Shown here piece by piece: positions 1 to 64,000 of a DNA stretch of 64,000 bases. The stretch lies in sequence record NC_054929.1; one strand, 5' to 3'. The notes under the pieces are model-generated. The model had not been told where the DNA came from, did not search any database, and saw nothing but the letters and a program-made list of their open reading frames with translations. Source of the DNA: Escherichia phage PE37. The translations under genes were made by a program, and so were the position numbers. Positions within the stretch are counted from its first letter, which is position 1. The number at the start of each line of letters is the position of its first letter.

Positions 1-1
1 A

Positions 2-103
2 ATTTATCCTACGACAGAAATTTCTGTTCAAGGATATGGCATTCATGAACCTATTCGTTTAGTTGAATATGATTTATGTACTGGTGAGGAAGTCAAATAT
101 GAT
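2..103 (+). CDS. 3' end of an upstream ORF (partial, start outside window)
   Basis: Open frame from window edge to TGA at 101-103, overlapping next ATG (ATGA). Confidence 0.3.
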
Positions 104-365
104 TGAAGACATTAAGGGTTATAAGCCACATACTGAAGAGAAAATCGGTAAAGTGAATGCTATCAAAGATGCTGAAGTTCGTTTAGGACTTATCTTTGAC
201 GCTTTATATGATGAATTCTGGGAAGCACTAGATAATTGTGAAGACTGTGAATTCGCGAAGAATTATGCTGAAAGTCTCGATCAGTTAACTATTGCTAAAA
301 CGAAACTCAAAGAAGCCAGTATGTGGGCTTGTCGTGCTGTGTTCCAACCAGAGGAAAAATATTAA
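99..365 (+). CDS. hypothetical early protein (89 aa)
   Basis: Track ORF 63..365 trimmed to ATG 99 preceded by GGTGAGGAAG RBS. Confidence 0.55.
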
Positions 366-643
366 TGGCTCAATTAAGCGCAGGGTTTGGTTATGAGTAT
401 TATACTGCCCCTCGTCGTGCATCTGTTGCTCCTAAGAAAATTCAAAGTCTTGATGACTTCCAAGAAGTAGTCCGTAAAGCTTTTCAGGACTATGCACGTT
501 ATCTTAAAGAAGATTCACAGGACTGTCTCGAAGAAGATGAAATTGCTTACTATACGCAGCGTCTTGAACAGCTCAAAAATCTACATGAGGTTCGTGCAGA
601 AGTTTCAAAGTCTATGAATAAATTGATTAGATTTAAAGAATAA
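365..643 (+). CDS. hypothetical early protein (92 aa)
   Basis: Track ORF 323..643 trimmed to ATG 365 (TAATG overlap with upstream stop). Confidence 0.55.
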
Positions 644-645
644 CT

Positions 646-675
646 GTTTACTTTTCCTCTTGACTGTGGTATAAT
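646..675 (+). promoter_or_regulatory. T4-type early promoter (GTTTAC -35, 18 bp spacer, TATAAT -10)
   Basis: gtttacttttcctcttgactgtggtataat upstream of regB RBS GAGGAG. Confidence 0.6.
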
Positions 676-702
676 TTTTCTATCAGTTAAGAGGAGAATA
701 AC

Positions 703-1164
703 ATGACTATCAATACAGAAGTTTTTATCCGTCGAAATAAGCTTCGTCGTCACTTTGAGTCGGAGTTTCGTCAAATTAACAATGAGATTCGTGAGGCATC
801 AAAAGCAGCAGGGGTCTCATCGTTTCATCTAAAATATTCTCAGCATCTTCTTGATCGTGCAATTCAACGGGAGATTGATGAGACATATGTTTTTGAATTA
901 TTCCACAAAATAAAAGACCATGTTTTAGAAGTTAATGAATTCCTGAGTATGCCTCCGCGTCCTGACATTGACGAGGATTTTATTGATGGGGTTGAATATC
1001 GTCCTGGGCGTTTGGAAATTACAGATGGAAATCTTTGGCTTGGATTTACAGTTTGTAAGCCTAATGAGAAGTTCAAAAACCCGTCACTTCAATGCAGGAT
1101 GGCAATTATCAACAGTCGTCGTTTACCAGGAAAGGCTTCTAAAGCAGTAATTAAAACTCAATGA
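703..1164 (+). CDS. regB: RegB site-specific endoribonuclease
   Basis: 153 aa, matches recalled T4 RegB sequence/length; position upstream of tk cluster. Confidence 0.85.
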   Translation: MTINTEVFIRRNKLRRHFESEFRQINNEIREASKAAGVSSFHLKYSQHLLDRAIQREIDETYVFELFHKIKDHVLEVNEFLSMPPRPDIDEDFIDGVEYRPGRLEITDGNLWLGFTVCKPNEKFKNPSLQCRMAIINSRRLPGKASKAVIKTQ

Positions 1165-1171
1165 GGTAAGC

Positions 1172-1717
1172 ATGAGAAAAGCACTACTCGCTGGTCTATT
1201 GGCCATTTCAATGATGGCACATAGCTCCGAGCATACTTTCAGTAATGTCCAACTCGATAACATGCGTTACGCGTATCAATTCGGGGAACAATTTTCTAAG
1301 GATGGAAAATATAAAACACACAAAAATATCCACAAGAGCGGATTAGGTCATATAATGGCTGCTATTTTATGGCAAGAAAGCTCTGGCGGAGTTAATTTAA
1401 AATCTAAACCAAAGCATCACGCCTACGGAATGTTCCAAAATTATTTGCCTACTATGCGAGCAAGAGTTAAGGAACTTGGTTATAATATGACCGATGCTGA
1501 AATAAAAAGAATGTTGAATAAACGGTCCAATTCAGCTTCCTGGGCGTACATTGAACTTTCTTATTGGTTAAATATACATAAGGGCGATATAAGAAAAGCA
1601 ATATCCTCTTATAATTCGGGATGGAATGTTAAAGCAGGTTCTAAATATGCTTCTGAAGTCCTAGAAAAGGCTAATTACCTTAAAAATAATAAACTTTTGG
1701 AAATAGTAAATGACTAA
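1172..1717 (+). CDS. hypothetical secreted protein (181 aa), N-terminal signal peptide
   Basis: Track ORF; hydrophobic N-terminus MRKALLAGLLAISMMAHS. Confidence 0.6.
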   Translation: MRKALLAGLLAISMMAHSSEHTFSNVQLDNMRYAYQFGEQFSKDGKYKTHKNIHKSGLGHIMAAILWQESSGGVNLKSKPKHHAYGMFQNYLPTMRARVKELGYNMTDAEIKRMLNKRSNSASWAYIELSYWLNIHKGDIRKAISSYNSGWNVKAGSKYASEVLEKANYLKNNKLLEIVND

Positions 1718-2051
1718 AATTTTGGTTTTATGTATAGGATTAATTTCATTTTCTGCGTTAGCAAATACATCATATACTGAAATTAGAGAGTATGTAAACC
1801 GTACTGCCGCGGATTATTGCGGGAAAAATAAAGCATGCCAAGCTGAATTTGCGCAGAAATTAATATATGCATATAAAGACGGAGAAAGAGATAAATCAAG
1901 CAGATACAAAAATGATACATTGTTAAAACGATATGCTAAAAAGTGGAATACCTTAGAATGTTCAGTTGCGGAGGAGAAAGATAAAGCCGCTTGTCATTCA
2001 ATGGTTGACCGTTTAGTAGATTCTTATAATCGAGGATTGAGTACTAGATGA
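1710..2051 (+). CDS. hypothetical secreted protein (113 aa), Cys-containing
   Basis: Track ORF; signal-peptide-like N-terminus; start overlaps upstream stop. Confidence 0.55.
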   Translation: MTKILVLCIGLISFSALANTSYTEIREYVNRTAADYCGKNKACQAEFAQKLIYAYKDGERDKSSRYKNDTLLKRYAKKWNTLECSVAEEKDKAACHSMVDRLVDSYNRGLSTR

Positions 2052-2527
2052 TTGTAAAATATATCAAGGGCGATATTGTCGCCCTATTTCTTCAAGGTAA
2101 TATTATTGCGCACGGGTGCAATTGTTTTCATACTATGGGTTCAGGTGTAGCGGGTCAATTAGCAAGAGCCTATCCTAAAATTTTAGAAATAGATAAAACC
2201 ACTACTGAGTACGGTTCTCGTGATAAATTAGGCGATATGTCTATTGTTTTTAAACATAATCCTACGGGATTTGGTATATGCTATAACCTGTATACGCAAT
2301 ACGAACCGGGTCCTAATCTTGATTATGGTGCTTTAGTAAACTGCATGATAGAATTAAATCTACAGGCAGAAACCCTTTTGTTTAAACCAGTAATTTACAT
2401 TCCACGCATAGGTTGTGGTATTGCTGGCGGTGATTGGGATAAGGTTTCTAAATTAATCGACATGTTTACTCCTGATATTGATTTAATAGTGGTGGATTAT
2501 GAAAGTACATTACCCGCATCCGTTTGA
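2048..2527 (+). CDS. macro-domain protein (ADP-ribose binding / possible ADP-ribosyl hydrolase)
   Basis: Macro-domain-like Gly-rich motifs (HGCNCFHTMGSGVAGQ; IPRIGCGIAGGDW); 159 aa; ATGA overlap. Confidence 0.6.
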   Translation: MIVKYIKGDIVALFLQGNIIAHGCNCFHTMGSGVAGQLARAYPKILEIDKTTTEYGSRDKLGDMSIVFKHNPTGFGICYNLYTQYEPGPNLDYGALVNCMIELNLQAETLLFKPVIYIPRIGCGIAGGDWDKVSKLIDMFTPDIDLIVVDYESTLPASV

Positions 2528-2711
2528 TCCTAAAAACAAAGTGGAAATTATTCGTCAATGGGAACGCATTTGCCGTACTAAATGCCCAATTAATAGTCCA
2601 CATGATGTAGATAAAGACTATATTGGAACATTCGTTGAATATACCTTTATTGATAGGAAAGGTCGTAAACAACATGTAGAAGAATATTGCTTAAAGGTTA
2701 CATGGTTATGA
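2499..2711 (+). CDS. hypothetical protein (70 aa)
   Basis: Track ORF, overlaps macro gene 3' end by 29 nt. Confidence 0.4.
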   Translation: MKVHYPHPFDPKNKVEIIRQWERICRTKCPINSPHDVDKDYIGTFVEYTFIDRKGRKQHVEEYCLKVTWL

Positions 2712-2914
2712 GCCAAACTAGTATTCTTAAAAATGCTCATTGTGAAAAGTGTGAATGGCCAGTTGTTTTTGCTTTATGTAATGATGAAATGGCTTGTGAT
2801 TTCGATTATTGGTGCTATTGTTCCAATAAAGGATGCATCAATCATAAAGGTGAAGGATTTTATTCAGGATTTTATCCTTATCCTGATTTCGTTAAAGAAG
2901 GTAAACCGAAATGA
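2708..2914 (+). CDS. Cys-rich small protein (68 aa), possible zinc-binding
   Basis: Track ORF 2687..2914 trimmed to ATG 2708 (ATGA overlap); 9 Cys in 68 aa. Confidence 0.5.
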   Translation: MSQTSILKNAHCEKCEWPVVFALCNDEMACDFDYWCYCSNKGCINHKGEGFYSGFYPYPDFVKEGKPK

Positions 2915-3084
2915 ATAGTTTTGAGTTACAATATGAAGTGTTACGTGAGCTTGATAATTTAATTGAACTCGCTGCTAATAAAGGTTTTGCCATTGGAATC
3001 GGTCAAAAAGATACTGACCATTTAACTACGGAAATATTTAAGCAAAAGCGAATTATTTTAAAACTCCTGGAAATTAATATATGA
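2911..3084 (+). CDS. hypothetical small protein (57 aa)
   Basis: Hand-called ORF, ATGA overlaps on both sides; below track size cut-off. Confidence 0.4.
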   Translation: MNSFELQYEVLRELDNLIELAANKGFAIGIGQKDTDHLTTEIFKQKRIILKLLEINI

Positions 3085-3266
3085 GTCTGAGTAAAGAACA
3101 AAAAGATAAATTGTTTGAGCTTATCCATGAACTTCTAGATGAGCATGCAGAAGCAAACACCTTTTATGATGAATACGGCCCGCTATCTCCCGAACAACAA
3201 GAAGAATTTGCTGACCGGTTTGATAAGAAAGAAAACGAATTAATAGCTTATGTGAATACGCTTTAA
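3081..3266 (+). CDS. hypothetical acidic small protein (61 aa)
   Basis: Track ORF immediately upstream of tk. Confidence 0.5.
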   Translation: MSLSKEQKDKLFELIHELLDEHAEANTFYDEYGPLSPEQQEEFADRFDKKENELIAYVNTL

Positions 3267-3275
3267 GAAGGTGAT

Positions 3276-3857
3276 ATGGCGAGTTTAATTTTTACTTATG
3301 CAGCAATGAATGCTGGAAAATCTGCTTCTCTTTTGACTGCTGCACATAATTATAAAGAACGTGGAATGAGTGTATTAGTTCTTAAGCCTGCTATTGATAC
3401 TCGCGATTCTGTCTGTGAAGTTGTTTCTCGCATTGGAATTAAACAGGAAGCGAATATTATTACAGATGATATGGATATTTTCGAGTTCTATAAATGGGCT
3501 GAAGCACAAAAAGATATTCATTGTGTATTTGTAGATGAAGCTCAGTTTTTAAAAACTGAACAAGTGCATCAATTGAGCCGAATTGTTGATACATATAATG
3601 TTCCTGTTATGGCTTATGGATTAAGGACTGATTTCGCTGGAAAATTGTTTGAAGGTTCTAAAGAACTTTTAGCGATTGCAGATAAACTTATTGAACTAAA
3701 GGCAGTTTGTCATTGCGGCAAAAAAGCGATTATGACAGCTCGATTAATGGAAGATGGAACACCAGTTAAAGAAGGTAATCAAATCTGTATTGGTGATGAA
3801 ATTTATGTTTCTTTGTGCAGAAAACATTGGAATGAATTAACTAAAAAGCTCGGTTAG
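3276..3857 (+). CDS. tk: thymidine kinase
   Basis: 193 aa, P-loop NAGKSASL, near-identical to recalled T4 Tk. Confidence 0.95.
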   Translation: MASLIFTYAAMNAGKSASLLTAAHNYKERGMSVLVLKPAIDTRDSVCEVVSRIGIKQEANIITDDMDIFEFYKWAEAQKDIHCVFVDEAQFLKTEQVHQLSRIVDTYNVPVMAYGLRTDFAGKLFEGSKELLAIADKLIELKAVCHCGKKAIMTARLMEDGTPVKEGNQICIGDEIYVSLCRKHWNELTKKLG

Positions 3858-3899
3858 TGCAAAAGTTATAAATAGGTTTATCTAACTAAAGGGGTATAT

Positions 3900-4112
3900 A
3901 TGCTACAATTAACTGAAAAGCAACTTCGCAATCTTACTGTTCTTCAATTAGATGAAATTCGTAGGGAAGTTGGAAATATCATTTCAGCTTTGCGTCGAGA
4001 AGTATCACTCAACCAATCTCCGGCAGACTATACTAGATTGCGAAATTTTGAAAAATACCTTGATAAAGTTAAGGCCGTGCATCGGCATAAAGTAAATACA
4101 GGACAAAAATGA
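3900..4112 (+). CDS. hypothetical protein (70 aa), rI.1-like by position
   Basis: Track ORF with RBS GGGG upstream. Confidence 0.5.
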
Positions 4113-4124
4113 TAGGAGGCCTTT

Positions 4125-4418
4125 ATGGCCTTAAAAGCAACGGCACTATTTGCCATGCTAGGATTAGCGTTTGCTTTATCTCCACCGATTGAAGCGAATG
4201 TCGATCCTCATTTTGATAAATTTATGGAATCTGGCATTAGACATGTTTATATGCTTTTTGAAAATAAAAGCGTAGAATCATCTGAACAGTTCTATAGTTT
4301 TATGCGAACGACCTATAAAAATGACCCGTGCTCTTCCGATTTTGAATGTATAGAGCGAGGCGCGGAGATGGCACAATCATACGCTAGAATTATGAACATT
4401 AAATTGGAGACTGAATGA
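4125..4418 (+). CDS. rI: RI lysis-inhibition regulator (antiholin), periplasmic
   Basis: 97 aa with signal-anchor; near-identical to recalled T4 RI. Confidence 0.85.
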   Translation: MALKATALFAMLGLAFALSPPIEANVDPHFDKFMESGIRHVYMLFENKSVESSEQFYSFMRTTYKNDPCSSDFECIERGAEMAQSYARIMNIKLETE

Positions 4419-4801
4419 AATTCAGCGACTTTTCACAAAGTGGAAAACCTTCAAAGGCAGATGAATACTTAGGTTTATTAATGGCTGCACAAGCTTATTT
4501 TCATTCTGCACATTTTGAAACTAAAAGTTATGCTAGACACAAAGCATACGATTTTATTTTCTCCGAGTTGCCAGATTTGATTGATAAATTTGGTGAGCAA
4601 TATTTGGGGTATTCTGGTAGAAAATACACACCTTCAATTCCAGATGCCAGTAAACTTCCTACCGACACAATTAAAATGATTGATCGCATACTAGACCAAT
4701 CTAACAGCATTTATAAAGAAATGCCTCCAGCCATCCAAAGCACGATAGATGATATTACTGGAATGTTTTACCAGAGTAAATATCTTCTTTCCCTCGAATA
4801 A
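4415..4801 (+). CDS. hypothetical protein (128 aa), rI.-1-like by position
   Basis: Track ORF, ATGA overlap with rI. Confidence 0.55.
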
Positions 4802-4805
4802 CATT

Positions 4806-4829
4806 AGTCTCCTTCGGGAGACTTTTTTC
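4806..4829 (+). terminator. intrinsic terminator (UUCG-loop hairpin + T-run)
   Basis: agtctcc-ttcg-ggagact followed by tttttt. Confidence 0.65.
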
Positions 4830-4838
4830 ATTTTACCG

Positions 4839-4868
4839 GTTTACTTTCCATTTGAGCTGTGATACTAT
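4839..4868 (+). promoter_or_regulatory. T4-type early promoter
   Basis: gtttactttccatttgagctgtgatactat; follows terminator (PeSL-like arrangement). Confidence 0.55.
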
Positions 4869-4896
4869 ACAACTATCGGATAAAGAGGAGAACATC

Positions 4897-5085
4897 ATGA
4901 AAATTGAAGCACTTAATCAAGAAGGAAATATCTACGTCATTATTAATGGTGATTTTTTCGTCGACATGGATGAAGTTACTAGTGAAGAACTTGTAGAACT
5001 TCTTAAGAAACGTTATAATATGTGTGATGAAGTTGCAACTCACATGGCGTGTGCAATATTCTCTCTTTCATATGTGGTGGAATAA
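4897..5085 (+). CDS. hypothetical small protein (62 aa)
   Basis: Track ORF 4852..5085 trimmed to ATG 4897 with AGAGGAG RBS. Confidence 0.5.
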
Positions 5086-5288
5086 TGATTAGTATTGAAC
5101 AAGCAGATAAAATTAAGGAATTAGTGGCTTCAATTCGTAAAGCAGATGAAGAGCTGATTGACTTTGATTGGTATTCATCGGGTATTTCTAATAAAGGCAT
5201 TAAAGACTTTGAAACTAAAGTGGATAATGCTATAGAAGCGTTAGATATGTTTCTTGATGAAATTATCGATCATAATACAAGAGTGTAA
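5085..5288 (+). CDS. hypothetical acidic small protein (67 aa)
   Basis: Track ORF 5049..5288 trimmed to ATG 5085 (ATGA overlap). Confidence 0.5.
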   Translation: MISIEQADKIKELVASIRKADEELIDFDWYSSGISNKGIKDFETKVDNAIEALDMFLDEIIDHNTRV

Positions 5289-5290
5289 GT

Positions 5291-5485
5291 ATGCTAACAC
5301 GCGAACAGTTTGAAAAAATCATTAAATTAGCACGTGATATTGAAATAGATTCATATCAATTAGCAGTTGAGCATTGTGAAGGATATTCATACGACGGTAT
5401 AGAAGCAGCTAAAAAGGATTTGGATAAATCTAAAGCTAAGCTAGTTCAATATCTTGAAATGATTAGGTGGAATAATGAAAACTGA
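5291..5485 (+). CDS. hypothetical small protein (64 aa)
   Basis: Track ORF. Confidence 0.5.
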   Translation: MLTREQFEKIIKLARDIEIDSYQLAVEHCEGYSYDGIEAAKKDLDKSKAKLVQYLEMIRWNNEN

Positions 5486-5648
5486 AAAGCAGATGTTTTT
5501 AATGAAACTAATTGAAGAATATGCTAATGCAGTTTCTGACTATGAATGTTCTTCTCGGGAAAGAGGTACAGCTTTCGCCAAAGAAGAAATGAAAATCATG
5601 GTTGATGCTCACACAAAGCTTCAGAATTTTATTGAAAACGTCATTTAA
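5475..5648 (+). CDS. hypothetical small protein (57 aa)
   Basis: Hand-called ORF, start overlaps upstream gene. Confidence 0.4.
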   Translation: MKTEKQMFLMKLIEEYANAVSDYECSSRERGTAFAKEEMKIMVDAHTKLQNFIENVI

Positions 5649-5650
5649 TG

Positions 5651-5680
5651 GTTTACAAGTTGGCAAGGTTATGGTATAGT
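5651..5680 (+). promoter_or_regulatory. T4-type early promoter
   Basis: gtttacaagttggcaaggttatggtatagt. Confidence 0.55.
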
Positions 5681-5708
5681 AATCTTGTCAACTGCCAAGG
5701 AGAAGAGA

Positions 5709-5813
5709 ATGAAAGTTTTGTTTGTTATATATGTGATGATTCAATATAATTACCCAATGTTTACTTATAATTTGGTGAATAACATTATTGATATTATTCA
5801 AAGGAGTATGTAA
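5709..5813 (+). CDS. possible small hydrophobic peptide (34 aa)
   Basis: AAGGAG RBS then ATG; very hydrophobic; weak support. Confidence 0.25.
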   Translation: MKVLFVIYVMIQYNYPMFTYNLVNNIIDIIQRSM

Positions 5814-5998
5814 TGACAAGTGAGCAGGCTTTTAAATTAAGAGAATTAATTGAGACGTATAGTAGAGCTGTTCATACATCAACAATTATTGATGAATCAG
5901 CTTTCTCCGGACATGCTAACAAGATTAAATACAAAACTCTTATGGAAGAAGCTAAAGTAAATCTTGATTGTTATATTGAAACTTTAATTGGTAAATAA
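5813..5998 (+). CDS. hypothetical small protein (61 aa)
   Basis: Track ORF with AGGAG RBS. Confidence 0.5.
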   Translation: MTSEQAFKLRELIETYSRAVHTSTIIDESAFSGHANKIKYKTLMEEAKVNLDCYIETLIGK

Positions 5999-5999
5999 T

Positions 6000-6542
6000 A
6001 TGAAAGCTGTAATTGAAACAACTGATTTGTTCGGTAATCTAGTTATCGAAAAACGCGGTAATGTATATGTTCTGACGCAGGAAGACGATAGTATTATTAT
6101 TCTTCCTATGGAACTGGCTGCGATTTTATCTTATGCTCCCTCAAGAGTTACCGGTGTAACTAATATTACAGACGACCTCCAAGTTCGTTTTTATCGTGGC
6201 CTTTACGGCGGTAATATTGAAACTGAATTTATGTGTCTTTCTATCAACAATTGGGCAACATTCGTTGCCAAGGTGAAAGAATTCTTGGAATCTGAAACAG
6301 TCGAAACACCCGAAAAGGCTAAACTTCAATGGGCTAAAGATCGCGGTGCTAGCATTATTAATCCAGTAGCTGCAAATTATACTACGACTTTGGATGTCAA
6401 GACTTCTTATGAAGATGGCGATGTCGTACTTGTTCGCCAAATTGATGATTCTCGAGCACATATTGTCACATTTACCAAAGATGAAGCTATTGCACTAAAG
6501 ACTTATCTTGATTCTGTCATTCCAACTATGATTTCAAAGTGA
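6000..6542 (+). CDS. hypothetical protein (180 aa), paralog of the next ORF
   Basis: Track ORF 5988..6542 trimmed to ATG 6000; C-terminus resembles that of 6549..7070. Confidence 0.6.
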   Translation: MKAVIETTDLFGNLVIEKRGNVYVLTQEDDSIIILPMELAAILSYAPSRVTGVTNITDDLQVRFYRGLYGGNIETEFMCLSINNWATFVAKVKEFLESETVETPEKAKLQWAKDRGASIINPVAANYTTTLDVKTSYEDGDVVLVRQIDDSRAHIVTFTKDEAIALKTYLDSVIPTMISK

Positions 6543-6548
6543 GGAAAT

Positions 6549-7070
6549 ATGTTTATTTCAAGTGGAAGTGGTTTAATTCGTGTTGAATTTAAAAATGACA
6601 TCTTTCTTATTCAAGGAGATGATATTATTAAAATGAGTTATGACGAAATCAAGAAAATTTGTCATGCTCTTGAAAGTCATGGAAAAGTGAACGCTGTTAT
6701 TGATATTGGCGATTTATGGGTGACACTTTATGAAGTATCCGAAGGATTTAACATTGAAGATGAAAATAACATTTTAGCTATTGATAAAAGAACTGATTTG
6801 TTTGATGTATTAAAAGTTTATGAACAGTCAAATGGCGGAAGAAAAGCTGTATTGATTTATCAAAAACCGCATTCATGTGGAACTGCTTCAATCATTTCAA
6901 ATATTGAAGGCGAAGTTGATACTTATATGTGTGTTTTAAAAGCTGGTGGTGACCGTCATCCGGATTTTATTTCTATTCGTCAAAACAATGGAGAAATTTC
7001 ATTGTCAAAATCAGAAGCTGAAGCTATGATTAAGTATTTAACAACCGTTACGCCTTCAATGAAAGGATAG
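6549..7070 (+). CDS. hypothetical protein (173 aa), paralog of the previous ORF
   Basis: Track ORF; shared C-terminal motif E-A-x-A-x-x-K-Y-L-x-x-V-x-P-x-M. Confidence 0.6.
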   Translation: MFISSGSGLIRVEFKNDIFLIQGDDIIKMSYDEIKKICHALESHGKVNAVIDIGDLWVTLYEVSEGFNIEDENNILAIDKRTDLFDVLKVYEQSNGGRKAVLIYQKPHSCGTASIISNIEGEVDTYMCVLKAGGDRHPDFISIRQNNGEISLSKSEAEAMIKYLTTVTPSMKG

Positions 7071-7072
7071 TT

Positions 7073-7534
7073 ATGATTATTAATGAAAACTCTTGGCACT
7101 ATAAATTATTCAAATTGTTTAACGATGAATGGCAACGACCTAAGACACTATGTGCATACTTTTGGTCTATTGTTATCCCTACATTTTTCGTTTCTTTTTT
7201 CGGATGCACTATACTCGCAGGTCTAACTATCATCTGTGCAGAAATCATACAGAAATGGCTTATTTTTGGTAGTTTATGGACTCTTATTCCATCAGCATTT
7301 ATACTTGCTATTTTGCTTGTTTTACTTATTATCGGTTCATTTGTTATTCCTGTACATTTGCATGAAAAATATAAAGATTATAAATGGAAAAAGGATTATG
7401 CTTTACACGTAGAAAATATTGATAGAGCGTATAAAGGTTTACCTCCTATTCAACCCAAGAAATCTATTATCGTCGAATTTTTAAAAGCGCGTAAAGCTAA
7501 AGTATGTCCTGTTATTGAATATAAGGCTGAATGA
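7073..7534 (+). CDS. predicted membrane protein (153 aa, 2-3 TM helices)
   Basis: Track ORF; long hydrophobic stretches. Confidence 0.6.
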   Translation: MIINENSWHYKLFKLFNDEWQRPKTLCAYFWSIVIPTFFVSFFGCTILAGLTIICAEIIQKWLIFGSLWTLIPSAFILAILLVLLIIGSFVIPVHLHEKYKDYKWKKDYALHVENIDRAYKGLPPIQPKKSIIVEFLKARKAKVCPVIEYKAE

Positions 7535-8544
7535 TGAAAACAGTAATGAAAAGTTATTTTGGTAGTCATCTTTATGGAACTTCTACCCCAGAATCTGATG
7601 TAGATTTTAAAGAAATCTTTGTTCCTCCTGCTCGCGATATTCTTATTGGAAATGTCAAAGAGCATATGAGTAAAAACACTAACAACACATCATCTAAAAA
7701 CACTAAAGATGATATTGACCATGAACTATACAGTCTTAAGTATTTCTTTAAATTAGCAGCAGATGGTGAAACTGTAGCGTTAGATATGCTTCACACTCCG
7801 CCTGAACTAGTGGTTAAATCTGATTTGCCTGATGTATGGAAGTTTATTCAAGACAATCGTTCTCGTTTTTATACGACTAACATGAAATCCTACTTAGGAT
7901 ATGTTCGCAAGCAAGCTTCTAAATACGGTGTTAAGGGTTCTCGTTTGGCTGCATTACGTGATGTATTGAAAGTAGTTAATCAAATCCCCGATCAGTGGGT
8001 TGATTACCGAGAAGATGGAACACAAGGACAACGTCGCACTAAAGTTGAAGATATTAAGCATCGTCTTCCAGAAAACGAATTCTGTGAATGGGTGTTCCAT
8101 AATCATGAGAAAACAGGTCCACAAACGTTCTACACTGTATTGGGTCGTAAATATCAGACAACGCTTTCTCTTATTGAGCTTAAGCAGTCTTTGAATAAAC
8201 TTGATGCTGAATATGGTGAACGCGCTCGTAAGGCTGAAGCCAATGAAGGTATTGACTGGAAAGCTCTGAGCCATGCTTGTCGTGGTGGACTCCAACTATT
8301 GGAAATTTACAAAACTGGCGACTTAGTTTATCCACTCCAAGATGCTCCATTTATTCTCGACGTGAAGCTGGGTAAACATCCATTTAAAACTGTTCAAGAG
8401 TTTTTGGAAGATGTGGTCGATCAAGTAGAAGCAGCATCTACTGAAGCTTCTAAGAATGGTATGCCTAAAACAGTAGATATGAGCTTTTGGAATAATTTCC
8501 TCGAACAGGTTTATCTTGAAAACCACCGAAGTTATTATAAATGA
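7531..8544 (+). CDS. Pol-beta-superfamily nucleotidyltransferase-like protein (337 aa)
   Basis: N-terminal GS-x9-SDVD nucleotidyltransferase motif; ATGA overlap with upstream ORF. Confidence 0.6.
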   Translation: MMKTVMKSYFGSHLYGTSTPESDVDFKEIFVPPARDILIGNVKEHMSKNTNNTSSKNTKDDIDHELYSLKYFFKLAADGETVALDMLHTPPELVVKSDLPDVWKFIQDNRSRFYTTNMKSYLGYVRKQASKYGVKGSRLAALRDVLKVVNQIPDQWVDYREDGTQGQRRTKVEDIKHRLPENEFCEWVFHNHEKTGPQTFYTVLGRKYQTTLSLIELKQSLNKLDAEYGERARKAEANEGIDWKALSHACRGGLQLLEIYKTGDLVYPLQDAPFILDVKLGKHPFKTVQEFLEDVVDQVEAASTEASKNGMPKTVDMSFWNNFLEQVYLENHRSYYK

Positions 8545-8546
8545 TA

Positions 8547-8570
8547 GGGAGCCTTCGGGCTCCCTTTTTA
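8547..8570 (+). terminator. intrinsic terminator (UUCG-loop hairpin + T-run)
   Basis: gggagcc-ttcg-ggctccc followed by ttttta. Confidence 0.65.
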
Positions 8571-8593
8571 TTTCAAAAATTTTTCACAAAGTT

Positions 8594-8623
8594 GTTTACA
8601 AGCATAAAGCTTTATGGTACTAT
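8594..8623 (+). promoter_or_regulatory. T4-type early promoter with conserved leader
   Basis: gtttacaagcataaagctttatggtactat, then conserved leader acaactatcaactgatacggatttggagaataaaATG. Confidence 0.6.
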
Positions 8624-8657
8624 ACAACTATCAACTGATACGGATTTGGAGAATAAA

Positions 8658-9626
8658 ATGAAAACTGTAACTATCAATAAGGGTATCTACTTCGGTAAAG
8701 AAATCTCTGGAACTTTTGAGCTCTTAGGCGAATGGTTCCCAGATAATGCTCCGGTAGATGCACAAGGAGATGGTAAAGTTTTTGTTGAAATTGACGGTAA
8801 GCGTCGCGGTGTTTGGGTTTACAAATCAGACATTTCATATGATGGTGTAAAAGTTGAAGAAGTTAAAGAATCGTATGAAGATATGAAAACCCGCATTAAT
8901 AAAAGATTTAATGTTATGGGAATGATGACGAATGGTATTATTAATGGAAATATTCGTTCATTAATTATCTCTGGCGCAGCAGGTATTGGTAAAACGTATT
9001 CTTTAGATAAAGCTTTAAATAAAGCAAATGATATTGGATACATTGAATATAAAAGCATTAATGGTAAAATCTCTGGTATTGGTCTTTATGAGCAGCTTTG
9101 GAATAATCGTGAAGAGAATTCTGTCCTTTTGATTGATGATGTGGATGTTTTCTCTGATATGGACATTCTTAATCTTCTGAAAGCTGCTCTGGACACTGGA
9201 GAGACCCGTAAAGTCTGCTGGAGCACCGCATCTTCTTACTTAGAAGAAAAAGGCATTGAGCGTGAGTTTGAATTTAAAGGAACGATTGTTTTTATCACAA
9301 ACGTTGACATTGACCGCGAATTAGACCGTGGTACTAAACTTGCTCCACATTTACAAGCATTAGTGTCCCGCTCAGTTTATTTGGATTTGGGTGTTCACAC
9401 TAATGAAGAAATTATGGTCAGGGTTGAAGATGTTATTCTTTCAACTGACATGATGCAAAAGCGCGGTCTTTCTGATGAAGAAACTTATAAAGCATTATCA
9501 TGGATGAAAGTCAATGTTAATCGTTTACGCAATGTTTCACTGCGTACTGCTCTTTATCTTGCTGACTTTATTATGACCGACAAAAACGGTTGGGAAGAAA
9601 TTGCTACGGTTACTCTTCTGAAATAA
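8658..9626 (+). CDS. AAA+/P-loop ATPase-like protein (322 aa)
   Basis: Walker A SGAAGIGKT and Walker B VLLIDDVD; track ORF trimmed to ATG after conserved leader. Confidence 0.6.
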   Translation: MKTVTINKGIYFGKEISGTFELLGEWFPDNAPVDAQGDGKVFVEIDGKRRGVWVYKSDISYDGVKVEEVKESYEDMKTRINKRFNVMGMMTNGIINGNIRSLIISGAAGIGKTYSLDKALNKANDIGYIEYKSINGKISGIGLYEQLWNNREENSVLLIDDVDVFSDMDILNLLKAALDTGETRKVCWSTASSYLEEKGIEREFEFKGTIVFITNVDIDRELDRGTKLAPHLQALVSRSVYLDLGVHTNEEIMVRVEDVILSTDMMQKRGLSDEETYKALSWMKVNVNRLRNVSLRTALYLADFIMTDKNGWEEIATVTLLK

Positions 9627-9728
9627 ATTCATAAGAGGACTTCTAAGACAAAAAGGCAGTTCAGAAATAGATTATATGGACTGCCATCAAAAAGATGACT
9701 AGAATTAAACTGGTAAATGGAGGTAAAG

Positions 9729-10031
9729 ATGTTATACTCAAAAGCTCGTGAAATTTATGAAACTAAAATTAAAGACGCGGTTCATCAGTTCGCAACGACA
9801 ATGCGTTGGACAAATGACTGGGAATACTCCAAGAATCATAAGAAGCCCTTGGTGACAAGAAAGGCTCATATGTTAGTGTTAATAGACCGTGAGCAGATTA
9901 AAGCCCGAGAAGCCCTCCAGAATCATAAAAAGGCTGCCTTTGAATGGTTTATGGATAACACTGCTCCTGAGACTAAGAAAGCAGTGAGCGCTTGGTTCAG
10001 TGGAAAAAATTGTGAAAGAAGTTTCTTTTAG
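9729..10031 (+). CDS. hypothetical protein (100 aa)
   Basis: Track ORF 9717..10031 trimmed to ATG 9729 with GGAGG RBS. Confidence 0.5.
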   Translation: MLYSKAREIYETKIKDAVHQFATTMRWTNDWEYSKNHKKPLVTRKAHMLVLIDREQIKAREALQNHKKAAFEWFMDNTAPETKKAVSAWFSGKNCERSFF

Positions 10032-10033
10032 TT

Positions 10034-10063
10034 GTTTACAAGACTGTTCCTCTGTGGTACTAT
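10034..10063 (+). promoter_or_regulatory. T4-type early promoter with conserved leader
   Basis: gtttacaagactgttcctctgtggtactat + acaactatcaact leader. Confidence 0.55.
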
Positions 10064-10091
10064 ACAACTATCAACTACGGAGGAACAGAAA

Positions 10092-10619
10092 ATGAACGCT
10101 AAAGATATTTTCAACTTGGTAAACTACAATGATGGTAAATTTAAATCTGAAGCACAAAGTAAGTTCTTTAATGACATCTCAATCGGAGGTGAAATCACTG
10201 TTGATGGAGGACAAATTTACAAATCCCGTTGGAATTGGATCGTTATTATTGATGAGATTGGTATTGTAGAAATTTACAAAAATACGAATAAAAATCGTAC
10301 ATTACACTGGTCTCGTGATACTAACGAACAGTACAAAAAGGATAAAGCATCTAAGTTATCTCGTGTAACTCAAGAAGATATTGAGTTCATCAAGAAAGAT
10401 ATTTTGATGTATGATAACTTAATTGCTGAAGAGCAAGCTGTTATTGATAAATTTGATGAGATTAAAGCTTCTCATAAAATTCCTGATTTTATGAAAGAAT
10501 CAGTAAATGAACGATACACTCTCATTTCAGAGCGTATTGAAACTTACAAAAAGCAAAGAGCTGAACGCCAGAATACTCTTCGGAAGTTTGAAGAACGGTT
10601 AAAGACGGTACTTGCATAA
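10092..10619 (+). CDS. hypothetical protein (175 aa) with C-terminal coiled coil
   Basis: Track ORF trimmed to ATG 10092 with GGAGGAACAG RBS. Confidence 0.55.
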   Translation: MNAKDIFNLVNYNDGKFKSEAQSKFFNDISIGGEITVDGGQIYKSRWNWIVIIDEIGIVEIYKNTNKNRTLHWSRDTNEQYKKDKASKLSRVTQEDIEFIKKDILMYDNLIAEEQAVIDKFDEIKASHKIPDFMKESVNERYTLISERIETYKKQRAERQNTLRKFEERLKTVLA

Positions 10620-10621
10620 CC

Positions 10622-10646
10622 GCTTTATACCAAGGATGGTATAATG
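10622..10646 (+). promoter_or_regulatory. promoter (MotA-box-like GCTTTAT + TATAAT)
   Basis: cgctttataccaaggatggtataatgg. Confidence 0.4.
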
Positions 10647-10674
10647 GTTCTAAGCCCTTTTAATTGAGATTATT

Positions 10675-11082
10675 ATGAAACAGCTGATAATTAAAAGATT
10701 GAATTTATTGATATGTTGTTTATGTATAGTAATTGCATATGGTTATTACGCAATTAATGATTATATGCATTATAAAGATTATGATGTTACTGTAGTTAAT
10801 ACCCTTACAGGAACTCAAGGAAAGGGGTCTAGTTTATCGTTTATTGCCGTATATGAACTCAAAGACGGTTATAGATTTAGCGAATATATTTCCCCAGAGA
10901 TGTATTCATCAATAGAAAAAGGCGATAATATTACTGTAAGTTTACGTCCTTTCGACGTAAAACAGACATTGTTTGATAATATTGTTTGGTTCTTTGGAAT
11001 GGTATTAGTTCAATCTGTATGCGGTGCTTATATAGTCTTTTCCATCATATTCTGCGTATTTAGTAAAATTGAAATTGAGTGA
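10675..11082 (+). CDS. predicted membrane protein (135 aa)
   Basis: Track ORF; N- and C-terminal hydrophobic helices. Confidence 0.55.
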   Translation: MKQLIIKRLNLLICCLCIVIAYGYYAINDYMHYKDYDVTVVNTLTGTQGKGSSLSFIAVYELKDGYRFSEYISPEMYSSIEKGDNITVSLRPFDVKQTLFDNIVWFFGMVLVQSVCGAYIVFSIIFCVFSKIEIE

Positions 11083-11089
11083 GGAAAAT

Positions 11090-11977
11090 ATGTCAGTAGT
11101 AATTAATAATGTCAATGCAGTAATTAAATCTTTAGTTAATAAAAAATTGAATGAATGGACTGTACTTCGTCGTGGAGAGCCAGATAAATTTTTTCATAGA
11201 TTTAACCCAACTTTGGATTTGAATGTTATTGACAGAGATGTTCATGCAGAAATTTTAGATAAGTTTAAAGTTGATATTGGATTTGGATTAGAAAAACATT
11301 TACAGCGAACAAACGGGTCTGGAATGGGTTTATCTAATCGCATCATGAAAGCCCTTAATAAAATTGGAGCATTGTCTCGTATTAACGCGAGTGAAATCCT
11401 TCGTAATTATAATAAAGGATATGACCTTTATGGCCGACTAATGCCGAAATTGTCATTCGATCAAATGATTGCGGATTTGTGGGAAAATCAACGACGATTA
11501 TTAGCATTAGGCGCTAGATTAGCTAAAGGTCTAGATAAACAAATGATTTTTAAAACTAATAATACAGAAGACCTTAAATGCTTTAAATTTAGTACTCGTG
11601 GAGATGACTATTACATCAGAGCTCACTCTACAGATTATGTCAATATGGGGCATCATCTCTGTTTAGCTTTTGAAGTTTTAAAAGAAGCCGGAACATTAGA
11701 ATATTCATCTGGGGCAAAATGCCCGATTGGTTCAAATTGTATTTTAATTTATCGCCCGAATGAATCCAGTTCAACTAAATTGCCTACAAAACCTGTACCA
11801 GTTCGTAATAATGAAAAACATTCTGAGCAAATTGATTATTTTAATAAGCAAATTGAAGAGCTGAATATTTCTATTCAACAATATGATGATGAAATTTTCA
11901 GACTATCTGGACTGAGTAGTAAAGCTAAATCTGAGCGTGAAAAGTTAATTAAAATTGTTGATTTACTTAAATCTTAA
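11090..11977 (+). CDS. hypothetical protein (295 aa), C-terminal coiled coil
   Basis: Track ORF trimmed to ATG 11090 with GAGGAAAA RBS. Confidence 0.6.
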   Translation: MSVVINNVNAVIKSLVNKKLNEWTVLRRGEPDKFFHRFNPTLDLNVIDRDVHAEILDKFKVDIGFGLEKHLQRTNGSGMGLSNRIMKALNKIGALSRINASEILRNYNKGYDLYGRLMPKLSFDQMIADLWENQRRLLALGARLAKGLDKQMIFKTNNTEDLKCFKFSTRGDDYYIRAHSTDYVNMGHHLCLAFEVLKEAGTLEYSSGAKCPIGSNCILIYRPNESSSTKLPTKPVPVRNNEKHSEQIDYFNKQIEELNISIQQYDDEIFRLSGLSSKAKSEREKLIKIVDLLKS

Positions 11978-11985
11978 GGAACACC

Positions 11986-13005
11986 ATGAAAACTCGTTCT
12001 CAAATTGAAGATATGGTTCGTAATGCCAGCTATACTCGTGATGTTATGACATTTTTGTGCCAAAATAATTTAGACCCTGATAAAGTTAATCGTGATATTC
12101 ACTTTAAATATATGAATAGCAGTGAATGGTTACGTCATTTTAGTAAAGCGGGATATATTACACAAATGACTGCTCGTGAGCAGCTCACCGATTTCTGTAA
12201 AACTATTGATTATAAAAATCCTCTATTTGTTCAAGGCGTTGGTCAAAGTAAGGTCGATTTATCATCTGGATTTTTCAATCCAAATCATTATCGTATTGAA
12301 TGGAGATTTATTGCTCTGTTCCGTAGACAATTAAAGCAAATTTTGTCTACTGCTAGTCGATTAAAAGGCTCTGATATTAACTTAAAGAATCTGAAATTTG
12401 ATGGTTATACTCTTCAGATGGAAGTAAGACCGTTAAAAGAAAATAATAGAACTGCACGAATTAGCTTTAAACCTAATACAAAAAATTCTCTTTCAATTTG
12501 TGAATGCCTTAAATCACAGTTGACAGAAGCATTTAAGTATATGGATGTTGTTGCTGCTGTTCAATCTAAGATTTTACCTCGTTTTGAACGATTTAAGTTA
12601 GATACAACATCATATGAACTTGATATGATCGTTTCATTTAAATACGATTTTTTGAGAAAGGACGAAGTCCCGCAAGAGAAAAAGCAAGAAGTGCAAGATA
12701 ACTTAAATTTATCTAATTACTCATCAAACGATCCTAAATTTTGGATGTATAGTTCAGGCAATAAAGATGCATGGAAATTCAATAAAGTGAATTTTCTTCC
12801 TATTGAAAATCCGAGTCTTAAACCTGTTGAAAAATGGCACGCGGATGCGATTGGGAAGTCTATCAAGGCAGTAGATGATGAACTCGTTAAAGCAACTAAT
12901 GAAGTGTTAGAAGCTGAAAAGATGCTAGAAAAAGCTCAAGAAAAAGTCAAAAATCTCACGAAGCAACGTTCTAAACTGAACAATGCACTAAATGCACTGA
13001 ACTAG
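11986..13005 (+). CDS. hypothetical protein (339 aa), C-terminal coiled coil
   Basis: Track ORF, AGGAA RBS. Confidence 0.6.
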   Translation: MKTRSQIEDMVRNASYTRDVMTFLCQNNLDPDKVNRDIHFKYMNSSEWLRHFSKAGYITQMTAREQLTDFCKTIDYKNPLFVQGVGQSKVDLSSGFFNPNHYRIEWRFIALFRRQLKQILSTASRLKGSDINLKNLKFDGYTLQMEVRPLKENNRTARISFKPNTKNSLSICECLKSQLTEAFKYMDVVAAVQSKILPRFERFKLDTTSYELDMIVSFKYDFLRKDEVPQEKKQEVQDNLNLSNYSSNDPKFWMYSSGNKDAWKFNKVNFLPIENPSLKPVEKWHADAIGKSIKAVDDELVKATNEVLEAEKMLEKAQEKVKNLTKQRSKLNNALNALN

Positions 13006-13032
13006 TTTACTTTGCCACAAGGATGTGGTATA
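13005..13032 (+). promoter_or_regulatory. T4-type early promoter
   Basis: gtttactttgccacaaggatgtggtataat. Confidence 0.55.
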
Positions 13033-13062
13033 ATGTTCTTACTTTCTACTGAGGAGATTAAT

Positions 13063-14064
13063 ATGACTCGTAACGAATATATCAAATCATTCAATAGCGT
13101 TATTGATGATAAAGCTATACCGATGTTTGGCCAAAATAGCGTTCTTTCTATTATCAATCAATGGCTCAATAGTGTTGATGCAGGTATTGTTTCTTCTGCT
13201 AAATTTATTCATGAAATTCGTAAAATTTCTAGCCGTGTAGATAAAGATAATATCAAGAAAACCTTTAAAGAGTCTCGTCTTCTTTCATATTTGGTTAATC
13301 GGGATATTCTTGGTAATTTTGGGAAAGAAATTAAACGAACCAAAGATGTAGTAGGATATAATTGGTTCGGTGATGTTAATTCTTATCATCTTAATAATAA
13401 AGAAGACCCTGAGAATATTTTTACTCGTCGTTGGATTAGTAATTTCAGACTTTTTAAAGGACAAATTCTAAAATCAGCTTCTAAATTATGTTATGGCGAT
13501 TATCGTCAAATTCATCCTTTGGCTTCTGATATGATTATCGTAAAAGAATATGAGCTTGATGAAAATAAAGTAGCTATTTTTGTGAATTATGGATTTTTTA
13601 CACCAAACGCTAATCAAAAGAATATTAATAAATTTTTCTCAATTGCTAGTGATATAACTCGACAATTAGAGACTGCACTACTTTGTATGGAAACAGTAGA
13701 AAATATTCATACATATCCTTTTAAGAATATATGCGGATGGGAAGGATATAAAATTGTAATTAGTCTTCGTGAAGTGAAATGTGCTTATTCACCTACTGAT
13801 AAAGAAATTTACCAACAAAAATGTGATGAAATTGTGAATACTCCTAAAGAAGAAACTACCCTTGAGGAACTAATGGATAATCTTGATGATTCACCTGAAC
13901 CGGTAGAAATTCGTCCAGAAGTTATTGCATTAGAAAAAGCTTATAAAGAAGTTCTAGAAATTTCTAATAAAGCGCAGAAAGAATATGAGCAGGCTAAAAA
14001 GATTTGGGAAGAATCCGTTAATCGTCTTGATCGTCTTGAACAAGCTTTAAAGTTAATTAAGTAA
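13063..14064 (+). CDS. hypothetical protein (333 aa), C-terminal coiled coil
   Basis: Track ORF trimmed to ATG 13063 with GAGGAG RBS. Confidence 0.6.
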   Translation: MTRNEYIKSFNSVIDDKAIPMFGQNSVLSIINQWLNSVDAGIVSSAKFIHEIRKISSRVDKDNIKKTFKESRLLSYLVNRDILGNFGKEIKRTKDVVGYNWFGDVNSYHLNNKEDPENIFTRRWISNFRLFKGQILKSASKLCYGDYRQIHPLASDMIIVKEYELDENKVAIFVNYGFFTPNANQKNINKFFSIASDITRQLETALLCMETVENIHTYPFKNICGWEGYKIVISLREVKCAYSPTDKEIYQQKCDEIVNTPKEETTLEELMDNLDDSPEPVEIRPEVIALEKAYKEVLEISNKAQKEYEQAKKIWEESVNRLDRLEQALKLIK

Positions 14065-14116
14065 TTTAAAGCCAAGGATGGCTCGGAGTATAAATCATTA
14101 ACCAAGTGAGAAGAAC

Positions 14117-15043
14117 ATGAAAACTCGTAAACATTATATTGATTATTTTGACAGTCTTATTACTAAACACCGTAATTATCAAATCGGACACAGAGCAGTA
14201 ATCAATAATATTCTTCGTGATTTTTTAGACTATATTGGTTGGGAAAACCATATTTGTAAAGATACACAAAATGCGTATTCACATTCTCTTGGTTCTTTGC
14301 TCGAGTGGTTCAAGCGTTCCCGATTACTATCTTCTGTGATAGCTGTTAATAATGTTAAAAAATTTATGTATCCAATCTACATTAAGACTAATGTATCAAA
14401 TGCTAGTGTTGTTACATTTAATATTATTAACGACGTGAAAAGAACTTATTTAGAAGAATGGTTTTCTAAAGATAGTAAAGAAAAATTTGCTAGTGAATTT
14501 TCACACGAATTCAATAATAACGTAAATATGCTTTTTAAGCATTCTCGTAGACTGTTTTGTCATGGTGATAACCGTACTATTAATGTGAATGTAAAAGACT
14601 GGGTTACGGCTAAATTTATTCCATCGTCCCAGAATGGACAATTTGAATTGTCAATTATCGTTTGCGCTCCGCATGAGATATATAAAAATCTTCCGTATAT
14701 GAAACCACGCGAAGCTAATAAACACAATGAAACTATTAGTTCTTTGGCTTATAATTTGCGCGTGTTATTATCTGATATGGATGTAGTCAAATCCTTTGAT
14801 GATAATACGAATTATGGTCTTTCACTGTTTGAAACTAAATTTGTTATTAAATTAAAGGACCCTAGTGAATTTAAACCTATACCAAAATCCAATCATGGAA
14901 ATGATACTATGAAAGAAGAACGTGAATATCTCAATGTCCGTTTGACTGAAGTTGAAAAACAAATTGAAGAGCATACTAAAGTTCTTAAGGCTTTAACCGC
15001 CAAAGCAAATGGTTTACGTAATGCTATTGAGGTATTGAAATGA
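14117..15043 (+). CDS. hypothetical protein (308 aa), C-terminal coiled coil
   Basis: Track ORF; starts MKTR like ORF 11986. Confidence 0.6.
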   Translation: MKTRKHYIDYFDSLITKHRNYQIGHRAVINNILRDFLDYIGWENHICKDTQNAYSHSLGSLLEWFKRSRLLSSVIAVNNVKKFMYPIYIKTNVSNASVVTFNIINDVKRTYLEEWFSKDSKEKFASEFSHEFNNNVNMLFKHSRRLFCHGDNRTINVNVKDWVTAKFIPSSQNGQFELSIIVCAPHEIYKNLPYMKPREANKHNETISSLAYNLRVLLSDMDVVKSFDDNTNYGLSLFETKFVIKLKDPSEFKPIPKSNHGNDTMKEEREYLNVRLTEVEKQIEEHTKVLKALTAKANGLRNAIEVLK

Positions 15044-15429
15044 AAAAGCGTTTATTAGAAGACATTGCAGCTTCAAGTAATTCCAGTTTAATTAAAATTA
15101 TTATGGCTGGTGAGGAAGATGATATGGAAATGCGTGGAAAGATTCACGGCTGCGACGATTTAGATTTTAAACCTCCAGCATGGGATGCTATTATGGCTAT
15201 GGTTGAACGACGTGAAAGAGCTTCTAAAAACGTTCCTAATTGCCCTGAATGCGATACTGAACAAGTTCAATTGATTAACTGGCGTAAACCAGAGCTTGAA
15301 TATAAATGCCGTCAATGTAAACATAAATTCAGTAAGCATGCTCCGGAAATGGTTAAATTGCCTGACTCTACTGAGTTCTTTAAAGAACTTGTGAGTGTTC
15401 AACCAATGCCTAATAATATTTTGGATTAA
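15040..15429 (+). CDS. zinc-ribbon protein (129 aa; CPEC-x17-CRQC)
   Basis: Track ORF; two CxxC pairs. Confidence 0.6.
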
Positions 15430-15431
15430 AA

Positions 15432-15674
15432 ATGACCAAGCGTAAAGAATATATGGAGGCTGCTGAAAAGGCAGTCCGTGAATTAGCAATAGCTTATTAT
15501 AATGAACATGGTAAATTTCCTGATAGATACAGCGTGCTTAAATCTGCTTTAACTCGTTCATATAAAAATATGCTATCAGAAGTAAGTGATATTATATACA
15601 AACATAAAGAACAAACGGGCCAAAGTCTTGATTACGACGAGACTTTTAAACAAGTACTAGGAATTAAGGAATAA
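15432..15674 (+). CDS. hypothetical protein (80 aa)
   Basis: Track ORF. Confidence 0.55.
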
Positions 15675-15675
15675 T

Positions 15676-15939
15676 ATGTTTAAAGTATATGGTTATGATA
15701 GCAACATTCACAAATGTGTGTATTGCGATAATGCAAAACGTCTTTTGACCGTGAAGAAACAGCCGTTTGAATTTATCAACATTATGCCGGAAAAAGGTGT
15801 TTTTGATGATGAGAAAATCGCTGAGCTTCTGACTAAACTAGGTCGTGATACTCAAATCGGCTTGACAATGCCCCAGGTATTTGCTCCTGATGGAAGTCAT
15901 ATTGGTGGATTTGACCAACTGCGAGAATATTTTAAATGA
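15676..15939 (+). CDS. nrdC: thioredoxin/glutaredoxin NrdC
   Basis: 87 aa, CVYC active site, matches recalled T4 NrdC. Confidence 0.9.
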   Translation: MFKVYGYDSNIHKCVYCDNAKRLLTVKKQPFEFINIMPEKGVFDDEKIAELLTKLGRDTQIGLTMPQVFAPDGSHIGGFDQLREYFK

Positions 15940-16151
15940 TGCTCGAAGGAACTGACTATATTCACGATTACCGCGGAAGCGCGGTATATGTAGGTGATGA
16001 AGTTGCAGTTTATTATGGGTATGGAACTTTGATGACAGCAAAGGTTATTCAAATTAAAAATAATCGTGCTAAACTCGAAGTTTATTATTCTAATGATGAA
16101 AAGTCTATTTCTAAGTGGAAATACGGCGATTGTATGGTTAAATTGGGGTAA
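15936..16151 (+). CDS. hypothetical protein (71 aa)
   Basis: Track ORF, ATGA overlap. Confidence 0.5.
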   Translation: MMLEGTDYIHDYRGSAVYVGDEVAVYYGYGTLMTAKVIQIKNNRAKLEVYYSNDEKSISKWKYGDCMVKLG

Positions 16152-16153
16152 AT

Positions 16154-16324
16154 ATGATTTACGATATTAATGTATCACGAGCTCCGTCAATGGTTACTAT
16201 TCCAGCCGAAGAACTAGAACGTCTTCAGAAAATTGAAGAACTTCTTTGGGAAATTGAATGTGCCCTGCCATCAGGACTAGAATCCTGGATTGATGATGAA
16301 GAACTTAATAAATTGCGAAATTAA
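16154..16324 (+). CDS. hypothetical acidic small protein (56 aa)
   Basis: Hand-called ORF filling a gap; below track cut-off. Confidence 0.4.
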   Translation: MIYDINVSRAPSMVTIPAEELERLQKIEELLWEIECALPSGLESWIDDEELNKLRN

Positions 16325-16334
16325 TTGGTGAAAA

Positions 16335-16655
16335 ATGACTATTGAAAATAAATTAGATGTTGATGCAGTTCTGAGCGAAATCATTGAAGACCATGATGCA
16401 TTTTCGGAAAACTATGATTTCGATTTTTCCGATTATCTTAAACCTGTCGAAATAGAAGACTGGGTGCAAGATGGTAAATGTCAATATCGTCAGTGTGTTT
16501 ACTTTAGTCCAAAACATAATGTACATGTGGCTGTAAATGAATCTCGGTTAGGTTCTTATCATTCTGACTGGTATTATGCAGTTCCGACTGTTGAACTAGT
16601 CGAGCCCCATGAACGTGTAGTAACTCAGACAATACGAGAATGGATTACGCTATAA
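16335..16655 (+). CDS. hypothetical acidic protein (106 aa)
   Basis: Track ORF; very acidic N-terminal half. Confidence 0.55.
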   Translation: MTIENKLDVDAVLSEIIEDHDAFSENYDFDFSDYLKPVEIEDWVQDGKCQYRQCVYFSPKHNVHVAVNESRLGSYHSDWYYAVPTVELVEPHERVVTQTIREWITL

Positions 16656-16795
16656 AACCTTGGTGGGCGGCTAGATGGGAAACTGTAGAGCCAGAGCCGG
16701 AAGAACCGGTTTACACTGATGAAGAAACAATATATAATGAACCAACGATAAATGACTTAATTGATATGGAGATGGGACATGATTACAGTAGATAA
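16640..16795 (+). CDS. possible small acidic protein (51 aa)
   Basis: Hand-called ORF overlapping neighbours at both ends; weak support. Confidence 0.25.
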   Translation: MDYAIKPWWAARWETVEPEPEEPVYTDEETIYNEPTINDLIDMEMGHDYSR

Positions 16796-17264
16796 GTGGT
16801 TTAGAATTAATCGTGCTGATACAGGGCTGTGTAATTACTGGCCGGAACTTAGTGCAGGTACTGTCTTTAAAGTTCGTGAACTTGCAAAAGAATGTGAAGA
16901 TGATATAGAGCCTGATACTGGAATTATTGAAATTGAACTTTCTGATGGAAAGATTATTAACATCTACGATAAGCCAATTACGTATTGGTGCTTGTGGAAT
17001 ACTGAATCAGTAGAAAATGGCGAAATTGAAGAAGTTGTAGAGAGAACTAATCAAGTTGTTCAGAAGCCTAAAGCTGATTTTCAAGGTGAACGTATTTCAT
17101 ACGCATTAGCTAAATTAGCTGCACAAGAAAATAACGATGGCTATGAAGGAAATTTGATGCAAGCTGCGGCAGAATATATTGAATGGCTTGAAACCCAAAT
17201 TTCTTTTTCTGACCAAAAGATTCGGCAATATAAGCGATTGAATCAAATGTTTTACAATACTTGA
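16779..17264 (+). CDS. pin: hypothetical protein (161 aa), possibly Pin (Lon protease inhibitor)
   Basis: Length and position immediately upstream of gene 49 match T4 pin; sequence identity not verified. Confidence 0.4.
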   Translation: MITVDKWFRINRADTGLCNYWPELSAGTVFKVRELAKECEDDIEPDTGIIEIELSDGKIINIYDKPITYWCLWNTESVENGEIEEVVERTNQVVQKPKADFQGERISYALAKLAAQENNDGYEGNLMQAAAEYIEWLETQISFSDQKIRQYKRLNQMFYNT

Positions 17265-17276
17265 AAATAATAAATA

Positions 17277-17300
17277 CCCTTATCTATTTAAGGTAAGGGT
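17277..17300 (+). terminator. possible hairpin terminator
   Basis: Imperfect inverted repeat acccttatc/ggtaagggt followed by ttatt. Confidence 0.3.
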
Positions 17301-17305
17301 TTATT

Positions 17306-17779
17306 ATGTTATTGACTGGCAAATTATATAAAGAAGAAAAACAGAAATTTTATGATGCACAAAATGGTAAATGTTTAATTTGCCAACGAGAACTAAATCC
17401 TGACGTTCAAGCTAATCATCTTGATCATGACCATGAATTAAATGGACCAAAAGCAGGAAAAGTACGTGGATTGCTCTGTAATCTCTGCAATGCCGCGGAA
17501 GGTCAAATGAAGCATAAATTTAATCGTTCTGGCTTAAAGGGACAAGGCGTTGATTATCTTGAATGGTTAGAAAATTTACTTACTTATTTAAAATCCGATT
17601 ACACCCAAAATAATATTCATCCTAACTTTGTTGGAGATAAATCAAAGGAATTTTCTCGTTTAGGAAAAGAGGAAATGATGGCTGAGATGCTTCAAAGAGG
17701 ATTTGAATATAATGAATCTGACACTAAAACACAATTAATAGCTTCATTTAAGAAGCAGCTTAGAAAGAGTTTAAAATGA
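17306..17779 (+). CDS. 49: endonuclease VII (Holliday junction resolvase)
   Basis: 157 aa, Cys-rich zinc site and HLDHDH motif; matches recalled T4 gp49. Confidence 0.9.
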   Translation: MLLTGKLYKEEKQKFYDAQNGKCLICQRELNPDVQANHLDHDHELNGPKAGKVRGLLCNLCNAAEGQMKHKFNRSGLKGQGVDYLEWLENLLTYLKSDYTQNNIHPNFVGDKSKEFSRLGKEEMMAEMLQRGFEYNESDTKTQLIASFKKQLRKSLK

Positions 17780-19593
17780 CAATTGAAAAAGAAATTGAAG
17801 GATTGATTCATAAAACTAATAAAGACCTTTTAAACGAGAATGCTAATAAAGATTCTCGTGTTTTTCCAACTCAACGGGACCTTATGGCTGGTATTGTGTC
17901 TAAACACATTGCCAAAAATATGGTCCCGTCTTTTATTATGAAAGCGCATGAAAGCGGAATTATTCATTTCCATGATATTGATTATTCCCCTGCTCTTCCA
18001 TTTACTAATTGCTGTTTAGTAGATTTAAAAGGAATGCTTGAGAACGGATTTAAGCTTGGTAATGCACAGATTGAAACTCCTAAATCAATTGGTGTTGCTA
18101 CTGCAATTATGGCACAAATTACTGCACAGGTTGCTTCCCATCAATACGGCGGAACGACTTTTGCTAATGTAGATAAAGTACTTTCTCCTTATGTTAAACG
18201 CACCTATGCAAAACATATTGAGGATGCAGAAAAATGGCAAATCGCTGATGCGTTGAATTATGCTCAATCTAAAACAGAAAAAGATGTATACGATGCATTC
18301 CAAGCTTATGAATATGAAGTAAATACTCTCTTTAGTTCAAACGGACAAACGCCTTTTGTAACAATTACATTTGGTACGGGAACTGACTGGACTGAACGAA
18401 TGATTCAGAAAGCAATTCTGAAAAATCGTATTAAAGGTCTCGGTCGTGATGGGATAACTCCTATTTTTCCTAAGCTTGTTATGTTCGTCGAAGAAGGCGT
18501 TAATCTTTACAAAGACGATCCGAATTACGACATTAAGCAACTTGCTCTAGAGTGCGCAAGCAAAAGGATGTATCCTGATATTATTTCAGCTAAGAACAAT
18601 AAAGCTATCACCGGCTCATCTATTCCTGTTTCTCCAATGGGTTGCCGCAGTTTCTTGAGTGTGTGGAAAGATTCAACCGGTAATGAAATTCTTGATGGAC
18701 GTAATAATCTCGGTGTTGTAACGCTGAATCTTCCTCGTATCGCATTAGATTCTTATATTGGAACACAGTTCAATGAACAGAAATTTATCGAATTGTTCAA
18801 TGAACGAATGGATTTATGTTTTGAAGCTTTGATGTGCAGAATTAGTTCCTTAAAAGGAGTTAAAGCGACTGTTGCTCCTATTCTTTACCAAGAAGGTGCA
18901 TTCGGGGTTCGTCTTAAACCTGATGACGATATAATTGAGTTATTTAAAAACGGCAGAAGTTCAGTGTCTCTAGGATACATTGGTATTCACGAATTGAATA
19001 TTCTTGTCGGTCGTGATATTGGACGAGAAATTTTAACTAAAATGAATGCTCATCTTAAACAGTGGACTGAAAGAACCGGTTTTGCTTTTAGTTTGTATTC
19101 TACACCTGCTGAAAACCTGTGCTATCGCTTCTGTAAACTTGATACTGAAAAATATGGAAGTGTAAAGGATGTTACTGATAAAGGCTGGTACACTAACAGT
19201 TTCCACGTTTCAGTAGAAGAAAATATCACTCCGTTTGAAAAGATTTCTCGCGAAGCACCATATCATTTCATTGCGACAGGTGGCCACATTTCTTATGTTG
19301 AACTTCCTGATATGAAAAATAACTTAAAAGGTCTTGAGGCTGTATGGGATTATGCCGCACAACATTTAGATTATTTTGGTGTTAATATGCCGGTAGATAA
19401 ATGTTTTACATGCGGAAGTACCCATGAAATGACTCCTACTGAAAACGGATTTGTTTGTTCTATTTGTGGAGAAACTGATCCTAAAAAGATGAACACAATA
19501 AGAAGAACATGTGGTTATTTGGGAAATCCGAACGAACGCGGATTTAATCTCGGTAAAAATAAAGAAATCATGCATAGGGTTAAACACCAATGA
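17776..19593 (+). CDS. nrdD: anaerobic ribonucleoside-triphosphate reductase NrdD
   Basis: 605 aa, C-terminal glycyl-radical region RRTCGYLG; uninterrupted (no intron). Confidence 0.95.
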   Translation: MTIEKEIEGLIHKTNKDLLNENANKDSRVFPTQRDLMAGIVSKHIAKNMVPSFIMKAHESGIIHFHDIDYSPALPFTNCCLVDLKGMLENGFKLGNAQIETPKSIGVATAIMAQITAQVASHQYGGTTFANVDKVLSPYVKRTYAKHIEDAEKWQIADALNYAQSKTEKDVYDAFQAYEYEVNTLFSSNGQTPFVTITFGTGTDWTERMIQKAILKNRIKGLGRDGITPIFPKLVMFVEEGVNLYKDDPNYDIKQLALECASKRMYPDIISAKNNKAITGSSIPVSPMGCRSFLSVWKDSTGNEILDGRNNLGVVTLNLPRIALDSYIGTQFNEQKFIELFNERMDLCFEALMCRISSLKGVKATVAPILYQEGAFGVRLKPDDDIIELFKNGRSSVSLGYIGIHELNILVGRDIGREILTKMNAHLKQWTERTGFAFSLYSTPAENLCYRFCKLDTEKYGSVKDVTDKGWYTNSFHVSVEENITPFEKISREAPYHFIATGGHISYVELPDMKNNLKGLEAVWDYAAQHLDYFGVNMPVDKCFTCGSTHEMTPTENGFVCSICGETDPKKMNTIRRTCGYLGNPNERGFNLGKNKEIMHRVKHQ

Positions 19594-20060
19594 ATTATGA
19601 TAGATTTTATCCTTGCGATTTTGTGAATGGTCCTGGATGCAGGACTGTTCTTTTCGTTACAGGTTGTTTGCATAAATGTGAAGGGTGTTATAATAAATCA
19701 ACATGGAATGCTAGAAATGGTATTCCATTCACTGGTGAAACACTAGAGCAATTAATTGAATGTTTGAATAATGATTATATAGAAGGATTGACTATAACTG
19801 GAGGTGACCCTCTCTATCCTGATAATCGAGATGTTATTCATTGCATTGTTCAAACAGTAAAAAATCTTTATCCTAATAAAAGCATTTGGTTGTGGACAGG
19901 ATATAAGTTTGAAGATATTAAACAACTAGAAATGCTTAAATATGTTGATGTTATTATTGATGGGAAGTATGAGAAAAATCTTCCGACCAAAAAGCTGTGG
20001 CGAGGTTCAGATAATCAGCGACTTTGGTCAAATACCGATGGGGTGTGGAAACATGATTAA
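19590..20060 (+). CDS. nrdG: anaerobic RNR activating protein NrdG (radical SAM)
   Basis: 156 aa, Cys cluster CLHKCEGC; ATGA overlap with nrdD. Confidence 0.9.
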   Translation: MNYDRFYPCDFVNGPGCRTVLFVTGCLHKCEGCYNKSTWNARNGIPFTGETLEQLIECLNNDYIEGLTITGGDPLYPDNRDVIHCIVQTVKNLYPNKSIWLWTGYKFEDIKQLEMLKYVDVIIDGKYEKNLPTKKLWRGSDNQRLWSNTDGVWKHD

Positions 20061-20174
20061 ATTGAATTACATTATGGATACTATAAATGATATGATTTTT
20101 CATTTTGGTCCAGAATTTTATTCGCAATATAGTTTAGTGCTTATCAATGCTTGGTTAATCAATTAAGGGTAAAT

Positions 20175-20390
20175 ATGTATAAATTTCGTAAAGGTTTAGC
20201 TGATTTTCTTACAACTGTAACATTCTTTCTGTTTATGGCAGTTGGAGCTATTTTCCTTATTCCTTTTATTGCTATATTTTTCGTGATTAGTTTGATTTCT
20301 CCAGAAAAAGGCTTATCTTCTAGTGAGTTCAATAAGCGTCTGGATAAAATTACTAACAAGCTGAATGCTGTTCTTGATAAAAAGGCTTAA
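20175..20390 (+). CDS. predicted membrane protein (71 aa)
   Basis: Track ORF 20151..20390 trimmed to ATG 20175; one long TM helix. Confidence 0.5.
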   Translation: MYKFRKGLADFLTTVTFFLFMAVGAIFLIPFIAIFFVISLISPEKGLSSSEFNKRLDKITNKLNAVLDKKA

Positions 20391-20392
20391 TT

Positions 20393-20704
20393 ATGATTAG
20401 TTTTGAGCGGTATGTAGTAGAGAGTTGGAATGGTTTTGATATGTTCGGTAATGACTATTATTTCTATGAATGTAGTCTGAACCCAAGCTTCTGGGCTGGA
20501 CGTGAACAAGACCTCGAAGAAATCAACGCTCGTGCCGATTTGTTAGGTGAACTGCCTACTACTTATTTCACCTTTGATGAATCCGGCTTCGTTATCCAGG
20601 TTTATTTTCCTGAAGAAAACTCTGGTGAGGATTCTGTTAATCCTCCTTATTGGGCTTATCAAGGAATTATTTCTCGTGGAACAAAACTCGAACTTAAAGA
20701 ATAA
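20393..20704 (+). CDS. hypothetical protein (103 aa)
   Basis: Track ORF. Confidence 0.55.
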   Translation: MISFERYVVESWNGFDMFGNDYYFYECSLNPSFWAGREQDLEEINARADLLGELPTTYFTFDESGFVIQVYFPEENSGEDSVNPPYWAYQGIISRGTKLELKE

Positions 20705-20705
20705 G

Positions 20706-20999
20706 ATTGAAGTCTATGGAATTCCAGATGAAGTAGGTCGTTGTCCTGGATGTCAATCAGTTACAAAACTTCTAAAGGAGCTCAATGCTCCTTTTACTTT
20801 CTATAAAGTTCTTACAAATAACGGTAAGATTGAGTATGATCGTCCGCTGATTGTATCTCTTGCTAAACGCGCTGGATTCACATCTCTTAACATTCGTTAT
20901 CCGGTCATTTTCATTAATGATTCTAGACAAAAGAACATTAAACACTTCAAAGAAACTCTCATTTCACTTGGATATGATAGAGATATCATAGAAGATTAA
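20706..20999 (+). CDS. thioredoxin/glutaredoxin-like CxxC protein (nrdH-like); start codon uncertain, no in-frame ATG
   Basis: CPGC motif; frame opens right after upstream stop with no ATG/GTG before the redoxin motif; only in-frame ATG is 50 codons upstream inside previous gene. Confidence 0.4.
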   Translation: MEVYGIPDEVGRCPGCQSVTKLLKELNAPFTFYKVLTNNGKIEYDRPLIVSLAKRAGFTSLNIRYPVIFINDSRQKNIKHFKETLISLGYDRDIIED

Positions 21000-21002
21000 G
21001 AC

Positions 21003-21024
21003 GGGCCCTCTGGGCCTTTCTTTC
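21003..21024 (+). terminator. intrinsic terminator
   Basis: ggccc-tct-gggcc hairpin followed by T-rich tract. Confidence 0.5.
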
Positions 21025-21097
21025 TCGCATTCTGTATATTACCATTCTAAGCTATCGTTCCTTTCTTATCATTCCCTAAAATATTTTTCACAAAGTT

Positions 21098-21127
21098 GTT
21101 TACAACGAGCTCAAACTGTGGTATTAT
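21098..21127 (+). promoter_or_regulatory. T4-type early promoter
   Basis: gtttacaacgagctcaaactgtggtattat. Confidence 0.5.
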
Positions 21128-21157
21128 TAACACATGAATTGCCTTTGAGGAATTGAT

Positions 21158-21340
21158 ATGGTTATGATTGATAAAGAAATTAAAAAGGGACAGTATTATC
21201 TCATTAATGGTAATGCTGTTCGTGTTACTCATGTAAATAGTTTTGAAGTTTGCTATATTATACTCAAGTTACATAAACGCATGATTTGTGATCGTGCTGC
21301 ATTTAGTTCAGTTGCTAAGGAAATTAAACTCCATGGGTAA
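21158..21340 (+). CDS. hypothetical protein (60 aa)
   Basis: Track ORF with GAGGAA RBS. Confidence 0.45.
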   Translation: MVMIDKEIKKGQYYLINGNAVRVTHVNSFEVCYIILKLHKRMICDRAAFSSVAKEIKLHG

Positions 21341-21626
21341 AACGTATCGTCGTAAAGACTTGAAAGTTCGTGATTATGACTATTTCGGAAAGCGTAAAGC
21401 TCCTGATGGGGTAAGTCATAAAGATATGGTTGAAAACATTTTTCGCTCAGATAAATGGCGTAGAATGAAAGGCATTGATTCAGAAGTTAAAGATGAGCTA
21501 AATCGCCAATTACGTGGTGAAGTAAGAAAGTTGAAAAAATCAGTTTACATTGACGATGATTTTGATTATAATACTTCTCAACGAGTTGCTAAGCGCAAAT
21601 CAAACGAGTGTTATCGTTACAGCTGA
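21333..21626 (+). CDS. hypothetical basic protein (97 aa)
   Basis: Track ORF 21288..21626 trimmed to ATG 21333. Confidence 0.5.
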   Translation: MGKTYRRKDLKVRDYDYFGKRKAPDGVSHKDMVENIFRSDKWRRMKGIDSEVKDELNRQLRGEVRKLKKSVYIDDDFDYNTSQRVAKRKSNECYRYS

Positions 21627-21633
21627 GGAAAAT

Positions 21634-21765
21634 ATGAATATTAAACGAATGCTTTTTAAGCAAGGGCTATATACTTTAAATGTTACTCCAAAAGGCGATA
21701 CAACTAAGTGGTCAGTAAATGACTGGATTAAATTTATTGATGAAAACGGTAACTGGAAAATTTAA
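21634..21765 (+). CDS. hypothetical small protein (43 aa)
   Basis: Track ORF trimmed to ATG 21634 with GAGGAAAA RBS. Confidence 0.4.
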   Translation: MNIKRMLFKQGLYTLNVTPKGDTTKWSVNDWIKFIDENGNWKI

Positions 21766-21966
21766 ATGAATCCTGAATCTAAATTATCGCAACGAATTGC
21801 CGAAGCTCGTCGTCAGTTCTTTGAAAATATGATAGCCCAAGGTATTGATGACGAAGTTTTTCTGAACTGGTTTTGGAATCACAAATACTCAAAATGCGCA
21901 GGAGCAATATTAATATCAGCTGCAATGATGTACGAAGGCTGGAAGGGTGCCAAACAGTTTAGCTAA
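21766..21966 (+). CDS. hypothetical protein (66 aa)
   Basis: Track ORF, TAAATG overlap. Confidence 0.5.
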   Translation: MNPESKLSQRIAEARRQFFENMIAQGIDDEVFLNWFWNHKYSKCAGAILISAAMMYEGWKGAKQFS

Positions 21967-21984
21967 GGGCTTCGGCCCTTTTTG
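21965..21984 (+). terminator. intrinsic terminator (GGGC-UUCG-GCCC + T-run)
   Basis: agggcttcggcccttttt. Confidence 0.7.
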
Positions 21985-22018
21985 GATAATAAAATTTTAA
22001 TGTAATTGAGGATAATGT

Positions 22019-22345
22019 ATGACTATTCAAATTAAAAACGCCATCAATTCTTACGCATATGATAAAGTAGTTTCTTTGCTAGAAAAAGGCGATATTGTAA
22101 CTCCTCAAATTTTGGATAAATGGGAAAAAGAGCTTCATCAGACGATGAAACAGAATGATCAGAAAATTGGACGCAATACTGTCCGTGAATTGTTGGTTCA
22201 ATATATCTTGTCAGAATTTGATGTTAAAGCTTTTGGTGTAGAATCTAAAGCTTATCAGAAGCATGAAATTTCTGATAAAACTATTCGTCGTATGAAAAAT
22301 CAACGCAAGAAAAAATTTGCTGACCTGAAAATTACTAAGGCATAA
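22019..22345 (+). CDS. hypothetical protein (108 aa)
   Basis: Track ORF with GAGGA RBS. Confidence 0.55.
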   Translation: MTIQIKNAINSYAYDKVVSLLEKGDIVTPQILDKWEKELHQTMKQNDQKIGRNTVRELLVQYILSEFDVKAFGVESKAYQKHEISDKTIRRMKNQRKKKFADLKITKA

Positions 22346-22347
22346 TT

Positions 22348-22563
22348 ATGAATGAAGCTCTTATTAACGATTTGCGTCTTGCCGGATATGAAGTAAATAC
22401 AAACGGCATTGGTTTAACTCAAATTGAAGGAAATGGATTCATCCTTGAGTATGAATTTAGCCAATGGTGGTTATACGCTAATTACGGCGAATTGATTGAA
22501 TATGTTGACCAATTTGATTCACTAGATGCAGCTCTTGAAGCGGCTAAGTTGATGAATGTATGA
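22348..22563 (+). CDS. hypothetical acidic protein (71 aa)
   Basis: Track ORF. Confidence 0.5.
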   Translation: MNEALINDLRLAGYEVNTNGIGLTQIEGNGFILEYEFSQWWLYANYGELIEYVDQFDSLDAALEAAKLMNV

Positions 22564-22829
22564 AATTTATTAATATTTCTATTACTATTGAAAATTATGG
22601 CATTTTCTATGTTGACCAATACATGAAAATTTCATTTTTCCCAAATAAGACTGGTGTTGGATATTGGGAAAGTCATGTTTCTGAATTAAATGAAAGTGAA
22701 TATGTTAGCACACATGAAAAGTTTTTAGACTTTTTATATCATGCTGATTTAACTAGTCATTACATAGATATTCATGAATTTAAAAAGATGATGGAGAAAG
22801 TGTTCCAAGCATACTGCTTACTTAGATAA
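22560..22829 (+). CDS. hypothetical protein (89 aa)
   Basis: Track ORF, ATGA overlap. Confidence 0.5.
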   Translation: MKFINISITIENYGIFYVDQYMKISFFPNKTGVGYWESHVSELNESEYVSTHEKFLDFLYHADLTSHYIDIHEFKKMMEKVFQAYCLLR

Positions 22830-22880
22830 CTGATATCCTCTATGCTTTAAGATAGATCTTCAAATATTATGATATAATAG
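22813..22880 (+). promoter_or_regulatory. promoter region upstream of gene 55 (MotA-box-like TGCTTTA plus TATAAT)
   Basis: ctatgcttta and gatataat motifs; exact -10/-35 assignment uncertain. Confidence 0.35.
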
Positions 22881-22907
22881 ATCTATGAATTGAGCTAAGA
22901 GGTGAAA

Positions 22908-23465
22908 ATGTCAGAAACTAAGCCTAAATATAATTACGTAAACAATAAAGAGCTTTTACAAGCTATTATTGATTGGAAAACAGAATTAGCAAATAATAAA
23001 GACCCAAATAAAGTAGTTCGTCAGAATGATACTATCGGATTAGCCATTATGCTTATTGCAGAAGGCTTATCTAAACGTTTCAACTTTTCAGGATACACCC
23101 AGTCTTGGAAACAAGAAATGATTGCAGATGGTATAGAAGCTTCTATTAAGGGGCTTCATAATTTTGATGAAACGAAATATAAAAACCCACATGCATATAT
23201 AACTCAAGCTTGTTTTAATGCATTCGTCCAACGTATTAAAAAAGAACGTAAGGAAGTTGCAAAGAAATATAGTTACTTCGTTCACAATGTCTATGACAGC
23301 CGTGACGACGATATGGTTGCGTTAGTAGATGAAACTTTTATTCAAGACATCTATGATAAAATGACGCATTACGAAGAATCAACCTATAGAACACCGGGGG
23401 CTGAAAAGAAAAGTGTTGTAGACGATTCTCCTAGTTTGGATTTTTTATATGAGGCTAACGATTAA
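22908..23465 (+). CDS. 55: late-transcription sigma factor gp55
   Basis: Protein begins [24 protein letters not shown], matching recalled T4 gp55 (185 aa); start taken from track frame. Confidence 0.9.
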
Positions 23466-23667
23466 CCTCTCCGGATTCTTGGAAGAAATACCTGAAGTTG
23501 AAGCTATTCCCTATTTACTTAAAATGTATCTCAGGGAAGTTTTAGCTCTTGACATTGATATTGATCCAGAAAATCCGTATGATACCGCTTTTAAATCTAA
23601 TGGTGTAGAATTAAACTATCGGTATCATTTAACAGATGATGATTTTTATTTTATATTAGAGAAATAA
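23449..23667 (+). CDS. hypothetical acidic protein (72 aa)
   Basis: Track ORF overlapping gene 55 3' end. Confidence 0.45.
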
Positions 23668-23668
23668 T

Positions 23669-23986
23669 ATGACTGATAAACCCGAAATTAATGATGAAGT
23701 GGAAAAGCTTATTTCTTCTATTGAAGAAAAGAACCGTCTTGAAGCAGAAAGAAAAGCAAATAAGTTATTGTCTAAAAACAAACGCGAACTGAATCGTCTT
23801 TATAAGCACGCTCAGATTGCAGCTGAAAATAATAATTTTGCTCAATACGAATATGCTATCAAGAAAAGTCGGGATATTCTAAAACAGCCATATAACGATG
23901 AACTCATCAGTATTCTTTGGAAGACTACTAGATCGCAGATTGAGGATATGATTGATGCTTACACACGTAAAATTCAAGCGTCTTAA
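23669..23986 (+). CDS. hypothetical protein (105 aa)
   Basis: Track ORF. Confidence 0.55.
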   Translation: MTDKPEINDEVEKLISSIEEKNRLEAERKANKLLSKNKRELNRLYKHAQIAAENNNFAQYEYAIKKSRDILKQPYNDELISILWKTTRSQIEDMIDAYTRKIQAS

Positions 23987-24158
23987 AATTAATGCAGGAT
24001 TTACTGAATCTTTGAATGGTCATCTTTGTGTGAAAATTTCTGAAAAAGAATACCATGATAGTTCAATTAAAGAAGTTAATCCTCCTATTGTAAGAGCAGA
24101 CCCTAATATGAAAGTGTGGGTTGATTCTTATCAAGTCAAAAAATGGTGGCAGTTATGA
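23952..24158 (+). CDS. hypothetical protein (68 aa)
   Basis: Track ORF. Confidence 0.45.
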   Translation: MMLTHVKFKRLKINAGFTESLNGHLCVKISEKEYHDSSIKEVNPPIVRADPNMKVWVDSYQVKKWWQL

Positions 24159-24161
24159 AAG

Positions 24162-24335
24162 ATGAACACCCAGACTTCTGAAATAGATTATAATAAAGTT
24201 CGTTCCTTTAAAGAGGAAATGATGAGACTCTTTAAAGAGTCTCATGATAAAGCTAAAGCAGAAGGAACTATAACATATAAGCGCATAAAATTTAAAAGTT
24301 CTAACGAGCCTCTGTATGGCGTATTATGTGGATAG
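24162..24335 (+). CDS. hypothetical small protein (57 aa)
   Basis: Hand-called ORF ending at terminator hairpin. Confidence 0.4.
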   Translation: MNTQTSEIDYNKVRSFKEEMMRLFKESHDKAKAEGTITYKRIKFKSSNEPLYGVLCG

Positions 24336-24350
24336 GAGCTTCGGCTCCTA
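24333..24350 (+). terminator. UUCG-loop hairpin terminator
   Basis: taggagc-ttcg-gctccta. Confidence 0.5.
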
Positions 24351-24351
24351 T

Positions 24352-24378
24352 ATTGCTTTATAAATTTTTGGTAAAATA
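24352..24378 (+). promoter_or_regulatory. MotA-dependent middle promoter (MotA box ATTGCTTTA + -10 TAAAAT)
   Basis: attgctttataaatttttggtaaaat upstream of alpha-gt. Confidence 0.55.
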
Positions 24379-24401
24379 AACCAAAACAAAGAGGATATTA
24401 A

Positions 24402-25604
24402 ATGAAAGTATGTATTTTTATGGCTCGAGGTCTTGAAGGTTGTGGTGTAACAAAATTCTCACTCGAGCAACGTGATTGGTTTATTAAAAATGGTCATGAA
24501 GTGACTTTGGTTTATGCTAAAGATAAATCATTTACTCGTAACTGTGCACATGATTATAAATCATTTTCAATTCCGGTTTTATTGGCAAAAGAATACGATA
24601 AAACACTTAAGCTGGTAAATGATTGTGATATTCTAATTATCAATTCAGTTCCTGCTACTTCAGTTGAAGAAGACACTATTAATAACTATAAAAAAATTAT
24701 TGATAACATTAAACCTTCTGTTCGTGTTGTAGTTTATCAACATGACCATTCTTCTCTTTCTTTGCGCCGAAATTTGGGATTAGAAGAAACTATTCGTCGA
24801 GCTGATGTTATTTTTAGCCATTCTGATAATGGTGATTTTAATAAAGTTCTGATGAAAGAGTGGTATCCAGAAACTGTTTCTCTGTTTGATGATATTGAAG
24901 AAGCACCGACCGTATATAACTTTCAGCCTCCTATGGATATTGCGAAGGTTCGGTCAACTTACTGGAAAGATGTTTCTGAAATTAACATGAATATCAACCG
25001 TTGGATTGGTCGTACGACTACATGGAAAGGTTTTTATCAGATGTTTGATTTTCATGAAAAACATCTTAAACCTGCAGGACTAAGTACTGTTATGGAAGGT
25101 CTGGAACGTTCTCCAGCGTTCATTCCTATTAAAGAAAAAGGAATTCCATACGAGTATTATCGTCTTCATCAAGTAGACCAAATTAAAATTGCTCCTAATT
25201 TGCCAACGCAAATTCTTGACCGTTATGTAAATAGCGAAATGCTTGAACGCATGAGTAAATCCGGATTTGGTTATCAATTGAGTAAGTTGGATAAAAAATA
25301 TCTACAACGTTCTTTAGAATATACTCATCTCGAGCTTGGTGCATGTGGAACAATTCCGGTATTTTGGAAATCTACTGGCGAAAATTTAAAATTCCGTGTT
25401 GATAATACTCCTTTGACCTCGCATGATAGCGGTATCATTTGGTTTGATGAAAATGACATGGAATCAACATTTGAACGTATTAAAGAACTGTCATCTGACC
25501 GAGCTCTTTATGACCGTGAGCGAGAAAAAGCATATGAATTTTTGTATCAGCATCAAGATTCAAGCTTCTGCTTTAAAGAACAGTTTGACATTATTACAAA
25601 ATAA
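24402..25604 (+). CDS. a-gt: DNA alpha-glucosyltransferase (hmC alpha-glucosylation)
   Basis: 400 aa; closely matches recalled T4 alpha-gt sequence. Confidence 0.9.
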   Translation: MKVCIFMARGLEGCGVTKFSLEQRDWFIKNGHEVTLVYAKDKSFTRNCAHDYKSFSIPVLLAKEYDKTLKLVNDCDILIINSVPATSVEEDTINNYKKIIDNIKPSVRVVVYQHDHSSLSLRRNLGLEETIRRADVIFSHSDNGDFNKVLMKEWYPETVSLFDDIEEAPTVYNFQPPMDIAKVRSTYWKDVSEINMNINRWIGRTTTWKGFYQMFDFHEKHLKPAGLSTVMEGLERSPAFIPIKEKGIPYEYYRLHQVDQIKIAPNLPTQILDRYVNSEMLERMSKSGFGYQLSKLDKKYLQRSLEYTHLELGACGTIPVFWKSTGENLKFRVDNTPLTSHDSGIIWFDENDMESTFERIKELSSDRALYDREREKAYEFLYQHQDSSFCFKEQFDIITK

Positions 25605-25620
25605 AGGGCTTCGGCCCTTT
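25603..25620 (+). terminator. intrinsic terminator (GGGC-UUCG-GCCC)
   Basis: aaagggcttcggcccttt. Confidence 0.65.
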
Positions 25621-25646
25621 AGCTTTATACGGAGTTTGATATAATG
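25619..25646 (+). promoter_or_regulatory. middle promoter (MotA-box-like AGCTTTA + TATAAT)
   Basis: tagctttatacggagtttgatataat. Confidence 0.45.
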
Positions 25647-25784
25647 ATATTTCTTGGATATGTGATACTTTTTCTTGCATTTTATCTATTCACTAGAGCA
25701 TGTTGGATTGGGTTCTTTAGCACTCCAGATGGATTTATTTCAATAATTTTATTTTGCATTTCAATGACGGTTCTTGATATATGA
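25644..25784 (+). CDS. small membrane protein (46 aa)
   Basis: Hand-called ORF; hydrophobic; ATGA overlap with gene 47. Confidence 0.4.
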   Translation: MIFLGYVILFLAFYLFTRACWIGFFSTPDGFISIILFCISMTVLDI

Positions 25785-26800
25785 AAATTTTAAATTTAGG
25801 TGATTGGCATTTAGGCGTTAAAGCTGATGATGAGTGGGTTCAATCCATTCAGTTGGATGGAATTAAACAAGCAATAGAATATTCTAAGAAAAATGGAATT
25901 ACTACATGGATTCAATATGGTGATATTTTTGATGTGCGAAAAGCAATCACGCATAAAACTATGGAGTTCGCTCGTGAAATAGTTCAAATGCTTGATGATG
26001 CTGGTATTACCCTACATACTGTTGTAGGAAACCATGATATGCACTTTAAAAATACTTTAACTCCAAATGCCTCTACTGAGCTTTTGGCTAAATATCCTAA
26101 TGTTAAAGTATATGATAAGCCTACTACAGTAGATTTTGACGGATGTTTAATTGATTTAATTCCTTGGATGTGTGAAGAAAATACTGGTGAAATTCTTGAA
26201 CACATCAAAACTTCATCTGCTTCTTTTTGCGTTGGTCACTGGGAACTGAACGGATTTTATTTTTATAAAGGAATGAAATCTCATGGTCTTGAACCTGATT
26301 TCCTTAAGACTTATAAAGAAGTGTGGTCTGGTCACTTCCATACTATCTCTGAGGCTGCTAACGTCAGATATATTGGGACACCATGGACACTAACTGCAGG
26401 TGACGAGAATGACCCTCGTGGGTTCTGGATGTTTGATACAGAAACAGAACGAATGGAATTTATTCCAAACAACACTACCTGGCATCGTAGAATTCATTAT
26501 CCATTTAAAGGAAAAATTGATTATAAAGATTTTACAAATCTATCAGTACGTGTTATAGTAACTGAGGTAGACAAAAATCTGACGAAGTTCGAATCTGAAC
26601 TAGAAAAAGTTGTGCATTCATTACGAGTTGTGTCAAAGATTGATAACTCTGTCGAGTCAGATGACAGTGAAGAAGTTGAAGTTCAATCGCTTCAGACATT
26701 AATGGAAGAGTATATTAATGCAATTCCAGACATCACTGATTCTGACCGTGAAGCACTTATTCAATATGCAAATCAGCTATATGTAGAGGCAACACAATGA
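25781..26800 (+). CDS. 47: recombination endonuclease subunit gp47 (Mre11-like)
   Basis: 339 aa, phosphoesterase motifs (LGDWHLG, GNHD). Confidence 0.92.
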   Translation: MKILNLGDWHLGVKADDEWVQSIQLDGIKQAIEYSKKNGITTWIQYGDIFDVRKAITHKTMEFAREIVQMLDDAGITLHTVVGNHDMHFKNTLTPNASTELLAKYPNVKVYDKPTTVDFDGCLIDLIPWMCEENTGEILEHIKTSSASFCVGHWELNGFYFYKGMKSHGLEPDFLKTYKEVWSGHFHTISEAANVRYIGTPWTLTAGDENDPRGFWMFDTETERMEFIPNNTTWHRRIHYPFKGKIDYKDFTNLSVRVIVTEVDKNLTKFESELEKVVHSLRVVSKIDNSVESDDSEEVEVQSLQTLMEEYINAIPDITDSDREALIQYANQLYVEATQ

Positions 26801-27060
26801 CTTTTGATGAATTTAAAAATGTTATGATGAGTCAGCATTTTGAATGCGAAGTAAAAGATGATATTGGGCATAAAGAAATTATTGAATATTGGTTTGAACC
26901 GTTAGAGGTTGAAGATAATTGTATTAAAAAGGTTACGGTCTGCACTGATTGGGCTGTATCCTTTAACTTCAACATTTTAGATAATGACACACCTAAATCA
27001 TTACGAGATATGGCTGTATCTTGTATTAAGGATGCATACTGTGAAGTTTTCGACATTTGA
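26797..27060 (+). CDS. hypothetical protein (87 aa)
   Basis: Track ORF, ATGA overlap. Confidence 0.5.
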   Translation: MTFDEFKNVMMSQHFECEVKDDIGHKEIIEYWFEPLEVEDNCIKKVTVCTDWAVSFNFNILDNDTPKSLRDMAVSCIKDAYCEVFDI

Positions 27061-27247
27061 CATTAATGATGAATTCATAGCAAACATTGATTATACCGAA
27101 GAAGATTCTAGATATGTTGGAATAATTTATATTACATCAAAAACAGCACAAGGTGTTGTTTGCATGGCTGAATTTGATGAATACTTTTTAGATTATGATG
27201 ATATGATAGAATGGTCTAAAAGATACATTAAAAGGAATCTTTTGTGA
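27032..27247 (+). CDS. hypothetical protein (about 71 aa)
   Basis: Track ORF 26984..27247 trimmed to first plausible start; start uncertain. Confidence 0.4.
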   Translation: MHTVKFSTFDINDEFIANIDYTEEDSRYVGIIYITSKTAQGVVCMAEFDEYFLDYDDMIEWSKRYIKRNLL

Positions 27248-28926
27248 AGAATTTTAAACTTAATAGAGTAAAATATAAAAATATAATGTCAGTTGGTCAA
27301 AATGGGATTGACATTCAATTAGATAAGGTTCAAAAAACTCTTATTACTGGACGAAATGGCGGTGGTAAGTCTACTATGCTAGAAGCCATCACATTTGGGC
27401 TTTTTGGCAAGCCATTTCGTGATGTAAAGAAAGGTCAATTAATAAACAGCACAAATAAGAAAGAACTTTTAGTTGAACTGTGGATGGAATATGATGAGAA
27501 AAAGTACTATATCAAAAGAGGACAAAAACCGAACGTTTTCGAAATCACCGTTAACGGTACACGTCTTAATGAATCTGCCAGCAGTAAAGATTTCCAAGCA
27601 GAATTTGAACAGCTTATCGGAATGTCATATGCCAGTTTCAAGCAGATTGTTGTCCTTGGTACAGCAGGGTATACCCCTTTCATGGGTTTGTCGACCCCTG
27701 CGCGAAGAAAGCTTGTGGAAGACCTGCTCGAGGTAGGAACATTAGCTGAAATGGATAAGCTTAATAAAGCACTAATACGTGAATTAAATTCACAAAACCA
27801 AGTGCTTGATGTTAAAAAAGATAGTATTATCCAACAAATTAAAATATATAATGATAACGTTGAACGCCAGAAAAAATTAACGGGTGACAACCTTACTCGT
27901 CTTCAAAATATGTATGATGATTTGGCAAAAGAAGCTAGAACGCTAAAATCGGAAATAGAAGAAGCTAATGAAAGATTAGTTAATATTGTTTTAGATGAAG
28001 ACCCTACTGATGCATTTAATAAAATCGGTCAAGAAGCAGTTTTAATTAAATCAAAAATTGACTCGTATAATAAAGTCATTAATATGTATCACGAAGGTGG
28101 ATTATGTCCAACCTGTTTGTCACAATTAAGTTCCGGTGATAAAGTTGTTTCTAAAATTAAAGATAAAGTTTCTGAATGCACGCATTCGTTTGAACAGCTT
28201 TCAACACATCGTGATAATTTAAAAGTTCTTGTTGATGAATACCGAGATAATATTAAAACCCAGCAGTCGCTGGCAAATGATATTCGCAATAAAAAGCAAT
28301 CTCTAATCACGACGGTAGATAAAGCTAAAAAGGTTAAAGCGGCTATAGAAAAAGCATCTTCTGAGTTTATTGACCATGCTGATGAAATAGCATTGCTTCA
28401 AGAAGAACTTGATAAAATTGTTAAGACAAAAACTAATTTAGTAATGGAAAAATACCACCGAGGAATTTTGACTGATATGCTCAAAGATTCTGGTATTAAA
28501 GGTGCTATTATTAAAAAGTACATTCCATTATTTAATAAGCAGATTAACCATTATCTTAAAATAATGGAAGCGGATTATGTGTTTACATTAGATGAAGAAT
28601 TTAATGAGACAATTAAATCCCGTGGTCGTGAAGATTTTAGTTATGCTTCATTTAGTGAAGGTGAAAAAGCAAGAATTGATATTGCTCTTTTATTTACTTG
28701 GCGTGATATTGCTTCTATTGTATCTGGTGTTAGTATTAGTACATTAATACTCGATGAAGTGTTTGATGGGTCATTTGATGCCGAAGGTATTAAAGGTGTA
28801 GCTAATATTATAAATTCAATGAAAAACACTAATGTTTTTATAATTTCGCATAAAGACCATGACCCGCAAGAATACGGTCAGCATCTTCAAATGAAGAAAG
28901 TTGGTCGATTTACTGTAATGGTTTAA
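27244..28926 (+). CDS. 46: recombination endonuclease subunit gp46 (Rad50/SbcC-like ATPase)
   Basis: 560 aa, Walker A GRNGGGKST, zinc hook CPTC, coiled coils; GTG start. Confidence 0.92.
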   Translation: MKNFKLNRVKYKNIMSVGQNGIDIQLDKVQKTLITGRNGGGKSTMLEAITFGLFGKPFRDVKKGQLINSTNKKELLVELWMEYDEKKYYIKRGQKPNVFEITVNGTRLNESASSKDFQAEFEQLIGMSYASFKQIVVLGTAGYTPFMGLSTPARRKLVEDLLEVGTLAEMDKLNKALIRELNSQNQVLDVKKDSIIQQIKIYNDNVERQKKLTGDNLTRLQNMYDDLAKEARTLKSEIEEANERLVNIVLDEDPTDAFNKIGQEAVLIKSKIDSYNKVINMYHEGGLCPTCLSQLSSGDKVVSKIKDKVSECTHSFEQLSTHRDNLKVLVDEYRDNIKTQQSLANDIRNKKQSLITTVDKAKKVKAAIEKASSEFIDHADEIALLQEELDKIVKTKTNLVMEKYHRGILTDMLKDSGIKGAIIKKYIPLFNKQINHYLKIMEADYVFTLDEEFNETIKSRGREDFSYASFSEGEKARIDIALLFTWRDIASIVSGVSISTLILDEVFDGSFDAEGIKGVANIINSMKNTNVFIISHKDHDPQEYGQHLQMKKVGRFTVMV

Positions 28927-28936
28927 TTTATAAGAG

Positions 28937-28965
28937 ATTATGCTTTAATTTATTAGAGTATAATC
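28937..28965 (+). promoter_or_regulatory. MotA-dependent middle promoter
   Basis: attatgctttaatttattagagtataat (MotA box + TATAAT), flanked by inverted repeat. Confidence 0.5.
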
Positions 28966-28981
28966 TCTATGGAGGAAAAAC

Positions 28982-29170
28982 ATGGAATATTCAACTGGAC
29001 AGCATCTATTAACTTTTCCTGAAATAAAACGATATATTCTGAGAAATAATTTTTCTAATGAAGAGCATATAGTTACTGAATCTATGCTTAGGAATGCATT
29101 TAAAGCAGAATATACAAAAATAATGTCCAATAGAAATGAAGCTTGGACTGTTACTGATTATTATGACTAA
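28982..29170 (+). CDS. hypothetical protein (62 aa)
   Basis: Track ORF with GGAGGAAAAA RBS. Confidence 0.5.
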   Translation: MEYSTGQHLLTFPEIKRYILRNNFSNEEHIVTESMLRNAFKAEYTKIMSNRNEAWTVTDYYD

Positions 29171-29179
29171 AGGTGTATT

Positions 29180-29569
29180 ATGACTAAAATTACTGTGAAT
29201 TATAACGTTGATGTAAAAGATATTCAGCCAAAACACGTGCGTTCTGAATCAAATCCACAAAACCAAAATAAAATTCGTCGAGCATGGGTTTTGTCTCTTT
29301 CTGATAACGCAATGGAAGTTATTCAAAACAAAATTAAATCTGCACCTGCTCGTCATGCGTATTATGAAGCTATCGATCGTGAAGTAAGTAATAAATGGAT
29401 TGAACTAATGCGCAAACATACTACAGAATCCCTAAACGCCGGTGCTAAATTTATTATGACTTCATGTGGTGAACGCCTTGAAGATGATTATTGCGGTAAT
29501 GCAGATGAACGTCTAATTGTTGCTGCTCAAATTGTTGCGGAAACAATTGCGGCTGATTTTAATCGTTAA
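29180..29569 (+). CDS. rpbA: RNA polymerase-binding protein RpbA
   Basis: 129 aa, position between 46 and 45 as in T4. Confidence 0.8.
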
Positions 29570-29594
29570 TTGCTTTATTAAATTAGTTATAAAA
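29568..29594 (+). promoter_or_regulatory. middle promoter (MotA box TTGCTTTAT) upstream of gene 45
   Basis: ttgctttattaaattagttataaaat. Confidence 0.4.
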
Positions 29595-29624
29595 TTAAAT
29601 CTCATTTGAATTGAAGGAAATTAC

Positions 29625-30311
29625 ATGAAACTGTCTAAAGATACTACTGCTCTGCTTAAAAATTTCGCTACTATTAACTCCGGTATTATGCTTAAATCCG
29701 GTCAATTTATTATGACTCGCGCAGTTAATGGTACAACTTACGCAGAAGCAAATATTTCTGACACTATTGATTTTGATGTAGCAATTTACGATTTGAACGG
29801 TTTTCTCGGTATTCTGTCCCTAGTTAATGACGATGCAGAAATTTCCCAGTCAGAAGATGGAAATATTAAAATTGCTGATGCCCGTTCAACAATTTTTTGG
29901 CCAGCAGCCGATCCGAGTACAGTAGTTGCTCCTAATAAACCAATTCCATTCCCGGTAGCATCTGTTGTTACTGAAATTAAAGCTGAAGACCTTCAACAAC
30001 TGTTGCGTGTATCTCGTGGTCTGCAGATTGATACAATTGCTATCACGGTAAAAGAAGGTAAAATCGTAATTAACGGTTTTAATAAAGTGGAAGATTCTGC
30101 TTTGACCCGTGTTAAATATTCTTTGACTCTTGGTGATTATGATGGTGAAAATACATTTAATTTCATTATCAATATGGCAAATATGAAAATGCAACCAGGA
30201 AATTATAAACTTCTGCTCTGGGCAAAAGGTAAACAAGGTGCTGCTAAATTTGAAGGTGAACATGCGAATTATGTAGTAGCTCTTGAAGCTGATTCTACCC
30301 ACGATTTTTAA
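29625..30311 (+). CDS. 45: sliding clamp gp45
   Basis: 228 aa, near-identical to recalled T4 gp45. Confidence 0.95.
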   Translation: MKLSKDTTALLKNFATINSGIMLKSGQFIMTRAVNGTTYAEANISDTIDFDVAIYDLNGFLGILSLVNDDAEISQSEDGNIKIADARSTIFWPAADPSTVVAPNKPIPFPVASVVTEIKAEDLQQLLRVSRGLQIDTIAITVKEGKIVINGFNKVEDSALTRVKYSLTLGDYDGENTFNFIINMANMKMQPGNYKLLLWAKGKQGAAKFEGEHANYVVALEADSTHDF

Positions 30312-30314
30312 TAG

Positions 30315-30330
30315 AGGGCTTCGGCCCTTT
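30315..30330 (+). terminator. UUCG-loop hairpin (GGGC-UUCG-GCCC)
   Basis: agagggcttcggcccttt. Confidence 0.6.
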
Positions 30331-30362
30331 ATAATTTACACTAAAACTTGAATGAGGAAATT

Positions 30363-31322
30363 ATGATTACCGTAAATGAAAAAGAACACATTCTTGAACA
30401 GAAATATCGTCCATCTACTATCGATGAATGTATTCTTCCCGCCTTTGATAAAGAAACCTTTAAATCTATTACAAGTAAAGGTAAGATTCCACATATTATT
30501 CTTCATTCTCCTTCTCCAGGAACAGGTAAAACAACTGTAGCGAAAGCATTGTGTCATGATGTAAATGCTGATATGATGTTTGTAAATGGATCAGACTGTA
30601 AAATTGATTTCGTTCGTGGTCCTTTGACTAATTTTGCTAGTGCAGCTTCATTTGATGGTCGTCAAAAGGTAATTGTTATTGATGAATTTGACCGCTCAGG
30701 TTTAGCAGAGTCTCAGCGACATCTTCGTTCCTTTATGGAAGCTTATAGTTCAAACTGTAGTATTATTATTACTGCTAACAATATTGATGGTATTATTAAA
30801 CCTCTCCAGTCACGCTGCCGAGTTATTACATTCGGTCAACCGACCGATGAAGATAAAATTGAAATGATGAAGCAGATGATTCGTCGATTGACTGAAATCT
30901 GCAAGCATGAAGGAATTGCTATAGCTGATATGAAAGTTGTAGCAGCTTTGGTTAAAAAGAATTTTCCTGATTTTCGTAAAACTATTGGCGAGCTCGATAG
31001 TTATTCATCTAAAGGTATTTTGGATGCTGGTATTTTATCACTGGTTACTAACGATCGTGGTGCTATTGATGATGTTCTTGAGTCTCTCAAAAATAAAGAT
31101 GTTAAACAACTCAGAGCTTTAGCACCAAAATATGCAGCCGATTATTCGTGGTTCGTGGGTAAACTTGCCGAAGAAATCTATTCACGTGTAACTCCACAGA
31201 GTATTATTCGTATGTACGAAATTGTCGGCGAAAATAATCAGTATCATGGTATTGCAGCTAATACTGAATTGCATTTAGCTTATCTTTTCATTCAGTTAGC
31301 ATGTGAAATGCAATGGAAGTGA
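30363..31322 (+). CDS. 44: clamp loader large subunit gp44
   Basis: 319 aa, Walker A SPGTGKTT; track ORF trimmed to ATG with GAGGAAA RBS. Confidence 0.95.
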
Positions 31323-31323
31323 T

Positions 31324-31887
31324 ATGAGCTTATTTGAAGATGATATTCAATTAAACGAGCATCAAGTTGCTTGGTATTCAAAAGATTGGACAGCTGTCCA
31401 ATCCGCTGCTGATTCTTTTAAAGAAAAAGCTGAAAATGAGTTTTTTGAAATAATTGGAGCTATTAATAATAAAACTAAATGTTCTATTGCTCAAAAAGAT
31501 TATTCAAAATTCATGGTTGAAAATGCATTATCACAATTTCCAGAGTGCATGCCAGCTGTATATGCTATGAATTTAATTGGATCAGGTTTAAGTGATGAAG
31601 CTCATTTTAATTATCTAATGGCTGCAGTTCCTCGTGGTAAAAGATATGGTAAATGGGCAAAACTGGTTGAAGATTCCACCGAAGTATTGATTATTAAGTT
31701 ACTTGCTAAGCGGTATCAAGTTAATACAAATGATGCAATTAACTATAAATCAATTCTTACTAAAAATGGAAAACTTCCTTTAGTATTAAAAGAACTAAAA
31801 GGTTTAGTCACGGATGATTTCTTGAAAGAAGTGACTAAGAACGTAAAAGAACAGAAACAACTCAAAAAACTAGCATTGGAATGGTAA
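31324..31887 (+). CDS. 62: clamp loader small subunit gp62
   Basis: 187 aa; ATG overlapping gene 44 stop. Confidence 0.9.
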
Positions 31888-31888
31888 A

Positions 31889-32257
31889 ATGATTGAAATT
31901 ACTCTTAAAAAACCTGAAGATTTTCTGAAAGTAAAAGAAACTTTGACTCGTATGGGAATTGCTAATAATAAAGATAAAGTTCTGTATCAGTCCTGCCACA
32001 TTCTTCAGAAAAAAGGACTATACTATATCGTTCATTTTAAAGAAATGCTTCGTATGGATGGTCGCCAGGTTGAAATGACAGAAGAAGATGAAGTTCGTCG
32101 TGATTCGATTGCATGGCTGTTAGAAGATTGGGGACTGATTGAAATCGTTCCTGGACAAAGAACTTTTATGAAAGATTTAACTAATAACTTCCGAGTTATT
32201 TCTTTTAAACAGAAACATGAATGGAAACTCGTTCCTAAATATACGATTGGTAATTAA
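31889..32257 (+). CDS. regA: translational repressor RegA
   Basis: 122 aa, matches recalled T4 RegA. Confidence 0.92.
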   Translation: MIEITLKKPEDFLKVKETLTRMGIANNKDKVLYQSCHILQKKGLYYIVHFKEMLRMDGRQVEMTEEDEVRRDSIAWLLEDWGLIEIVPGQRTFMKDLTNNFRVISFKQKHEWKLVPKYTIGN

Positions 32258-32258
32258 T

Positions 32259-32480
32259 ATGACTGCTATAACTCCACAAGAATACATGGCGTCTCTTAAA
32301 GAAAAATATAATCTTTCTGCAACAGAAACACTTTTTGATTTACCAGAAAACCTCCAACTAAAATTTCAGGTAGAATTTCAAAAATTAATTCATCCAGAAC
32401 AAAAACACTTTACCGCAGTCGTTAAGTCAATTAATGCAGATGGAATGACAATTTTTCACCGACAAATAGTACTAATTTAA
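32259..32480 (+). CDS. hypothetical protein (73 aa)
   Basis: Track ORF 32217..32480 trimmed to ATG 32259. Confidence 0.5.
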   Translation: MTAITPQEYMASLKEKYNLSATETLFDLPENLQLKFQVEFQKLIHPEQKHFTAVVKSINADGMTIFHRQIVLI

Positions 32481-32482
32481 GC

Positions 32483-32500
32483 AAGGGGCTTCGGCCCCTT
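32483..32500 (+). terminator. UUCG-loop hairpin terminator (GGGGC-UUCG-GCCCC)
   Basis: aaggggcttcggcccctt. Confidence 0.65.
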
Positions 32501-32520
32501 ATTTGGAGTATAATATATCA

Positions 32521-32558
32521 AGAGCCTAATAACTCGGGCTATAAACTAAGGAATATCT
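32521..32558 (+). promoter_or_regulatory. gene 43 translational operator (RNA hairpin bound by gp43)
   Basis: agagcctaataactcgggct hairpin plus RBS AAGGAA just upstream of gene 43 ATG, matching the known T4 operator. Confidence 0.7.
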
Positions 32559-35255
32559 ATGAAAGAATTTTATATCTCTATTGAAACAGTCGGAAATAAC
32601 ATTGTTGAACGTTATATTGATGAAAACGGAAAGGAACGTACTCGTGAAGTAGAATATCTTCCAACTATGTTTAGGCATTGTAAGGAAGAGTCAAAATACA
32701 AAGACATCTATGGTAAAAATTGTGCTCCTCAAAAATTTCCATCAATGAAAGATGCTCGAGATTGGATGAAACGAATGGAAGACATCGGTCTCGAAGCTCT
32801 CGGTATGAACGATTTTAAACTCGCTTATATCAGTGATACATATGGTTCAGAAATTGTTTATGACCGAAAATTTGTTCGTGTAGCTAACTGTGACATTGAG
32901 GTTACTGGTGATAAATTTCCTGACCCAATGAAAGCTGAATATGAAATTGATGCTATCACTCATTACGATTCAATTGACGATCGTTTTTATGTTTTCGACC
33001 TTTTGAATTCAATGTATGGTTCAGTATCAAAATGGGATGCAAAGTTAGCTGCTAAGCTTGACTGTGAAGGTGGTGATGAAGTTCCTCAAGAAATTCTTGA
33101 CCGAGTAATTTATATGCCATTCGATAATGAGCGTGATATGCTCATGGAATATATTAATCTTTGGGAACAGAAACGACCTGCTATTTTTACCGGTTGGAAT
33201 ATTGAGGGATTTGACGTTCCGTATATCATGAATCGCGTTAAAATGGTTCTCGGTGAACGTAGTATGAAACGCTTCTCTCCAATCGGTCGAGTAAAATCTA
33301 AATTAATTCAAAATATGTACGGTAGCAAAGAAATTTATTCTATTGATGGCGTATCTATTCTTGATTATTTAGATTTGTACAAGAAATTCGCTTTTACTAA
33401 TTTGCCGTCATTCTCTTTGGAATCAGTTGCTCAACATGAAACCAAAAAAGGTAAATTACCATACGACGGTCCTATTAATAAACTTCGTGAGACTAATCAT
33501 CAACGATACATTAGTTATAACATCATTGACGTAGAATCAGTTCAAGCAATTGATAAAATTCGCGGGTTTATCGATCTAGTTTTAAGTATGTCTTATTACG
33601 CTAAAATGCCTTTTTCCGGTGTAATGAGTCCTATTAAAACTTGGGATGCTATTATTTTTAACTCATTGAAAGGTGAACATAAGGTTATTCCTCAACAAGG
33701 TTCGCACGTTAAACAGAGTTTTCCGGGTGCATTTGTATTTGAACCTAAACCAATTGCTCGTCGATATATTATGAGTTTTGACTTGACGTCTCTGTATCCG
33801 AGCATTATTCGTCAGGTTAACATTAGTCCTGAAACTATTCGTGGTCAGTTTAAAGTTCATCCAATTCATGAATATATCGCAGGAACAGCTCCTAAACCGA
33901 GTGATGAATATTCTTGTTCTCCGAATGGATGGATGTATGATAAGCATCAAGAAGGTATCATTCCAAAGGAAATCGCTAAAGTATTTTTCCAGCGTAAAGA
34001 CTGGAAAAAGAAAATGTTCGCTGAAGAAATGAATGCCGAAGCTATTAAAAAGATTATTATGAAAGGCGCAGGGTCTTGTTCAACTAAACCTGAAGTTGAA
34101 CGATATGTTAAGTTCAGTGATGATTTCTTAAATGAACTATCGAATTATACTGAATCTGTTCTCAATAGTTTGATTGAAGAATGTGAAAAAGCAGCTACAC
34201 TTGCTAATACAAATCAGCTGAACCGTAAAATTCTTATTAACAGTCTTTATGGTGCTCTTGGTAATATTCATTTCCGTTACTATGATTTGCGAAATGCTAC
34301 TGCTATCACAATTTTCGGCCAAGTTGGTATTCAGTGGATTGCTCGTAAAATTAATGAATACCTGAATAAGGTGTGTGGAACTAATGGCGAAGATTTCATC
34401 GCAGCAGGTGATACTGATTCGGTATATGTTTGTGTAGATAAAGTTATTGAAAAAGTAGGTCTTGACCGCTTTAAAGAACAAAATGATTTAGTTGAATTCA
34501 TGAATCAGTTCGGTAAGAAAAAGATGGAACCTATGATTGATGTTGCATATCGTGAGTTATGTGATTATATGAATAACCGCGAGCATCTGATGCATATGGA
34601 CCGTGAAGCTATTTCTTGTCCTCCGCTCGGTTCAAAGGGTGTTGGTGGATTTTGGAAAGCGAAAAAACGTTATGCTCTGAACGTTTATGATATGGAAGAT
34701 AAGCGATTTGCTGAACCGCATCTAAAAATCATGGGTATGGAAACTCAGCAAAGTTCAACACCAAAAGCAGTACAAGAAGCTCTTGAAGAAAGTATTCGTC
34801 GTATTCTTCAGGAAGGTGAAGAGTCTGTCCAAGAATATTACAAGAACTTCGAGAAAGAATATCGTCAACTTGACTATAAAGTTATTGCTGAAGTAAAAAC
34901 TGCGAACGATATAGCGAAATATGATGATAAAGGTTGGCCAGGGTTTAAATGCCCGTTCCATATTCGCGGTGTGCTAACTTATCGTCGAGCTGTTAGCGGT
35001 CTGGGTGTAGCTCCAATTTTGGATGGAAATAAAGTAATGGTTCTTCCATTACGTGAAGGAAATCCATTTGGCGACAAGTGCATTGCTTGGCCGTCGGGTA
35101 CGGAACTTCCAAAAGAAATTCGTTCTGATGTACTGTCTTGGATTGACTACTCAACTTTGTTCCAAAAATCGTTTGTTAAACCGCTTGCGGGCATGTGTGA
35201 ATCGGCTGGTATGGACTATGAAGAAAAAGCTTCGTTAGACTTCCTGTTTGGCTGA
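32559..35255 (+). CDS. 43: DNA polymerase gp43 (family B, 3'-5' exonuclease)
   Basis: 898 aa, near-identical to recalled T4 gp43; motifs DTDS, SLYPS. Confidence 0.97.
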   Translation: MKEFYISIETVGNNIVERYIDENGKERTREVEYLPTMFRHCKEESKYKDIYGKNCAPQKFPSMKDARDWMKRMEDIGLEALGMNDFKLAYISDTYGSEIVYDRKFVRVANCDIEVTGDKFPDPMKAEYEIDAITHYDSIDDRFYVFDLLNSMYGSVSKWDAKLAAKLDCEGGDEVPQEILDRVIYMPFDNERDMLMEYINLWEQKRPAIFTGWNIEGFDVPYIMNRVKMVLGERSMKRFSPIGRVKSKLIQNMYGSKEIYSIDGVSILDYLDLYKKFAFTNLPSFSLESVAQHETKKGKLPYDGPINKLRETNHQRYISYNIIDVESVQAIDKIRGFIDLVLSMSYYAKMPFSGVMSPIKTWDAIIFNSLKGEHKVIPQQGSHVKQSFPGAFVFEPKPIARRYIMSFDLTSLYPSIIRQVNISPETIRGQFKVHPIHEYIAGTAPKPSDEYSCSPNGWMYDKHQEGIIPKEIAKVFFQRKDWKKKMFAEEMNAEAIKKIIMKGAGSCSTKPEVERYVKFSDDFLNELSNYTESVLNSLIEECEKAATLANTNQLNRKILINSLYGALGNIHFRYYDLRNATAITIFGQVGIQWIARKINEYLNKVCGTNGEDFIAAGDTDSVYVCVDKVIEKVGLDRFKEQNDLVEFMNQFGKKKMEPMIDVAYRELCDYMNNREHLMHMDREAISCPPLGSKGVGGFWKAKKRYALNVYDMEDKRFAEPHLKIMGMETQQSSTPKAVQEALEESIRRILQEGEESVQEYYKNFEKEYRQLDYKVIAEVKTANDIAKYDDKGWPGFKCPFHIRGVLTYRRAVSGLGVAPILDGNKVMVLPLREGNPFGDKCIAWPSGTELPKEIRSDVLSWIDYSTLFQKSFVKPLAGMCESAGMDYEEKASLDFLFG

Positions 35256-35268
35256 TAGAATAAATCTA

Positions 35269-35289
35269 GGGACCTCCAGGTCCCTTTTT
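35269..35289 (+). terminator. intrinsic terminator
   Basis: gggacc-tcca-ggtccc followed by ttttt. Confidence 0.7.
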
Positions 35290-35371
35290 CATACAAGTAA
35301 TATAAATCTATACTTATGAAAAACAGATGATTCTGGACATTTAGAATTCCCTAAAAAATTTTCACAAAACT

Positions 35372-35405
35372 GTTTACAAGAATGTTCTTCCATGGTACTA
35401 TACAA
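35372..35405 (+). promoter_or_regulatory. T4-type early promoter with conserved leader
   Basis: tgtttacaagaatgttcttccatggtactat + leader acaactatcaactactgatacggatttggataataaaATG. Confidence 0.6.
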
Positions 35406-35438
35406 CTATCAACTACTGATACGGATTTGGATAATAAA

Positions 35439-35675
35439 ATGAAAATTGTTATGGGTTGCTTAGCAGTTTGTTTAGTTGCATTAGCAGCAGTTCCATTTGT
35501 TAGTGTTGAAAATGATACTCAACCTGTGATTGAATCTAGCACTGTTATTCACACTAATGGTAAAATATCAGTTAAAATTGATGATAATCTTCATGTGAAT
35601 ACAAATGGATCTTTAGGTGTGCAAATGGGTAATACCTGCATAAGCACTACTGGAGTAATTACTACTTGCATTTGA
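35439..35675 (+). CDS. small secreted/membrane protein (78 aa)
   Basis: Track ORF trimmed to ATG after conserved leader; signal-peptide-like N-terminus. Confidence 0.55.
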   Translation: MKIVMGCLAVCLVALAAVPFVSVENDTQPVIESSTVIHTNGKISVKIDDNLHVNTNGSLGVQMGNTCISTTGVITTCI

Positions 35676-35685
35676 GGAAATTATT

Positions 35686-36066
35686 ATGAAAATCGCTATT
35701 TTGGTTATTGCATTAGGTCTTACTGGTTGTGTGGCTCAAGGACCGGTAGTAAATCAGTCTGATGCAGGAAAAATTGTAAACTGTTCAAGCAAGTTTTATA
35801 ATCCTAATGTCAAGTGTTATAAAGAAGCTCCAAAGCAAACAGTCGAACAAATGCAGGCGAATTTTGACGAAGCTATTCGTCCAGATGAATCTGCTCAAGC
35901 ATATCGTAATTCGGATGTAATTACACGCGAAGAAAAAATTGAAAACTACTGCGCCGAGCTTTGGGCAAATTGGGCTAATAATTACCAATGGCGTACCGGT
36001 AAAAATGCTCCGATGGAGTATGTAGTGAATTCTTATAATTCATGCGTAAAAAATTTGACTAAGTGA
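35686..36066 (+). CDS. predicted lipoprotein (126 aa)
   Basis: Signal peptide with lipobox LTGC. Confidence 0.6.
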   Translation: MKIAILVIALGLTGCVAQGPVVNQSDAGKIVNCSSKFYNPNVKCYKEAPKQTVEQMQANFDEAIRPDESAQAYRNSDVITREEKIENYCAELWANWANNYQWRTGKNAPMEYVVNSYNSCVKNLTK

Positions 36067-36073
36067 GGAAAAC

Positions 36074-36325
36074 ATGGAAACTTTAGTAGCAGGTTCAATT
36101 TTTATGGTTTTAGTTTCAGGTGTGTTGGCTATTATTATATACATGCTTCCATGGTTTATCGCCTTGATGCGTGGGTCAAAATCGACAGTAGGAATCTTTT
36201 TCACATCTTTACTGTTTAACTGGTCAATTATTGGTTGGTTTATTACATTTATTTGGTCAATTGCGGGTGAAACTAAAAAGTCTGCACAACCAAATCAGGT
36301 AATTATCATCAGAGAGAAGGAATGA
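36074..36325 (+). CDS. imm: superinfection immunity membrane protein Imm
   Basis: 83 aa, two TM helices, position upstream of gene 42 as in T4. Confidence 0.8.
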   Translation: METLVAGSIFMVLVSGVLAIIIYMLPWFIALMRGSKSTVGIFFTSLLFNWSIIGWFITFIWSIAGETKKSAQPNQVIIIREKE

Positions 36326-36471
36326 AAAGCAAAATTATAGCAGTGTTGCTTTTAATCTTGATGATTATAATAAGTATATACTATAGTGTAACGGTTCCTC
36401 TTATGATTCCAACTATTATTTTAGGTTGGGGTTTATTACTGTTACAAGTTAAATATGAATGTATCAATTGA
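36322..36471 (+). CDS. small membrane protein (49 aa)
   Basis: Hand-called ORF, ATGA overlap with imm; very hydrophobic. Confidence 0.4.
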   Translation: MKSKIIAVLLLILMIIISIYYSVTVPLMIPTIILGWGLLLLQVKYECIN

Positions 36472-36478
36472 GGTTTAA

Positions 36479-37219
36479 ATGATTAGTGACTCTATGACAG
36501 TTGAAGAAATCCGTCTTCATTTGGGGCTTGCATTAAAAGAAAAAGATTTCGTAGTTGATAAAACCGGTGTTAAAACTATTGAAATTATTGGCGCATCATT
36601 TGTAGCAGATGAACCGTTTATTTTTGGCGCTCTTAATGATGAATACATTCAGCGTGAACTTGAATGGTATAAATCTAAGAGCTTGTTTGTTAAAGATATT
36701 CCAGGTGAAACACCAAAGATTTGGCAGCAGGTAGCATCTTCTAAAGGCGAAATTAACTCGAATTATGGTTGGGCTATTTGGTCAGAAGATAACTATGCCC
36801 AGTATGATATGTGTTTAGCTGAACTTGGTCAAAATCCTGATTCTCGACGTGGTATCATGATTTATACTCGTCCATCCATGCAATTTGACTACAATAAAGA
36901 TGGTATGTCAGATTTCATGTGTACGAATACCGTACAATACTTGATTCGTGACAAGAAAATCAATGCGGTTGTTAACATGAGAAGCAATGATTGCTGGGCA
37001 GGCTATCGTAATGATTATGCATGGCAAAAATACGTATTAGATAAATTAGTATCTGATTTGAATGCAGGCGACCCATCGCGGCAATATAAAGCAGGTTCTA
37101 TTATATGGAACGTTGGAAGTCTTCATGTGTACGAAAATCAGTTTTATTTAGTTGACCATTGGTGGAACACTGGTGAAACTCATATTGCTAAAAAGGATTA
37201 TACTGGAAAATGGAAGTAA
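36479..37219 (+). CDS. 42: dCMP hydroxymethylase gp42
   Basis: 246 aa, thymidylate-synthase-like fold; length and position as in T4. Confidence 0.9.
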   Translation: MISDSMTVEEIRLHLGLALKEKDFVVDKTGVKTIEIIGASFVADEPFIFGALNDEYIQRELEWYKSKSLFVKDIPGETPKIWQQVASSKGEINSNYGWAIWSEDNYAQYDMCLAELGQNPDSRRGIMIYTRPSMQFDYNKDGMSDFMCTNTVQYLIRDKKINAVVNMRSNDCWAGYRNDYAWQKYVLDKLVSDLNAGDPSRQYKAGSIIWNVGSLHVYENQFYLVDHWWNTGETHIAKKDYTGKWK

Positions 37220-37851
37220 ATGCGCCACATGTTTATAAGTATAAACATCCTAAAACTAAAAAGTGGTATATAGGAAGTCATGATGGTCACAACCCGAATT
37301 ATGATGGTTCGGGTGTAGTTTGGCAACATGCTAAAAAGAAATATGGAATAAAATCCTTTAATAAAGAAATATTATATGAAGGACCAATGTTTAGACAGGT
37401 TGAAGAAATTATTTTAACTTGTTTAGATGCTGCTAATTGTCCGGATTCATATAATTTAAAGAATGAAGCATGGGGAGGAAGTTTTCCAGGCAAATTAAAT
37501 GGAATGTACGGTAAAAAACTATCTCCAGAAGAAAGATATAAGTGCGGAAATGCCTTTCGTGGAATCAAGCGTCCTGATCATTCTAAAAGAATGAAAGGCG
37601 AAGGTAATCCAATGTATGGTAAAAATGAGCAAGCATATGGAATTATAAATCGAGCAAAGGAAAATTCTGGTAAAACTTATGAAGAAATTTTTGGCGCAGA
37701 AAAAGCTAAAATAATTAAAGAAACGATGTCTAAAAATCGTAAAGGAAAACCTCATAATTTGATAGAAAAAATATGTCCGTATTGCGGACTAAAAGGACGT
37801 GGGCCAAATATGACAAGATACCATTTTGACAAATGTAAGGCACTTAAATGA
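37210..37851 (+). mobile_element. GIY-YIG homing endonuclease gene (Seg-like, free-standing)
   Basis: N-terminal VYKYKHP-x5-WYIGS motif, repeated GxxxS/NPMYGK motifs, C-terminal CPYC-x-CxxC zinc finger; absent at this locus in T4. Confidence 0.7.
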
Positions 37852-38690
37852 TTCAATTCGTAATTCCAAGCTATCAACGCGTAGGGGCAGTTTCTGCCCT
37901 TGATATGTTTCCGACTGATTATGAACCTCATATTGTAGTACGTGAACATGAAGAAAAAGCTTATTATGACGCTTACGGGTCTAGGGCTAAAATTATAACT
38001 ATTCCTGATGATGTTAATGGAATTGCTGGTACTCGTAAAGCAATTACTGATATGTATGCAGGTCAACGAATCTGGATGATTGATGATGATACTACTATTC
38101 GTATGAGTTCAATGCGAAAAAGAGATGATCGTCGTTGTGTGGATAAAGTCAATCAATTGACTCGTGAACAGTTCTATGAATTGATTCAATATGTTGAGGA
38201 TGCCATGGATTGTGGGTATTATCATGGCCATGCTCGTCTACCTATTTTTAAAATTACTTCATCTTGGGGTAATTATCGTGAAAATTCATATGGATTCACG
38301 AATACATGGTATGACCTCGGAAAACTTACGACAGAACAAATTGGGTATGGAAAAATTGATTTGTGCGAAGATATGTATGCATTTCTCAATTTAATTAATC
38401 AAGGTTATCCGCATTTGGCCTTGTTCAAATATCTGGTTGTATCTGGAAAAGCACAAGCTCCTGGCGGGTGCAGTTCAATTCGTAGTAATTCTAAACATAA
38501 TAGAGCGCTTGAACAAATCAATAGAGAATTTCCAGAGCAAGCTCGTTGGAAAACTTCTAATATTGAAAAACGAAAATCGTTGGGTGAAGAAGATGAGCCA
38601 TTAAAGGTTCTTCGTATGTGTGTTTCGCGCAAAGAAAAATCAGAAGCATTTCATAAGTTTAATGCTATTCATCCGATAGCAGTTGATTAA
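37848..38690 (+). CDS. putative DNA glycosyltransferase (GT-A-like, DxD motif) at the beta-gt locus; candidate T2/T6-type beta-alpha-glucosyltransferase
   Basis: 280 aa; IWMIDDDTT DxD motif; occupies position of T4 beta-gt but is unrelated to the 351-aa T4 protein. Confidence 0.5.
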   Translation: MIQFVIPSYQRVGAVSALDMFPTDYEPHIVVREHEEKAYYDAYGSRAKIITIPDDVNGIAGTRKAITDMYAGQRIWMIDDDTTIRMSSMRKRDDRRCVDKVNQLTREQFYELIQYVEDAMDCGYYHGHARLPIFKITSSWGNYRENSYGFTNTWYDLGKLTTEQIGYGKIDLCEDMYAFLNLINQGYPHLALFKYLVVSGKAQAPGGCSSIRSNSKHNRALEQINREFPEQARWKTSNIEKRKSLGEEDEPLKVLRMCVSRKEKSEAFHKFNAIHPIAVD

Positions 38691-38767
38691 TGCCTAAATT
38701 TATTGTGTTATAATTACTCTATCTTTAACCAGTGAGGAAAATATAATGATGCCTATGGAAAAAATGA

Positions 38768-39949
38768 ATGTCTATTGCAGATTTAAAATCCCGTTTGATT
38801 AAAGCTTCCACTTCTAAAATGACTGCTGAACTGACTACATCTAAATTCTTTAATGAAAAGGATGTAATCCGTACAAAAATTCCAATGCTGAATATTGCTA
38901 TTTCTGGTGCGATTGATGGCGGTATGCAGTCTGGTTTAACTATTTTCGCAGGGCCTTCTAAACACTTTAAATCAAATATGTCTTTGACTATGGTTGCGGC
39001 ATATTTGAACAAATATCCTGACGCGGTTTGTCTATTCTATGATAGCGAATTTGGTATTACTCCAGCTTATTTGCGATCCATGGGAGTTGACCCGGAACGA
39101 GTAATTCATACGCCAATCCAGTCAGTTGAACAGCTGAAAATTGATATGGTGAATCAGCTTGAAGCTATTGAGCGTGGTGAAAAGGTTATTGTATTCATCG
39201 ACTCAATCGGTAATATGGCTTCTAAGAAAGAAACGGAAGATGCTTTGAATGAAAAATCTGTGGCAGATATGACTCGTGCTAAATCACTGAAGTCATTATT
39301 CCGTATTGTTACTCCTTATTTTAGCATTAAAAATATTCCATGTGTTGCGGTTAACCATACAATTGAAACAATTGAAATGTTTAGTAAAACCGTGATGACA
39401 GGTGGTACAGGCGTAATGTATTCGGCTGATACTGTATTCATTATCGGTAAACGTCAGATTAAAGATGGTTCTGATCTTCAAGGGTATCAATTTGTTCTAA
39501 ATGTAGAAAAATCTCGTACCGTTAAAGAAAAAAGTAAATTCTTTATTGATGTTAAATTTGACGGTGGTATCGATCCTTATTCTGGATTGTTAGATATGGC
39601 TCTAGAATTAGGATTCGTAGTAAAACCTAAGAATGGTTGGTATGCTCGTGAATTTCTTGACGAAGAAACCGGCGAGATGATTCGCGAAGAAAAATCTTGG
39701 CGTGCAAAAGATACTAACTGCACTACATTCTGGGGTCCTTTATTTAAGCATCAACCATTCCGAGATGCTATTAAACGTGCTTATCAGTTAGGTGCTATTG
39801 ATAGTAATGAAATTGTTGAAGCTGAAGTTGACGAATTGATTAACTCAAAGGTTGAAAAATTTAAATCTCCAGAAAGTAAAAGTAAATCAGCAGCTGATTT
39901 AGAAACTGACCTAGAACAGTTAAGTGATATGGAAGAATTTAATGAATAA
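38768..39949 (+). CDS. uvsX: recombinase UvsX (RecA-like)
   Basis: 393 aa; Walker A GPSKHFKS; closely matches recalled T4 UvsX. Confidence 0.95.
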   Translation: MSIADLKSRLIKASTSKMTAELTTSKFFNEKDVIRTKIPMLNIAISGAIDGGMQSGLTIFAGPSKHFKSNMSLTMVAAYLNKYPDAVCLFYDSEFGITPAYLRSMGVDPERVIHTPIQSVEQLKIDMVNQLEAIERGEKVIVFIDSIGNMASKKETEDALNEKSVADMTRAKSLKSLFRIVTPYFSIKNIPCVAVNHTIETIEMFSKTVMTGGTGVMYSADTVFIIGKRQIKDGSDLQGYQFVLNVEKSRTVKEKSKFFIDVKFDGGIDPYSGLLDMALELGFVVKPKNGWYAREFLDEETGEMIREEKSWRAKDTNCTTFWGPLFKHQPFRDAIKRAYQLGAIDSNEIVEAEVDELINSKVEKFKSPESKSKSAADLETDLEQLSDMEEFNE

Positions 39950-40286
39950 AGATGATTTAGATTTAGATCTAGAAATTATCGATGAATCCCCCTCTTCGGA
40001 GGGGGAAGAAGAAAGAAAAGAACGTCTTTTTAATGAGTCTCTTAAGATAATTAAATCCGCTATGGAAAATGTTATCCAGGAGATTGTCATTAAACTAGAA
40101 GATGGTTCTACACATATAGTGTATGTAACTAAACTGGATTGGGTTGATGGAAAGGTTGTAATGGACTTTGCTGTTCTTGACCAAGAAAGAAAAGCTGAGT
40201 TAGCTCCTCATGTAGAAAAATGTATTACAATGCAACTGCAAGATGCATTTAATAAAAGGTCAAAGAAAAAATTTAAATTCTTTTAA
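39942..40286 (+). CDS. 40: gp40 head-initiation-related protein
   Basis: Track ORF 39924..40286 trimmed to ATG 39942; position between uvsX and 41. Confidence 0.6.
   Translation: MNKDDLDLDLEIIDESPSSEGEEERKERLFNESLKIIKSAMENVIQEIVIKLEDGSTHIVYVTKLDWVDGKVVMDFAVLDQERKAELAPHVEKCITMQLQDAFNKRSKKKFKFF
39988..40005 (+). other. stable UUCG-tetraloop hairpin inside gene 40 coding sequence
   Basis: cccctc-ttcg-gagggg, 6-7 bp GC stem, no following T-run. Confidence 0.5.
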
Positions 40287-40295
40287 GGAGTAAGT

Positions 40296-41723
40296 GTGGT
40301 AGAAATTATTCTTTCTCATCTCATATTTGATCAAGCTTATTTTTCAAAAGTTTGGCCATATATGGATTCAGAATATTTTGAAAGTGGTCCAGCTAAAAAT
40401 ACATTCAAATTAATTAAATCTCATGTTAATGAGTACCATAGCGTTCCATCTATTAATGCGTTAAATGTTGCATTAGAAAATAGTTCATTTACTGAAACAG
40501 AATATTCTGGTGTAAAAACACTTATTTCAAAACTGGCTGATTCTCCAGAAGACCACAGTTGGTTAGTAAAAGAAACAGAAAAATATGTTCAGCAAAGGGC
40601 GATGTTTAATGCTACGTCTAAAATAATCGAAATTCAAACTAATGCTGAACTTCCTCCGGAAAAACGAAATAAGAAAATGCCGGATGTTGGTGCTATTCCT
40701 GACATCATGCGCCAGGCATTATCAATTTCATTTGATAGTTACGTTGGTCATGACTGGATGGATGACTACGAAGCACGTTGGCTATCTTATATGAATAAAG
40801 CTCGTAAGGTTCCATTTAAACTCAAAATTCTAAATAAAATTACTAAAGGCGGAGCTGAGACTGGAACACTGAACGTTTTAATGGCTGGTGTTAACGTTGG
40901 TAAGTCATTAGGTCTGTGTTCATTGGCAGCAGATTATTTACAGCTCGGTCATAATGTTCTTTACATTTCAATGGAAATGGCAGAAGAAGTCTGTGCTAAA
41001 CGTATTGACGCTAACATGCTTGATGTTTCTCTTGATGACATTGATGATGGGCATATTTCTTACGCTGAATATAAAGGAAAAATGGAAAAATGGCGTGAGA
41101 AATCTACTCTCGGTCGTTTAATCGTTAAACAGTATCCTACTGGTGGAGCAGACGCTAATACATTTCGATCACTTTTAAACGAATTGAAGCTCAAAAAGAA
41201 TTTTGTTCCAACAATCATTATCGTCGACTATTTAGGTATTTGTAAATCTTGCCGCATTAGAGTTTATTCAGAAAATAGTTACACAACTGTTAAAGCTATC
41301 GCAGAGGAATTGCGTGCTCTGGCTGTTGAAACCGAAACTGTTCTTTGGACCGCAGCACAAGTTGGTAAGCAAGCTTGGGATTCTTCTGATGTTAACATGA
41401 GCGATATTGCAGAATCTGCTGGTCTTCCAGCAACAGCTGATTTTATGCTTGCGGTCATTGAAACCGAGGAGCTAGCAGCTGCTGAACAACAACTCATTAA
41501 GCAAATCAAATCACGATATGGCGATAAGAATAAGTGGAATAAGTTTTTAATGGGTGTTCAAAAGGGAAATCAGAAATGGGTAGAAATTGAACAAGATTCT
41601 ACTCCAACTGAAGTGAACGAAGTAGCAGGTTCACAGCAGATTCAGGCTGAACAGAATCGCTATCAAAGAAATGAATCCACTCGAGCTCAGTTAGATGCTT
41701 TGGCGAATGAATTAAAATTTTAG
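40296..41723 (+). CDS. 41: replicative DNA helicase gp41 (DnaB-like)
   Basis: 475 aa; Walker A GVNVGKS; GTG start after AAGGAG RBS. Confidence 0.95.
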   Translation: MVEIILSHLIFDQAYFSKVWPYMDSEYFESGPAKNTFKLIKSHVNEYHSVPSINALNVALENSSFTETEYSGVKTLISKLADSPEDHSWLVKETEKYVQQRAMFNATSKIIEIQTNAELPPEKRNKKMPDVGAIPDIMRQALSISFDSYVGHDWMDDYEARWLSYMNKARKVPFKLKILNKITKGGAETGTLNVLMAGVNVGKSLGLCSLAADYLQLGHNVLYISMEMAEEVCAKRIDANMLDVSLDDIDDGHISYAEYKGKMEKWREKSTLGRLIVKQYPTGGADANTFRSLLNELKLKKNFVPTIIIVDYLGICKSCRIRVYSENSYTTVKAIAEELRALAVETETVLWTAAQVGKQAWDSSDVNMSDIAESAGLPATADFMLAVIETEELAAAEQQLIKQIKSRYGDKNKWNKFLMGVQKGNQKWVEIEQDSTPTEVNEVAGSQQIQAEQNRYQRNESTRAQLDALANELKF

Positions 41724-41752
41724 TTTACAAACTGACAAGACTATGGTATAGT
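41724..41752 (+). promoter_or_regulatory. T4-type early promoter
   Basis: gtttacaaactgacaagactatggtatagt. Confidence 0.55.
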
Positions 41753-41781
41753 AGTCCTGTTGGTTAAATGAGGAGATTGTT

Positions 41782-41964
41782 ATGGAATTGGTAAAGGTAG
41801 TTTTTATGGGGTGGTTTAAGAATGAAAGCATGTTTACTAAAGAAACCACAATGATGAAAGATGACGTTCAATGGGCTACTACTCAGTATGCTGAAGTTAA
41901 TAAAGCATTAGTTAAAGCTTTCATTGATGACAAGAAAGTATGTGAAGTAGATTGCCGAGGATAA
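41782..41964 (+). CDS. dmd: Dmd antitoxin (inhibitor of host RnlA/LsoA toxins)
   Basis: 60 aa, matches recalled T4 Dmd. Confidence 0.85.
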   Translation: MELVKVVFMGWFKNESMFTKETTMMKDDVQWATTQYAEVNKALVKAFIDDKKVCEVDCRG

Positions 41965-41965
41965 T

Positions 41966-42223
41966 ATGCATATTGTTTTATTTAAACCTACTCCGTATAA
42001 CGTCAGGAAAAATACTCAATTCAAAGCACTTATTGCGGATACGTGGGAATTGGTGTTAGATATTCCAGCAGAAGAAAGTCCTCCATTTGGTCGAGTGGAA
42101 TTTATTAAGTTTGCTGTACGTCCTACGAAGCGACAGATTCGTCAGTGTAAAAGGTATTTTCGTAAGATCGTTAAGCTAGAGAAACAGTTTGTAACATGTG
42201 ATTACGCAGAAATTTTAAAATAA
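41966..42223 (+). CDS. hypothetical protein (85 aa)
   Basis: Track ORF. Confidence 0.55.
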   Translation: MHIVLFKPTPYNVRKNTQFKALIADTWELVLDIPAEESPPFGRVEFIKFAVRPTKRQIRQCKRYFRKIVKLEKQFVTCDYAEILK

Positions 42224-42225
42224 CT

Positions 42226-42255
42226 GTTTACTTTTGTTGGAAATTGAGATACTAT
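42226..42255 (+). promoter_or_regulatory. T4-type early promoter
   Basis: gtttacttttgttggaaattgagatactat. Confidence 0.5.
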
Positions 42256-42283
42256 ATAAACATAAACTACTGAGGAGATTATC

Positions 42284-42577
42284 ATGAAAAAATTTATTTT
42301 TGCTACAATTTTTACTTTGGCTTCTTGTGCTGCTCAGCCTGCTATGGCAGGATATGATAAAGACTTGTGCGAATGGTCTATGACTGCAGATCAGACTGAA
42401 GTTGAAACTCAAATTGAAGCGGATATTATGAATATTGTTGAGCGCGATCGTCCTGAAATGAAAGCTGAAGTGCAAAAACAACTTAAGTCTGGTGGTGTAA
42501 TGCAGTATAATTATGTTCTGTATTGCGATAAAAACTTTAATAACAAAAATATCGTAACCGAAATCACAGGCGAATAA
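42284..42577 (+). CDS. sp: Spackle periplasmic protein (inhibitor of gp5 lysozyme; superinfection exclusion)
   Basis: 97 aa with signal peptide; position between 41 and 61. Confidence 0.75.
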   Translation: MKKFIFATIFTLASCAAQPAMAGYDKDLCEWSMTADQTEVETQIEADIMNIVERDRPEMKAEVQKQLKSGGVMQYNYVLYCDKNFNNKNIVTEITGE

Positions 42578-42578
42578 T

Positions 42579-43214
42579 ATGATTTATTATATGCACAAAA
42601 ATCCACCGTTTAAATACGGTAAATTTCCTGATGCACAATGTTATAATATAACACCTGATGAAAATAACCGTGGATATCTTATTGGCACAATTTTTGTAAT
42701 TGTTAAAGATAACGAAATCGTTGCCTGGGCAGATTTTAAAGGTACAACATATGATGTTAATCCGGTGCCTTTCACATATTACAATATAATGGATTTGGCG
42801 TACGATTATAATTGGTTTAATCATGACACGTTGGCTCCTCATATTGAAGGTGTAGGATTTGACATCTCTTATTCTAGTTACTCGTTGTGTCCTATGAGCC
42901 GAGCTCATAGAGAGCCTGAATATTTTTCATTTCGTCGGCGTGTAGACTTTAAACGCAGCACAGAGTATGTCGGTGGAATATTTGTTAAAGATAATCGAAT
43001 TACTCGCATTATTTATCCTTTGGGCGGTGGTCAAAAAGATATTGATGTTGATTTAGACTTTACTGAAAACATCATTAATCATATTGCTTCTGTGTATTTT
43101 GATATTGATCACAAAATTGTAATATGTGGATATGAATTACCATCAGAAAAACAGTCTAAAGTAAATGTTTCTATTGATGACCAAATTTTTAATGCTTTTA
43201 TGAATAGAGGTTAA
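42579..43214 (+). CDS. hypothetical protein (211 aa)
   Basis: Track ORF. Confidence 0.6.
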   Translation: MIYYMHKNPPFKYGKFPDAQCYNITPDENNRGYLIGTIFVIVKDNEIVAWADFKGTTYDVNPVPFTYYNIMDLAYDYNWFNHDTLAPHIEGVGFDISYSSYSLCPMSRAHREPEYFSFRRRVDFKRSTEYVGGIFVKDNRITRIIYPLGGGQKDIDVDLDFTENIINHIASVYFDIDHKIVICGYELPSEKQSKVNVSIDDQIFNAFMNRG

Positions 43215-43215
43215 T

Positions 43216-43380
43216 ATGAAAACATATAAAGAATTTATCAAAGAAGATATGGTCGCTGGAGATTCAGGTGGTAATCCTGAAAATATCTCTACTGGAACAA
43301 CGTCAGGCGCTGTAGTAAATAAAGGTCCTGAACAGATTCCTAAAAAGAAGAAAGAGGAATCTAAAGAAAAAGAAGAGTAA
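43216..43380 (+). CDS. hypothetical Lys/Glu-rich small protein (54 aa)
   Basis: Hand-called ORF between 42579 ORF and gene 61. Confidence 0.45.
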   Translation: MKTYKEFIKEDMVAGDSGGNPENISTGTTSGAVVNKGPEQIPKKKKEESKEKEE

Positions 43381-43382
43381 AA

Positions 43383-44411
43383 ATGTCATCAATACCTTGG
43401 ATTGATAATGAGTTTGCGTATCGTGCATTAGCTCATTTACCTAAATTCACACAAGTAAATAACAGTTCAACTTTTAAATTGCGGTTTAGATGTCCTGTTT
43501 GTGGAGATTCAAAAACCGACCAAAATAAAGCCCGTGGATGGTATTATGGTGATAATAATGAAGGAAATATTCATTGTTATAACTGTAACTATCATGCACC
43601 AATCGGAATATATTTAAAGGAGTTTGAACCCGATTTATATCGTGAGTATATCCTTGAAATAAGAAAAGAAAAAGGTAAAAGTCGTCCAGTAGAAAAACCT
43701 AAAGAACTTCCTAAGCGACCTGAGAAGAAAATAATTAAATCTCTTCCGTCATGTGTTAGATTAGATAAACTGGCGGAAGACCATCCAATTATAAAATATG
43801 TAAAAGCTCGTTGTATTCCAAAGGATAAATGGAAATATCTTTGGTTTACAACCGAATGGCCTAAATTAGTTAATAGCATAGCACCGGGAACATACAAAAA
43901 GGAAATTTCTGAGCCTCGTCTTGTTATTCCAATTTATAATGCTAATGGAAAAGCTGAGTCTTTTCAAGGACGTGCATTAAAGAAAGATGCTCCTCAAAAA
44001 TATATCACCATTAAAGCTTATCCTGAGGCAACAAAAATATATGGAGTCGAACGAGTTAAAGATGGTGATGTATATGTTCTAGAAGGACCTATAGATTCAC
44101 TTTTTATTGAAAATGGTATAGCTATTACGGGTGGTCAATTAGACCTAGAAGTTGTTCCATTTAAAGATAGACGTGTGTGGGTCTTAGATAATGAACCTCG
44201 TCACCCTGACACTATCAAACGAATGACTAAATTAGTTGATGCAGGAGAAAGGGTTATGTTTTGGGATAAATCTCCCTGGAAATCAAAAGATGTCAATGAT
44301 ATGATTAGAAAGGAAGGTGCAACCCCTGAACAAATTATGGAATATATGAAAAATAATATTGCACAGGGGTTGATGGCTAAAATGCGGCTATCTAAATATG
44401 CCAAGATTTAA
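43383..44411 (+). CDS. 61: DNA primase gp61
   Basis: 342 aa; zinc ribbon CPVCGDS...CYNC; TOPRIM-like region. Confidence 0.93.
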   Translation: MSSIPWIDNEFAYRALAHLPKFTQVNNSSTFKLRFRCPVCGDSKTDQNKARGWYYGDNNEGNIHCYNCNYHAPIGIYLKEFEPDLYREYILEIRKEKGKSRPVEKPKELPKRPEKKIIKSLPSCVRLDKLAEDHPIIKYVKARCIPKDKWKYLWFTTEWPKLVNSIAPGTYKKEISEPRLVIPIYNANGKAESFQGRALKKDAPQKYITIKAYPEATKIYGVERVKDGDVYVLEGPIDSLFIENGIAITGGQLDLEVVPFKDRRVWVLDNEPRHPDTIKRMTKLVDAGERVMFWDKSPWKSKDVNDMIRKEGATPEQIMEYMKNNIAQGLMAKMRLSKYAKI

Positions 44412-44608
44412 ATTAACCCAACTAAAGCAAATGCTAAATCTACGAATGTATCAAGAGTAACTACTGGAATATTAATACCATGTGCAATTGCAACAGGTGA
44501 TAGAATAAAGTTCCAGAGTAAAATTCCTACCATAGCAGAAATAGTAAAAGCTATACGTTTCTTATTACCTTTTATGGCATTAACAAGTGCCATTAATTTT
44601 TGTACCAT
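44408..44608 (-). CDS. antisense small membrane protein (66 aa, 2 predicted TM helices)
   Basis: Only minus-strand gene in window; strong AGGAGGA RBS; ATAAATA late-promoter-like motif upstream on minus strand; stop overlaps gene 61 stop. Confidence 0.55.
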   Translation of the reverse strand: MVQKLMALVNAIKGNKKRIAFTISAMVGILLWNFILSPVAIAHGINIPVVTLDTFVDLAFALVGLI

Positions 44609-44648
44609 ATATATATATCCTCCTTTAAATTAATATTTATCATAAATT

Positions 44649-44678
44649 TGTTTACTTTCTCAGCTTGTTATGGTATTA
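44649..44678 (+). promoter_or_regulatory. T4-type early promoter
   Basis: gtttactttctcagcttgttatggtattat upstream of 44705 ORF. Confidence 0.5.
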
Positions 44679-44704
44679 TAAAATAAATTGCTGAGGATGA
44701 TATA

Positions 44705-46042
<1,338 letters not shown>

Positions 46043-46044
<2 letters not shown>

Positions 46045-46071
46045 TTGCTTACATACTCAAATGATATAATT
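46043..46071 (+). promoter_or_regulatory. middle promoter (MotA-box-like TTGCTTAC + TATAAT) upstream of gene 56
   Basis: aattgcttacatactcaaatgatataat. Confidence 0.4.
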
Positions 46072-46104
46072 ATTTAACTTATTAATGAATTGAAAGGAAA
46101 AATA

Positions 46105-46623
46105 ATGTCTCACTTTAATGAATGCGCTCATTTGATCGAAGGTGTTGATAAAGCAACTCGTGCATATGCTGAGAATATTATGCGCAATATTGACCCATTG
46201 CAGGTTATGCTTGATATGCAGCGGTCTTTACAGATTCGTTTGGCTAATGATAAACCAGAAACAAATCGTCATCCTGATTCACTTGAAACAGCAGGAGAAG
46301 TTCTTGCTTGGTTGCGAAACCAAGACGATTATATCGCAGATGAAACTCGCGAACTATATACTTCTCTTGGTGGTATGAGTAATGGTGAAAAAGAAGCTTC
46401 TGCTGTATGGAAACCTTGGAAGAAACGTTATTCTGAAATGCAATCCAAGAAAATTCAAGATTTATCTCCCGAAGATCAGCTTGAAATTAAATTTGAACTG
46501 ATTGACCAATTTCACTTTTTCATGAATAAATTTATTGCTCTTGGAATGTCAGCTGAAGAAATATTTAAACTTTATTATCTGAAAAATGCTGAAAATTTCG
46601 CTCGTCAAGACCGAGGTTATTGA
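46105..46623 (+). CDS. 56: dCTP pyrophosphatase gp56
   Basis: 172 aa; matches recalled T4 gp56. Confidence 0.9.
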   Translation: MSHFNECAHLIEGVDKATRAYAENIMRNIDPLQVMLDMQRSLQIRLANDKPETNRHPDSLETAGEVLAWLRNQDDYIADETRELYTSLGGMSNGEKEASAVWKPWKKRYSEMQSKKIQDLSPEDQLEIKFELIDQFHFFMNKFIALGMSAEEIFKLYYLKNAENFARQDRGY

Positions 46624-46665
46624 TGATATAAATATACCTGTAATTAAACAATAAAGGAGTTTATT

Positions 46666-46902
46666 ATGGGTGGTTTCGTTAACATCAAGACCTTTACTCA
46701 TCCAGCGGGTGAAGGCAAAGAAGTTAAAGGTATGGAAGTTTCTGTTCCGTTTGAAATCTATTCTAACGAGCATCGTATTGCAGATTCTCATTATCAAATC
46801 TTTCCGTCAGAAAAAGCAGCTTATTCTGATGTAGTTTCCGATGCAGCAACTTGGAAAACTAAGAATGCTGCAATGTTTACGCCTACAGAAATAGGTGGTT
46901 AA
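46666..46902 (+). CDS. soc: small outer capsid protein Soc
   Basis: 78 aa; central and C-terminal similarity to recalled T4 Soc (HYQxFPSEKAAYS). Confidence 0.8.
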   Translation: MGGFVNIKTFTHPAGEGKEVKGMEVSVPFEIYSNEHRIADSHYQIFPSEKAAYSDVVSDAATWKTKNAAMFTPTEIGG

Positions 46903-46910
46903 TAATTCAA

Positions 46911-46935
46911 GGACTCCCGAAGGAGTCCTTTTTTT
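46911..46935 (+). terminator. intrinsic terminator
   Basis: ggactcc-cgaa-ggagtcc followed by ttttttt. Confidence 0.75.
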
Positions 46936-46945
46936 CATTTAAATG

Positions 46946-46975
46946 GTTTACTTTCCAAAATGAGTATGGTATAAT
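46946..46975 (+). promoter_or_regulatory. T4-type early promoter
   Basis: gtttactttccaaaatgagtatggtataat. Confidence 0.55.
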
Positions 46976-47001
46976 AAAATTATCTTATAGAGGAGAGCAC
47001 T

Positions 47002-47208
47002 ATGTTAAATCGTTGGATTAAACCAAATGAAGATTTAGATATTATCATTTCACGACATGTAATGAAGAAATATGAACTGCAGCCATGGTCTACAGAAGTT
47101 GTTGTGCATTCATTTATGATGTACGCAGATGGTTCTGTCGAATTTAATGCAGAGATTCGATATGATTATGGTGAAAAGCAAGTCGAATTCAAGAGAGGCT
47201 TTTTGTAA
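47002..47208 (+). CDS. hypothetical protein (68 aa)
   Basis: Track ORF with GAGGAGAG RBS. Confidence 0.5.
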   Translation: MLNRWIKPNEDLDIIISRHVMKKYELQPWSTEVVVHSFMMYADGSVEFNAEIRYDYGEKQVEFKRGFL

Positions 47209-47549
47209 TGTTTATCTTTAATTGGTTTAAAAATTTCTTTACAGATTTTTTCTCTACGACTCCTGGGGAAGGTGTAGTTCCTATTTCAAATGACTATCTT
47301 CCTTTAACTGTAGTTGAGTATGTTTATATGGGAGATGGAACAGTAGAAGCAGTTACTATGACTTATGAAGAAGCCCAAGAATATTATAAAAATCCTTGGC
47401 GCTGGTCAGTACCTACTACATCATCTAACACACAGAATACACAGTCTAGTTCTGATTCATATGATACGAATGTTCCTGTTCATGTGTGGACGGGCGATTC
47501 ATGTGGAAGTTCTTGTGATTCTAGTTGTTCATCTACATCTTGCGATTGA
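47208..47549 (+). CDS. hypothetical protein (113 aa) with Ser/Cys-rich C-terminus
   Basis: Track ORF. Confidence 0.5.
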
Positions 47550-47557
47550 GGAAAATT

Positions 47558-48043
47558 ATGGAAGCGATTTTGTTTGAAATGTATATTAGCAGTAATAGTA
47601 TGTCGTTTGCTAAAGACGTTCCAATTACCGTAGCAGTAATGATTGATAAGGGTTATTGCGACCCAATGTATCTCGTAGAAAATTTCGTTTCAATGCCAAT
47701 TCCAGAAGATGCTGAAATAAAACTTAAAAAGATTGGTATTATTGAAACTGTGCCAAATATTCCATTTAGAGCAATTGAAGCATTTACTAAATCAGAATAC
47801 ATTAATGTTAACACAGAAAAATATAATGATGAACCTTTATCTTTTTATTCGTACGATTCAGTATATAGTTGGAAAATAGATAAAGGAAATAAATTTATAA
47901 TTGTGGACGAAGATGCTTTATCATACTTTATTTCTTCTGTATGGAATAGTTTACATCCAAATTTGCTAAAAATTCATGAATTTGATGATGCTCCTACTGT
48001 TGTTTTAGGTAAAACAGATGAAAGTTCTGAAGAAAATGCTTGA
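47558..48043 (+). CDS. hypothetical protein (161 aa)
   Basis: Track ORF 47525..48043 trimmed to ATG 47558 with GAGGAAAA RBS. Confidence 0.55.
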
Positions 48044-48221
48044 ATGGTTCAGTAGACCAAACTCAATGTATATTGACGATGGTTGGGTTGAACAAGCAAA
48101 TAAAGAAATGCAGAACGAGTCAGAAGAATGGATGAAATCAATGATTAGTGCTGAGAAAGAAAAGAAATTAGAACGCTCAGCGCTTAAATTGATGAGAGAC
48201 ATCTATGGGGATAAATCATGA
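48036..48221 (+). CDS. hypothetical protein (61 aa)
   Basis: Track ORF 48018..48221 trimmed to ATG 48036. Confidence 0.45.
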
Positions 48222-48382
48222 ACAAGAATATGGCGTTAGAAGAGGCTAAAGCTAAAGCAAATGAAGCAATGGATTTGCTTCTTAAAATTGGCAGTAAAAT
48301 GATGGAAGAAAATGAGAAATACATTCAGGAAAACAAAATTCCTGACGGTCCATTAGTAGGCAAAAGGAAATCACATGATTGA
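48218..48382 (+). CDS. hypothetical protein (54 aa)
   Basis: Hand-called ORF, ATGA overlap upstream. Confidence 0.4.
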
Positions 48383-48845
48383 AGTAGCAAAACATTATTC
48401 AATAGAATTTATGTCTAAAGAAGGTAAATCAGTAAATACACTTGATAAAAATTGCTCATTAATTATTCCTTTAGCAGAAAATCCGGATATTTTAATTAAA
48501 GATATAAAAGAAAGAAAATATCCAGAAAATGTTATTCTAATTATAAAGCATACTGAAGATATTTTGCAGAATACTGATTCACCATTTTCTTCTTCTGAAG
48601 CTTTAACTATTAAAGGCTATAAAAGAGCTCATGAATATAGTCTTTTTGACCTGTTTGAAGATGATAAAGTTAAATTAGCTAGTCAACCTTCTAAAAGTAA
48701 AACATTCATTATTGAAGATATTAAAGATATAAATGCATTTGTTAAGATGGTCTGGGCTCATTTTGATGTTGGACTACGCTGGAGAATGTCCGAAGAAGAA
48801 AGAAAGATTATTGAAGCTAATCGTCAATTTGGTTTTTATCGCTAA
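48375..48845 (+). CDS. hypothetical protein (156 aa)
   Basis: Track ORF. Confidence 0.55.
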
Positions 48846-48853
48846 GAATTAGT

Positions 48854-49036
48854 ATGGATTTATTTGAGATGTTAGAAGATAATCATTCTACGAATATCCA
48901 GAATGATTCTAGTGATTATAAGAAAGAGTACCGTATAGTATTACAGAATTATGGAATTGAAGCCCCAGATGCTCTTCTAGAAGAACTAGCTTCATACCAT
49001 CTTGACCCTCCGCCTTGGGCTCCCTGGGCAAAATAA
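48854..49036 (+). CDS. hypothetical acidic protein (60 aa)
   Basis: Track ORF. Confidence 0.45.
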   Translation: MDLFEMLEDNHSTNIQNDSSDYKKEYRIVLQNYGIEAPDALLEELASYHLDPPPWAPWAK

Positions 49037-49103
49037 TTCAAAAAGTTGTTTACTTTCCTTTCTAACGATGATATGATAGCTTCTGAAGTATACGGAGGCT
49101 ATC

Positions 49104-49727
49104 ATGATTATTAATCCTGCAGATGTTGAACAGTTATCTATAAAAGCTGAAAGCGTTGATTTTCAATATGATATGTATAAAAAGGTCTGTGAAAAATTTA
49201 CTGACTTTGAACAGTCAGTTCTTTGGCAGTGTATGGAAGCCAAAAAGAATGAAGCTCTTCATCGGCAGTTGAATAAAATCATTAAAAAGCATTTAACTAA
49301 ATCGCCTTATCAATTATATCGTGGTATATCAAAATCGACAAAAGAACTTATTAAAGATTTACAAGTTGGAGAAGTGTTTTCAACGAACAGGGTAGATTCA
49401 TTTACTACTAGTTTGCATACAGCGTGTTCTTTTTCTTATGCTGAATATTTCACTGAAACAATACTTCGTTTAAAAACTGATAAAGCTTTTAATTACTCTG
49501 ACCATATCAGCGATATTATACTTTCTTCTCCTAATACTGAGTTTAAGTACACGTATGAAGACACTGATGGATTAGATTCAGAGCGTACTGATAACTTAAT
49601 GATGATTGTACATGAACAAGAATGGATGATTCCAATTGGAAAGTATAGAATAACTTCTATTTCAAAAGAAAAATTACATGATTCATTTGGAACATTTAAA
49701 GTTTATGATATTGAGGTAGTTGAATGA
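49104..49727 (+). CDS. modB: ADP-ribosyltransferase ModB
   Basis: 207 aa, matches recalled T4 ModB; R-S-E-type ART signature (YRGI, STS). Confidence 0.8.
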   Translation: MIINPADVEQLSIKAESVDFQYDMYKKVCEKFTDFEQSVLWQCMEAKKNEALHRQLNKIIKKHLTKSPYQLYRGISKSTKELIKDLQVGEVFSTNRVDSFTTSLHTACSFSYAEYFTETILRLKTDKAFNYSDHISDIILSSPNTEFKYTYEDTDGLDSERTDNLMMIVHEQEWMIPIGKYRITSISKEKLHDSFGTFKVYDIEVVE

Positions 49728-50326
49728 AATACTCAGTAATGCAACTAAAAGATTTTAAAATAAAATCAATGGATGCATCGGTGCGTGCTTCTATTCGTGA
49801 AGAATTACTTTCTGAAGGGTTTAATTTATCTGAAATTGAACTTTTAATTCATTGTATTACTAATAAGCCAGATGACCATACTTGGTTAAATGAAATAATC
49901 AAATCTCGTTTGGTTCCAAACGATAAACCTCTTTGGAGAGGTGTTCCAGTCGAGACTAAGCAGGTGTTAAATCAAGGAATTGATATTATTACATTTGATA
50001 AAGTCGTATCAGCTTCATATGATAAAAATATAGCTCTACATTTTGCTTCCGGTTTAGAGTATAACACGCAAGTTATTTTTGAATTCAAAGCTCCTATGGT
50101 ATTCAATTTTCAGGAGTATGCTATAAAAGCTCTACGCTGTAAAGAATACAATCCAAACTTTAAGTTTCCGGATAGCCATCGTTATCGTAATATGGAATTA
50201 GTTTCAGATGAACAAGAAGTAATGATACCAGCTGGAAGTGTATTTAGAATTGCAGATAGATATGAGTACAAAAAGTATTCAACATACACTATCTATACTC
50301 TTGATTTTGAAGGATTTAATCTATAA
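49724..50326 (+). CDS. modA: ADP-ribosyltransferase ModA
   Basis: 200 aa, paralog of ModB, ATGA overlap; position as in T4. Confidence 0.75.
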   Translation: MKYSVMQLKDFKIKSMDASVRASIREELLSEGFNLSEIELLIHCITNKPDDHTWLNEIIKSRLVPNDKPLWRGVPVETKQVLNQGIDIITFDKVVSASYDKNIALHFASGLEYNTQVIFEFKAPMVFNFQEYAIKALRCKEYNPNFKFPDSHRYRNMELVSDEQEVMIPAGSVFRIADRYEYKKYSTYTIYTLDFEGFNL

Positions 50327-50380
50327 TGGAAGGACTTAGATTCATTATACCATGAAATTTTTGAAGCATTTTTCATAAAA

Positions 50381-50412
50381 TTGTTTACAAGCCAAGGTAA
50401 AAATGTTATAGT
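50381..50412 (+). promoter_or_regulatory. T4-type early promoter
   Basis: gtttacaagccaaggtaaaaatgttatagt. Confidence 0.5.
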
Positions 50413-50447
50413 ATAGTAGTCAATCGTCCGTAAGATGTGAGAAAAAT

Positions 50448-51203
50448 ATGAAACTGCATAATATGTCTAATAATCAAATTCGTAAAATTAAACGTCGTTT
50501 AGAGCACACTCAGGCATCTGCAAAAAGGCGTTCTAAAGATTTTAACTTAGACTTCAATTACATTAAGAATATTTTAGATCAAAAAGTTTGTGCTTACTCG
50601 GGAGAACCTTTTGATAATCGTATTGAAGGAGAGAAATTATCATTAGAACGTTTTGATAATAACGTTGGATACATTAAAGGGAATGTTATTGCAGTAAAGA
50701 AAAAGTATAATACATTTCGTTCTGATTATACTTTAGAAGAGTTGATTGAAAAACGGGATTTATTTGCTTTGCGAATTGGTCGTTCATCTGCGAAAAAAGT
50801 TCATAAACTAAATTTAGATGAAAAGAAATGGGCTAAAATCAAAAAGACTTATAATCAAATTAAAGCTATACAGAAAAAGCGTGAAAATCGAATTGAACAC
50901 ATTTCTCAGCTTTCTAAATCAAAACAGACCTCTGACATTAAGCTAAGGATTATAGCACTTAAAGCTCGTATTGATGGTTCTCGCATAGCAGAAGGCGCTG
51001 AAGTTGTTAAACTGAACGTTCTTCTTAAAGGCTCGGATTGGAAAACTGTGAAAAAGTTGTCAGAAGCAGAAATGCAATATGATATGTGTGATAAAATTAT
51101 TCAAGGTGTAGAGCGGTATCAAAACTTGTCTTTTATTGATAAACTTAAACTGAAAAGAGGATACCCGCTAAATTGTTCAATTTTTAAACTTATCCGAGGA
51201 TAA
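50448..51203 (+). CDS. srd: hypothetical basic protein (251 aa), possibly Srd
   Basis: Position between modA and dda.1 as T4 srd; identity by synteny only. Confidence 0.4.
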   Translation: MKLHNMSNNQIRKIKRRLEHTQASAKRRSKDFNLDFNYIKNILDQKVCAYSGEPFDNRIEGEKLSLERFDNNVGYIKGNVIAVKKKYNTFRSDYTLEELIEKRDLFALRIGRSSAKKVHKLNLDEKKWAKIKKTYNQIKAIQKKRENRIEHISQLSKSKQTSDIKLRIIALKARIDGSRIAEGAEVVKLNVLLKGSDWKTVKKLSEAEMQYDMCDKIIQGVERYQNLSFIDKLKLKRGYPLNCSIFKLIRG

Positions 51204-51204
51204 T

Positions 51205-51516
51205 ATGTTTTATGTATATGCGATAGTGTATAGAGATAAAGATGGATTTGCGGTGCCTGTTCCTCTTGATGAACATCGTCCTGCTGTGTTTTTTGAAAGA
51301 GAGATTGCTGATAGAGTTTTTACTACTCTCAAAGACCAATATAAACTAGCTTTAGGTATGGGAATTCCAAGACTAGTTGAGACTCCACGCAAGTTTTGGT
51401 TTAATAAAATAGAAGTTAAACATGTTAAGCCTGATGTAGATACACAAAGATTATATCAACGAATTTTAGATACTGGGCGTATTGTTAGTATACCAATTGC
51501 AGGGAATTTACGATGA
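51205..51516 (+). CDS. hypothetical protein (103 aa), dda.1-like by position
   Basis: Track ORF. Confidence 0.55.
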   Translation: MFYVYAIVYRDKDGFAVPVPLDEHRPAVFFEREIADRVFTTLKDQYKLALGMGIPRLVETPRKFWFNKIEVKHVKPDVDTQRLYQRILDTGRIVSIPIAGNLR

Positions 51517-52832
51517 CATTTGATGATTTGACCGAAGGCCAGAAAAATGCCTTTAACATCGTTATGAGGGCTATTAAAGAAAAGAAACATCATGTAACTA
51601 TTAATGGACCTGCTGGTACTGGTAAGACTACTCTTACTAAGTTCATCATTGAAGCCTTAATATCTACGGGCGAAACTGGTATCATTTTAGCAGCTCCTAC
51701 TCATGCAGCTAAAAAGATTCTTTCAAAACTGTCAGGGAAAGAAGCGAGTACTATTCACAGTATTCTTAAAATTAACCCAGTAACATATGAAGAAAACGTT
51801 CTTTTTGAACAAAAAGAAGTACCGGATTTAGCTAAATGCAGGGTATTAATCTGCGATGAAGTATCAATGTATGATAGAAAGCTATTTAAAATTCTGCTTT
51901 CAACTATCCCGCCGTGGTGTACTATAATTGGAATAGGCGATAATAAGCAAATTAGACCTGTTGACCCAGGAGAAAACACTGCTTATATCAGTCCATTCTT
52001 TACACATAAAGATTTTTATCAGTGTGAACTCACTGAAGTTAAACGCAGTAATGCTCCTATTATTGATGTAGCTACTGACGTTCGTAACGGTAAGTGGATT
52101 TATGATAAAGTTGTTGACGGGCATGGAGTACGTGGATTTACTGGTGATACCGCTTTACGCGATTTTATGGTAAATTATTTTTCAATCGTCAAATCTTTAG
52201 ATGATTTGTTTGAAAATCGCGTAATGGCATTTACGAATAAATCTGTTGACAAGTTAAATAGCATTATTCGTAAAAAGATTTTTGAAACTGATAAAGATTT
52301 TATTGTCGGTGAAATTATTGTAATGCAGGAACCATTAATTAAAACATATAAAATTGATGGAAAGCCTGTGTCAGAAATTATTTTTAATAATGGACAATTA
52401 GTTCGTATTATAGAAGCAGAGTATACATCGACGTTTGTTAAAGCTCGTGGTGTTCCTGGAGAATATCTAATTCGTCATTGGGATTTAACAGTAGAAACTT
52501 ACGGCGATGATGAATATTATCGTGAAAAGATTAAAATAATTTCATCTGATGAAGAGCTATATAAGTTTAACCTGTTTTTAGGTAAAACGGCAGAAACTTA
52601 TAAAAATTGGAATAAAGGCGGAAAAGCTCCATGGAGTGATTTTTGGGATGCTAAATCACAGTTTAGTAAAGTGAAAGCACTTCCTGCATCAACATTCCAT
52701 AAAGCTCAGGGTATGTCTGTAGACCGTGCTTTCATTTATACGCCTTGTATTCATTATGCAGATGCTGAACTAGCTCAGCAGCTTCTTTATGTTGGTGTAA
52801 CACGTGGTCGTTATGATGTGTTTTACGTATGA
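51513..52832 (+). CDS. dda: Dda DNA helicase (SF1B)
   Basis: 439 aa; Walker A GPAGTGKT; near-identical to recalled T4 Dda. Confidence 0.95.
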   Translation: MTFDDLTEGQKNAFNIVMRAIKEKKHHVTINGPAGTGKTTLTKFIIEALISTGETGIILAAPTHAAKKILSKLSGKEASTIHSILKINPVTYEENVLFEQKEVPDLAKCRVLICDEVSMYDRKLFKILLSTIPPWCTIIGIGDNKQIRPVDPGENTAYISPFFTHKDFYQCELTEVKRSNAPIIDVATDVRNGKWIYDKVVDGHGVRGFTGDTALRDFMVNYFSIVKSLDDLFENRVMAFTNKSVDKLNSIIRKKIFETDKDFIVGEIIVMQEPLIKTYKIDGKPVSEIIFNNGQLVRIIEAEYTSTFVKARGVPGEYLIRHWDLTVETYGDDEYYREKIKIISSDEELYKFNLFLGKTAETYKNWNKGGKAPWSDFWDAKSQFSKVKALPASTFHKAQGMSVDRAFIYTPCIHYADAELAQQLLYVGVTRGRYDVFYV

Positions 52833-52853
52833 TTAAATTCGAGGAAGCTATTC

Positions 52854-53099
52854 GTGGAAATAACTAAAGACCAGTTTTATCTGCTTCAAGATAAAGTGAG
52901 CGAAATTTATGAAATAGCTTATAGTAAAAATCGCAAAAACGTGAAAATTGAATCGGGAAAGTTAATGCTTCAATTGGAAGAAATTGAACGAGATTTAATT
53001 GCGTTAGAATTCTTTTGTGGTGAAGTGAAAACTGTTACAATCAGTGATTATGTTTTAGGTGAAATTAGCCATCTTTATAAGGCGGTTATTAATGATTGA
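52854..53099 (+). CDS. hypothetical protein (81 aa)
   Basis: Track ORF, GTG start with GAGGAAG RBS. Confidence 0.5.
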   Translation: MEITKDQFYLLQDKVSEIYEIAYSKNRKNVKIESGKLMLQLEEIERDLIALEFFCGEVKTVTISDYVLGEISHLYKAVIND

Positions 53100-53301
53100 A
53101 TTAAGTTTGCATCAGTTTAAATCTCTTGTGGCAAATGTTAAAGCTGTCATTCAAGAAAATTCAGGACCTGATAATGTTACTATTCGCGAAAAAGCTTTAA
53201 AGATAGTATACAGTCTTGAAGAGATACAAAAAGATATTGAATCTATGGCAAAATTTATTGATGAGCCCATTAATAAAGTTATATCCAAGATTATACTGTA
53301 G
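53092..53301 (+). CDS. hypothetical protein (69 aa)
   Basis: Track ORF 53059..53301 trimmed to ATG 53092. Confidence 0.5.
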   Translation: MIELSLHQFKSLVANVKAVIQENSGPDNVTIREKALKIVYSLEEIQKDIESMAKFIDEPINKVISKIIL

Positions 53302-53332
53302 GTCAAATTCGCGATTTAGCGAGGAAAATTTA

Positions 53333-54016
53333 ATGTTTGATTTTATTATAGATTTTGAAACAATGGGAAGCGGTGAAAAGGCAGCTGTTATTGATTTGGC
53401 TGTAATTGCTTTTGACCCTAATCCGGAAGTTGTTGAAACATTCGATGAACTAGTTTCACGTGGCATTAAAATTAAATTTGACTTAAAAAGTCAAAAAGGA
53501 CACCGTCTTTTTACTAAAAGCACTATTGAATGGTGGAAAAATCAATCGCCTGAAGCTAGAAAAAATATTGCACCATCAGATGAAGATGTAAGCACCATTG
53601 ATGGTATTGCAAAATTCAATGATTACATCAATGCACATAATATCGATCCTTGGAAATCTCAAGGCTGGTGCCGTGGAATGTCGTTTGATTTTCCAATTTT
53701 AGTCGATCTCATTCGCGATATTCAACGTCTTAACGGCGTTTCCGAGAATGAGCTTGACACATTTAAGTTAGAACCATGTAAATTCTGGAATCAGCGTGAT
53801 ATTCGTACCAGAATTGAAGCACTTCTACTTGTTCGTGATATGACCACATGTCCTCTTCCAAAGGGAACTTTAGATGGATTCGTTGCGCATGATTCTATTC
53901 ATGACTGTGCGAAAGACATCCTGATGATGAAGTATGCTTTGCGCTATGCTATGGGTCTTGAAGATGCTCCGTCAGAGGAAGAGTGCGATCCTCTGTCTCT
54001 TCCAACAAAACGATAA
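53333..54016 (+). CDS. dexA: exonuclease A DexA
   Basis: 227 aa; DEDD-type exonuclease motif FDFIIDFET; track ORF trimmed to ATG 53333. Confidence 0.9.
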   Translation: MFDFIIDFETMGSGEKAAVIDLAVIAFDPNPEVVETFDELVSRGIKIKFDLKSQKGHRLFTKSTIEWWKNQSPEARKNIAPSDEDVSTIDGIAKFNDYINAHNIDPWKSQGWCRGMSFDFPILVDLIRDIQRLNGVSENELDTFKLEPCKFWNQRDIRTRIEALLLVRDMTTCPLPKGTLDGFVAHDSIHDCAKDILMMKYALRYAMGLEDAPSEEECDPLSLPTKR

Positions 54017-54022
54017 AAAGTT

Positions 54023-54052
54023 GTTTACTTCCTCGGTTAGTTGTGGTATTAT
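54023..54052 (+). promoter_or_regulatory. T4-type early promoter
   Basis: gtttacttcctcggttagttgtggtattat. Confidence 0.5.
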
Positions 54053-54079
54053 AACAGCATAGCTACTGAGGATAATAAA

Positions 54080-54592
54080 ATGAAAATTTATCGTGTTGAA
54101 TCATCGTTTAGCGCATTAAATGATGATAGTGGTATAATGAAAATTAGGCAAGAGTTATGTGTTCAATCAACTCCTTATCGTGGATTTGATTCTATGAAAA
54201 CTCGAACTTGGCTAAAATTTTGCGGTATTAATTCATCGTCATTTCATCATCATAGCGATAATTATGAAAGTCATGAAAGTATTCCTATTCCACACGATGA
54301 TAAGTTATTAGTTGAAAATGCTAATGATGCTATTAAAACTAAATGGAATAAAGATTATTCACGAATTGAAAATTATATTCCATTATGGTTTATTGCATTA
54401 TATCATTTTGCTTTCGCTAGTGAATATGATATAATGAGATGGTTTACTCGAGAAGAGCGTGAAGACTTAAAAGATCGTGGAATGTACATTGCGATTTATG
54501 AAGTGCCAGATGATCAAGTTATCATTGGTGGGCATCAAGTAATGTTTCGCAAATCGCATGCCGAATTAAAAGGCTTTATTACCTTAGATTAA
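54080..54592 (+). CDS. hypothetical protein (170 aa)
   Basis: Track ORF 54041..54592 trimmed to ATG 54080 with GAGGA RBS. Confidence 0.55.
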   Translation: MKIYRVESSFSALNDDSGIMKIRQELCVQSTPYRGFDSMKTRTWLKFCGINSSSFHHHSDNYESHESIPIPHDDKLLVENANDAIKTKWNKDYSRIENYIPLWFIALYHFAFASEYDIMRWFTREEREDLKDRGMYIAIYEVPDDQVIIGGHQVMFRKSHAELKGFITLD

Positions 54593-54601
54593 AGGAAAAT
54601 T

Positions 54602-55102
54602 ATGATTAAAATTAATACTACGTATCAAATGAAAAAACCATCTGAAATTGATTTCCAGACAATGTCGAATACGACTGATAGCAAGTTTTGGGAACTTCTT
54701 GGTACAACTGGCGGATATCCTTTTACTGTTATTAGTGTTAATAGCGGAATTCTCATTGGTACAGTGTACATGGAAATTAGAAACTATTATGGAAGGGTAT
54801 CATCATTCATCATCTATGAAGAAGATTTCAATTTATTGACAGAAATTGAAAAAGAAGAACAAGAAAAATCCCATATTGATATGGATTTAGTTTCTATGTA
54901 TGTAACACCAGTTGAAAAAATTGAAGACCCGACTGATTTGTTGTGTAAGGCAGTTTATATTCGTCGTCCATTCGCGAATCCGATTGGCGGTTGGGTAACT
55001 GATCAGTGGATTGAAGATGGTGTTGAACTTCTGAACGTAGTTCATGCTGGAGAGTACTCTGTAGTTCCTCGCAGCGCAGTGATTAATGTTCGTGTAAGCT
55101 AG
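54602..55102 (+). CDS. hypothetical protein (166 aa), paralog of the next ORF
   Basis: Track ORF; shared C-terminal TDQW-x-EDGV-x-L-x-NVV motif. Confidence 0.6.
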   Translation: MIKINTTYQMKKPSEIDFQTMSNTTDSKFWELLGTTGGYPFTVISVNSGILIGTVYMEIRNYYGRVSSFIIYEEDFNLLTEIEKEEQEKSHIDMDLVSMYVTPVEKIEDPTDLLCKAVYIRRPFANPIGGWVTDQWIEDGVELLNVVHAGEYSVVPRSAVINVRVS

Positions 55103-55131
55103 TTTACAAACTCTTGGGATCAGAGTATAAT
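55102..55131 (+). promoter_or_regulatory. T4-type early promoter
   Basis: gtttacaaactcttgggatcagagtataat. Confidence 0.5.
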
Positions 55132-55175
55132 GATCCCGTGGAGTATAAAATCTTTTTAACAAGTGAGAGATAACT

Positions 55176-55664
55176 ATGATTATTAATATTGGTGAAATTG
55201 CTCGTGTATCTGATAAATCCCGTTCTAAAGCAGCAGGAAAATTGGTTGAAATTGTAAGCATTCAGCTTAAACACGGTGTTAAAGATGAAGATTCTGAAGT
55301 AAAAGTGCGTATCATTCCTAAAGATGGAAAGTCTAAACCTCAGTTTGGCTATGTTCGTGCGAAATTTCTTGAGTCTGCGTTTTTGAAAGCTGTTCCTGCT
55401 AAAGGAATTGAAACGATTGATACTTCGCATGTAGGCGTAGACTTTAAGTGGAAACTCGGTCAGGCTATTAAGTTCATTGCTCCTTGCGAATTTAAATTTA
55501 TCAAAGATGATGGAAAGGCTGCTTATACTCGCGCTATGTGTGGATACATTACCGATCAATGGGTAGAAGATGGCGTTAAGTTGTACAACGTGGTATTTTT
55601 AGGAACATACAAAGTCATTCCTGAAAGTTGGATTAAACACTATAGCAATGCTCTCTATGCATAA
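55176..55664 (+). CDS. motB: hypothetical protein (162 aa), possibly MotB
   Basis: Length and position match T4 motB; symbol by synteny only. Confidence 0.4.
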   Translation: MIINIGEIARVSDKSRSKAAGKLVEIVSIQLKHGVKDEDSEVKVRIIPKDGKSKPQFGYVRAKFLESAFLKAVPAKGIETIDTSHVGVDFKWKLGQAIKFIAPCEFKFIKDDGKAAYTRAMCGYITDQWVEDGVKLYNVVFLGTYKVIPESWIKHYSNALYA

Positions 55665-55761
55665 AGTTTAAAATTTTTTCATAAAACTATATACATCAGT
55701 AGTTGATTATGGTACTATATCAATATCAACTACTGATACAGAAAACAACTTGGAGAATAAA

Positions 55762-56031
55762 ATGGAAAACTTAATTATCATCGAGCAATCTTTCAACGAT
55801 TATGGTATGGCTTACGGTTATCGTGCGATAATGGAAGATTCTCGTGGATGTGTTATCGATATTGCTGAATGTAAAGATTTACTACAGCTTTTGAAGATTG
55901 TTCGTAAAAATTGGGATTGTGAAAATATTAAAGTTCGAGTTGTTACAGAAGAAGAAACTGTTTTTCATGATGTAAAATTCGCTAAAGGTGCTGCTACTCT
56001 TCTGAAACGTATCGCTCCAATGTTTAATTAA
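55762..56031 (+). CDS. hypothetical protein (89 aa)
   Basis: Track ORF trimmed to ATG after conserved leader ggagaataaaATG. Confidence 0.55.
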   Translation: MENLIIIEQSFNDYGMAYGYRAIMEDSRGCVIDIAECKDLLQLLKIVRKNWDCENIKVRVVTEEETVFHDVKFAKGAATLLKRIAPMFN

Positions 56032-56044
56032 TGAGGAAATTGTA

Positions 56045-56260
56045 ATGAAACGTAAAATTGTTCAGAATTGCACTAATGACGAATTTGAAGATGTATTATT
56101 TGATCCAAATCTTGTAGTAGTTCAAAAGGAACATACTAATAAGTTTACTCACTTGACTTCGGTTTATGTGTACGAAAAAGTTGGTGATAAACAACCAATT
56201 TATGGTGTGTTTCGCGAAATTACTGAAGATGGTACAACTTATTGGAAGGAAACTTATTAA
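56045..56260 (+). CDS. hypothetical protein (71 aa), possibly Cef
   Basis: Track ORF; length/position resemble T4 cef. Confidence 0.45.
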
Positions 56261-56685
56261 TGGCTATTAAATTTGAAGTTAATAAATGGTATCAATTTAA
56301 AAATAAACAAGCTCAAGAAGATTTTATCAAGGACCATACTGAAAACGGAATTTATGCACGACGTCTTGGTATGGAACCTTTTAGAGTTACAGATATTGAC
56401 TATCTTGGTCGTCCTACTAAACTTGTGACATCTAGTGGAAAATTGGGGTTATCTTCTGGTAAAGATATTTTGGATGAAGATTTTATCTGGCTTTCAACGA
56501 GTGAAGCTGTGTTCTTTGATGAAGTGGAAAATCCATACCAGGCAGCTGAAGAGCAAGAGCAGGAAGAGAAAGAGCAAGAACAAATAGAAGATTTCACAGA
56601 ATTCCCGGTCATGAAAGTTACTATTGAAAATAATGAACAGGCATGGTCTTTGTATCAGATGTTGAAAGCACACTTTAAGGAATAA
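56260..56685 (+). CDS. goF: hypothetical protein (141 aa) with acidic C-terminus, possibly GoF
   Basis: Length and position match T4 goF; symbol by synteny only. Confidence 0.4.
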
Positions 56686-56687
56686 TT

Positions 56688-56864
56688 ATGCCAATGTATG
56701 ATTATAAATGCCAATCCGAAGATTGCGGGCATGAATATGAAAAAATTAAAAAGATTTCTGAACGAGAAAATGATGTTTGCCCTAAATGTCATCGTTTGTC
56801 TACTCGTCGGCCTTCTGCTCCTAAGCATGTGAATGGCGGTTTTTACGATTTACTTAAAGGGTGA
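56688..56864 (+). CDS. small zinc-ribbon protein (58 aa; CxxC-x16-CxxC)
   Basis: Hand-called ORF MPMYDYKCQSEDCGHEYEK...CPKCHR; below track cut-off. Confidence 0.5.
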   Translation: MPMYDYKCQSEDCGHEYEKIKKISERENDVCPKCHRLSTRRPSAPKHVNGGFYDLLKG

Positions 56865-56866
56865 TT

Positions 56867-57241
56867 ATGTTTAAAATCGGTAAGAAATATCGTGTTCGCG
56901 AAGGTGAAGAAAAGAAATATCTACTTTCTGCTAGTAATAGGAATGGTTCTATTAATGCCGTAATATCTACAAGCGAATTTATCGTTGAAGATATGAAAGG
57001 TCATAATGTTACAATGATTAGTACAGCAACTAGCAGAAATGCTGGAAAAATTCTTCACAGTCTGCGGAGTGAAGTTCTAATTTATGATGAAGAATTTGAC
57101 TTCTTCGAAGAAGTCACTGAAGATTTTGATTTTGAATGCACTATCACTATGAAATCTGGCGACCCTCTTTCTTTTACAGTTAAAGATGAAAGAAGCCGTT
57201 TGAGAATTATTAGTCTCCTTCAAGCCATTAAATTTAAGTGA
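56867..57241 (+). CDS. hypothetical protein (124 aa)
   Basis: Track ORF 56861..57241 trimmed to ATG 56867. Confidence 0.55.
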   Translation: MFKIGKKYRVREGEEKKYLLSASNRNGSINAVISTSEFIVEDMKGHNVTMISTATSRNAGKILHSLRSEVLIYDEEFDFFEEVTEDFDFECTITMKSGDPLSFTVKDERSRLRIISLLQAIKFK

Positions 57242-57507
57242 AAACTATGAAATATATTAATCGTTCTATTGCAGCATTAGTATTAGCAGTATCTTTAGTA
57301 GGATGTACTGATGCTGATAATGCAACTAAAATTTTATCATCAAGTGGTTTTACGAATATTGAAATCACTGGATATAACTGGTTCGGTTGCTCTGAAAATG
57401 ATTTCCAACATACTGGATTTCGTGCTATTGGACCTACTGGGCAGAAAGTAGAAGGAACAGTATGTTCTGGGTTGTTCTTTAAGGATTCAACTATTCGTTT
57501 TAAATAA
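57238..57507 (+). CDS. predicted lipoprotein (89 aa)
   Basis: Signal peptide with lipobox LVGC. Confidence 0.55.
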   Translation: MKTMKYINRSIAALVLAVSLVGCTDADNATKILSSSGFTNIEITGYNWFGCSENDFQHTGFRAIGPTGQKVEGTVCSGLFFKDSTIRFK

Positions 57508-57524
57508 AAGGCCTTCGGGCCTTT
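57507..57524 (+). terminator. UUCG-loop hairpin terminator
   Basis: aaaggccttcgggccttt. Confidence 0.6.
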
Positions 57525-57550
57525 AGCTTTATGATTGCCGGAGTATAATA
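57522..57550 (+). promoter_or_regulatory. middle promoter (MotA-box-like AGCTTTA + TATAAT) upstream of gene 39
   Basis: tagctttatgattgccggagtataat. Confidence 0.45.
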
Positions 57551-57576
57551 TTCCCGAAACCAAACGAGGATAAGTA

Positions 57577-59394
57577 ATGATTAAGAATGAAATTAAAATT
57601 CTGAGCGATATTGAACATATCAAAAAGCGTAGTGGCATGTATATTGGCTCTTCTGCTAATGAAATGCATGAGCGCTTTCTGTTTGGTAAATGGGAAAGTG
57701 TTCAGTATGTACCTGGTCTTGTTAAGCTCATTGATGAAATTATCGATAACTCAGTCGATGAAGGTATTCGTACTAAGTTTAAATTCGCGAATAAAATTAA
57801 TGTTACCATTAAAAATAATCAGGTAACAGTTGAAGATAACGGTCGTGGTATTCCACAAGCGATGGTTAAAACACCTACCGGTGAAGAAATTCCTGGTCCA
57901 GTTGCTGCTTGGACTATTCCAAAAGCAGGTGGTAACTTTGGTGATGATAAAGAACGTGTCACCGGTGGTATGAATGGTGTTGGTTCTAGTTTAACTAACA
58001 TTTTTTCTGTGATGTTTGTCGGTGAAACTGGCGATGGTCAAAATAATATTGTAGTTCGTTGTTCAAATGGTATGGAAAATAAATCCTGGGAAACTATTCC
58101 TGGAAAATGGAAAGGAACTCGTGTTACTTTCATTCCTGATTTTATGTCATTTGAAACTAATGAGCTGTCTCAGGTTTATCTTGATATTACACTGGATCGT
58201 CTCCAGACACTTGCTGTTGTTTATCCTGATATTCAATTTACCTTTAATGGTAAAAAGGTTCAGGGCAATTTTAAGAAATATGCACGACAGTATGATGAAC
58301 ACGCTATTGTTCAAGAACAAGAAAATTGTTCTATTGCGGTTGGTCGTTCACCGGATGGTTTTCGTCAATTAACTTATGTGAATAACATTCACACTAAGAA
58401 TGGTGGTCATCACATTGATTGTGTTATGGATGATATTTGTGAAGACCTTATTCCACAAATCAAACGTAAATTCAAAATTGATGTAACTAAAGCACGCGTT
58501 AAAGAATGTTTGACTATCGTTATGTTTGTTCGTGATATGAAAAACATGCGATTTGATTCTCAAACTAAAGAGCGTTTGACTTCTCCATTTGGCGAAATTC
58601 GTAGTCATATTCAGCTTGATGCTAAAAAGATTTCACGCGCTATTCTAAATAATGAAGCAATTTTAATGCCGATTATTGAAGCTGCGTTGGCTCGTAAATT
58701 GGCGGCAGAAAAAGCAGCAGAAACTAAAGCAGCTAAAAAGGCTTCTAAAGCTAAGGTTCATAAACATATCAAAGCGAATCTCTGTGGTAAAGATGCTGAC
58801 ACTACTCTTTTCTTGACTGAGGGTGATTCTGCTATCGGATATCTTATTGATGTTCGTGATAAAGAACTTCATGGTGGTTATCCATTGCGTGGTAAAGTTC
58901 TCAACAGTTGGGGTATGTCATATGCTGATATGCTTAAAAACAAAGAACTATTTGATATTTGCGCAATCACTGGATTAGTTCTTGGTGAAAAAGCTGAAAA
59001 CTTGAATTATCATAATATTGCTATTATGACCGATGCTGACCATGATGGTTTAGGAAGCATTTATCCTTCTCTGCTCGGATTTTTTAGTAATTGGCCAGAA
59101 TTGTTTGAGCAAGGACGAATTCGCTTTGTCAAAACTCCTGTAATCATCGCTCAGGTCGGTAAAAAACAAGAATGGTTTTATACAGTCGCTGAATATGAGA
59201 GTGCTAAAGATGCTCTACCTAAACATAGCATCCGTTATATTAAAGGACTTGGCTCTTTGGAAAAATCTGAATATCGTGAGATGATTCAAAATCCAGTATA
59301 TGATGTTGTTAAACTTCCTGAGAACTGGAAAGAGCTTTTTGAAATGCTCATGGGAGATAATGCTGACCTTCGTAAAGAATGGATGAGCCAGTAG
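57577..59394 (+). CDS. 39: DNA topoisomerase II large subunit gp39, fused form (ATPase + gene-60-equivalent C-terminus)
   Basis: 605 aa single ORF with GHKL ATPase motifs; T4 has split 39/60, T2/T6 have a fused gene. Confidence 0.9.
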   Translation: MIKNEIKILSDIEHIKKRSGMYIGSSANEMHERFLFGKWESVQYVPGLVKLIDEIIDNSVDEGIRTKFKFANKINVTIKNNQVTVEDNGRGIPQAMVKTPTGEEIPGPVAAWTIPKAGGNFGDDKERVTGGMNGVGSSLTNIFSVMFVGETGDGQNNIVVRCSNGMENKSWETIPGKWKGTRVTFIPDFMSFETNELSQVYLDITLDRLQTLAVVYPDIQFTFNGKKVQGNFKKYARQYDEHAIVQEQENCSIAVGRSPDGFRQLTYVNNIHTKNGGHHIDCVMDDICEDLIPQIKRKFKIDVTKARVKECLTIVMFVRDMKNMRFDSQTKERLTSPFGEIRSHIQLDAKKISRAILNNEAILMPIIEAALARKLAAEKAAETKAAKKASKAKVHKHIKANLCGKDADTTLFLTEGDSAIGYLIDVRDKELHGGYPLRGKVLNSWGMSYADMLKNKELFDICAITGLVLGEKAENLNYHNIAIMTDADHDGLGSIYPSLLGFFSNWPELFEQGRIRFVKTPVIIAQVGKKQEWFYTVAEYESAKDALPKHSIRYIKGLGSLEKSEYREMIQNPVYDVVKLPENWKELFEMLMGDNADLRKEWMSQ

Positions 59395-59397
59395 TTT

Positions 59398-59428
59398 ACT
59401 TTACCACAAGGATGTGGTATAATTAATT
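59398..59428 (+). promoter_or_regulatory. T4-type early promoter
   Basis: gtttactttaccacaaggatgtggtataat. Confidence 0.55.
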
Positions 59429-59448
59429 GGGCAAATGAGGATATTGAA

Positions 59449-59652
59449 ATGAAATCATATAGAGTAAATTTAGAACTTTTTGATAAAGCAGTTCATCGAG
59501 AATATAGAATCATTCAACGCTTTTTCGATATGGGAGAAGCCGAAGAATTTAAAAACCGCTTTAAAGATATTAGAGATAAAATTCAATCCGACACCGCAAC
59601 TAAAGATGAACTACTAGAAGTTGCTGAAGTTATTAAGCGTAATATGAATTAA
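59449..59652 (+). CDS. hypothetical protein (67 aa), rIIA.1-like by position
   Basis: Track ORF. Confidence 0.55.
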
Positions 59653-59662
59653 TGAGGAAATT

Positions 59663-61840
59663 ATGATTATCACCACTGAAAAAGAAACAATTCTTGGTAA
59701 TGGTTCTAAATCAAAAGCATTTAGCATCACAGCATCTCCTAAAGTATTTAAAATTCTGTCATCTGATTTGTATACAAACAAAATTCGCGCAGTAGTCCGT
59801 GAATTGATTACCAACATGATTGATGCTCATGCTCTCAATGGAAATCCTGAAAAATTTATCATTCAAGTTCCTGGACGTTTAGATCCACGATTTGTTTGCC
59901 GAGATTTTGGTCCGGGTATGAGTGATTTTGATATTCAGGGTGATGATAATTCTCCTGGTTTGTATAATTCATACTTCAGTTCATCTAAGGCTGAATCTAA
60001 CGATTTCATTGGCGGATTTGGTTTAGGTTCTAAATCTCCGTTTAGTTATACTGATACGTTTAGTATTACTTCGTATCATAAAGGTAAAATTCGTGGTTAT
60101 GTAGCTTACATGGATGGTGATGGCCCACAGATTAAACCTACATTCGTAAAAGAAATGGGTCCAGATGATAAAACTGGTATTGAAATCGTAGTTCCAGTTG
60201 AAGAAAAAGACTTTAGAAACTTTGCTTATGAAGTTTCTTATATCATGCGACCGTTCAAAGATTTGGCTATTATTAATGGTCTTGACCGTGAAATTGATTA
60301 TTTTCCGGATTTTGATGATTATTACGGTGTAAATCCAGAAAGATACTGGCCTGATCGTGGTGGATTATATGCTATCTATGGCGGTATTGTTTATCCTATC
60401 GATGGTGTTATTAGAGACCGTAACTGGCTAAGCATTCGCAATGAAGTGAATTACATTAAGTTTCCAATGGGTTCACTTGATATTGCTCCATCACGTGAAG
60501 CTCTTTCATTGGATGATCGCACTCGTAAAAATATTATTGAACGAGTTAAAGAGCTTAGTGAGAAAGCATTTAATGAAGATGTAAAACGATTTAAAGAATC
60601 TACATCTCCCCGTCACACATATCGTGAATTGATGAAGATGGGGTATTCTGCTCGAGATTATATGATTAGTAATTCAGTCAAATTCACGACTAAAAATCTG
60701 TCATATAAAAAGATGCAGAGTATGTTTGAACCTGACAGTAAGTTATGTAATGCAGGCGTGGTGTATGAAGTAAATCTTGACCCTCGACTGAAGCGCATTA
60801 AGCAAAGTCATGAAACTTCAGCCGTTGCATCAAGTTATCGTCTGTTTGGTATTAATGCAACAAAAATTAATATCGTTATTGATAATATTAAAAATCGTGT
60901 TAATATTGTCCGTGGATTAGCACATGCGTTAGATGATAGTGAATTTAATAACACTTTGAATATTCATCACAATGAGCGTCTTCTGTTTATTAATCCGGAA
61001 GTAGAATCGCAGATTGATTTGCTTCCTGATATTATGGCGATGTTTGAAAGTGATGAAGTTAACATTCATTATTTGTCAGAAATTGAAAATTTAGTTAAAA
61101 GCTATATTCCAAAGGTAGTTAAAAGTAAAGCTCCTCGTCCTAAAGCTGCTACAGCATTTAAGTTTGAAATTAAAGACGGGCGCTGGGAAAAAGAGGAACT
61201 GTTTACACTTACGTCAGAAGCAGATGAAATTACTGGGTATGTAGCGTATATGCATCGTTCTGATATTTTCTCTATGGATGGTACTACATCTCTTTGTCAT
61301 CCATCTATGAATATTTTGATTCGTATGGCTAATCTTATTGGCATTAATGAATTTTATGTTATTCGTCCGCTTTTGCAGAAAAAGGTAAAAGAACTCGGTC
61401 AGTGCCAATGTATTTTTGAAACTCTGCGTGATTTATATGTAGATGCTTTTGATGATGTAGATTATGATAAGTATGTAGGTTATTCAAGTTCAGCTCAACG
61501 GTATATTGATAAAATTATCAAGCATCCTGAACTAGATTTTATGATGAAGTACTTCAGTACAGATGAAGTTTCTGAAGAATATACACGACTCGCTAATATA
61601 GTTAGTTCATTGCGCGGTGTATATTTTAATGGTGGAAAAGATACCATCGGTCATGATATCTGGACAGTAACTAATCTTTTTGATGTATTATCAAATAATG
61701 CTTCAAAAAACAGTGATAAAATGGTTGCTGAGTTTACCAAGAAATTCCGTATTGTTTCCGACTTCATCGGATATCGCAACTCTTTAAGTGATGATGAAGT
61801 TTCCCAAATCGCTAAAACTATGAAGGCCCTTGCGGCCTAA
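59663..61840 (+). CDS. rIIA: rIIA membrane-associated protein
   Basis: 725 aa, length and position as T4 rIIA. Confidence 0.9.
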
Positions 61841-61851
61841 TAAGGAAAATT

Positions 61852-62790
61852 ATGTACAATATTAAATGCCTGACCAAAAACGAACAAGCTGAAATTGTTA
61901 AACTGTATTCAAGCGGTAATTATACTCAGCAGGAATTGGCTGATTGGCAAGGTGTATCAGTTGATACAATCCGTCGTGTTTTGAAAAATGCTGAAGAAGC
62001 TAAACGCTCTAAAGTTACTATTAGCGGTGATATTACAGTTAAAGTTAATAGCGATGCAGTTATTGCTCCAGTTACTAAATCTGACATTATTTGGAATGCA
62101 TCTAAAAAATTCATTTCGATTACTGTCGATGGTGTAACTTATAATGCAACACCTAATACTCATTCAAACTTCCAGGAAATTCTCAATCTGCTTGTAGCGG
62201 ATAAGCTGGAAGAAGCGGCACAAAAAATTAATGTTCGTCGCGCTGTTGAAAAATATATTTCCGGCGATGTTCGAATTGAAGGTGGAAGCTTATTCTATCA
62301 AAATATTGAATTGCGGTCTGGTTTGGTTGATCGTATTCTTGATTCGATGGAAAAAGGCGAAAACTTTGAATTTTATTTTCCGTTCTTGGAAAATCTGCTG
62401 GAAAACCCAAGCCAGAAAGCGGTATCTCGACTTTTTGATTTCTTGGTAGCAAACGATATTGAAATTACAGAAGATGGTTACTTCTATGCTTGGAAAGTAG
62501 TTCGCAGCAATTACTTTGACTGTCACTCAAATACCTTTGATAACAGTCCTGGTAAAGTAGTTAAAATGCCGCGTATTCGTGTGAATGACGATGATACACA
62601 AACTTGTTCTCGTGGTCTGCATGTGTGTTCTAAATCTTATATTCGTCATTTTGGCAGTTCAACCAGCCGAGTTGTAAAAGTTAAAGTTCATCCTCGCGAT
62701 GTAGTATCAATTCCGATTGATTACAACGACGCTAAAATGCGTACCTGCCAATACGAAGTAGTTGAAGACGTTACTGAACAATTTAAATAA
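61852..62790 (+). CDS. rIIB: rIIB protein
   Basis: 312 aa, directly downstream of rIIA. Confidence 0.9.
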   Translation: MYNIKCLTKNEQAEIVKLYSSGNYTQQELADWQGVSVDTIRRVLKNAEEAKRSKVTISGDITVKVNSDAVIAPVTKSDIIWNASKKFISITVDGVTYNATPNTHSNFQEILNLLVADKLEEAAQKINVRRAVEKYISGDVRIEGGSLFYQNIELRSGLVDRILDSMEKGENFEFYFPFLENLLENPSQKAVSRLFDFLVANDIEITEDGYFYAWKVVRSNYFDCHSNTFDNSPGKVVKMPRIRVNDDDTQTCSRGLHVCSKSYIRHFGSSTSRVVKVKVHPRDVVSIPIDYNDAKMRTCQYEVVEDVTEQFK

Positions 62791-62805
62791 GGGCTTCGGC
62801 CCTTA
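62788..62805 (+). other. UUCG-loop hairpin (GGGC-UUCG-GCCC) without strong T-run
   Basis: aagggcttcggccctt after rIIB stop. Confidence 0.5.
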
Positions 62806-62818
62806 ACTAAGGAAAATT

Positions 62819-63013
62819 ATGTTAGGTTATCAAGCACGAGTAAAAGAAGAATACGATCAATTAATGCTCAAAATTAATGCACTGAGCAAATTTTTAGAAA
62901 GCGCAAAGTTTCTAACGGTTAGTGCAGTTGAGCAAGAATTACTGCTTTCGCAGTTTATTTCAATGAAATCTTACGCAGATTGTTTAGAGAAAAGAATTGC
63001 ACAATTCAAATAA
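62819..63013 (+). CDS. hypothetical protein (64 aa)
   Basis: Track ORF. Confidence 0.5.
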   Translation: MLGYQARVKEEYDQLMLKINALSKFLESAKFLTVSAVEQELLLSQFISMKSYADCLEKRIAQFK

Positions 63014-63016
63014 AGT

Positions 63017-63040
63017 AAAGGGCTTCGGCCCTTTTGTTTT
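63017..63040 (+). terminator. intrinsic terminator (GGGC-UUCG-GCCC + T-run)
   Basis: aaagggcttcggcccttttgtttt. Confidence 0.7.
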
Positions 63041-63099
63041 AAGGGAAACTATGATTTATTATATTAACATCAGTGATTCCGACGTAAAAGGAAAGTTTA

Positions 63100-63657
63100 A
63101 TGCAGAAAACGAATCCGGGTTTACAGAGACTACTTCAGATTCCGGCATTTACCATGTCTAATAGTGACTTGACTAGTGAAATGAAGGTCAAAATTGCTGA
63201 TACAGCAAGATACTCTTTAAAACAAAATCCAAATCAGGATAAAGCAGAAGTTATCGAAAGATGCCGTATCGCGGTGTACGCAGAGTTTTTTGTAGCAGAT
63301 TGGCTAAGCGGGTATGTTAACAAAGGCCAAGAGGATGTTAATGACCCATATACATACGCATGGGATGTATTGGCGCATCCAAGATACTGCGGGCTTCGTG
63401 TAGAAGTTAAGACACACCAAACTGGCTCACGTTGGATTTCTGTAACAACAGGATGCAGCGGAGAGTATCCATATGGTTCTGGAATAAATCTAGGGCCCAT
63501 TCTAAATCATCAAGTCGCTGACTGTATAATTATATTCAACACTAAAGAAATTCATCCAGGTGTCATCCAGTACACTCCGAAGTTCATCGGTGATAAAGAA
63601 GACCTTCGTAAGGTTGTAAGAAAAAGCAACTACAACGGATGGTATCTTTCCATTTAA
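63100..63657 (+). CDS. denB: endonuclease IV DenB
   Basis: 185 aa, position downstream of rIIB as T4 denB. Confidence 0.75.
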   Translation: MQKTNPGLQRLLQIPAFTMSNSDLTSEMKVKIADTARYSLKQNPNQDKAEVIERCRIAVYAEFFVADWLSGYVNKGQEDVNDPYTYAWDVLAHPRYCGLRVEVKTHQTGSRWISVTTGCSGEYPYGSGINLGPILNHQVADCIIIFNTKEIHPGVIQYTPKFIGDKEDLRKVVRKSNYNGWYLSI

Positions 63658-63674
63658 AAATTTCACAAAACGGT

Positions 63675-63705
63675 TTACATACCACAAGGACTGTGGTACT
63701 ATACA
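63675..63705 (+). promoter_or_regulatory. T4-type early promoter with conserved leader
   Basis: gtttacataccacaaggactgtggtactat + acaactatcaactgatacggatttggagagtaaaATG. Confidence 0.55.
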
Positions 63706-63736
63706 ACTATCAACTGATACGGATTTGGAGAGTAAA

Positions 63737-64000
63737 ATGAAATTTAAATTTTATTATGCTAAGCATAAAATAACTGATGAGTTTGTGTCAGTTGAATATT
63801 CTAGCGATGATGAAGGCATGATTTATACTCGCTTAGGACTATCGCATTGGGAGTCTGATCAGCCTTATTTTTCAACTCCTGAAGAAATTACACGCTTAGT
63901 TAATGGTCATATGAATGACCACTGGAATGTAATTCTTTCGGATAGTCTTAAAAATGCTATTAATAATAATGAAATGAAAATCGCTGAGATTGAACTATGA
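63737..64000 (+). CDS. hypothetical protein (87 aa)
   Basis: Track ORF 63725..64000 trimmed to ATG after conserved leader. Confidence 0.5.
   Translation: MKFKFYYAKHKITDEFVSVEYSSDDEGMIYTRLGLSHWESDQPYFSTPEEITRLVNGHMNDHWNVILSDSLKNAINNNEMKIAEIEL

Follow-up and report, generated by a model that had tools for sequence, protein, structure and literature searches.

The closest described counterpart of the locus analysed here is nrdC.5 of phage T4, the only gene in its block with a known role. Cells protected by the gene for Dsr1, an NAD-depleting defence, can be infected again when T4 nrdC.5 is present, and loss of nrdC.5 is harmless on laboratory hosts (Srikant, Guegler and Laub 2022, PMC9391042). 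What the Dsr1 sensor detects is the major capsid protein, which is made late (bioRxiv 10.64898/2026.01.04.697583). Comparable in its effect is DSAD1 of phage SPbeta, an anti-DSR2 protein, which binds a NAD-depleting defence protein of the SIR2 type and in this way blocks it. However, its target is DSR2 and not Dsr1, we found no sequence or fold relation between it and the proteins described below, and we know of no coil-tail layout common to DSAD1 and nrdC.3-.6. We also count among the closest known systems the tail terminator and tail completion proteins with a lambda gpU-like fold and, at the level of genome organisation, the hyperplastic regions and the shuffling by promoter/stem-loop (PeSL) elements in T4-like phages (Comeau, Arbiol and Krisch 2014, PMC4122927).

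The window, 64,000 nucleotides of Escherichia phage PE37 (NC_054929.1), is a stretch of a Tequatrovirus (T4-like) genome, and the array considered here runs from nrdC.8 to nrdC.3, within the early accessory region that is termed 'hyperplastic' in these phages. A first-pass annotation had described five consecutive ORFs. Five ORFs of 175, 295, 339, 333 and 308 aa are indeed present at the coordinates it gave, all on the plus strand and each starting with ATG behind a purine-rich ribosome-binding site, and two of them begin with MKTR as claimed, those at 11986 (nrdC.5) and 14117 (nrdC.3); the ORF at 13063 (nrdC.4) begins with MTR. They are not consecutive, however, since nrdC.7 intervenes between nrdC.8 and nrdC.6. 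The ORFs are the following.

10092..10619, plus strand: nrdC.8-like ORF, 175 aa.
10675..11082, plus strand: nrdC.7-like ORF, 135 aa, hydrophobic at its N- and C-terminal ends, phrog_2547.
11090..11977, plus strand: nrdC.6-like ORF, 295 aa, the most divergent member of the paralog family.
11986..13005, plus strand: nrdC.5-like ORF, 339 aa, ortholog of the T4 anti-Dsr1 gene.
13063..14064, plus strand: nrdC.4-like ORF, 333 aa, member of the paralog family.
14117..15043, plus strand: nrdC.3-like ORF, 308 aa, member of the paralog family.

The ORF at 11986-13005 is the ortholog of T4 NrdC.5, to which it is 94.6% identical over residues 1-330, and both are early, non-essential accessory genes. It matches PF23882 (DUF7235) over positions 1-307 of 307 (E 1.6e-123, 412.5 bits, cutoff 30) and phrog_2351 with E 4.5e-171. 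The nrdC.4 and nrdC.3 ORFs both match phrog_1435 over its full length (E 5.5e-169 and 1.9e-98, respectively), and they fall into PF26897 by way of cluster representatives that share 93-96% identity with the respective ORF. The nrdC.6 ORF matches phrog_2257 (E 2.8e-152), and its assignment to PF26899 is based on the presence of that family on all 105 of 105 nrdC.6 homologues, including ones that are 98% identical. The window proteins are full-length members of PF26897, PF26899 and PHROGs 1435, 2351 and 2257. Many GenBank records call such proteins thioredoxins or glutaredoxins. None of the five ORFs matches a thioredoxin family, the nrdC.4 and nrdC.6 models do not have the thioredoxin fold, and the label appears to have been copied from the locus name nrdC.N.

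For the C-terminus of the five ORFs the first-pass annotation had claimed a coiled coil in every case. With a heptad score of our own design, which is not a published predictor, we rated the C-terminal 50 residues of 109 window ORFs that do not overlap, and the five ORFs took ranks 1, 2, 3, 5 and 6. Shuffling the final 45 residues of each protein 1000 times gave z values of 3.0 for nrdC.8, 1.4 for nrdC.6, 3.2 for nrdC.5, 1.7 for nrdC.4 and 3.0 for nrdC.3, so that the single-sequence signal is marginal in nrdC.6 and nrdC.4. In alignments of the last 42 residues, a hydrophobic period of 3.5 residues was significant in all five families (p = 0.0002 to 0.018), and the a and d positions, occupied by Leu, Ile, Val and Ala, are conserved across genera. 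The C-terminal segments are these.

10482..10616, plus strand: nrdC.8 heptad segment, about aa 131-175; score 13.4, rank 2 of 109, z = 3.0, p = 0.0002.
11813..11974, plus strand: nrdC.6 C-terminal helices, aa 242-271 and 277-294, ending in KLIKIVDLLKS.
12856..13002, plus strand: nrdC.5 heptad segment, about aa 291-339, ending in KLNNALNALN; score 14.4, rank 1 of 109, z = 3.2, p = 0.007.
13915..14061, plus strand: nrdC.4 C-terminal helix, aa 285-333, ending in LEQALKLIK.
14903..15040, plus strand: nrdC.3 heptad segment, about aa 263-308, ending in LRNAIEVLK; score 13.4, z = 3.0.

The AlphaFold2 model of nrdC.4 (pLDDT 83.4) has a globular part at residues 1-258, a disordered stretch at 259-284 and a free 48-residue helix at 285-332, while that of nrdC.6 (pLDDT 77.9) ends in helices at 242-271 and 277-294 separated by a break at SGLSS; in both models a low-confidence linker precedes the terminal helices. 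On this model the nrdC.6 tail could form a hairpin instead of a single continuous coil. Taken together, the ranks, the periodicity and the modelled helices of nrdC.4 and nrdC.6, with hydrophobic a and d heptads in a helix running over four or more heptads, bear out the coiled coil in all five ORFs as a prediction. The intervening nrdC.7, with a tail score of 2.2 against 12-14 for the five, has no coil, lies outside the paralog family and breaks the array; its T4 annotation is that of a predicted membrane protein.

A shared architecture, which had been proposed for all five ORFs, holds on hhalign and Foldseek evidence for nrdC.3,.4,.5 and.6; hhalign detected no relation to them for nrdC.8, to which we return below. 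We conclude that nrdC.6,.5,.4 and.3 are tandem paralogs, with homology that lies within their globular domains and goes beyond the similarity of the tails. By hhalign, nrdC.3 matches nrdC.4 with 98.2% probability, and the two together match nrdC.5 with 93.6% (E 2e-7, residues 58-218 against 42-195). The link to nrdC.6 requires a merged profile of nrdC.3,.4 and.5, which gives 87-91% (E 1e-6 to 4e-6, residues 26-161 against 37-150, with motifs in common), while pairwise comparisons of families give at most 13%. Moreover, an intermediate sequence, P0263, matches the nrdC.4,.3 and.5 profiles. The fold comparison rests on AlphaFold2 models of nrdC.4 and nrdC.6, nrdC.5 being joined by sequence profiles: in Foldseek searches the nrdC.4 model matches nrdC.6 of JS10 (E 4e-5), and the nrdC.4 and nrdC.6 models match one set of uncharacterised Straboviridae proteins of 300-370 aa. 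All four are built alike: an alpha/beta globular domain, about 220-270 residues in size, is followed by a disordered linker, proline-rich or acidic and about 20 residues long, and then by a C-terminal helix with heptads that spans about 45 residues. Their tails end in a common motif, L-x-x-A/I-[LI]-x-x-L-K/N, which also ends p120 and p121 of Acinetobacter phage Acj61. These two proteins, encoded between nrdC and nrdC.10 and with tail scores of 13.6 and 13.7, are same-tailed structural relatives of the family at the matching locus, and because of this position and these tails we consider the family to be old. The databases keep its members apart in three or four families without known function, which the profile-profile and fold comparisons join into one superfamily; three such families belong together, and the widespread 'thioredoxin' label is wrong.

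The family is also diversifying, as had been surmised. In comparisons with two other genera its identity is 24-55%, against 77-90% for the flanking genes, and across T4-like phages the locus varies in copy content, deletions and alleles. Copy content differs between genera (Dhakavirus, Mosigvirus), phage ACG-C40 has a natural deletion of nrdC.4 and most of nrdC.5 and nrdC.3, and P0161 is a fusion ORF; from phage to phage, copies have been added, lost or joined together. Within each protein the tail is the best-conserved part and the globular domain changes fast, with tail/N-domain conservation among distant orthologs of 0.81/0.59, 0.62/0.45, 0.42/0.24 and 0.65/0.39. Among phage genomes nrdC.3 occurs in two allele classes, at identities of at least 90% and of about 55-62%. 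Compared with phage slur11, nucleotide identity is 0.69 in nrdC.3 and 0.95-0.995 in the flanking genes, and it rises again to 0.88-0.99 in the nrdC.3 tail segment (14903..15040). Judged from these identities, the N-domain of nrdC.3 (about 14200-14900) is a sharply bounded cassette that is swapped within the genus, which shows a route by which such genes diversify. The array resembles the PeSL regions in lying in a variable accessory block, in its repeated early promoters with hairpins and in its indels between phages. It differs from them in that the exchange boundaries in nrdC.3 lie inside coding sequence, at a conserved N-terminus and the coil tail, and not in intergenic PeSL elements.

Although no phage has been studied better than T4, no function is known for nrdC.3,.4 and.6. 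The suggestion that such an array serves anti-defence holds for one member, through the published activity of T4 nrdC.5 against Dsr1; that study (PMC9391042) concerns the T4 allele and gives no domain layout, coil or paralogy to nrdC.3,.4 and.6. Since these three are paralogs of nrdC.5, which disarms a defence protein, we regard them as good candidates for a similar job, and the paralogy predicts that each would counter some defence system of wild hosts. The role of nrdC.5 was known already; what is added here is the paralogy of nrdC.3-.6 and the coil-tail layout, which opens direct experiments on how nrdC.5 works. Searches of Pfam, NCBIfam, PADLOC and PDB sequences for an enzyme domain or catalytic family found none. 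We propose, with moderate confidence in the account of family, evolution and mechanism as a whole, that these proteins act early in infection, as oligomers that bind immune proteins of the host. The predicted coiled-coil tail would make each protein a dimer or higher oligomer, and the variable globular domain would bind a host protein. The paralogs would be made early, ahead of the late phage proteins to which host sensors respond, and each may neutralise a different host immune protein.

The tail might instead be a common docking helix for one partner, a phage or host protein or the paralogs themselves in hetero-oligomers, while the variable domains deliver different activities. Such an arrangement would account for the tail being the most conserved part in every family, for the identical end motif in four families and in Acj61 p120 and p121, and for a conservation that exceeds the usual need of plain homo-oligomer coils. 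However, we found no candidate partner, a heptad pattern whose a and d positions carry Leu, Ile, Val and Ala is typical of self-associating coils, and paralogs drop out singly while others are retained; we consider docking unlikely.

We think it quite improbable that these genes serve a host-independent phage function, as a nucleotide-metabolism scaffold or in early gene regulation, with divergence that reflects weak constraint and no arms race. The nrd gene neighbourhood, the three paralogs without known function and the ordinary early character of the transcripts fit such a function. Against it, the anti-defence phenotype of nrdC.5 is host-specific and the gene is dispensable on laboratory hosts (PMC9391042), ACG-C40 does without nrdC.4 and most of nrdC.5 and nrdC.3, and no enzyme or nucleic-acid-binding family was matched. 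Nor does simple drift explain a nrdC.3 domain that is swapped as a bounded cassette between flanks that are 95-99% identical.

The proposal of oligomeric early binders has a bolder form, to which we attach a small probability. It would be an ancient Straboviridae-wide system at one fixed locus, a coil scaffold with swappable tail-terminator-like heads that imitate virion-protein folds and occupy host sensors (Dsr1, Avs-type receptors) early, ahead of the genuine late proteins, with each paralog and each allele class blinding a different sensor.

That all five ORFs, nrdC.8 included, form one family is very unlikely. It is true that nrdC.8 has a similar tail and heads the array, and that the nrdC.4 model weakly matches a 175-aa protein of Klebsiella phage KPV15 (E 4e-3); but the KPV15 protein is no sequence relative of nrdC.8, and a search by hhalign for a relation of nrdC.8 to the other four families gave at most 1.2% probability with every one of them. 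Moreover, nrdC.8 is half as long, its N-terminal part looks strand-rich (on sequence alone), and it is far better conserved, with 66-100% identity across 740 phage genomes, well above the other four. It belongs to phrog_2274 (E 6e-110), is 97.7% identical to T4 NrdC.8, and is a separate, well-conserved early protein with a helical, heptad-patterned C-terminal half. Finally, the coils are hardly likely to be an artefact of an AT-rich genome with many Lys, Asn, Glu and Ile codons, as the 32-37% G+C of the window and the fairly high scores of several short ORFs elsewhere might suggest, since this one 5-kb stretch contains five of the six top-scoring tails of 109 ORFs, the periodicity exceeds composition-preserving permutations, the a and d positions are kept across genera and the AlphaFold2 models have long helices.

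It had been noted, too, that several of the ORFs have their own promoter. This applies to two of them, those at 10092 and 13063, which are preceded by promoters of T4 early type, and not to those at 11090 and 11986; the ORF at 14117 (nrdC.3) has a weak TATAAAT upstream. The elements are as follows.

10035..10063, plus strand: T4 early-type promoter of nrdC.8, TTTACA, 17 nt, TACTAT, with TG.
10622..10645, plus strand: putative middle promoter upstream of nrdC.7, GCTTTA, 12 nt, TATAAT.
13006..13034, plus strand: T4 early-type promoter of nrdC.4, TTTACT, 17 nt, TATAAT, with TG.

The element at 10622..10645 resembles a MotA-dependent middle promoter, a class that we presume from the T4 middle-promoter consensus. 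Only 8 nt separate the ORF at 11986 (nrdC.5) from the gene upstream, and nrdC.6 and nrdC.5 are probably transcribed from this element or from the nrdC.8 promoter. The nrdC.8 promoter is near-identical to one at 8595-8623, upstream of nrdC.10. The nrdC.4 promoter has a hairpin within its spacer, and its 30-mer is found again at 59393-59422 with one mismatch. In T4, the GGAG Shine-Dalgarno of nrdC.8 undergoes moderate cleavage by RegB (PMC1702504).

Our analysis indicates that nrdC.3, nrdC.4, nrdC.5 and nrdC.6 very probably constitute one family with a common layout, in which a linker joins a globular N-domain to a C-terminal coil-like tail. The 5.1-kb stretch that carries these genes matches 618 phage records, mostly T4-like phages of Escherichia and Shigella (the best 97% identical), and the ORFs take their names from alignment to the annotated T4 genome:

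7531-8544, nrdC.11
8658-9626, nrdC.10
9717-10031, nrdC.9
10092-10619, + strand, nrdC.8
10675-11082, nrdC.7
11090-11977, + strand, nrdC.6
11986-13005, + strand, nrdC.5
13063-14064, + strand, nrdC.4
14117-15043, + strand, nrdC.3
after nrdC.3: nrdC.2, nrdC.1 and nrdC

The phage is distinct from T4 itself, since its nrdD has no intron and its nrdC.3 is just 91% identical to the T4 copy; nrdD (17776-19593) is an uninterrupted 605-aa ORF in the window and is split in T4 by the I-TevII intron. The first-pass annotation had described nrdC.8,.6,.5,.4 and.3 as five consecutive ORFs of 175-339 aa, two of them starting MKTR, that form a diversifying family with C-terminal coiled coils. The ORFs, their lengths and the two starts are as described. 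However, the array is not strictly consecutive, being broken by nrdC.7, a protein of 135 aa with hydrophobic ends and no coil.

Pairwise BLASTP barely connects the five proteins, its one marginal match joining nrdC.3 to nrdC.4 (E 0.007), so that profiles are needed to relate them. nrdC.3 and nrdC.4 belong to the same family in PHROGs and Pfam, and hhalign joins them with 98.2% probability. Relatives of nrdC.5 lie at the corresponding position in Dhakavirus (dhabil gp149, E 1.7e-20) and Mosigvirus (UGJNEcP2 gp180, E 3e-13), and with relatives from both genera added, the nrdC.3+.4 profile matches that of nrdC.5 with 93.6% probability (E 2e-7, residues 58-218 versus 42-195), within the globular domain and outside the coil. 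P0263, a protein from the exhaustive search, matches the nrdC.4, nrdC.3 and nrdC.5 profiles and is intermediate between them. The link to nrdC.6 is visible only through a merged profile and a fold search: compared family against family, nrdC.6 reaches at most 7% hhalign probability, whereas the merged.3/.4/.5 profile matches its N-domain with 87-91% probability (E 1e-6 to 4e-6), pairing FKxSRLLSxLV with LxKxGxLSRxNA and IlKxAsKxxxGDxR with LLALGARLAxGxDKQ.

Independently of the profiles, a Foldseek search with the nrdC.4 model picks up the nrdC.6 protein of phage JS10 (E 4e-5), and searches with the nrdC.4 and nrdC.6 models share one set of matches, uncharacterised proteins of 300-370 aa from T4-like phages that infect Enterobacter, Pectobacterium, Acinetobacter and Yersinia. 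The TM-scores of these matches are low (0.3-0.5), probably because the long helix is free in its orientation, and the order of secondary-structure elements is nearly alike in the two models. Since profiles connect these four proteins, the fold searches agree for nrdC.4 and nrdC.6, and hhalign gives nrdC.8 at most 1.2% probability against every family profile, we conclude that the supposed family of five consists of four paralogs, with nrdC.8 sharing the tail type only. A Foldseek match to a 175-aa protein of phage KPV15 might have tied nrdC.8 to the family, and was dropped when relaxed tblastn returned no nrdC.8 relative in Klebsiella phages. No further family members were found among the other ORFs of the window.

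The C-terminal tails themselves are borne out. In a heptad score of our own (hydrophobic a/d positions, polar or charged residues elsewhere, Pro and Gly penalised), applied to the final 50 residues of 109 window ORFs that do not overlap, the flagged five take ranks 1, 2, 3, 5 and 6. When each tail is set against 1000 shuffles of itself, periodicity is clear in three of the five (z about 3; 4 shuffles do as well) and marginal in nrdC.6 (z 1.4) and nrdC.4 (z 1.7); in the family alignments, hydrophobic columns over the last 42 positions have a significant 3.5-residue period in all five cases (p 0.0002-0.018). AlphaFold2 models of nrdC.4 (pLDDT 83) and nrdC.6 (pLDDT 78) run from a well-folded domain through a low-confidence linker into long unpacked C-terminal helices (285-332 in nrdC.4; 242-271 and 277-294 in nrdC.6). 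When the family consensus ends are right-aligned (14 residues in nrdC.3, NRLDRLEQALqLiK in nrdC.4, KQRSKLNNALNALN in nrdC.5 and AERQKlmdii.LLK in nrdC.6), the heptad register relative to the C-terminus is identical in all four. Moreover, in distant orthologs of each paralog the tail is better conserved than the globular domain.

Identity in distant orthologs of the four paralogs
nrdC.3: tail 0.81, N-domain 0.59
nrdC.4: tail 0.62, N-domain 0.45
nrdC.5: tail 0.42, N-domain 0.24
nrdC.6: tail 0.65, N-domain 0.39

High C-terminal heptad scores are also found in two small ORFs, 53092-53301 (69 aa) and 59449-59652 (67 aa), ranked 4 and 7 of the 109. In the T4 reference, nrdC.6 (AF158101, 8067-8200 of the T4 locus, corresponding to window 11860-11977) carries a frameshift near codon 258, with an annotated end ...EELIFLFNNMMMKFSDYLD in place of the coil and the intact tail ISIQQYDDEIFRLSGLSSKAKSEREKLIKIVDLLKS readable in another frame; its origin is either a mutation in the laboratory strain or an error in sequencing.

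The proposal of a diversifying family holds for the four paralogs, on the evidence of fast divergence, variable copy content and a cassette in nrdC.3. Compared with Dhakavirus and Mosigvirus, flanking genes keep 77-90% protein identity and the paralogs just 24-55%; an nrdC.3 ortholog is missing in Dhakavirus and nrdC.4 in Mosigvirus. In phage ACG-C40 (6302-6713), a natural deletion that begins at the start of nrdC.5 and ends at the nrdC.3 tail leaves a 71-aa nrdC.5 stub joined to that tail, and in a metagenomic ORF (P0161) residues 146-271 of nrdC.5 are fused to residues 111-309 of nrdC.3. The deletion and the fusion suggest recombination between paralogs. For nrdC.3 there are two allele classes, one of about 138 genomes at 90% identity or more and one of about 500 at 55-62%. 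All the neighbouring genes have a nucleotide identity of 0.95-0.995 to phage slur11, but nrdC.3 has 0.69: identity passes from 0.99 at 14080 to 0.4-0.7 at 14260-14860 and back to 0.88-0.99 from 14980, inside the coil tail. Given this sharp drop and recovery, which bound the divergent stretch to 14200-14980, the globular domain of nrdC.3 acts like an exchange cassette flanked by conserved ends. In nrdC.2, too, identity to slur11 falls, to as little as 0.07, across a divergent patch at 15220-15400; the 129-aa product of this gene aligns to T4 nrdC.2 over residues 1-99 only (77% identity), its C-terminal part is extended, and it has a weak zinc-ribbon match at residues 87-101.

Membership of the nrdC.3/.4 family is very restricted: when 1.84 billion representative proteins were searched exhaustively with its profile, 11 matched, every one a close relative, and none led to a functionally characterised family. 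Structural relatives reach further, since Foldseek matches the nrdC.4 and nrdC.6 models to p120 (330 aa) and p121 (304 aa) of Acinetobacter phage Acj61, which belongs to another subfamily. The two genes are adjacent (3452-5472 of the stretch examined; Acj61 36-62 kb does not contain the locus), between nrdC and nrdC.10, and their tails score 13.6 and 13.7, ending ...LNKALEIMML and ...LAKALVV.... Judging from these syntenic, coil-tailed relatives, the paralog fold and layout are old.

What might these proteins do? None of the five matches an enzyme, DNA-binding or defence family (PADLOC and NCBIfam included), and a PDB sequence search found a solved relative for none. Our literature search turned up a single functional result: T4 without nrdC.5 fails to grow on two E. 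coli hosts, ECOR17 and an MG1655 derivative bearing the ECOR17 dsr1 gene, which encodes an NAD-depleting defence protein, and expression of nrdC.5, called an early gene by the authors, brings growth back (PMC9391042). One family member thus counters a defence protein, and the first-pass guess of an anti-defence role stands for nrdC.5 through this published anti-Dsr1 effect in T4 (PMC9391042), while for the other paralogs we only infer it. What the Dsr1 sensor is reported to recognise is phage major capsid protein (2026 preprint, bioRxiv 10.64898/2026.01.04.697583), so a trigger akin to tail proteins, which would have suited a lead from the fold, was rejected. Since the capsid protein is a late product, an early-made binder could, we suppose, occupy Dsr1 first.

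Fold, linker and heptad tail are common to the four paralogs, with a conserved tail and a variable, exchangeable head. We propose that the tail would render the nrdC.3-.6 proteins oligomeric, that the variable head would bind a host immune protein, and that the remaining paralogs and allele classes may aim at other host defences. We lean towards oligomerisation through the tail; an anti-defence role for all four could go either way. The main rival reading of the conserved tail is that it docks every paralog onto a single common partner. We regard the paralog set as new members of a known group, the accessory counter-defence genes that phages carry in variable regions, and not as a new type of system. 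Existing records cover the genes themselves, three families without assigned function and the phenotype of nrdC.5; in the databases and literature searched, we found no prior record of the four-gene superfamily, of the shared coil tail as the conserved element, of cassette-type exchange in nrdC.3 or of syntenic relatives in distant T4-like phages.

Some observations concern the surrounding genes. For nrdC.11 there is a match to the RlaP nucleotidyltransferase family (E 3e-11); the AAA/STAND-type NTPase matches of nrdC.10 are weak, every one under curated cutoffs. Both genes (7531-9626) are conserved far above the paralog array. Many GenBank records label all nrdC.N ORFs (window 10092-15043) 'thioredoxin'; no thioredoxin domain is present in the ORFs so labelled, and the label therefore seems copied from the locus name.

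Individual promoters, claimed for several of the ORFs, are clear and of T4 early type only for nrdC.8 and nrdC.4. nrdC.6 and nrdC.5 have too little upstream space for one, and nrdC.3 is preceded by TATAAAT alone. Upstream of nrdC.7 lies GCTTTA, 12 nt and TATAAT, which from the T4 consensus we take to be a possible middle promoter. nrdC.10 and nrdC.8 (10030-10075) have near-identical promoters and leaders (GTTGTTTACAAG ... TGGTACTATACAACTATCAAC), and in T4 RegB moderately cuts the nrdC.8 Shine-Dalgarno GGAG (PMC1702504). At 8546-8623 an early promoter lies downstream of a strong stem-loop terminator (8546-8565), and the two form a PeSL-like pair. The early promoter GTTTACTTTGCCACAAGGATGTGGTATAAT (13005-13034) has a hairpin in its spacer and a copy 46 kb away (59393-59422) with one mismatch; the hairpin core CAAGGATG recurs in the nrdC.8-nrdC.7 (10631-10638) and nrdC.4-nrdC.3 (14073-14080) spacers and occurs 5 times in the window versus 1.6 expected by chance. 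The ORF at 59449-59652 sits just downstream of the repeated hairpin promoter.

Follow-up and report, generated by a model that had tools for sequence, protein, structure and literature searches.

Genes 49.2 and 49.1 of a T4-like phage encode acidic proteins from a variable accessory block that may inhibit a host protein

T4 is the best-studied lytic phage; many of its small early genes are uncharacterized, and several have recently proved to be anti-defense factors. The closest described systems come from T7 and from the T4-like phages themselves. T7 gp5.9 is an accepted DNA mimic of RecBCD and MukBEF (PMC9836394, PMC7617805), and both gp5.9 and lambda Gam trigger OLD and are toxic in OLD+ cells (bioRxiv 10.64898/2026.07.10.737580). 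T6 escapes the P2 OLD defense by amplifying gp49.1-nrdC.1 (Chihara et al., Nat Commun 2026, PMC13096335). In that study, the protein called T6 ‘Gp49.2’ abolished OLD defense on its own, with residues M13, T15, and W32 being important, while T6 Gp49.1 had no effect on OLD (PMC13096335). PinA, from the same locus, is named as an inhibitor of the host Lon protease in Pfam and in phage records.

The window that we analyzed, a stretch of 64,000 nucleotides from Escherichia phage PE37 (NC_054929.1), carries two overlapping ORFs that an initial annotation had described as strongly acidic small proteins upstream of gene 49, and as possible DNA mimics. Both ORFs were found on the + strand at exactly the coordinates given, and the peptide quoted was correct (Table 1). 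They do lie upstream of gene 49, but not directly, as pin intervenes. Over 15600–17900, identity to the Tequatroviruses RB51, RB68, and AR1 is 99%, and the region bears the 49.2 and 49.1 annotations. Judged by sequence, the two ORFs are orthologues of T4 genes 49.2 and 49.1 in an RB51/PE37-like Tequatrovirus; both are already known genes. Their T4 counterparts (UniProt P07069 and P39490) have the same lengths, the same 16-nt overlap, and the same place upstream of pin and gene 49. We saw no difference of substance between T4 and the window in 49.2 and 49.1 themselves; the window, however, has a 71-aa and a 56-aa gene where T4 has 49.3. At the place equivalent to the hairpin that follows pin, the NBG2 record has an annotated terminator.

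Table 1. Features of the locus between nrdC and nrdD, in window coordinates
Feature	Position	Strand	Evidence
nrdC	15676-15939	+	
71-aa ORF	15936-16151	+	
56-aa acidic gene, orthologue of T6 ‘Gp49.2’ (OLD inhibitor)	16154-16324	+	87.5% identity to T6 EcT6_00080; M13, T15, and W32 kept
Gene 49.2, 106 aa	16335-16655	+	ORF; 94% identity to T4 49.2; phrog_2294, E = 2.4e-51
Gene 49.1, 51 aa	16640-16795	+	ORF; 98% identity to T4 49.1; phrog_2382, E = 1.8e-33
Overlap of 49.1 start codon and 49.2 stop codon, 16 nt, GAATGGATTACGCTATAA	16640-16655	+	
Promoter-like site within 49.1	16710-16738	+	TTTACA, 17 nt, TATAAT; 11/12 consensus matches
pin (PinA, host Lon protease inhibitor)	16779-17264	+	Pfam PF10465, E = 2.3e-48; RB51 annotation
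Terminator-like hairpin between pin and gene 49, 10-bp stem then T-rich tail	17276-17300	+	
Gene 49	17306-17779	+	
nrdD	17776-19593	+	

The published anti-OLD protein shares a name with one of the two genes, and we therefore compared the sequences. According to the T6 record, T6 ‘Gp49.2’ is a 64-aa annotated CDS (EcT6_00080); when read from an internal ATG, it is the orthologue of the 56-aa ORF in the window. The 106-aa ORF was rejected as the published anti-OLD protein: it has L13, E15, and S32 at the three positions, it is unrelated in sequence, and T6 is without the 106-aa gene. By sequence, then, the T6 anti-OLD ‘Gp49.2’ and T4 49.2 are different genes that clash in name, and the validated anti-defense gene lies just outside the two noted ORFs. 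The T6 Gp49.1 that was assayed against OLD is 84% identical to 49.1 in the window, and this negative result is the sole functional test that we found for either protein (PMC13096335).

Some further observations concern the two genes upstream of 49.2. The 56-aa ORF gave a sub-threshold score against the T7 gp5.9 family PF25708 (20.3 bits, with a cut-off of 24.5; residues 13–31), and RefSeq records label it ‘antitoxin’. The 71-aa ORF, which matches DUF7205 (PF23835, E = 3e-11), is the same as T6 ‘Gp49.3’, a protein that left OLD unaffected. It has no detectable homologue in T4, where a 102-aa 49.3 occupies the position.

Across T4-like phages, the gene content of the block between nrdC and pin takes at least four forms, and the junctions coincide with gene boundaries or lie close to them. 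The window and RB51 carry the 71-aa gene, the 56-aa gene, 49.2, and 49.1, whereas in T4 the first two are replaced by 49.3, followed by 49.2 and 49.1. In T6, the block contains the 71-aa gene, the 56-aa gene, and a 49.1 that starts with a new N-terminus (MKNLISFGV); the 106-aa gene is absent. NBG2 has the 71-aa gene, a 102-aa version of 49.2, and 49.1, without the 56-aa gene. Two proteins related to NBG2 49.2 (P0002 and P0171) begin with MIYDVDAV, joined between MIYD and VDAV, and from these we infer the same hybrid N-terminus for NBG2 49.2. In T2, the match to 49.2 falls in two separate pieces, which may represent a split gene, and truncated variants of 49.2 exist elsewhere (P0008–P0010). Because 49.2 is absent from T6, is matched in two pieces in T2, occurs in truncated form, and sits in a varying block, these comparisons mark it as a dispensable accessory gene.

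Both 49.2 and 49.1 are real genes that are expressed in T4, based on low dN/dS, a conserved overlap, and detection of the T4 proteins. The dN/dS ratio was 0.13–0.16 for 49.2 and 0.18–0.50 for 49.1. The 49.1 start precedes the 49.2 stop by 16 nt (GAATGGnTnnnnnTnTAA) in 16 of 18 T4-like loci, even where protein identity falls to 54%, and by 22 nt in the other two. Given this persistence of the overlap across T4-like loci, translation of the two genes is probably coupled. In T4, the RNA of 49.2 and 49.1 is early, and mass spectrometry detected the protein of each gene, with gp49.2 assigned to the ‘middle’ protein class and gp49.1 to the ‘late’ class (PMC9697503 supplement). The initial annotation had made its proposal depend on the proteins being expressed, and for both T4 orthologues published proteomics answers this point. 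The promoter-like site inside 49.1 is placed to drive pin and resembles a strong promoter of the sigma-70 type; T6 has this stretch as well, and a promoter is annotated at the equivalent position in NBG2. Dual constraint may thus act on part of 49.1.

The charge calculations that the initial annotation had proposed, made here with EMBOSS pK values, bore out the strong acidity of both ORFs. gp49.2 (106 aa) has 21 D+E against 8 K+R, resulting in a pI of 4.23 and a charge of −11.9 at pH 7. As described earlier, the acidity is concentrated in its N-terminal half: residues 1–45 contain 14 D/E and 2 K/R, whereas residues 46–106 are near neutral (7 D/E, 6 K/R). The overlapping gp49.1 (51 aa) is likewise highly acidic, with 14 D+E against 3 K+R (pI 3.69; charge −10.8). 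When the 117 non-overlapping ORFs in the window were ranked by negative charge per residue, the 51-aa ORF came 1st and the 106-aa ORF 9th. Moreover, the 56-aa ORF, 49.2, 49.1, and pin form an uninterrupted series of four strongly acidic genes (p = 0.019 in a permutation test). However, acidic proteins are frequent here: in this genome, 22% of ORFs have a pI < 5, and 19% of ORFs of ≤130 aa have a pI < 4.6. Net charge per residue was −0.112 for gp49.2 and −0.211 for gp49.1, compared with −0.090 for Arn, −0.154 for gp5.9, and −0.231 for Ocr. Low pI and strong net negative charge, a trait of DNA mimics, were found in gp49.2 and gp49.1, and also in PinA and the anti-OLD protein. Since PinA and the anti-OLD protein are equally acidic and are not described as DNA mimics, charge alone does not separate mimics from other inhibitors at this locus.

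We then examined gp49.2 as a family. It matches phrog_2294 over its full length (residues 1–106), and PF26835 is precomputed on all its close homologues. The phrog_2294 match was its sole profile match, as gp49.2 gave nothing in our local copy of Pfam, in NCBIfam, or in PDB sequence searches, and literature searches found no relevant paper on T4 49.2, PF26835, or P07069. With the 49.2 family profile, a full HMMER search returned 209 cluster representatives (E ≤ 1e-3), which are mostly 90–105 aa in length, and the family occurs in ~600 phage records and many IMG/VR contigs. One 49.2-family gene lies in a Pseudomonas locus (L004), amid phage-like genes. From these matches, the family is widespread, and is found in many unrelated phages well beyond the T4-like ones. 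Many homologues sit among unrelated small accessory ORFs. Outside T4-like phages no partner gene is conserved; the neighbors of distant homologues vary, except for a recurring exonuclease.

Members of the family share a core of the form [DE][DE]G[DE]WxQ[DE]GKYQ ... SRSGSYH[TS]DWYY, and W43, K48, R71, G73, S74, D78, Y81, and V89 are each at least 90% conserved. Acidity is a family trait (96% of 141 members have a pI < 5; median charge −9.8), with conserved acidic columns at positions 30, 33, 39, 40, 42, and 46, and also at 78, 83, and 93. The most conserved residues of gp49.2, however, are W, K, R, G, S, D, and Y, and not an acidic array. The invariant W43, K48, R71, G73, S74, D78, and Y81 could have a structural role only, or could mark the place where a small ligand, and not a protein, binds. 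A zinc or redox site was considered and rejected, as homologues have Y, V, or A in place of C49 and C54.

The structure prediction that the initial annotation had called for gave a different outcome for each protein. The AlphaFold2 model of gp49.2, built from a 116-sequence alignment, reached a pLDDT of 86.7 and a pTM of 0.71. It has a helix (residues 6–19) and five strands, together with an acidic, aromatic linker that is placed with confidence; the acidic N-terminal helix and the linker are packed against the five-stranded sheet. In this model, gp49.2 is a small folded acidic alpha+beta domain, and the fold had no significant match to solved structures. By comparison, the model of gp49.1, from five sequences only, was of low confidence (pLDDT 65, pTM 0.20), with two short conserved helices at residues 8–15 and 37–45, and gp49.1 on its own is probably largely disordered. 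gp49.1 matches phrog_2382 over residues 1–51, has a precomputed Pfam entry (PF26863), and is confined to T4-like phages. In the alignment, two conserved motifs, KPW[WY]xARWETVEPE and YNEPTxN[DE]LxDxE, flank an acidic proline-rich linker of variable length.

Some members of the 49.2 family are longer than the T4-type protein. Additional sequence at the C- or N-terminus, or a much longer ORF around the family member, is seen in P0022 (120 aa), P0021 (237 aa), and L055 (3890–5446). Toward its C-terminus, P0022 has ‘IPKDELKRLRSIEKMV’, a tail that looks by eye like the 56-aa protein, although not significantly so. A fusion between the 49.2 core and the 56-aa or gp5.9-like motif was considered and rejected as unsupported (BLASTP E = 0.46, no PF25708 match). 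In the T7-like Vibrio phage JSF24/ICP3 (L058, 4899–5312) and in P0049, the homologue has an extra N-terminal cysteine-rich segment, CKHCGEYGCFGSC, that is not in the T4-type protein; this segment gave weak matches to 4Fe-4S families (E = 0.04).

The exonuclease recurs in T7-like phages. In T7 itself, gene 5.9 is located between 5.7 and the gene for the exonuclease. Five T7-like phages, namely Vibrio JSF24/ICP3, contig L042, Salmonella ST66, Erwinia Stepyanka, and Enterobacter vB_EclP_26, have a 49.2-like gene of 98–137 aa in this slot. Their genes run DNA polymerase, (5.3), 5.5, 5.7, 49.2-like gene, gene 6 exonuclease. The 49.2-like gene extends over the start of the exonuclease gene, just like 5.9 in T7. 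Membership of the ST66 protein in the 49.2 family was supported by an hhalign probability of 98.7% (E = 3.9e-16). In JSF24 and L042, none of the small ORFs between polymerase and exonuclease matched the gp5.9 Pfam family. Elsewhere among T7-like phages, the 49.2-like gene lies beside the exonuclease in contigs L028, L039, L044, and L049, with endonuclease I next to it in L039, and between gp2 and the gp2.5 SSB gene in L030, L052, and Pf17397_F_PD1. The 49.2 family and gp5.9 showed no profile similarity (hhalign probability 0.2%), and gp5.9 itself weakly matches only coiled-coil Pfam families. The shared slot is positional evidence, and does not prove a function shared with gp5.9.

How far do these results support DNA mimicry? 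Charge density, family-wide acidity, and the gene 5.9 slot fit the earlier proposal; homology does not, as neither ORF matched a family of the Ocr, ArdA, Arn, or gp5.9 class in Pfam, PHROGs, or NCBIfam. DNA mimicry by gp49.2 or gp49.1 is plausible but unproven, and the results support it in part at best. The more general idea, that these are small acidic early proteins directed against host proteins, fits the variable block, PinA, and the anti-OLD neighbor. In its classic form, the proposal would make both proteins anti-restriction mimics of the Ocr, ArdA, or Arn type, acting against host restriction enzymes. Their low pI, high D+E content, early expression in T4, and anti-defense surroundings agree with this, but PinA and the anti-OLD protein are equally acidic and are not described as mimics, and for gp49.1 no stable fold is predicted that could carry a DNA-like array. 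In addition, T4 already has Arn, according to its annotation. The modified DNA of T4 also counters restriction, and together with the absence of any anti-restriction family match in the three databases, this makes an anti-restriction role improbable. A narrower possibility is that gp49.2 is a functional analogue of T7 gp5.9, which would inhibit RecBCD, or a different enzyme with affinity for DNA or DNA ends such as MukBEF, by mimicking DNA. It would account for the occupation of the 5.9 slot in five T7-like lineages with the same overlap of the exonuclease start, and it is in line with the conserved acidic patch of gp49.2, with a charge density between those of Arn and gp5.9, and with the accepted mimicry by gp5.9 itself. 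We nevertheless regard it as rather unlikely, given that profile similarity is absent, that the predicted alpha+beta fold differs from the weak coiled-coil matches of gp5.9, and that the slot placement is not universal in T7-like phages.

Recurrent adjacency to an exonuclease suggests another role as the main rival, in which gp49.2 is not a host inhibitor but a partner or regulator of nucleases that the phage itself uses in recombination and replication. In at least seven divergent T7-like loci, its gene overlaps a gp6-type exonuclease gene or lies next to one; it has endonuclease I as a neighbor in L039, and it lies ~650 bp upstream of endonuclease VII in T4-like phages. However, T6 and some T4-like isolates have lost 49.2 or carry it in disrupted form, and its match in T2 falls in two pieces, while the nucleases are kept; T4-like phages have no gp6-type exonuclease beside 49.2; and many homologues are found among unrelated small accessory ORFs. 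A role with the phage nucleases therefore seems quite unlikely. Finally, phrog_2294, RefSeq, and many public records label gp49.2 homologues as ‘ribonucleotide reductase’ or ‘nucleotide reductase subunit C’. Apart from the labels, only the place of the gene between nrdC and nrdD in T4-like genomes speaks for a reductase component. Pfam, NCBIfam, and PDB sequence searches found no reductase or redoxin domain, the fold is unrelated, the two cysteines (C49 and C54) are not conserved, and homologues in T7-like and other phages lie away from nrd genes. With no supporting domain, fold, or conserved cysteine, we reject a reductase role for gp49.2, which is effectively refuted and has almost no chance of being correct. 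The label appears to be a propagated annotation error that spread from the position of the gene near nrd genes.

The explanation that we favor, tentatively and at a little less than even chance, is that 49.2 and 49.1 are an accessory pair that most likely inhibits a host protein by direct binding. The two genes form an early-transcribed and probably translationally coupled pair within the variable block between nrdC and pin. By analogy with their neighbors, PinA (which acts on Lon) and the 56-aa anti-OLD protein, inhibition would occur through direct one-to-one binding of the host protein, with the conserved acidic patch of gp49.2 (residues 30–46) binding a basic surface on the target. Because the 49.2 family occupies the gene 5.9 slot by the exonuclease in T7-like phages, a nucleic-acid enzyme of the host, for example RecBCD, is the best single guess for this target. 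A point against this explanation is that gp2 already protects DNA ends in T4-like phages. The analysis shows that the genes are real, expressed, and conserved, and it shows the fold class of gp49.2, the acidity of its family, and the gene order; that the proteins inhibit a host protein, what class of target this would be, and whether gp49.2 and gp49.1 cooperate are inferences.

Several points can be regarded as settled: the reductase label on 49.2 is unsupported, the names used in T4 and T6 clash, and the 49.2 family reaches well beyond T4-like phages. The gene 5.9 slot provides a specific hypothesis, and if it is true, gp49.2 would represent a new fold among inhibitors of RecBCD and nucleases. 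Such a reading would also explain why 49.2 is adjacent to an OLD inhibitor. Since RecBCD inhibitors trigger OLD, a RecBCD-inhibiting gp49.2 beside an anti-OLD gene would, speculatively, make functional sense. Taken to its full extent, the gp49.2 family would be a widespread and unrecognized class of inhibitors of RecBCD or DNA-end enzymes, equivalent to gp5.9 and lambda Gam but with a different fold, and in RB51/PE37-type phages it would form an inhibitor and sensor-blocker pair with the adjacent anti-OLD gene. We consider this extended version unlikely.

Compared with the known systems, gp49.2 and gp49.1 resemble each in part. They are comparable to T7 Ocr and T4 Arn in net negative charge per residue and in early expression, but show no homology to them, and the most conserved residues of the 49.2 family are not acidic. 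The T6 ‘Gp49.2’ comes from the same locus as the 106-aa protein of the window, is also small and acidic, and has the same published name, but is a different protein. PinA (PF10465), whose gene is adjacent to 49.1, is similarly acidic (pI 4.2) and is a described one-to-one inhibitor of a host enzyme; it differs from gp49.2 and gp49.1 in its unrelated sequence, its larger size (161 aa), and its known target, Lon. Like T7 gp5.9 (PF25708), gp49.2 is small, acidic, and non-essential, and its family replaces gp5.9 in five T7-like phages. In contrast to gp5.9, gp49.2 is twice the size, has no sequence or profile similarity to it, and is predicted to form an alpha+beta domain rather than a short helical dimer.

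What the first reader, a model, noticed from the sequence alone, without database searches (positions are those of the whole stretch)
37210..37851. Free-standing GIY-YIG homing endonuclease inserted between gene 42 and the glycosyltransferase gene
The 213-aa ORF has a GIY-YIG N-terminus (VYKYKHP...WYIGS), repeated NUMOD-like GxxxS/NPMYGK motifs and a C-terminal zinc finger, the architecture of T4 Seg-type endonucleases. Its start overlaps the gene 42 stop. T4 has no gene at this position, so this is probably a mobile insertion that could drive co-conversion of the flanking hmC-modification genes.
Basis: partly seen in the sequence, partly recalled or inferred. Interest (0 to 1): 0.55.

Follow-up and report, generated by a model that had tools for sequence, protein, structure and literature searches.

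The report
Seg-type homing endonuclease beside gene 42
This is a real, intact selfish-DNA gene (a Seg-type GIY-YIG homing endonuclease) sitting between the hydroxymethylase and glucosyltransferase genes of a T2/T6-like phage; it is an ordinary kind of element, but it always travels with an altered 240-bp end of gene 42, and its relatives always sit behind the same kind of gene in unrelated phages.

Summary

It is a precise 632-bp presence/absence polymorphism: 76 of about 506 Tequatrovirus records carry it, and T2, T4 and T6 do not.

- All 76 carriers also carry a variant, amino-acid-changing last 240 bp of gene 42 (38 fixed differences there, none elsewhere in 9 kb). Diversity inside the cassette is about 10-fold lower than in the flanks.
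- Every relative examined at 44% identity or more (26 loci, many phage backbones) lies directly downstream of a thymidylate-synthase-family gene.

Best reading: an intronless-homing cassette whose target lies in the 3' part of gene 42. It is a new member of a known kind, uncharacterised experimentally as far as I found. Cleavage activity and the target site are inferred, not shown.

The parts
37210..37851 (+). Seg-type free-standing homing endonuclease gene (213 aa plus stop)
   Evidence: ORF. PHROG 314 'homing endonuclease' matches at 1.2e-30. AF2 model has pLDDT 88.6. dN/dS against the Jiaodavirus and MHG19 homologues is 0.12-0.16.
37225..37479 (+). GIY-YIG nuclease domain (aa 6-90): Y9 ('VYK'), Y20-I-G22, Y31-x-G33-S34-G35, E65/E66, N82
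37489..37623 (+). Two NUMOD3-like repeats (aa 94-103 GKLNGMYGKK; aa 125-138 SKRMKGEGNPMYGK), probably extended DNA-binding segments
   Evidence: Pfam NUMOD3 is sub-threshold here (E=0.0026, 18.1 bits against a 20.4 cut-off). 30 of 42 homologues match NUMOD3 at E<=0.01.
37765..37845 (+). C-terminal beta-beta-alpha CCHC zinc-finger-like module (C189, C192, H205, C209)
36980..37219 (+). Variant 3' block of gene 42 that always accompanies the endonuclease gene. It also holds the AAGGA Shine-Dalgarno-like motif (37193-37197) and the ATG (37210-37212).
   Evidence: 38 fixed differences between 7 carriers and 7 non-carriers lie here, and none elsewhere in 9.2 kb. None of the 76 carrier records has the common allele. 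The changes are patchy and alter the protein: VVFGF to CWAGY, ST to PS, SRH to ENQ, V to A, N to T, E to K.
36980..37006 (+). Densest patch of differences (17 of 27 nt). It encodes gp42 residues 168-176 (RSNDCWAGY against RSNDVVFGF), the TS-family active-site motif region. It is the candidate position of the cleavage or recognition site in endonuclease-free phages.
   Evidence: The nucleotides GATTGCTGGGCAGG are identical in the carrier Jiaodavirus KPN6. The assignment as target is an inference only.
37845..37851 (+). Downstream junction AAATGA: the endonuclease stop overlaps the beta-alpha-gt start, reproducing the gene 42/beta-alpha-gt overlap of endonuclease-free phages
   Evidence: Alignment of the window with CE1, RB32 and BYEP02.
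36479..37219 (+). Gene 42 (dCMP hydroxymethylase), the upstream host gene and the inferred target gene
   Evidence: PF00303 at 4.6e-15; annotated as gene 42 in relatives.
37848..38690 (+). Beta-glucosyl-HMC-alpha-glucosyltransferase gene (T2/T6 type), the downstream neighbour, showing no linkage to the element
   Evidence: PHROG 842 at 6e-89. There are no fixed differences between carriers and non-carriers downstream of 37848.

Best explanation
ORF 37210-37851 is a functional, or very recently functional, free-standing GIY-YIG homing endonuclease gene of the T4 Seg type. It is a promoter-less cassette. Its Shine-Dalgarno-like AAGGA and its ATG lie inside the last codons of gene 42, and its stop overlaps the start of the glucosyltransferase gene, so it is expressed on the gene 42 transcript. 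In a mixed infection with a phage that lacks it, the protein is expected to cut the competitor's DNA in the 3' part of gene 42. It would bind through its NUMOD3 segments and C-terminal zinc finger and cut with the GIY-YIG domain. The break would be repaired by the phage recombination machinery from the carrier genome. That copies the endonuclease gene together with the carrier's variant last ~240 bp of gene 42 ('intronless homing' or marker exclusion). The variant block is proposed to make the carrier immune to its own enzyme. The most likely position of the site is the RSND-VVFGF coding patch (equivalent to 36980-37006), 205-230 bp upstream of the insertion point. Shown here: the gene, its fold, its polymorphism, its complete linkage to the block, the low diversity of the cassette, purifying selection, and clade-wide synteny with TS-family genes. 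Inferred: cleavage activity, the target position, and immunity conferred by the block.
For: - Polymorphism: 76 of 506 records carry the gene. The indel is a precise 632 bp that restores the gene 42 terminus and the ATGA overlap. T2, T4 and T6 lack it.
- Cassette footprint: in a 15-genome, 9.2-kb alignment, carrier versus non-carrier divergence is 0.10-0.19 in 36809-37219 against 0.02-0.05 elsewhere. All 38 fixed differences lie in 36980-37210. Diversity among carriers is 0.001-0.008 in the cassette against 0.02-0.05 in the flanks.
- Linkage: a chimeric 'common gene 42 block + endonuclease' query is covered by all 76 carriers, but at 91.9% identity at best, so none has the common block. Only 8 records have the variant block without the gene.
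- Selection: dN/dS is 0.12-0.16 between genera.
- Synteny: 8 of 8 contig look-ups, 16 of 16 IMG/VR loci at 47% identity or more, plus KPN6, place relatives directly downstream of a PF00303 gene while the downstream neighbour varies.
- Precedent: free-standing T4 endonucleases cut hundreds of bp from their own gene (PMC2988022). The GIY-YIG enzymes I-TevI and I-BmoI target TS genes (PMC5009752).
Against: - No cleavage or inheritance data exist for this protein. I found no paper describing it.
- The canonical catalytic Arg (I-TevI R27) has no alignable counterpart.
- Pfam's GIY-YIG and SegE_GIY-YIG models do not hit this sequence itself.
- Complete linkage to the gene 42 block could partly reflect a single recent origin rather than selection against self-cleavage. 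The 76 records are not independent.
- The sharp left edge at 36980 could be the original recombination junction rather than a cleavage site.
- One lineage (REP2/REP3) has a frameshifted copy, so decay does occur.
- No significant RNA structure or promoter signal was found.
Confidence: 0.78

Rival explanations
1. It is a homing endonuclease, but with a classical target at the insertion point itself, the gene 42/beta-alpha-gt junction GGTGAGTGG|AAATGATTC. Immunity would come simply from the insertion splitting the site. The variant gene 42 block would be hitch-hiking DNA from the original donor, not a resistance determinant.
For: Six of the fixed differences (37189-37210) sit within 22 bp of the junction. 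I-TevI-type GIY-YIG enzymes bind at the insertion site and cut about 25 bp away (PMC2988022). The block's patches resemble gene 42 of other genera that carry a homologue, KPN6 and MHG19, as expected for imported donor DNA.
Against: The downstream partner of the junction differs completely among relatives (beta-gt, beta-alpha-gt, dCMP deaminase, helicase, NTP-transferase clusters), so a junction-spanning site is not conserved. Pure hitch-hiking predicts linkage that decays gradually and differs between carriers. Instead the block is complete in 76 of 76 carriers and ends abruptly. Recombination inside the block does occur, as CE1-type alleles show, yet the reciprocal product was not found.
Confidence: 0.3
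2. The gene is an inactive relic. It would be a once-mobile endonuclease gene now inherited vertically or carried passively by ordinary recombination, retained because it couples translation of gene 42 and the glucosyltransferase gene.
For: The canonical Arg is missing. There is no Pfam GIY-YIG hit. REP2/REP3 carry a frameshifted copy. [quoted passage not shown]
Against: dN/dS of 0.12-0.16 shows purifying selection across genera. The catalytic Tyr, Glu and Asn and the four zinc ligands are conserved down to about 30-45% identity. The same Arg-less layout occurs in SegA, SegC and SegF, listed as active in PMC2988022. About 10-fold lower diversity in the cassette than in reshuffled flanks indicates recent spread across backgrounds. 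Endonuclease-free phages couple gene 42 and beta-alpha-gt equally well.
Confidence: 0.08
3. The nuclease has been co-opted for a phage benefit rather than pure selfish spread. Examples would be excluding competing T-even phages by cutting their essential gene 42, or promoting local recombination or amplification of the DNA-modification module.
For: The inferred target is an essential gene of competitors (gene 42 is noted as essential in the RB32 annotation). A 2026 paper reports that SegB promotes amplification of anti-defence loci (PMC13096335, abstract seen). The element sits between two DNA-modification genes.
Against: Only 15% of Tequatrovirus records carry the gene. Nothing in the sequence distinguishes benefit from selfish drive. 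No co-conversion footprint reaches the glucosyltransferase gene.
Confidence: 0.12

Closest known systems
T4 SegC (free-standing GIY-YIG endonuclease between genes 5.1 and 5.3)
   Same: It is the closest T4 paralogue: 35% identity over aa 7-138. It shares the short 'Y.G.H...Y.GSG' N-terminal layout, the Glu and the Asn, and it is a free-standing, promoter-less cassette (PMC2988022).
   Different: The locus is different. SegC ends in a helix-turn-helix-like tail, not a CCHC zinc finger. Nothing suggests that the target is shared.
T4 SegF and SegG (intronless homing; targets in genes 56 and 32)
   Same: Each is a free-standing GIY-YIG gene beside an essential nucleotide-metabolism or replication gene. 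The cleavage site lies in the neighbouring gene at a distance from the endonuclease gene, with co-conversion and marker exclusion of T2 alleles (PMC2988022). The pattern here matches that model: a 240-bp linked block in the upstream gene.
   Different: Sequence identity is about 25% (SegF). The locus and target gene differ. Cleavage and exclusion are demonstrated for SegF and SegG but only inferred here.
T4 SegA (between beta-gt and uvsX, cuts uvsX)
   Same: It is a Seg-type gene flanking the same glucosyltransferase slot of the genome. A similarly placed homing endonuclease occurs beside beta-alpha-gt in phage CE1.
   Different: It lies on the other side of the glucosyltransferase gene. Identity is 26%. 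Its target is uvsX, not gene 42 (PMC2988022).
I-TevI and I-BmoI (intron-encoded GIY-YIG endonucleases of thymidylate synthase genes)
   Different: This gene is free-standing, not intron-encoded. It lacks I-TevI's helix 1 with R27. Its zinc finger is C-terminal rather than in the linker, and it has no C-terminal helix-turn-helix. The associated gene is a pyrimidine hydroxymethylase-type paralogue, not td or thyA.
Seg-like endonucleases with the same C-terminal zinc finger in other T4-type phages (RB16, STP4-a, Acinetobacter, Aeromonas and Pseudomonas phages)
   Same: The full-length architecture is the same at 25-31% identity (loci L056-L114).
   Different: They sit at other loci, such as head genes or tRNA regions, and have no TS-family gene within 2.5 kb. 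They are presumably aimed at other targets.

Membership tests
GIY-YIG nuclease superfamily | GIY...YIG motif pair with the two conserved tyrosines about 10-11 residues apart | tested here: met
   V8-Y9-K10 ... Y20-I21-G22. Y9 is conserved in at least 90% and Y20 and G22 are invariant in 42 homologues. They align with I-TevI Y6 and Y17.
GIY-YIG nuclease superfamily | Conserved catalytic Arg on helix 1 (I-TevI R27) | tested here: inconclusive
   The family profile has a gap of about 10 residues exactly where I-TevI carries helix 1 and R27. T4 SegA, SegC and SegF have the same gap. No equivalent could be assigned without model coordinates. R62 and K44 are conserved candidates, but that is inference only.
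GIY-YIG nuclease superfamily | Catalytic Glu (I-TevI E75) and conserved Asn (I-TevI N90) | tested here: met
   E65/E66 align with E75, and N82 (in YNL) aligns with N90. E66 and N82 are invariant across the window protein, SegA, SegC, SegF, KPN6 and I-TevI.
GIY-YIG nuclease superfamily | Three-stranded beta-sheet with flanking helices (the GIY-YIG fold) | tested here: met
GIY-YIG nuclease superfamily | Match to the curated Pfam models PF01541 or PF19835 above threshold | tested here: not met
   This protein has no hit. Among 42 homologues, 14 match SegE_GIY-YIG and 6 match GIY-YIG at E<=0.01. TIGR01453 gives 24.9 bits against a 56 cut-off.
T4 Seg-type free-standing homing endonuclease genes | Stand-alone gene (not in an intron or intein) between genes conserved in related phages, with both neighbours intact | tested here: met
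   Gene 42 and beta-alpha-gt are both full-length. The indel is a precise 632 bp.
T4 Seg-type free-standing homing endonuclease genes | Sporadic presence or absence among close relatives | tested here: met
   76 of 506 records carry it. It is absent from T2, T4, T6 and RB32.
T4 Seg-type free-standing homing endonuclease genes | Site-specific double-strand cleavage of the endonuclease-free allele | not testable with these tools
   This needs purified protein or extracts. Only an indirect footprint is available.
T4 Seg-type free-standing homing endonuclease genes | Preferential inheritance with co-conversion of flanking markers in mixed infection | not testable with these tools
   Population data are compatible with it: the gene 42 block is linked and the cassette has low diversity. 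No cross was possible.
NUMOD3 DNA-binding motif (PF07460) | Pfam gathering score reached | tested here: not met
   18.1 bits against a 20.4 cut-off, E=0.0026, residues 125-138. 30 of 42 homologues match at E<=0.01.
Zinc-finger DNA-binding module | Four conserved metal ligands in a beta-beta-alpha or knuckle arrangement | tested here: met
   C189, C192, H205 and C209 are invariant. The beta-beta-alpha arrangement is predicted at residues 186-212. Metal binding itself was not tested.

The most novel reading that the evidence does not exclude
The clade of relatives at about 45% identity or more may be a lineage of free-standing GIY-YIG endonucleases specialised on pyrimidine-hydroxymethylase (TS-family) genes. 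It would be a free-standing counterpart of the intron-encoded I-TevI and I-BmoI, which target TS genes. It would recognise the conserved active-site-coding region (RSxD...G) and carry its own resistant version of that region with it. By repeatedly converting the 3' end of the hydroxymethylase gene, and sometimes the adjacent sugar-transferase module, it would move pieces of DNA-hypermodification pathways between phage genera.
Probability: 0.4. Interest if true: 0.6.

Novelty: new member of a known kind. Interest (0 to 1): 0.42.

Why it matters
Free-standing homing endonucleases are the known cause of localized marker exclusion between T-even phages. Each new one defines a place where genomes are forcibly rewritten in mixed infections.

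This one sits inside the DNA-modification module (hydroxymethylase plus glucosyltransferase), which decides how a phage escapes restriction. It is tied to an amino-acid-changing variant of the hydroxymethylase active-site region.

If the target assignment is right, it gives a directly testable case of an endonuclease and its resistant target allele travelling as one cassette. It would also give a second, independent GIY-YIG lineage focused on TS-fold genes.

In practice, 15% of sequenced Tequatrovirus genomes, many of them therapy candidates, carry it, mostly annotated as 'hypothetical protein'.

Tried and rejected
- Direct Pfam, NCBIfam and PDB sequence searches with the single protein gave no significant GIY-YIG hit. 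A homologue profile and a structure model were needed.
- Sigma-70 promoter and terminator scans of 36200-38900 gave no more than shuffles do (16 found against 13.0 +/- 3.9).
- The RNA fold of 37165-37260 pairs the AAGGA with a downstream AUCCU, but the z-score is -0.33, so no claim of ribosome-binding-site sequestration is made.
- Rfam found nothing in 36000-39000.
- Antisense ORFs overlapping the gene (37299-37568, 37519-37755 and 37752-38066, minus strand) were treated as chance ORFs of an AT-rich genome. They have no homology support.
- The idea that the variant gene 42 block is one contiguous foreign import was rejected. Between the patches the sequence is identical to ordinary Tequatrovirus alleles and unlike KPN6 or MHG19.
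- Counting variant-block alleles with a 101-bp query gave ambiguous bands. It was replaced by the CE1-junction and chimeric queries.
- Literature searches for a description of an endonuclease between gene 42 and the glucosyltransferase gene found none.
- Ten other mid-sized ORFs of the window were screened against PHROGs for further homing endonucleases. None was found.
Full report
**1. The observation**

The window is a T-even-type phage genome segment that runs gene 43, imm, gene 42, X, beta-alpha-gt, uvsX, 40, 41 on the plus strand.
- ORF X is 37210..37851 (ATG, 213 aa).
- Gene 42 (dCMP hydroxymethylase, PF00303) ends with TAA at 37217-37219. The ATG of X at 37210 therefore lies 10 nt inside gene 42, in another frame.
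- The TGA of X (37849-37851) overlaps the ATG (37848) of the next gene. That gene is the T2/T6-type beta-glucosyl-HMC-alpha-glucosyltransferase (PHROG 842, E=6e-89; Pfam TAGT), not T4's beta-gt.

**2. What the protein is**

Single-sequence searches are weak:
- Pfam gives only a sub-threshold NUMOD3 match (18.1 bits against 20.4).
- NCBIfam TIGR01453 'group I intron endonuclease' reaches 24.9 bits against a 56 cut-off.
- Nothing significant appears in the PDB by sequence.
- PHROG 314 'homing endonuclease' matches at 1.2e-30.

Homologue-based evidence is stronger:
- A search of the 5.8-billion-protein collection returned 62 homologues. In an alignment of 42 of them (A1), 14 members match Pfam SegE_GIY-YIG, 6 match GIY-YIG and 30 match NUMOD3.
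- The A1 profile finds the I-TevI catalytic domain (1LN0) at E=0.008.

Catalytic residues:
- Aligned with I-TevI and with T4 SegA, SegC and SegF (A2), the protein keeps Y9 (GIY), Y20-I-G22 (YIG), E65/E66 (I-TevI E75) and N82 (N90).
- The stretch that in I-TevI forms helix 1 and carries R27 is absent from the whole family profile. It is equally absent from SegA, SegC and SegF.
- The Edgell-Gibb-Belfort review lists SegA, B, C, E, F and G as demonstrated endonucleases (PMC2988022). The missing canonical Arg is therefore a feature of the Seg clade, not evidence of inactivation.

Other features:
- The closest T4 paralogue is the gene between 5.1 and 5.4, which is segC (35% identity over aa 7-138).
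- Downstream of the nuclease domain come two NUMOD3-like repeats, a helical region and a C-terminal beta-beta-alpha module. Its four ligands C189, C192, H205 and C209 are invariant.
- This zinc-finger tail is not found in T4 SegA, SegC or SegF. It is shared by Seg-like proteins of RB16, STP4-a and Acinetobacter, Aeromonas and Pseudomonas T4-type phages at 25-31% identity.
- dN/dS against the Jiaodavirus (KPN6) and Yersinia phage MHG19 homologues is 0.155 and 0.123 (dS is saturated, but the direction is clear). The protein is under purifying selection.

**3. Distribution and anatomy of the insertion**

Counts in the phage collection, for a 1431-bp query centred on the gene:
- 506 Tequatrovirus-type records match.
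- 76 contain the gene.
- In an evenly spaced sample of 60 rows, about four fifths have gene 42 abutting beta-alpha-gt directly, and a few are T4-type.

T4, T2, T6 and RB32 lack the gene.

The junction:
- Endonuclease-free phages read ...GGT GAG TGG AAA TGA, with the beta-alpha-gt ATG inside AAATGA.
- Carriers read ...GGA AAA TGG AAG TAA ATG..., then 632 extra bp, then ...CTT AAATGA.
- The insertion is exact, rebuilds the last gene 42 codon and stop, and reproduces the ATGA overlap with beta-alpha-gt.
- The endonuclease's ATG (AAA TGG against GAG TGG) and an AAGGA 12 nt upstream (AAG GAT against AAA GAT) are created by substitutions inside gene 42's last codons. The same AAGGA...ATGG arrangement is found in KPN6 and MHG19.
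- The gene is thus a promoter-less, translationally embedded cassette, as the review describes for segC, segF and segG (PMC2988022). No promoter, terminator, Rfam or RNA-structure signal above chance was found.

T4 does have a Seg gene in this neighbourhood: segA, between beta-gt and uvsX. Phage CE1 has a homing endonuclease at the equivalent place beside beta-alpha-gt. The glucosyltransferase slot is therefore flanked by such elements on either side in different phages.

**4. Population footprint**

I aligned 9.2 kb (gene 43 to gene 41) from 7 carriers and 8 non-carriers.

Outside the cassette the two groups are indistinguishable:
- Between-group divergence equals within-group diversity, at 0.02-0.05.
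- There are no fixed differences, so the backgrounds are thoroughly recombined.

Inside 36809-37219 the picture changes:
- Between-group divergence jumps to 0.10-0.19.
- All 38 fixed differences of the whole alignment lie between 36980 and 37210.
- Among carriers, diversity drops to 0.001-0.008 in this block and in the endonuclease gene, about ten-fold below the flanks.
- Downstream, in beta-alpha-gt, there is no differentiation at all.

The differences in the block are patchy and change the protein:
- RSND-VVFGF becomes RSND-CWAGY (17 of 27 nt, 36980-37006).
- ST becomes PS.
- SRH becomes ENQ.
- V becomes A, N becomes T and E becomes K.

Between the patches the sequence is ordinary Tequatrovirus sequence. 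The patch variants (CWAGY, ENQ/QNQ, DYTGKW) and parts of their nucleotide sequence are shared with gene 42 of KPN6 and MHG19, which carry homologues of the endonuclease.

Two database-wide checks extend this result:
- A chimeric query joining the common (RB32) block to the endonuclease 5' half is covered by all 76 carriers, but at 91.9% identity at best. None of the 76 carriers has the common block.
- A query spanning the CE1 allele finds only 8 records (7 phages) with the variant block and no endonuclease gene.

The mobile unit is therefore about 870 bp: the last 240 bp of gene 42 plus the endonuclease gene.

**5. Relatives elsewhere**
- The KPN6 homologue (70% identity) lies between gene 42 and a glucosyltransferase gene in a different genus, Jiaodavirus.
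- Eight further homologues (65% down to about 44% identity) were located on their contigs. All eight lie immediately downstream of a PF00303 gene on the same strand.
- The downstream neighbour varies: T4-type beta-gt, small ORFs, dCMP deaminase plus family-A polymerase, a DEAD-type helicase, CofD/IspD-type genes, and NTP-transferase clusters.
- In IMG/VR, 16 of 16 loci with full-length relatives at 47% identity or more have a TS-family ORF ending from 6 nt of overlap to 218 nt before the match.
- About 55 more distant relatives (25-35% identity, or zinc-finger-only matches) have no TS-family ORF within 2.5 kb. A few distant relatives (L053, L098-L101) do have one.
- Several IMG/VR loci are near-duplicates, so the number of independent cases is smaller, roughly ten groups.

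The constant partner is the TS-family gene, not the junction. This points to a target inside that gene.

**6. Mechanism proposed**

Shown here:
- An intact Seg-type GIY-YIG gene under purifying selection.
- A precise insertion polymorphism.
- A cassette of low diversity on recombined backgrounds.
- Complete linkage to a variant gene 42 3' block.
- Clade-wide synteny with TS-family genes.

Inferred, by analogy with SegF/gene 56, SegG/gene 32 and mobE/nrdB:
- In mixed infection the enzyme would cut the common gene 42 allele. Resection and UvsX-dependent repair from the carrier would then copy everything from the break through the endonuclease gene.
- The carrier's own variant block would escape cleavage.
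- The best candidate for the site is the RSND-VVFGF patch, 205-230 bp upstream of the insertion. It is the densest cluster of differences, it forms the sharp left edge of linkage, and it encodes the conserved TS-family active-site motif.
- Homing endonucleases typically exploit such regions. The GIY-YIG enzymes I-TevI and I-BmoI target TS genes at codons for conserved residues (PMC5009752).
- CE1-type alleles would then be resistant sites that lost, or never gained, the gene. The missing reciprocal class (endonuclease gene plus common block) would be self-cutting.

My confidence that this is a Seg-type homing cassette is about 0.8. My confidence in the specific site is about 0.4. The main alternative is a target at the junction, with the block as hitch-hiking donor DNA.

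**7. Comparison with what is known, and novelty**

The element is a new member of a known kind.
- It passes the structural and genomic tests for a Seg-type GIY-YIG free-standing endonuclease gene. It fails only the curated Pfam thresholds, and the canonical Arg test is inconclusive, exactly as for T4 Seg proteins.
- It is not one of T4's SegA-G (25-35% identity, a different locus, a different C-terminus).
- Public records label it 'hypothetical protein', 'putative homing endonuclease', 'site-specific intron-like DNA endonuclease' or, in one case, 'SegD'.
- I found no paper that describes or tests it, though the library is incomplete.
- The features that may be new are the complete linkage to an amino-acid-changing gene 42 block and the clade-wide attachment to TS-family genes.

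**8. Verdict**

Three corrections apply:
- The zinc-finger tail is not typical of T4's own Seg proteins.
- T4 has segA next to the same glucosyltransferase slot.
- The co-conversion footprint covers gene 42 only, not the glucosyltransferase gene.

Interest is moderate (0.42). A specialist would not be surprised by another Seg-like gene. The cassette structure and the TS-family specialisation do give a clean, directly testable system.

Noticed in passing
L017 8244-8909 (phage CE1); compare window 38690-39300: CE1 lacks the gene 42-side endonuclease but has another annotated homing endonuclease between beta-alpha-gt and uvsX, the position of T4 segA. Its uvsX 5' region is 22% diverged from the window (window 38809-39300), which suggests a co-converted tract.
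   Followed up: partly
L012 8949-11434 (phage HY03): uvsX is annotated in two pieces with a 'homing endonuclease' ORF (9922-10644) between them. This could be a split gene or an intron-type insertion in the recombinase gene, next to a carrier copy of the element.
   Followed up: no
L014 7391-8031 (phage REP2; also REP3): The endonuclease gene is 1 nt shorter and annotated as two ORFs (384 + 261 bp). This is a frameshifted, presumably decaying copy.
   Followed up: partly
L006 830-1000 (phage BYEP02): There is a 77-bp tandem duplication inside gene 42. The first copy has the variant-type haplotype and the second the common type, which breaks the reading frame. It may be a recombination intermediate or a mixed-population assembly artefact.
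   Followed up: partly
L002 2364-3102 (Klebsiella phage vB_KpnM_GF): Gene 42 is truncated at residue 214. It is followed directly by a 36-aa ORF equal to the zinc-finger C-terminus of the endonuclease homologue. This would be a deletion removing the end of an essential gene plus most of the endonuclease gene. The record is a partial genome, so it may be an assembly error.
   Followed up: partly
L030 3001-3684 (metagenomic homologue P0038): This homologue shares the nuclease and NUMOD3 parts (about 60% identity over 81%) but ends in a different, helix-turn-helix-like tail instead of the zinc finger. It still sits behind a TS-family gene, so this looks like a DNA-binding domain swap within the clade.
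   Followed up: no
window 35309-35558: This is a hypervariable stretch between gene 43 and imm.1, covering ORF 35382-35675. Pairwise diversity is 0.09-0.12 against about 0.03 around it, in both carriers and non-carriers.
   Followed up: no
window 37222-37224 and 37780-37782: The window's copy has A5 and Y191 (CPYC), whereas five other Tequatrovirus copies have V5 and H191 (CPHC). The cysteine ligands themselves are unchanged.
   Followed up: no
L016 14592-15242 (phage WL-3): Another annotated homing endonuclease lies just upstream of the dCTPase gene (gene 56) in a carrier genome. It is absent at that place in the window.
   Followed up: no
window 37195-37250: The AAGGA upstream of the endonuclease ATG can pair with AUCCU 50 nt downstream in the minimum-energy fold. 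The fold is no better than shuffled sequence (z=-0.33).
   Followed up: yes

Follow-up and report, generated by a model that had tools for sequence, protein, structure and literature searches.

Introduction

That phages T2 and T6 differ in the gentiobiosylation of their DNA has been known since about 1960, and the T2 and T6 genes were reportedly cloned by Winkler and Rueger in 1993. Gentiobiosyl-5hmC amounts to about 5% in T2 and about 72% in T6 and is produced in the two phages by homologous ba-gt enzymes (PMC6024577). Beta-1,6 transfer of glucose to alpha-glucosyl-5hmC was shown with T6 mutants; gentiobiosyl-5hmC resists the Brig1 glycosylase, and deletion of ba-gt increased the sensitivity of T6 to it, at the level of both DNA and phage (PMC11078745). 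The glucosyl hydrolase BapA released glucose from the DNA of T6 delta-g-gt and none from wild-type T6 DNA, the genome of the mutant being taken by the authors as approximately 75% alpha-glucosyl-5hmC (bioRxiv 10.64898/2026.02.25.707755). For the T6 enzyme, published work gives membership of PF20691 (TET-associated glycosyltransferase, TAGT), a GT-A model, and a position as sister to GT2; in the genus Tequatrovirus, the combination of an alpha-GT with a TAGT is usual, and that of an alpha-GT with a beta-GT is rare (6 of 753 genomes) (PMC13216743). In the DNA of phage Solly, HPLC/MS found about one-third 5hmdC and about two-thirds alpha-gentiobiosyl-mdC (PMC13390438).

Here, we describe the corresponding locus of Escherichia phage PE37, based on a stretch of 64,000 nt from sequence record NC_054929.1 (hereafter, the window). 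We are highly confident that a 280-aa ORF at 37848..38690 (forward strand) encodes a T2/T6-type beta-glucosyl-HMC-alpha-glucosyltransferase (ggt, also ba-gt or g-gt; Pfam TAGT) with the corresponding role in the modification pathway. The identification rests on identity to a characterised enzyme, synteny, the co-encoded alpha-gt, the GT-A fold, and conserved motifs; the chemistry is what we infer. The gene itself is already known: it is annotated in hundreds of genomes, widespread, experimentally characterised, and common in T4-like phages.

Results

The window has the character of a T-even (Tequatrovirus-like) replication and recombination region. Its gene order is 43, imm.1, imm, 42, a 213-aa ORF, the 280-aa ORF, uvsX, 40, and 41, in agreement with the annotated T4, T6, and T2 records. 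The 280-aa ORF opens with an ATG that is the first start codon in frame and that shares an ATGA overlap with the stop codon (TGA) of the 213-aa ORF before it (37210..37851); uvsX lies downstream at 38768-39949. The sequence IWMIDDDTT was located at residues 75-83 of the product, with D79-D81 encoded by nt 38082-38090. An earlier note on this DNA had described a 280-aa protein with a DxD motif between 42 and uvsX, and the ORF, the motif, and the gene order were all found.

Megablast detected homologues covering the full length of ggt in 478 phage records, and in nearly all of them identity was 90-99%. Codon differences from close relatives were mostly silent: 13 synonymous and one nonsynonymous versus Shfl2, 21 and two versus T2, and 16 and four versus T6. 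As nearly all of the differences are synonymous, ggt is under purifying selection, and judging by the homologues in the 478 records together with this synonymous bias, the ORF is a real gene rather than a chance one.

Several further observations concern the surroundings of the gene. A scan for promoters and terminators and a composition profile around ggt yielded nothing above background. At 37882-37902, 35 nt into the coding sequence of ggt, lies a GC-rich hairpin with 9 pairs and a 3-nt loop, after which comes a T-rich stretch; the same bases occur in T6. The hairpin may be a chance occurrence, given that sites in the terminator scan were no more numerous than in shuffled sequence. The gap between ggt and uvsX measures 77 nt and contains TATAAT at 38709-38714, with AATGCCTAA about 12 nt upstream of it. 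Judged by eye, this segment (38691-38714) looks like a middle promoter of the T4 kind, with a MotA box and a -10 element, that would serve uvsX; the TATAAT site was not among the promoters listed by the sigma-70 scan. A 97-aa ORF (35382-35675), for which a membrane segment is predicted, lies between gene 43 and imm.1, at the position of the small ORF RB51ORF048 in T2; the T4 and T6 annotations have none there.

The product was compared with the T2 and T6 enzymes, which the earlier note had put forward as candidates. Near-identity was found throughout. The T6 gene, annotated as 'ggt: beta-glucosyl-HMC-alpha-glucosyl-transferase', shared 97.5% DNA identity with 843 of 843 nt aligned; the T2 protein was 99% identical, differing at two residues, and the T6 protein differed at three to four. 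The exact window protein was present on 153 contigs from NCBI and other sources and is the commonest allele. Profile searches agreed with the assignment: the protein matched PHROG 842 (beta-glucosyl-HMC-alpha-glucosyltransferase) at an E value of 6e-89 and Pfam PF20691 (TAGT) at 1.2e-9 (38.9 bits, gathering cutoff 27.5), with residues 3-207 aligned to positions 2-205 of the 205-position profile. No NCBIfam model was found for it. [quoted passage not shown]

Two other assignments were considered and rejected. Homology to T4 beta-gt (351 aa), to which the protein had been said to be unrelated, was ruled out by a BLASTP E value of 2.2; TAGT was the sole Pfam hit of the ORF, with no match to PF09198, the family that T4 beta-gt itself hits at 9e-98. 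An arabinosyl-hmC transferase, a comparison with which the earlier note had proposed, was rejected in view of the near-identity to the T2 and T6 enzymes and the presence of gp42 and alpha-gt in the window.

More generally, the ORF might encode a TAGT-family transferase that uses a different sugar donor or forms a different linkage, for example with arabinose or with glucose attached directly to 5hmC, giving a modification unlike that of T2 and T6. The family is indeed large and diverse (2144 representatives at 50% clustering in an exhaustive profile search, E <= 1e-3), and its members occur paired with a beta-GT or alone, so that specificity varies within it (PMC13216743). The window protein is nevertheless two residues away from that of T2 and three to four from that of T6, shares the locus and the alpha-gt partner with both, and has close relatives in phages whose product is known: gentiobiosyl-5hmC was measured in phages with 98% identical genes, Solly ggt being 98.1% identical to that of the window. 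We therefore regard a different specificity as extremely unlikely and retain the T2/T6-type assignment.

A structure model built from a 115-sequence alignment showed a single Rossmann-like alpha/beta/alpha domain matching solved GT-A enzymes, with the DxD motif following the fourth beta-strand; D79-D80-D81 come directly after the strand at residues 74-78. The fold prediction proposed in the earlier note thus returned a GT-A fold with a DxD motif. This model superseded an earlier prediction from 10 sequences (pLDDT 69.7), which was weaker and gave the same picture of the fold. Across 115 diverse family representatives, R11, D80, D175, G186, and G207 were invariant, and I6, P7, R63, D79, D81, L180, G206, and R212 were conserved in at least 90%.

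Searches of PDB sequences, with the single sequence and with the 115-sequence profile, returned no significant match and no solved structure of the family. The only hint was a GT2 beta-1,3-glucosyltransferase, 9jma, at a nonsignificant E value of 0.064; a match to a de novo TIM barrel was discarded as a low-complexity artefact. In the 9jma alignment, the N-terminal IPSYQR motif (37863..37880, forward strand; beta-strand 1 and the following loop), with its invariant R11 and nearly invariant I6 and P7, was placed opposite VIIPTYNR, IPSYxR corresponding to IPTYNR. The DDD motif (38082..38090, forward strand) aligned to the DDD of 9jma, and the E174-D175 'ED' motif (38367..38372, forward strand), in which D175 is invariant in the 115 sequences, matched its EED more weakly.

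On this basis, ggt would be a metal-dependent inverting GT-A enzyme, since formation of a beta linkage from UDP-alpha-glucose fits inversion. The DDD motif (residues 79-81) would bind the metal along with the diphosphate of UDP, D175 would serve as the catalytic base acting on O6 of the acceptor, and R11, R63, and R212 would bind nucleotide or DNA phosphates. These putative roles derive from motif conservation and the single weak GT2 alignment (E = 0.064).

Some of the conserved residues are altered in sequenced reference phages. In both T2 records (L005:3286-4125 and L006:3289-4128), ggt has the substitutions R11H and P251S; H11 was observed in T2 alone, and the corresponding codon of the window is at 37878-37880. 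In T6 MH550421 (L001:4001-4843), codon 10 of ggt is changed from CAG to TAG, and the record annotates a truncated 261-aa CDS starting at Met20. In the Japanese T6 record NC_054907/AP018814 (L003:1501-2340), the DDD motif is one Asp short owing to a 3-nt deletion. Gentiobiosylation may accordingly be absent or reduced in some laboratory stocks of T6, and R11H could be a hypomorph, a candidate explanation for the approximately 5% gentiobiosyl-5hmC of T2 versus approximately 72% of T6.

Lesions such as these make it conceivable that ggt is present in PE37 yet inactive or weakly active, as perhaps in some laboratory stocks, with DNA that carries essentially alpha-glucosyl-5hmC alone. The window frame is intact, however, and keeps Q10, R11, the DDD motif, D175, and all other invariant residues; moreover, its allele is the commonest one, and it differs from its relatives almost entirely by synonymous changes. 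An inactive or weakly active enzyme is thus very unlikely in our judgement, and we proceed with a functional one. A joint reading, in which the window represents the intact consensus allele, the reference phages are lesioned, and allele strength sets the level of gentiobiosylation, is offered tentatively, as a possibility to which we give the lesser weight. Under that reading, R11H would explain the difference between T2 and T6, PE37 would be a high-gentiobiosyl phage, and some circulating 'T6' stocks would lack the very modification for which they are cited.

The other components of the modification pathway are encoded in the window as well. Gene 42 (36479..37219, forward strand; Pfam Thymidylat_synt), collinear with gene 42 of T6 and T2 at 90% DNA identity, encodes the dCMP hydroxymethylase that supplies 5hmC. 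An alpha-glucosyltransferase gene, a-gt (24402..25604, forward strand), whose product matches the full PF11440 (AGT) profile at an E value of 1.8e-237, accounts for the alpha-glucosyl-5hmC acceptor. With both present, the acceptor of the beta-alpha transferase is made by the same phage. Within the 64-kb window, the syntenic beta-gt slot is filled by ggt.

In the proposed pathway, gp42 would make 5-hydroxymethyl-dCMP, which would replace C in the phage DNA; alpha-gt would attach glucose, donated by host UDP-glucose, to 5hmC through an alpha linkage; and ggt would add a second glucose, beta-1,6, onto that alpha-glucose to give gentiobiosyl-5hmC. The predicted pattern of PE37 is that of T2 and T6, composed of bare 5hmC, alpha-glucosyl-5hmC, and gentiobiosyl-5hmC, and not the alpha plus beta mono-glucosylation of T4. 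Because the window allele keeps all family-invariant residues, high, T6-like gentiobiosylation is expected, although its extent is not readable from sequence, the T2 and T6 enzymes being nearly identical.

The 213-aa ORF upstream of ggt (37210..37851, forward strand) matched PHROG 314, a homing endonuclease family (E = 1.2e-30), and was 31% identical to T4 SegA (E = 4e-9). Its NUMOD3 score (18.1 bits, cutoff 20.4) and TIGR01453 score (24.9, cutoff 56) were both below the cutoffs, and the Pfam scan did not report GIY-YIG for it; a zinc-finger-like CxxC...HxxxC motif is present at its C-terminus. Homologues with 65-70% identity were found in two phages, one of Klebsiella and one of Yersinia. By these similarities, the ORF is probably a free-standing Seg-like (GIY-YIG / NUMOD3) homing endonuclease gene, a facultative neighbour outside the modification pathway. 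A literature search located no named description of an endonuclease between 42 and ggt. In T4, another Seg gene, segA, flanks the glucosyltransferase slot on its opposite side.

The insertion point of the endonuclease gene coincides exactly with the gene 42 stop codon, the endonuclease ATG falling within the final codons of 42; because MAFFT had misplaced the boundary, the junction was read from the sequences themselves. Gene 42 of T6, T2, and Shfl2 terminates in ...TGGAAATGA, where the TGA of gene 42 forms the overlap with this same ATG of ggt. The ATGA coupling thus belongs to the start of ggt, and the overlap persisted after the endonuclease gene had inserted.

The ATGA overlap had been taken earlier to suggest that ggt and the endonuclease gene move together, that is, as one mobile cassette. 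The overlap is real, and the endonuclease gene, found in only 76 phage records, always adjoins ggt: a query spanning the junction was covered in exactly 76 of 462 records, so every copy (76 of 76) sits directly upstream of ggt. In addition, identity to T6 is slightly lower over the first 30 nt of ggt (87-90%) than over the remainder, as expected of a short co-conversion tract. On the other hand, approximately 84% of ggt-bearing records have no endonuclease gene (76 of 462-478 have it), the same ATGA overlap is formed with gene 42 in those records, and ggt next to the endonuclease gene is 97-98% identical to ggt of phages that have none. We consequently judge joint movement improbable and treat the endonuclease gene as a separate, facultative insertion.

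What does differ with the endonuclease gene is the 3' end of gene 42, roughly its last 280 nt (36940..37215, forward strand). Two patches there had 17-22 of 30 nt identical to T6, T2, Shfl2, and T4, and at the protein level these two most diverged patches change VVFGF to CWAGY and SRH to ENQ. Across phages, identity in this region was bimodal, with 77 records at 95% or above and 418 at 80-90%. From this distribution, the endonuclease is linked to a diverged gene 42 3' end that travels with it, and not to a special ggt allele. A linked gene 42 allele beside a ggt that stays at 97-98% identity is the pattern expected of a homing endonuclease with a probably cleavage-resistant flank; the diverged segment, a candidate cleavage-resistant allele, is probably the resistant form of the endonuclease target region.

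Discussion

The value of the assignment lies mainly in annotation. It places the phage in the T2/T6 modification type, with alpha-glucosyl and gentiobiosyl 5hmC, rather than in the T4 type, and the modification type predicts how sensitive the phage is to sugar-reading defences, among them Brig1, BapA/Brig3, and GmrSD-type enzymes. Nothing new is added on the enzyme: a description of its fold, studies of deletion mutants, and measurements of its product in near-identical phages are already available.

The closest known systems are the ggt genes of T6 and T2, which share with the window gene the length of 280 aa, the locus between 42 and uvsX, and the alpha-gt partner. They are without the 642-nt homing endonuclease gene that the window has between 42 and ggt. 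At the residue level, T2 ggt has H11 where the window has R11, and the two sequenced stocks of T6 show either an amber codon 10 or a shortened DDD, whereas the window gene has neither lesion and a complete DDD.

Within PF20691, the window protein matches the profile over its full length and shares R11, D80, D175, G186, and G207, but it belongs to the family only distantly (E = 1.2e-9). The pathway of this phage involves no TET/JBP dioxygenase, and the predicted acceptor is a sugar on gp42-derived 5hmC, not TET-generated 5hmC. The similarity to GT2-type inverting GT-A enzymes (AvpGT 9jma, TarP 6h1j, and BcsA) is not significant (E = 0.064). Compared with them, ggt would act on a sugar carried by duplex DNA and is a small, soluble, single-domain protein with a C-terminal extension of its own (residues ~210-280).

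T4 beta-gt (PF09198) resembles ggt in occupying the slot between 42 and uvsX, in its UDP-glucose donor, and in yielding a beta-glucoside on phage DNA. It has a GT-B fold and bare 5hmC as its acceptor, whereas ggt has a predicted GT-A fold and would act on alpha-glucosyl-5hmC. The two genes are a case of non-homologous replacement at the same locus.
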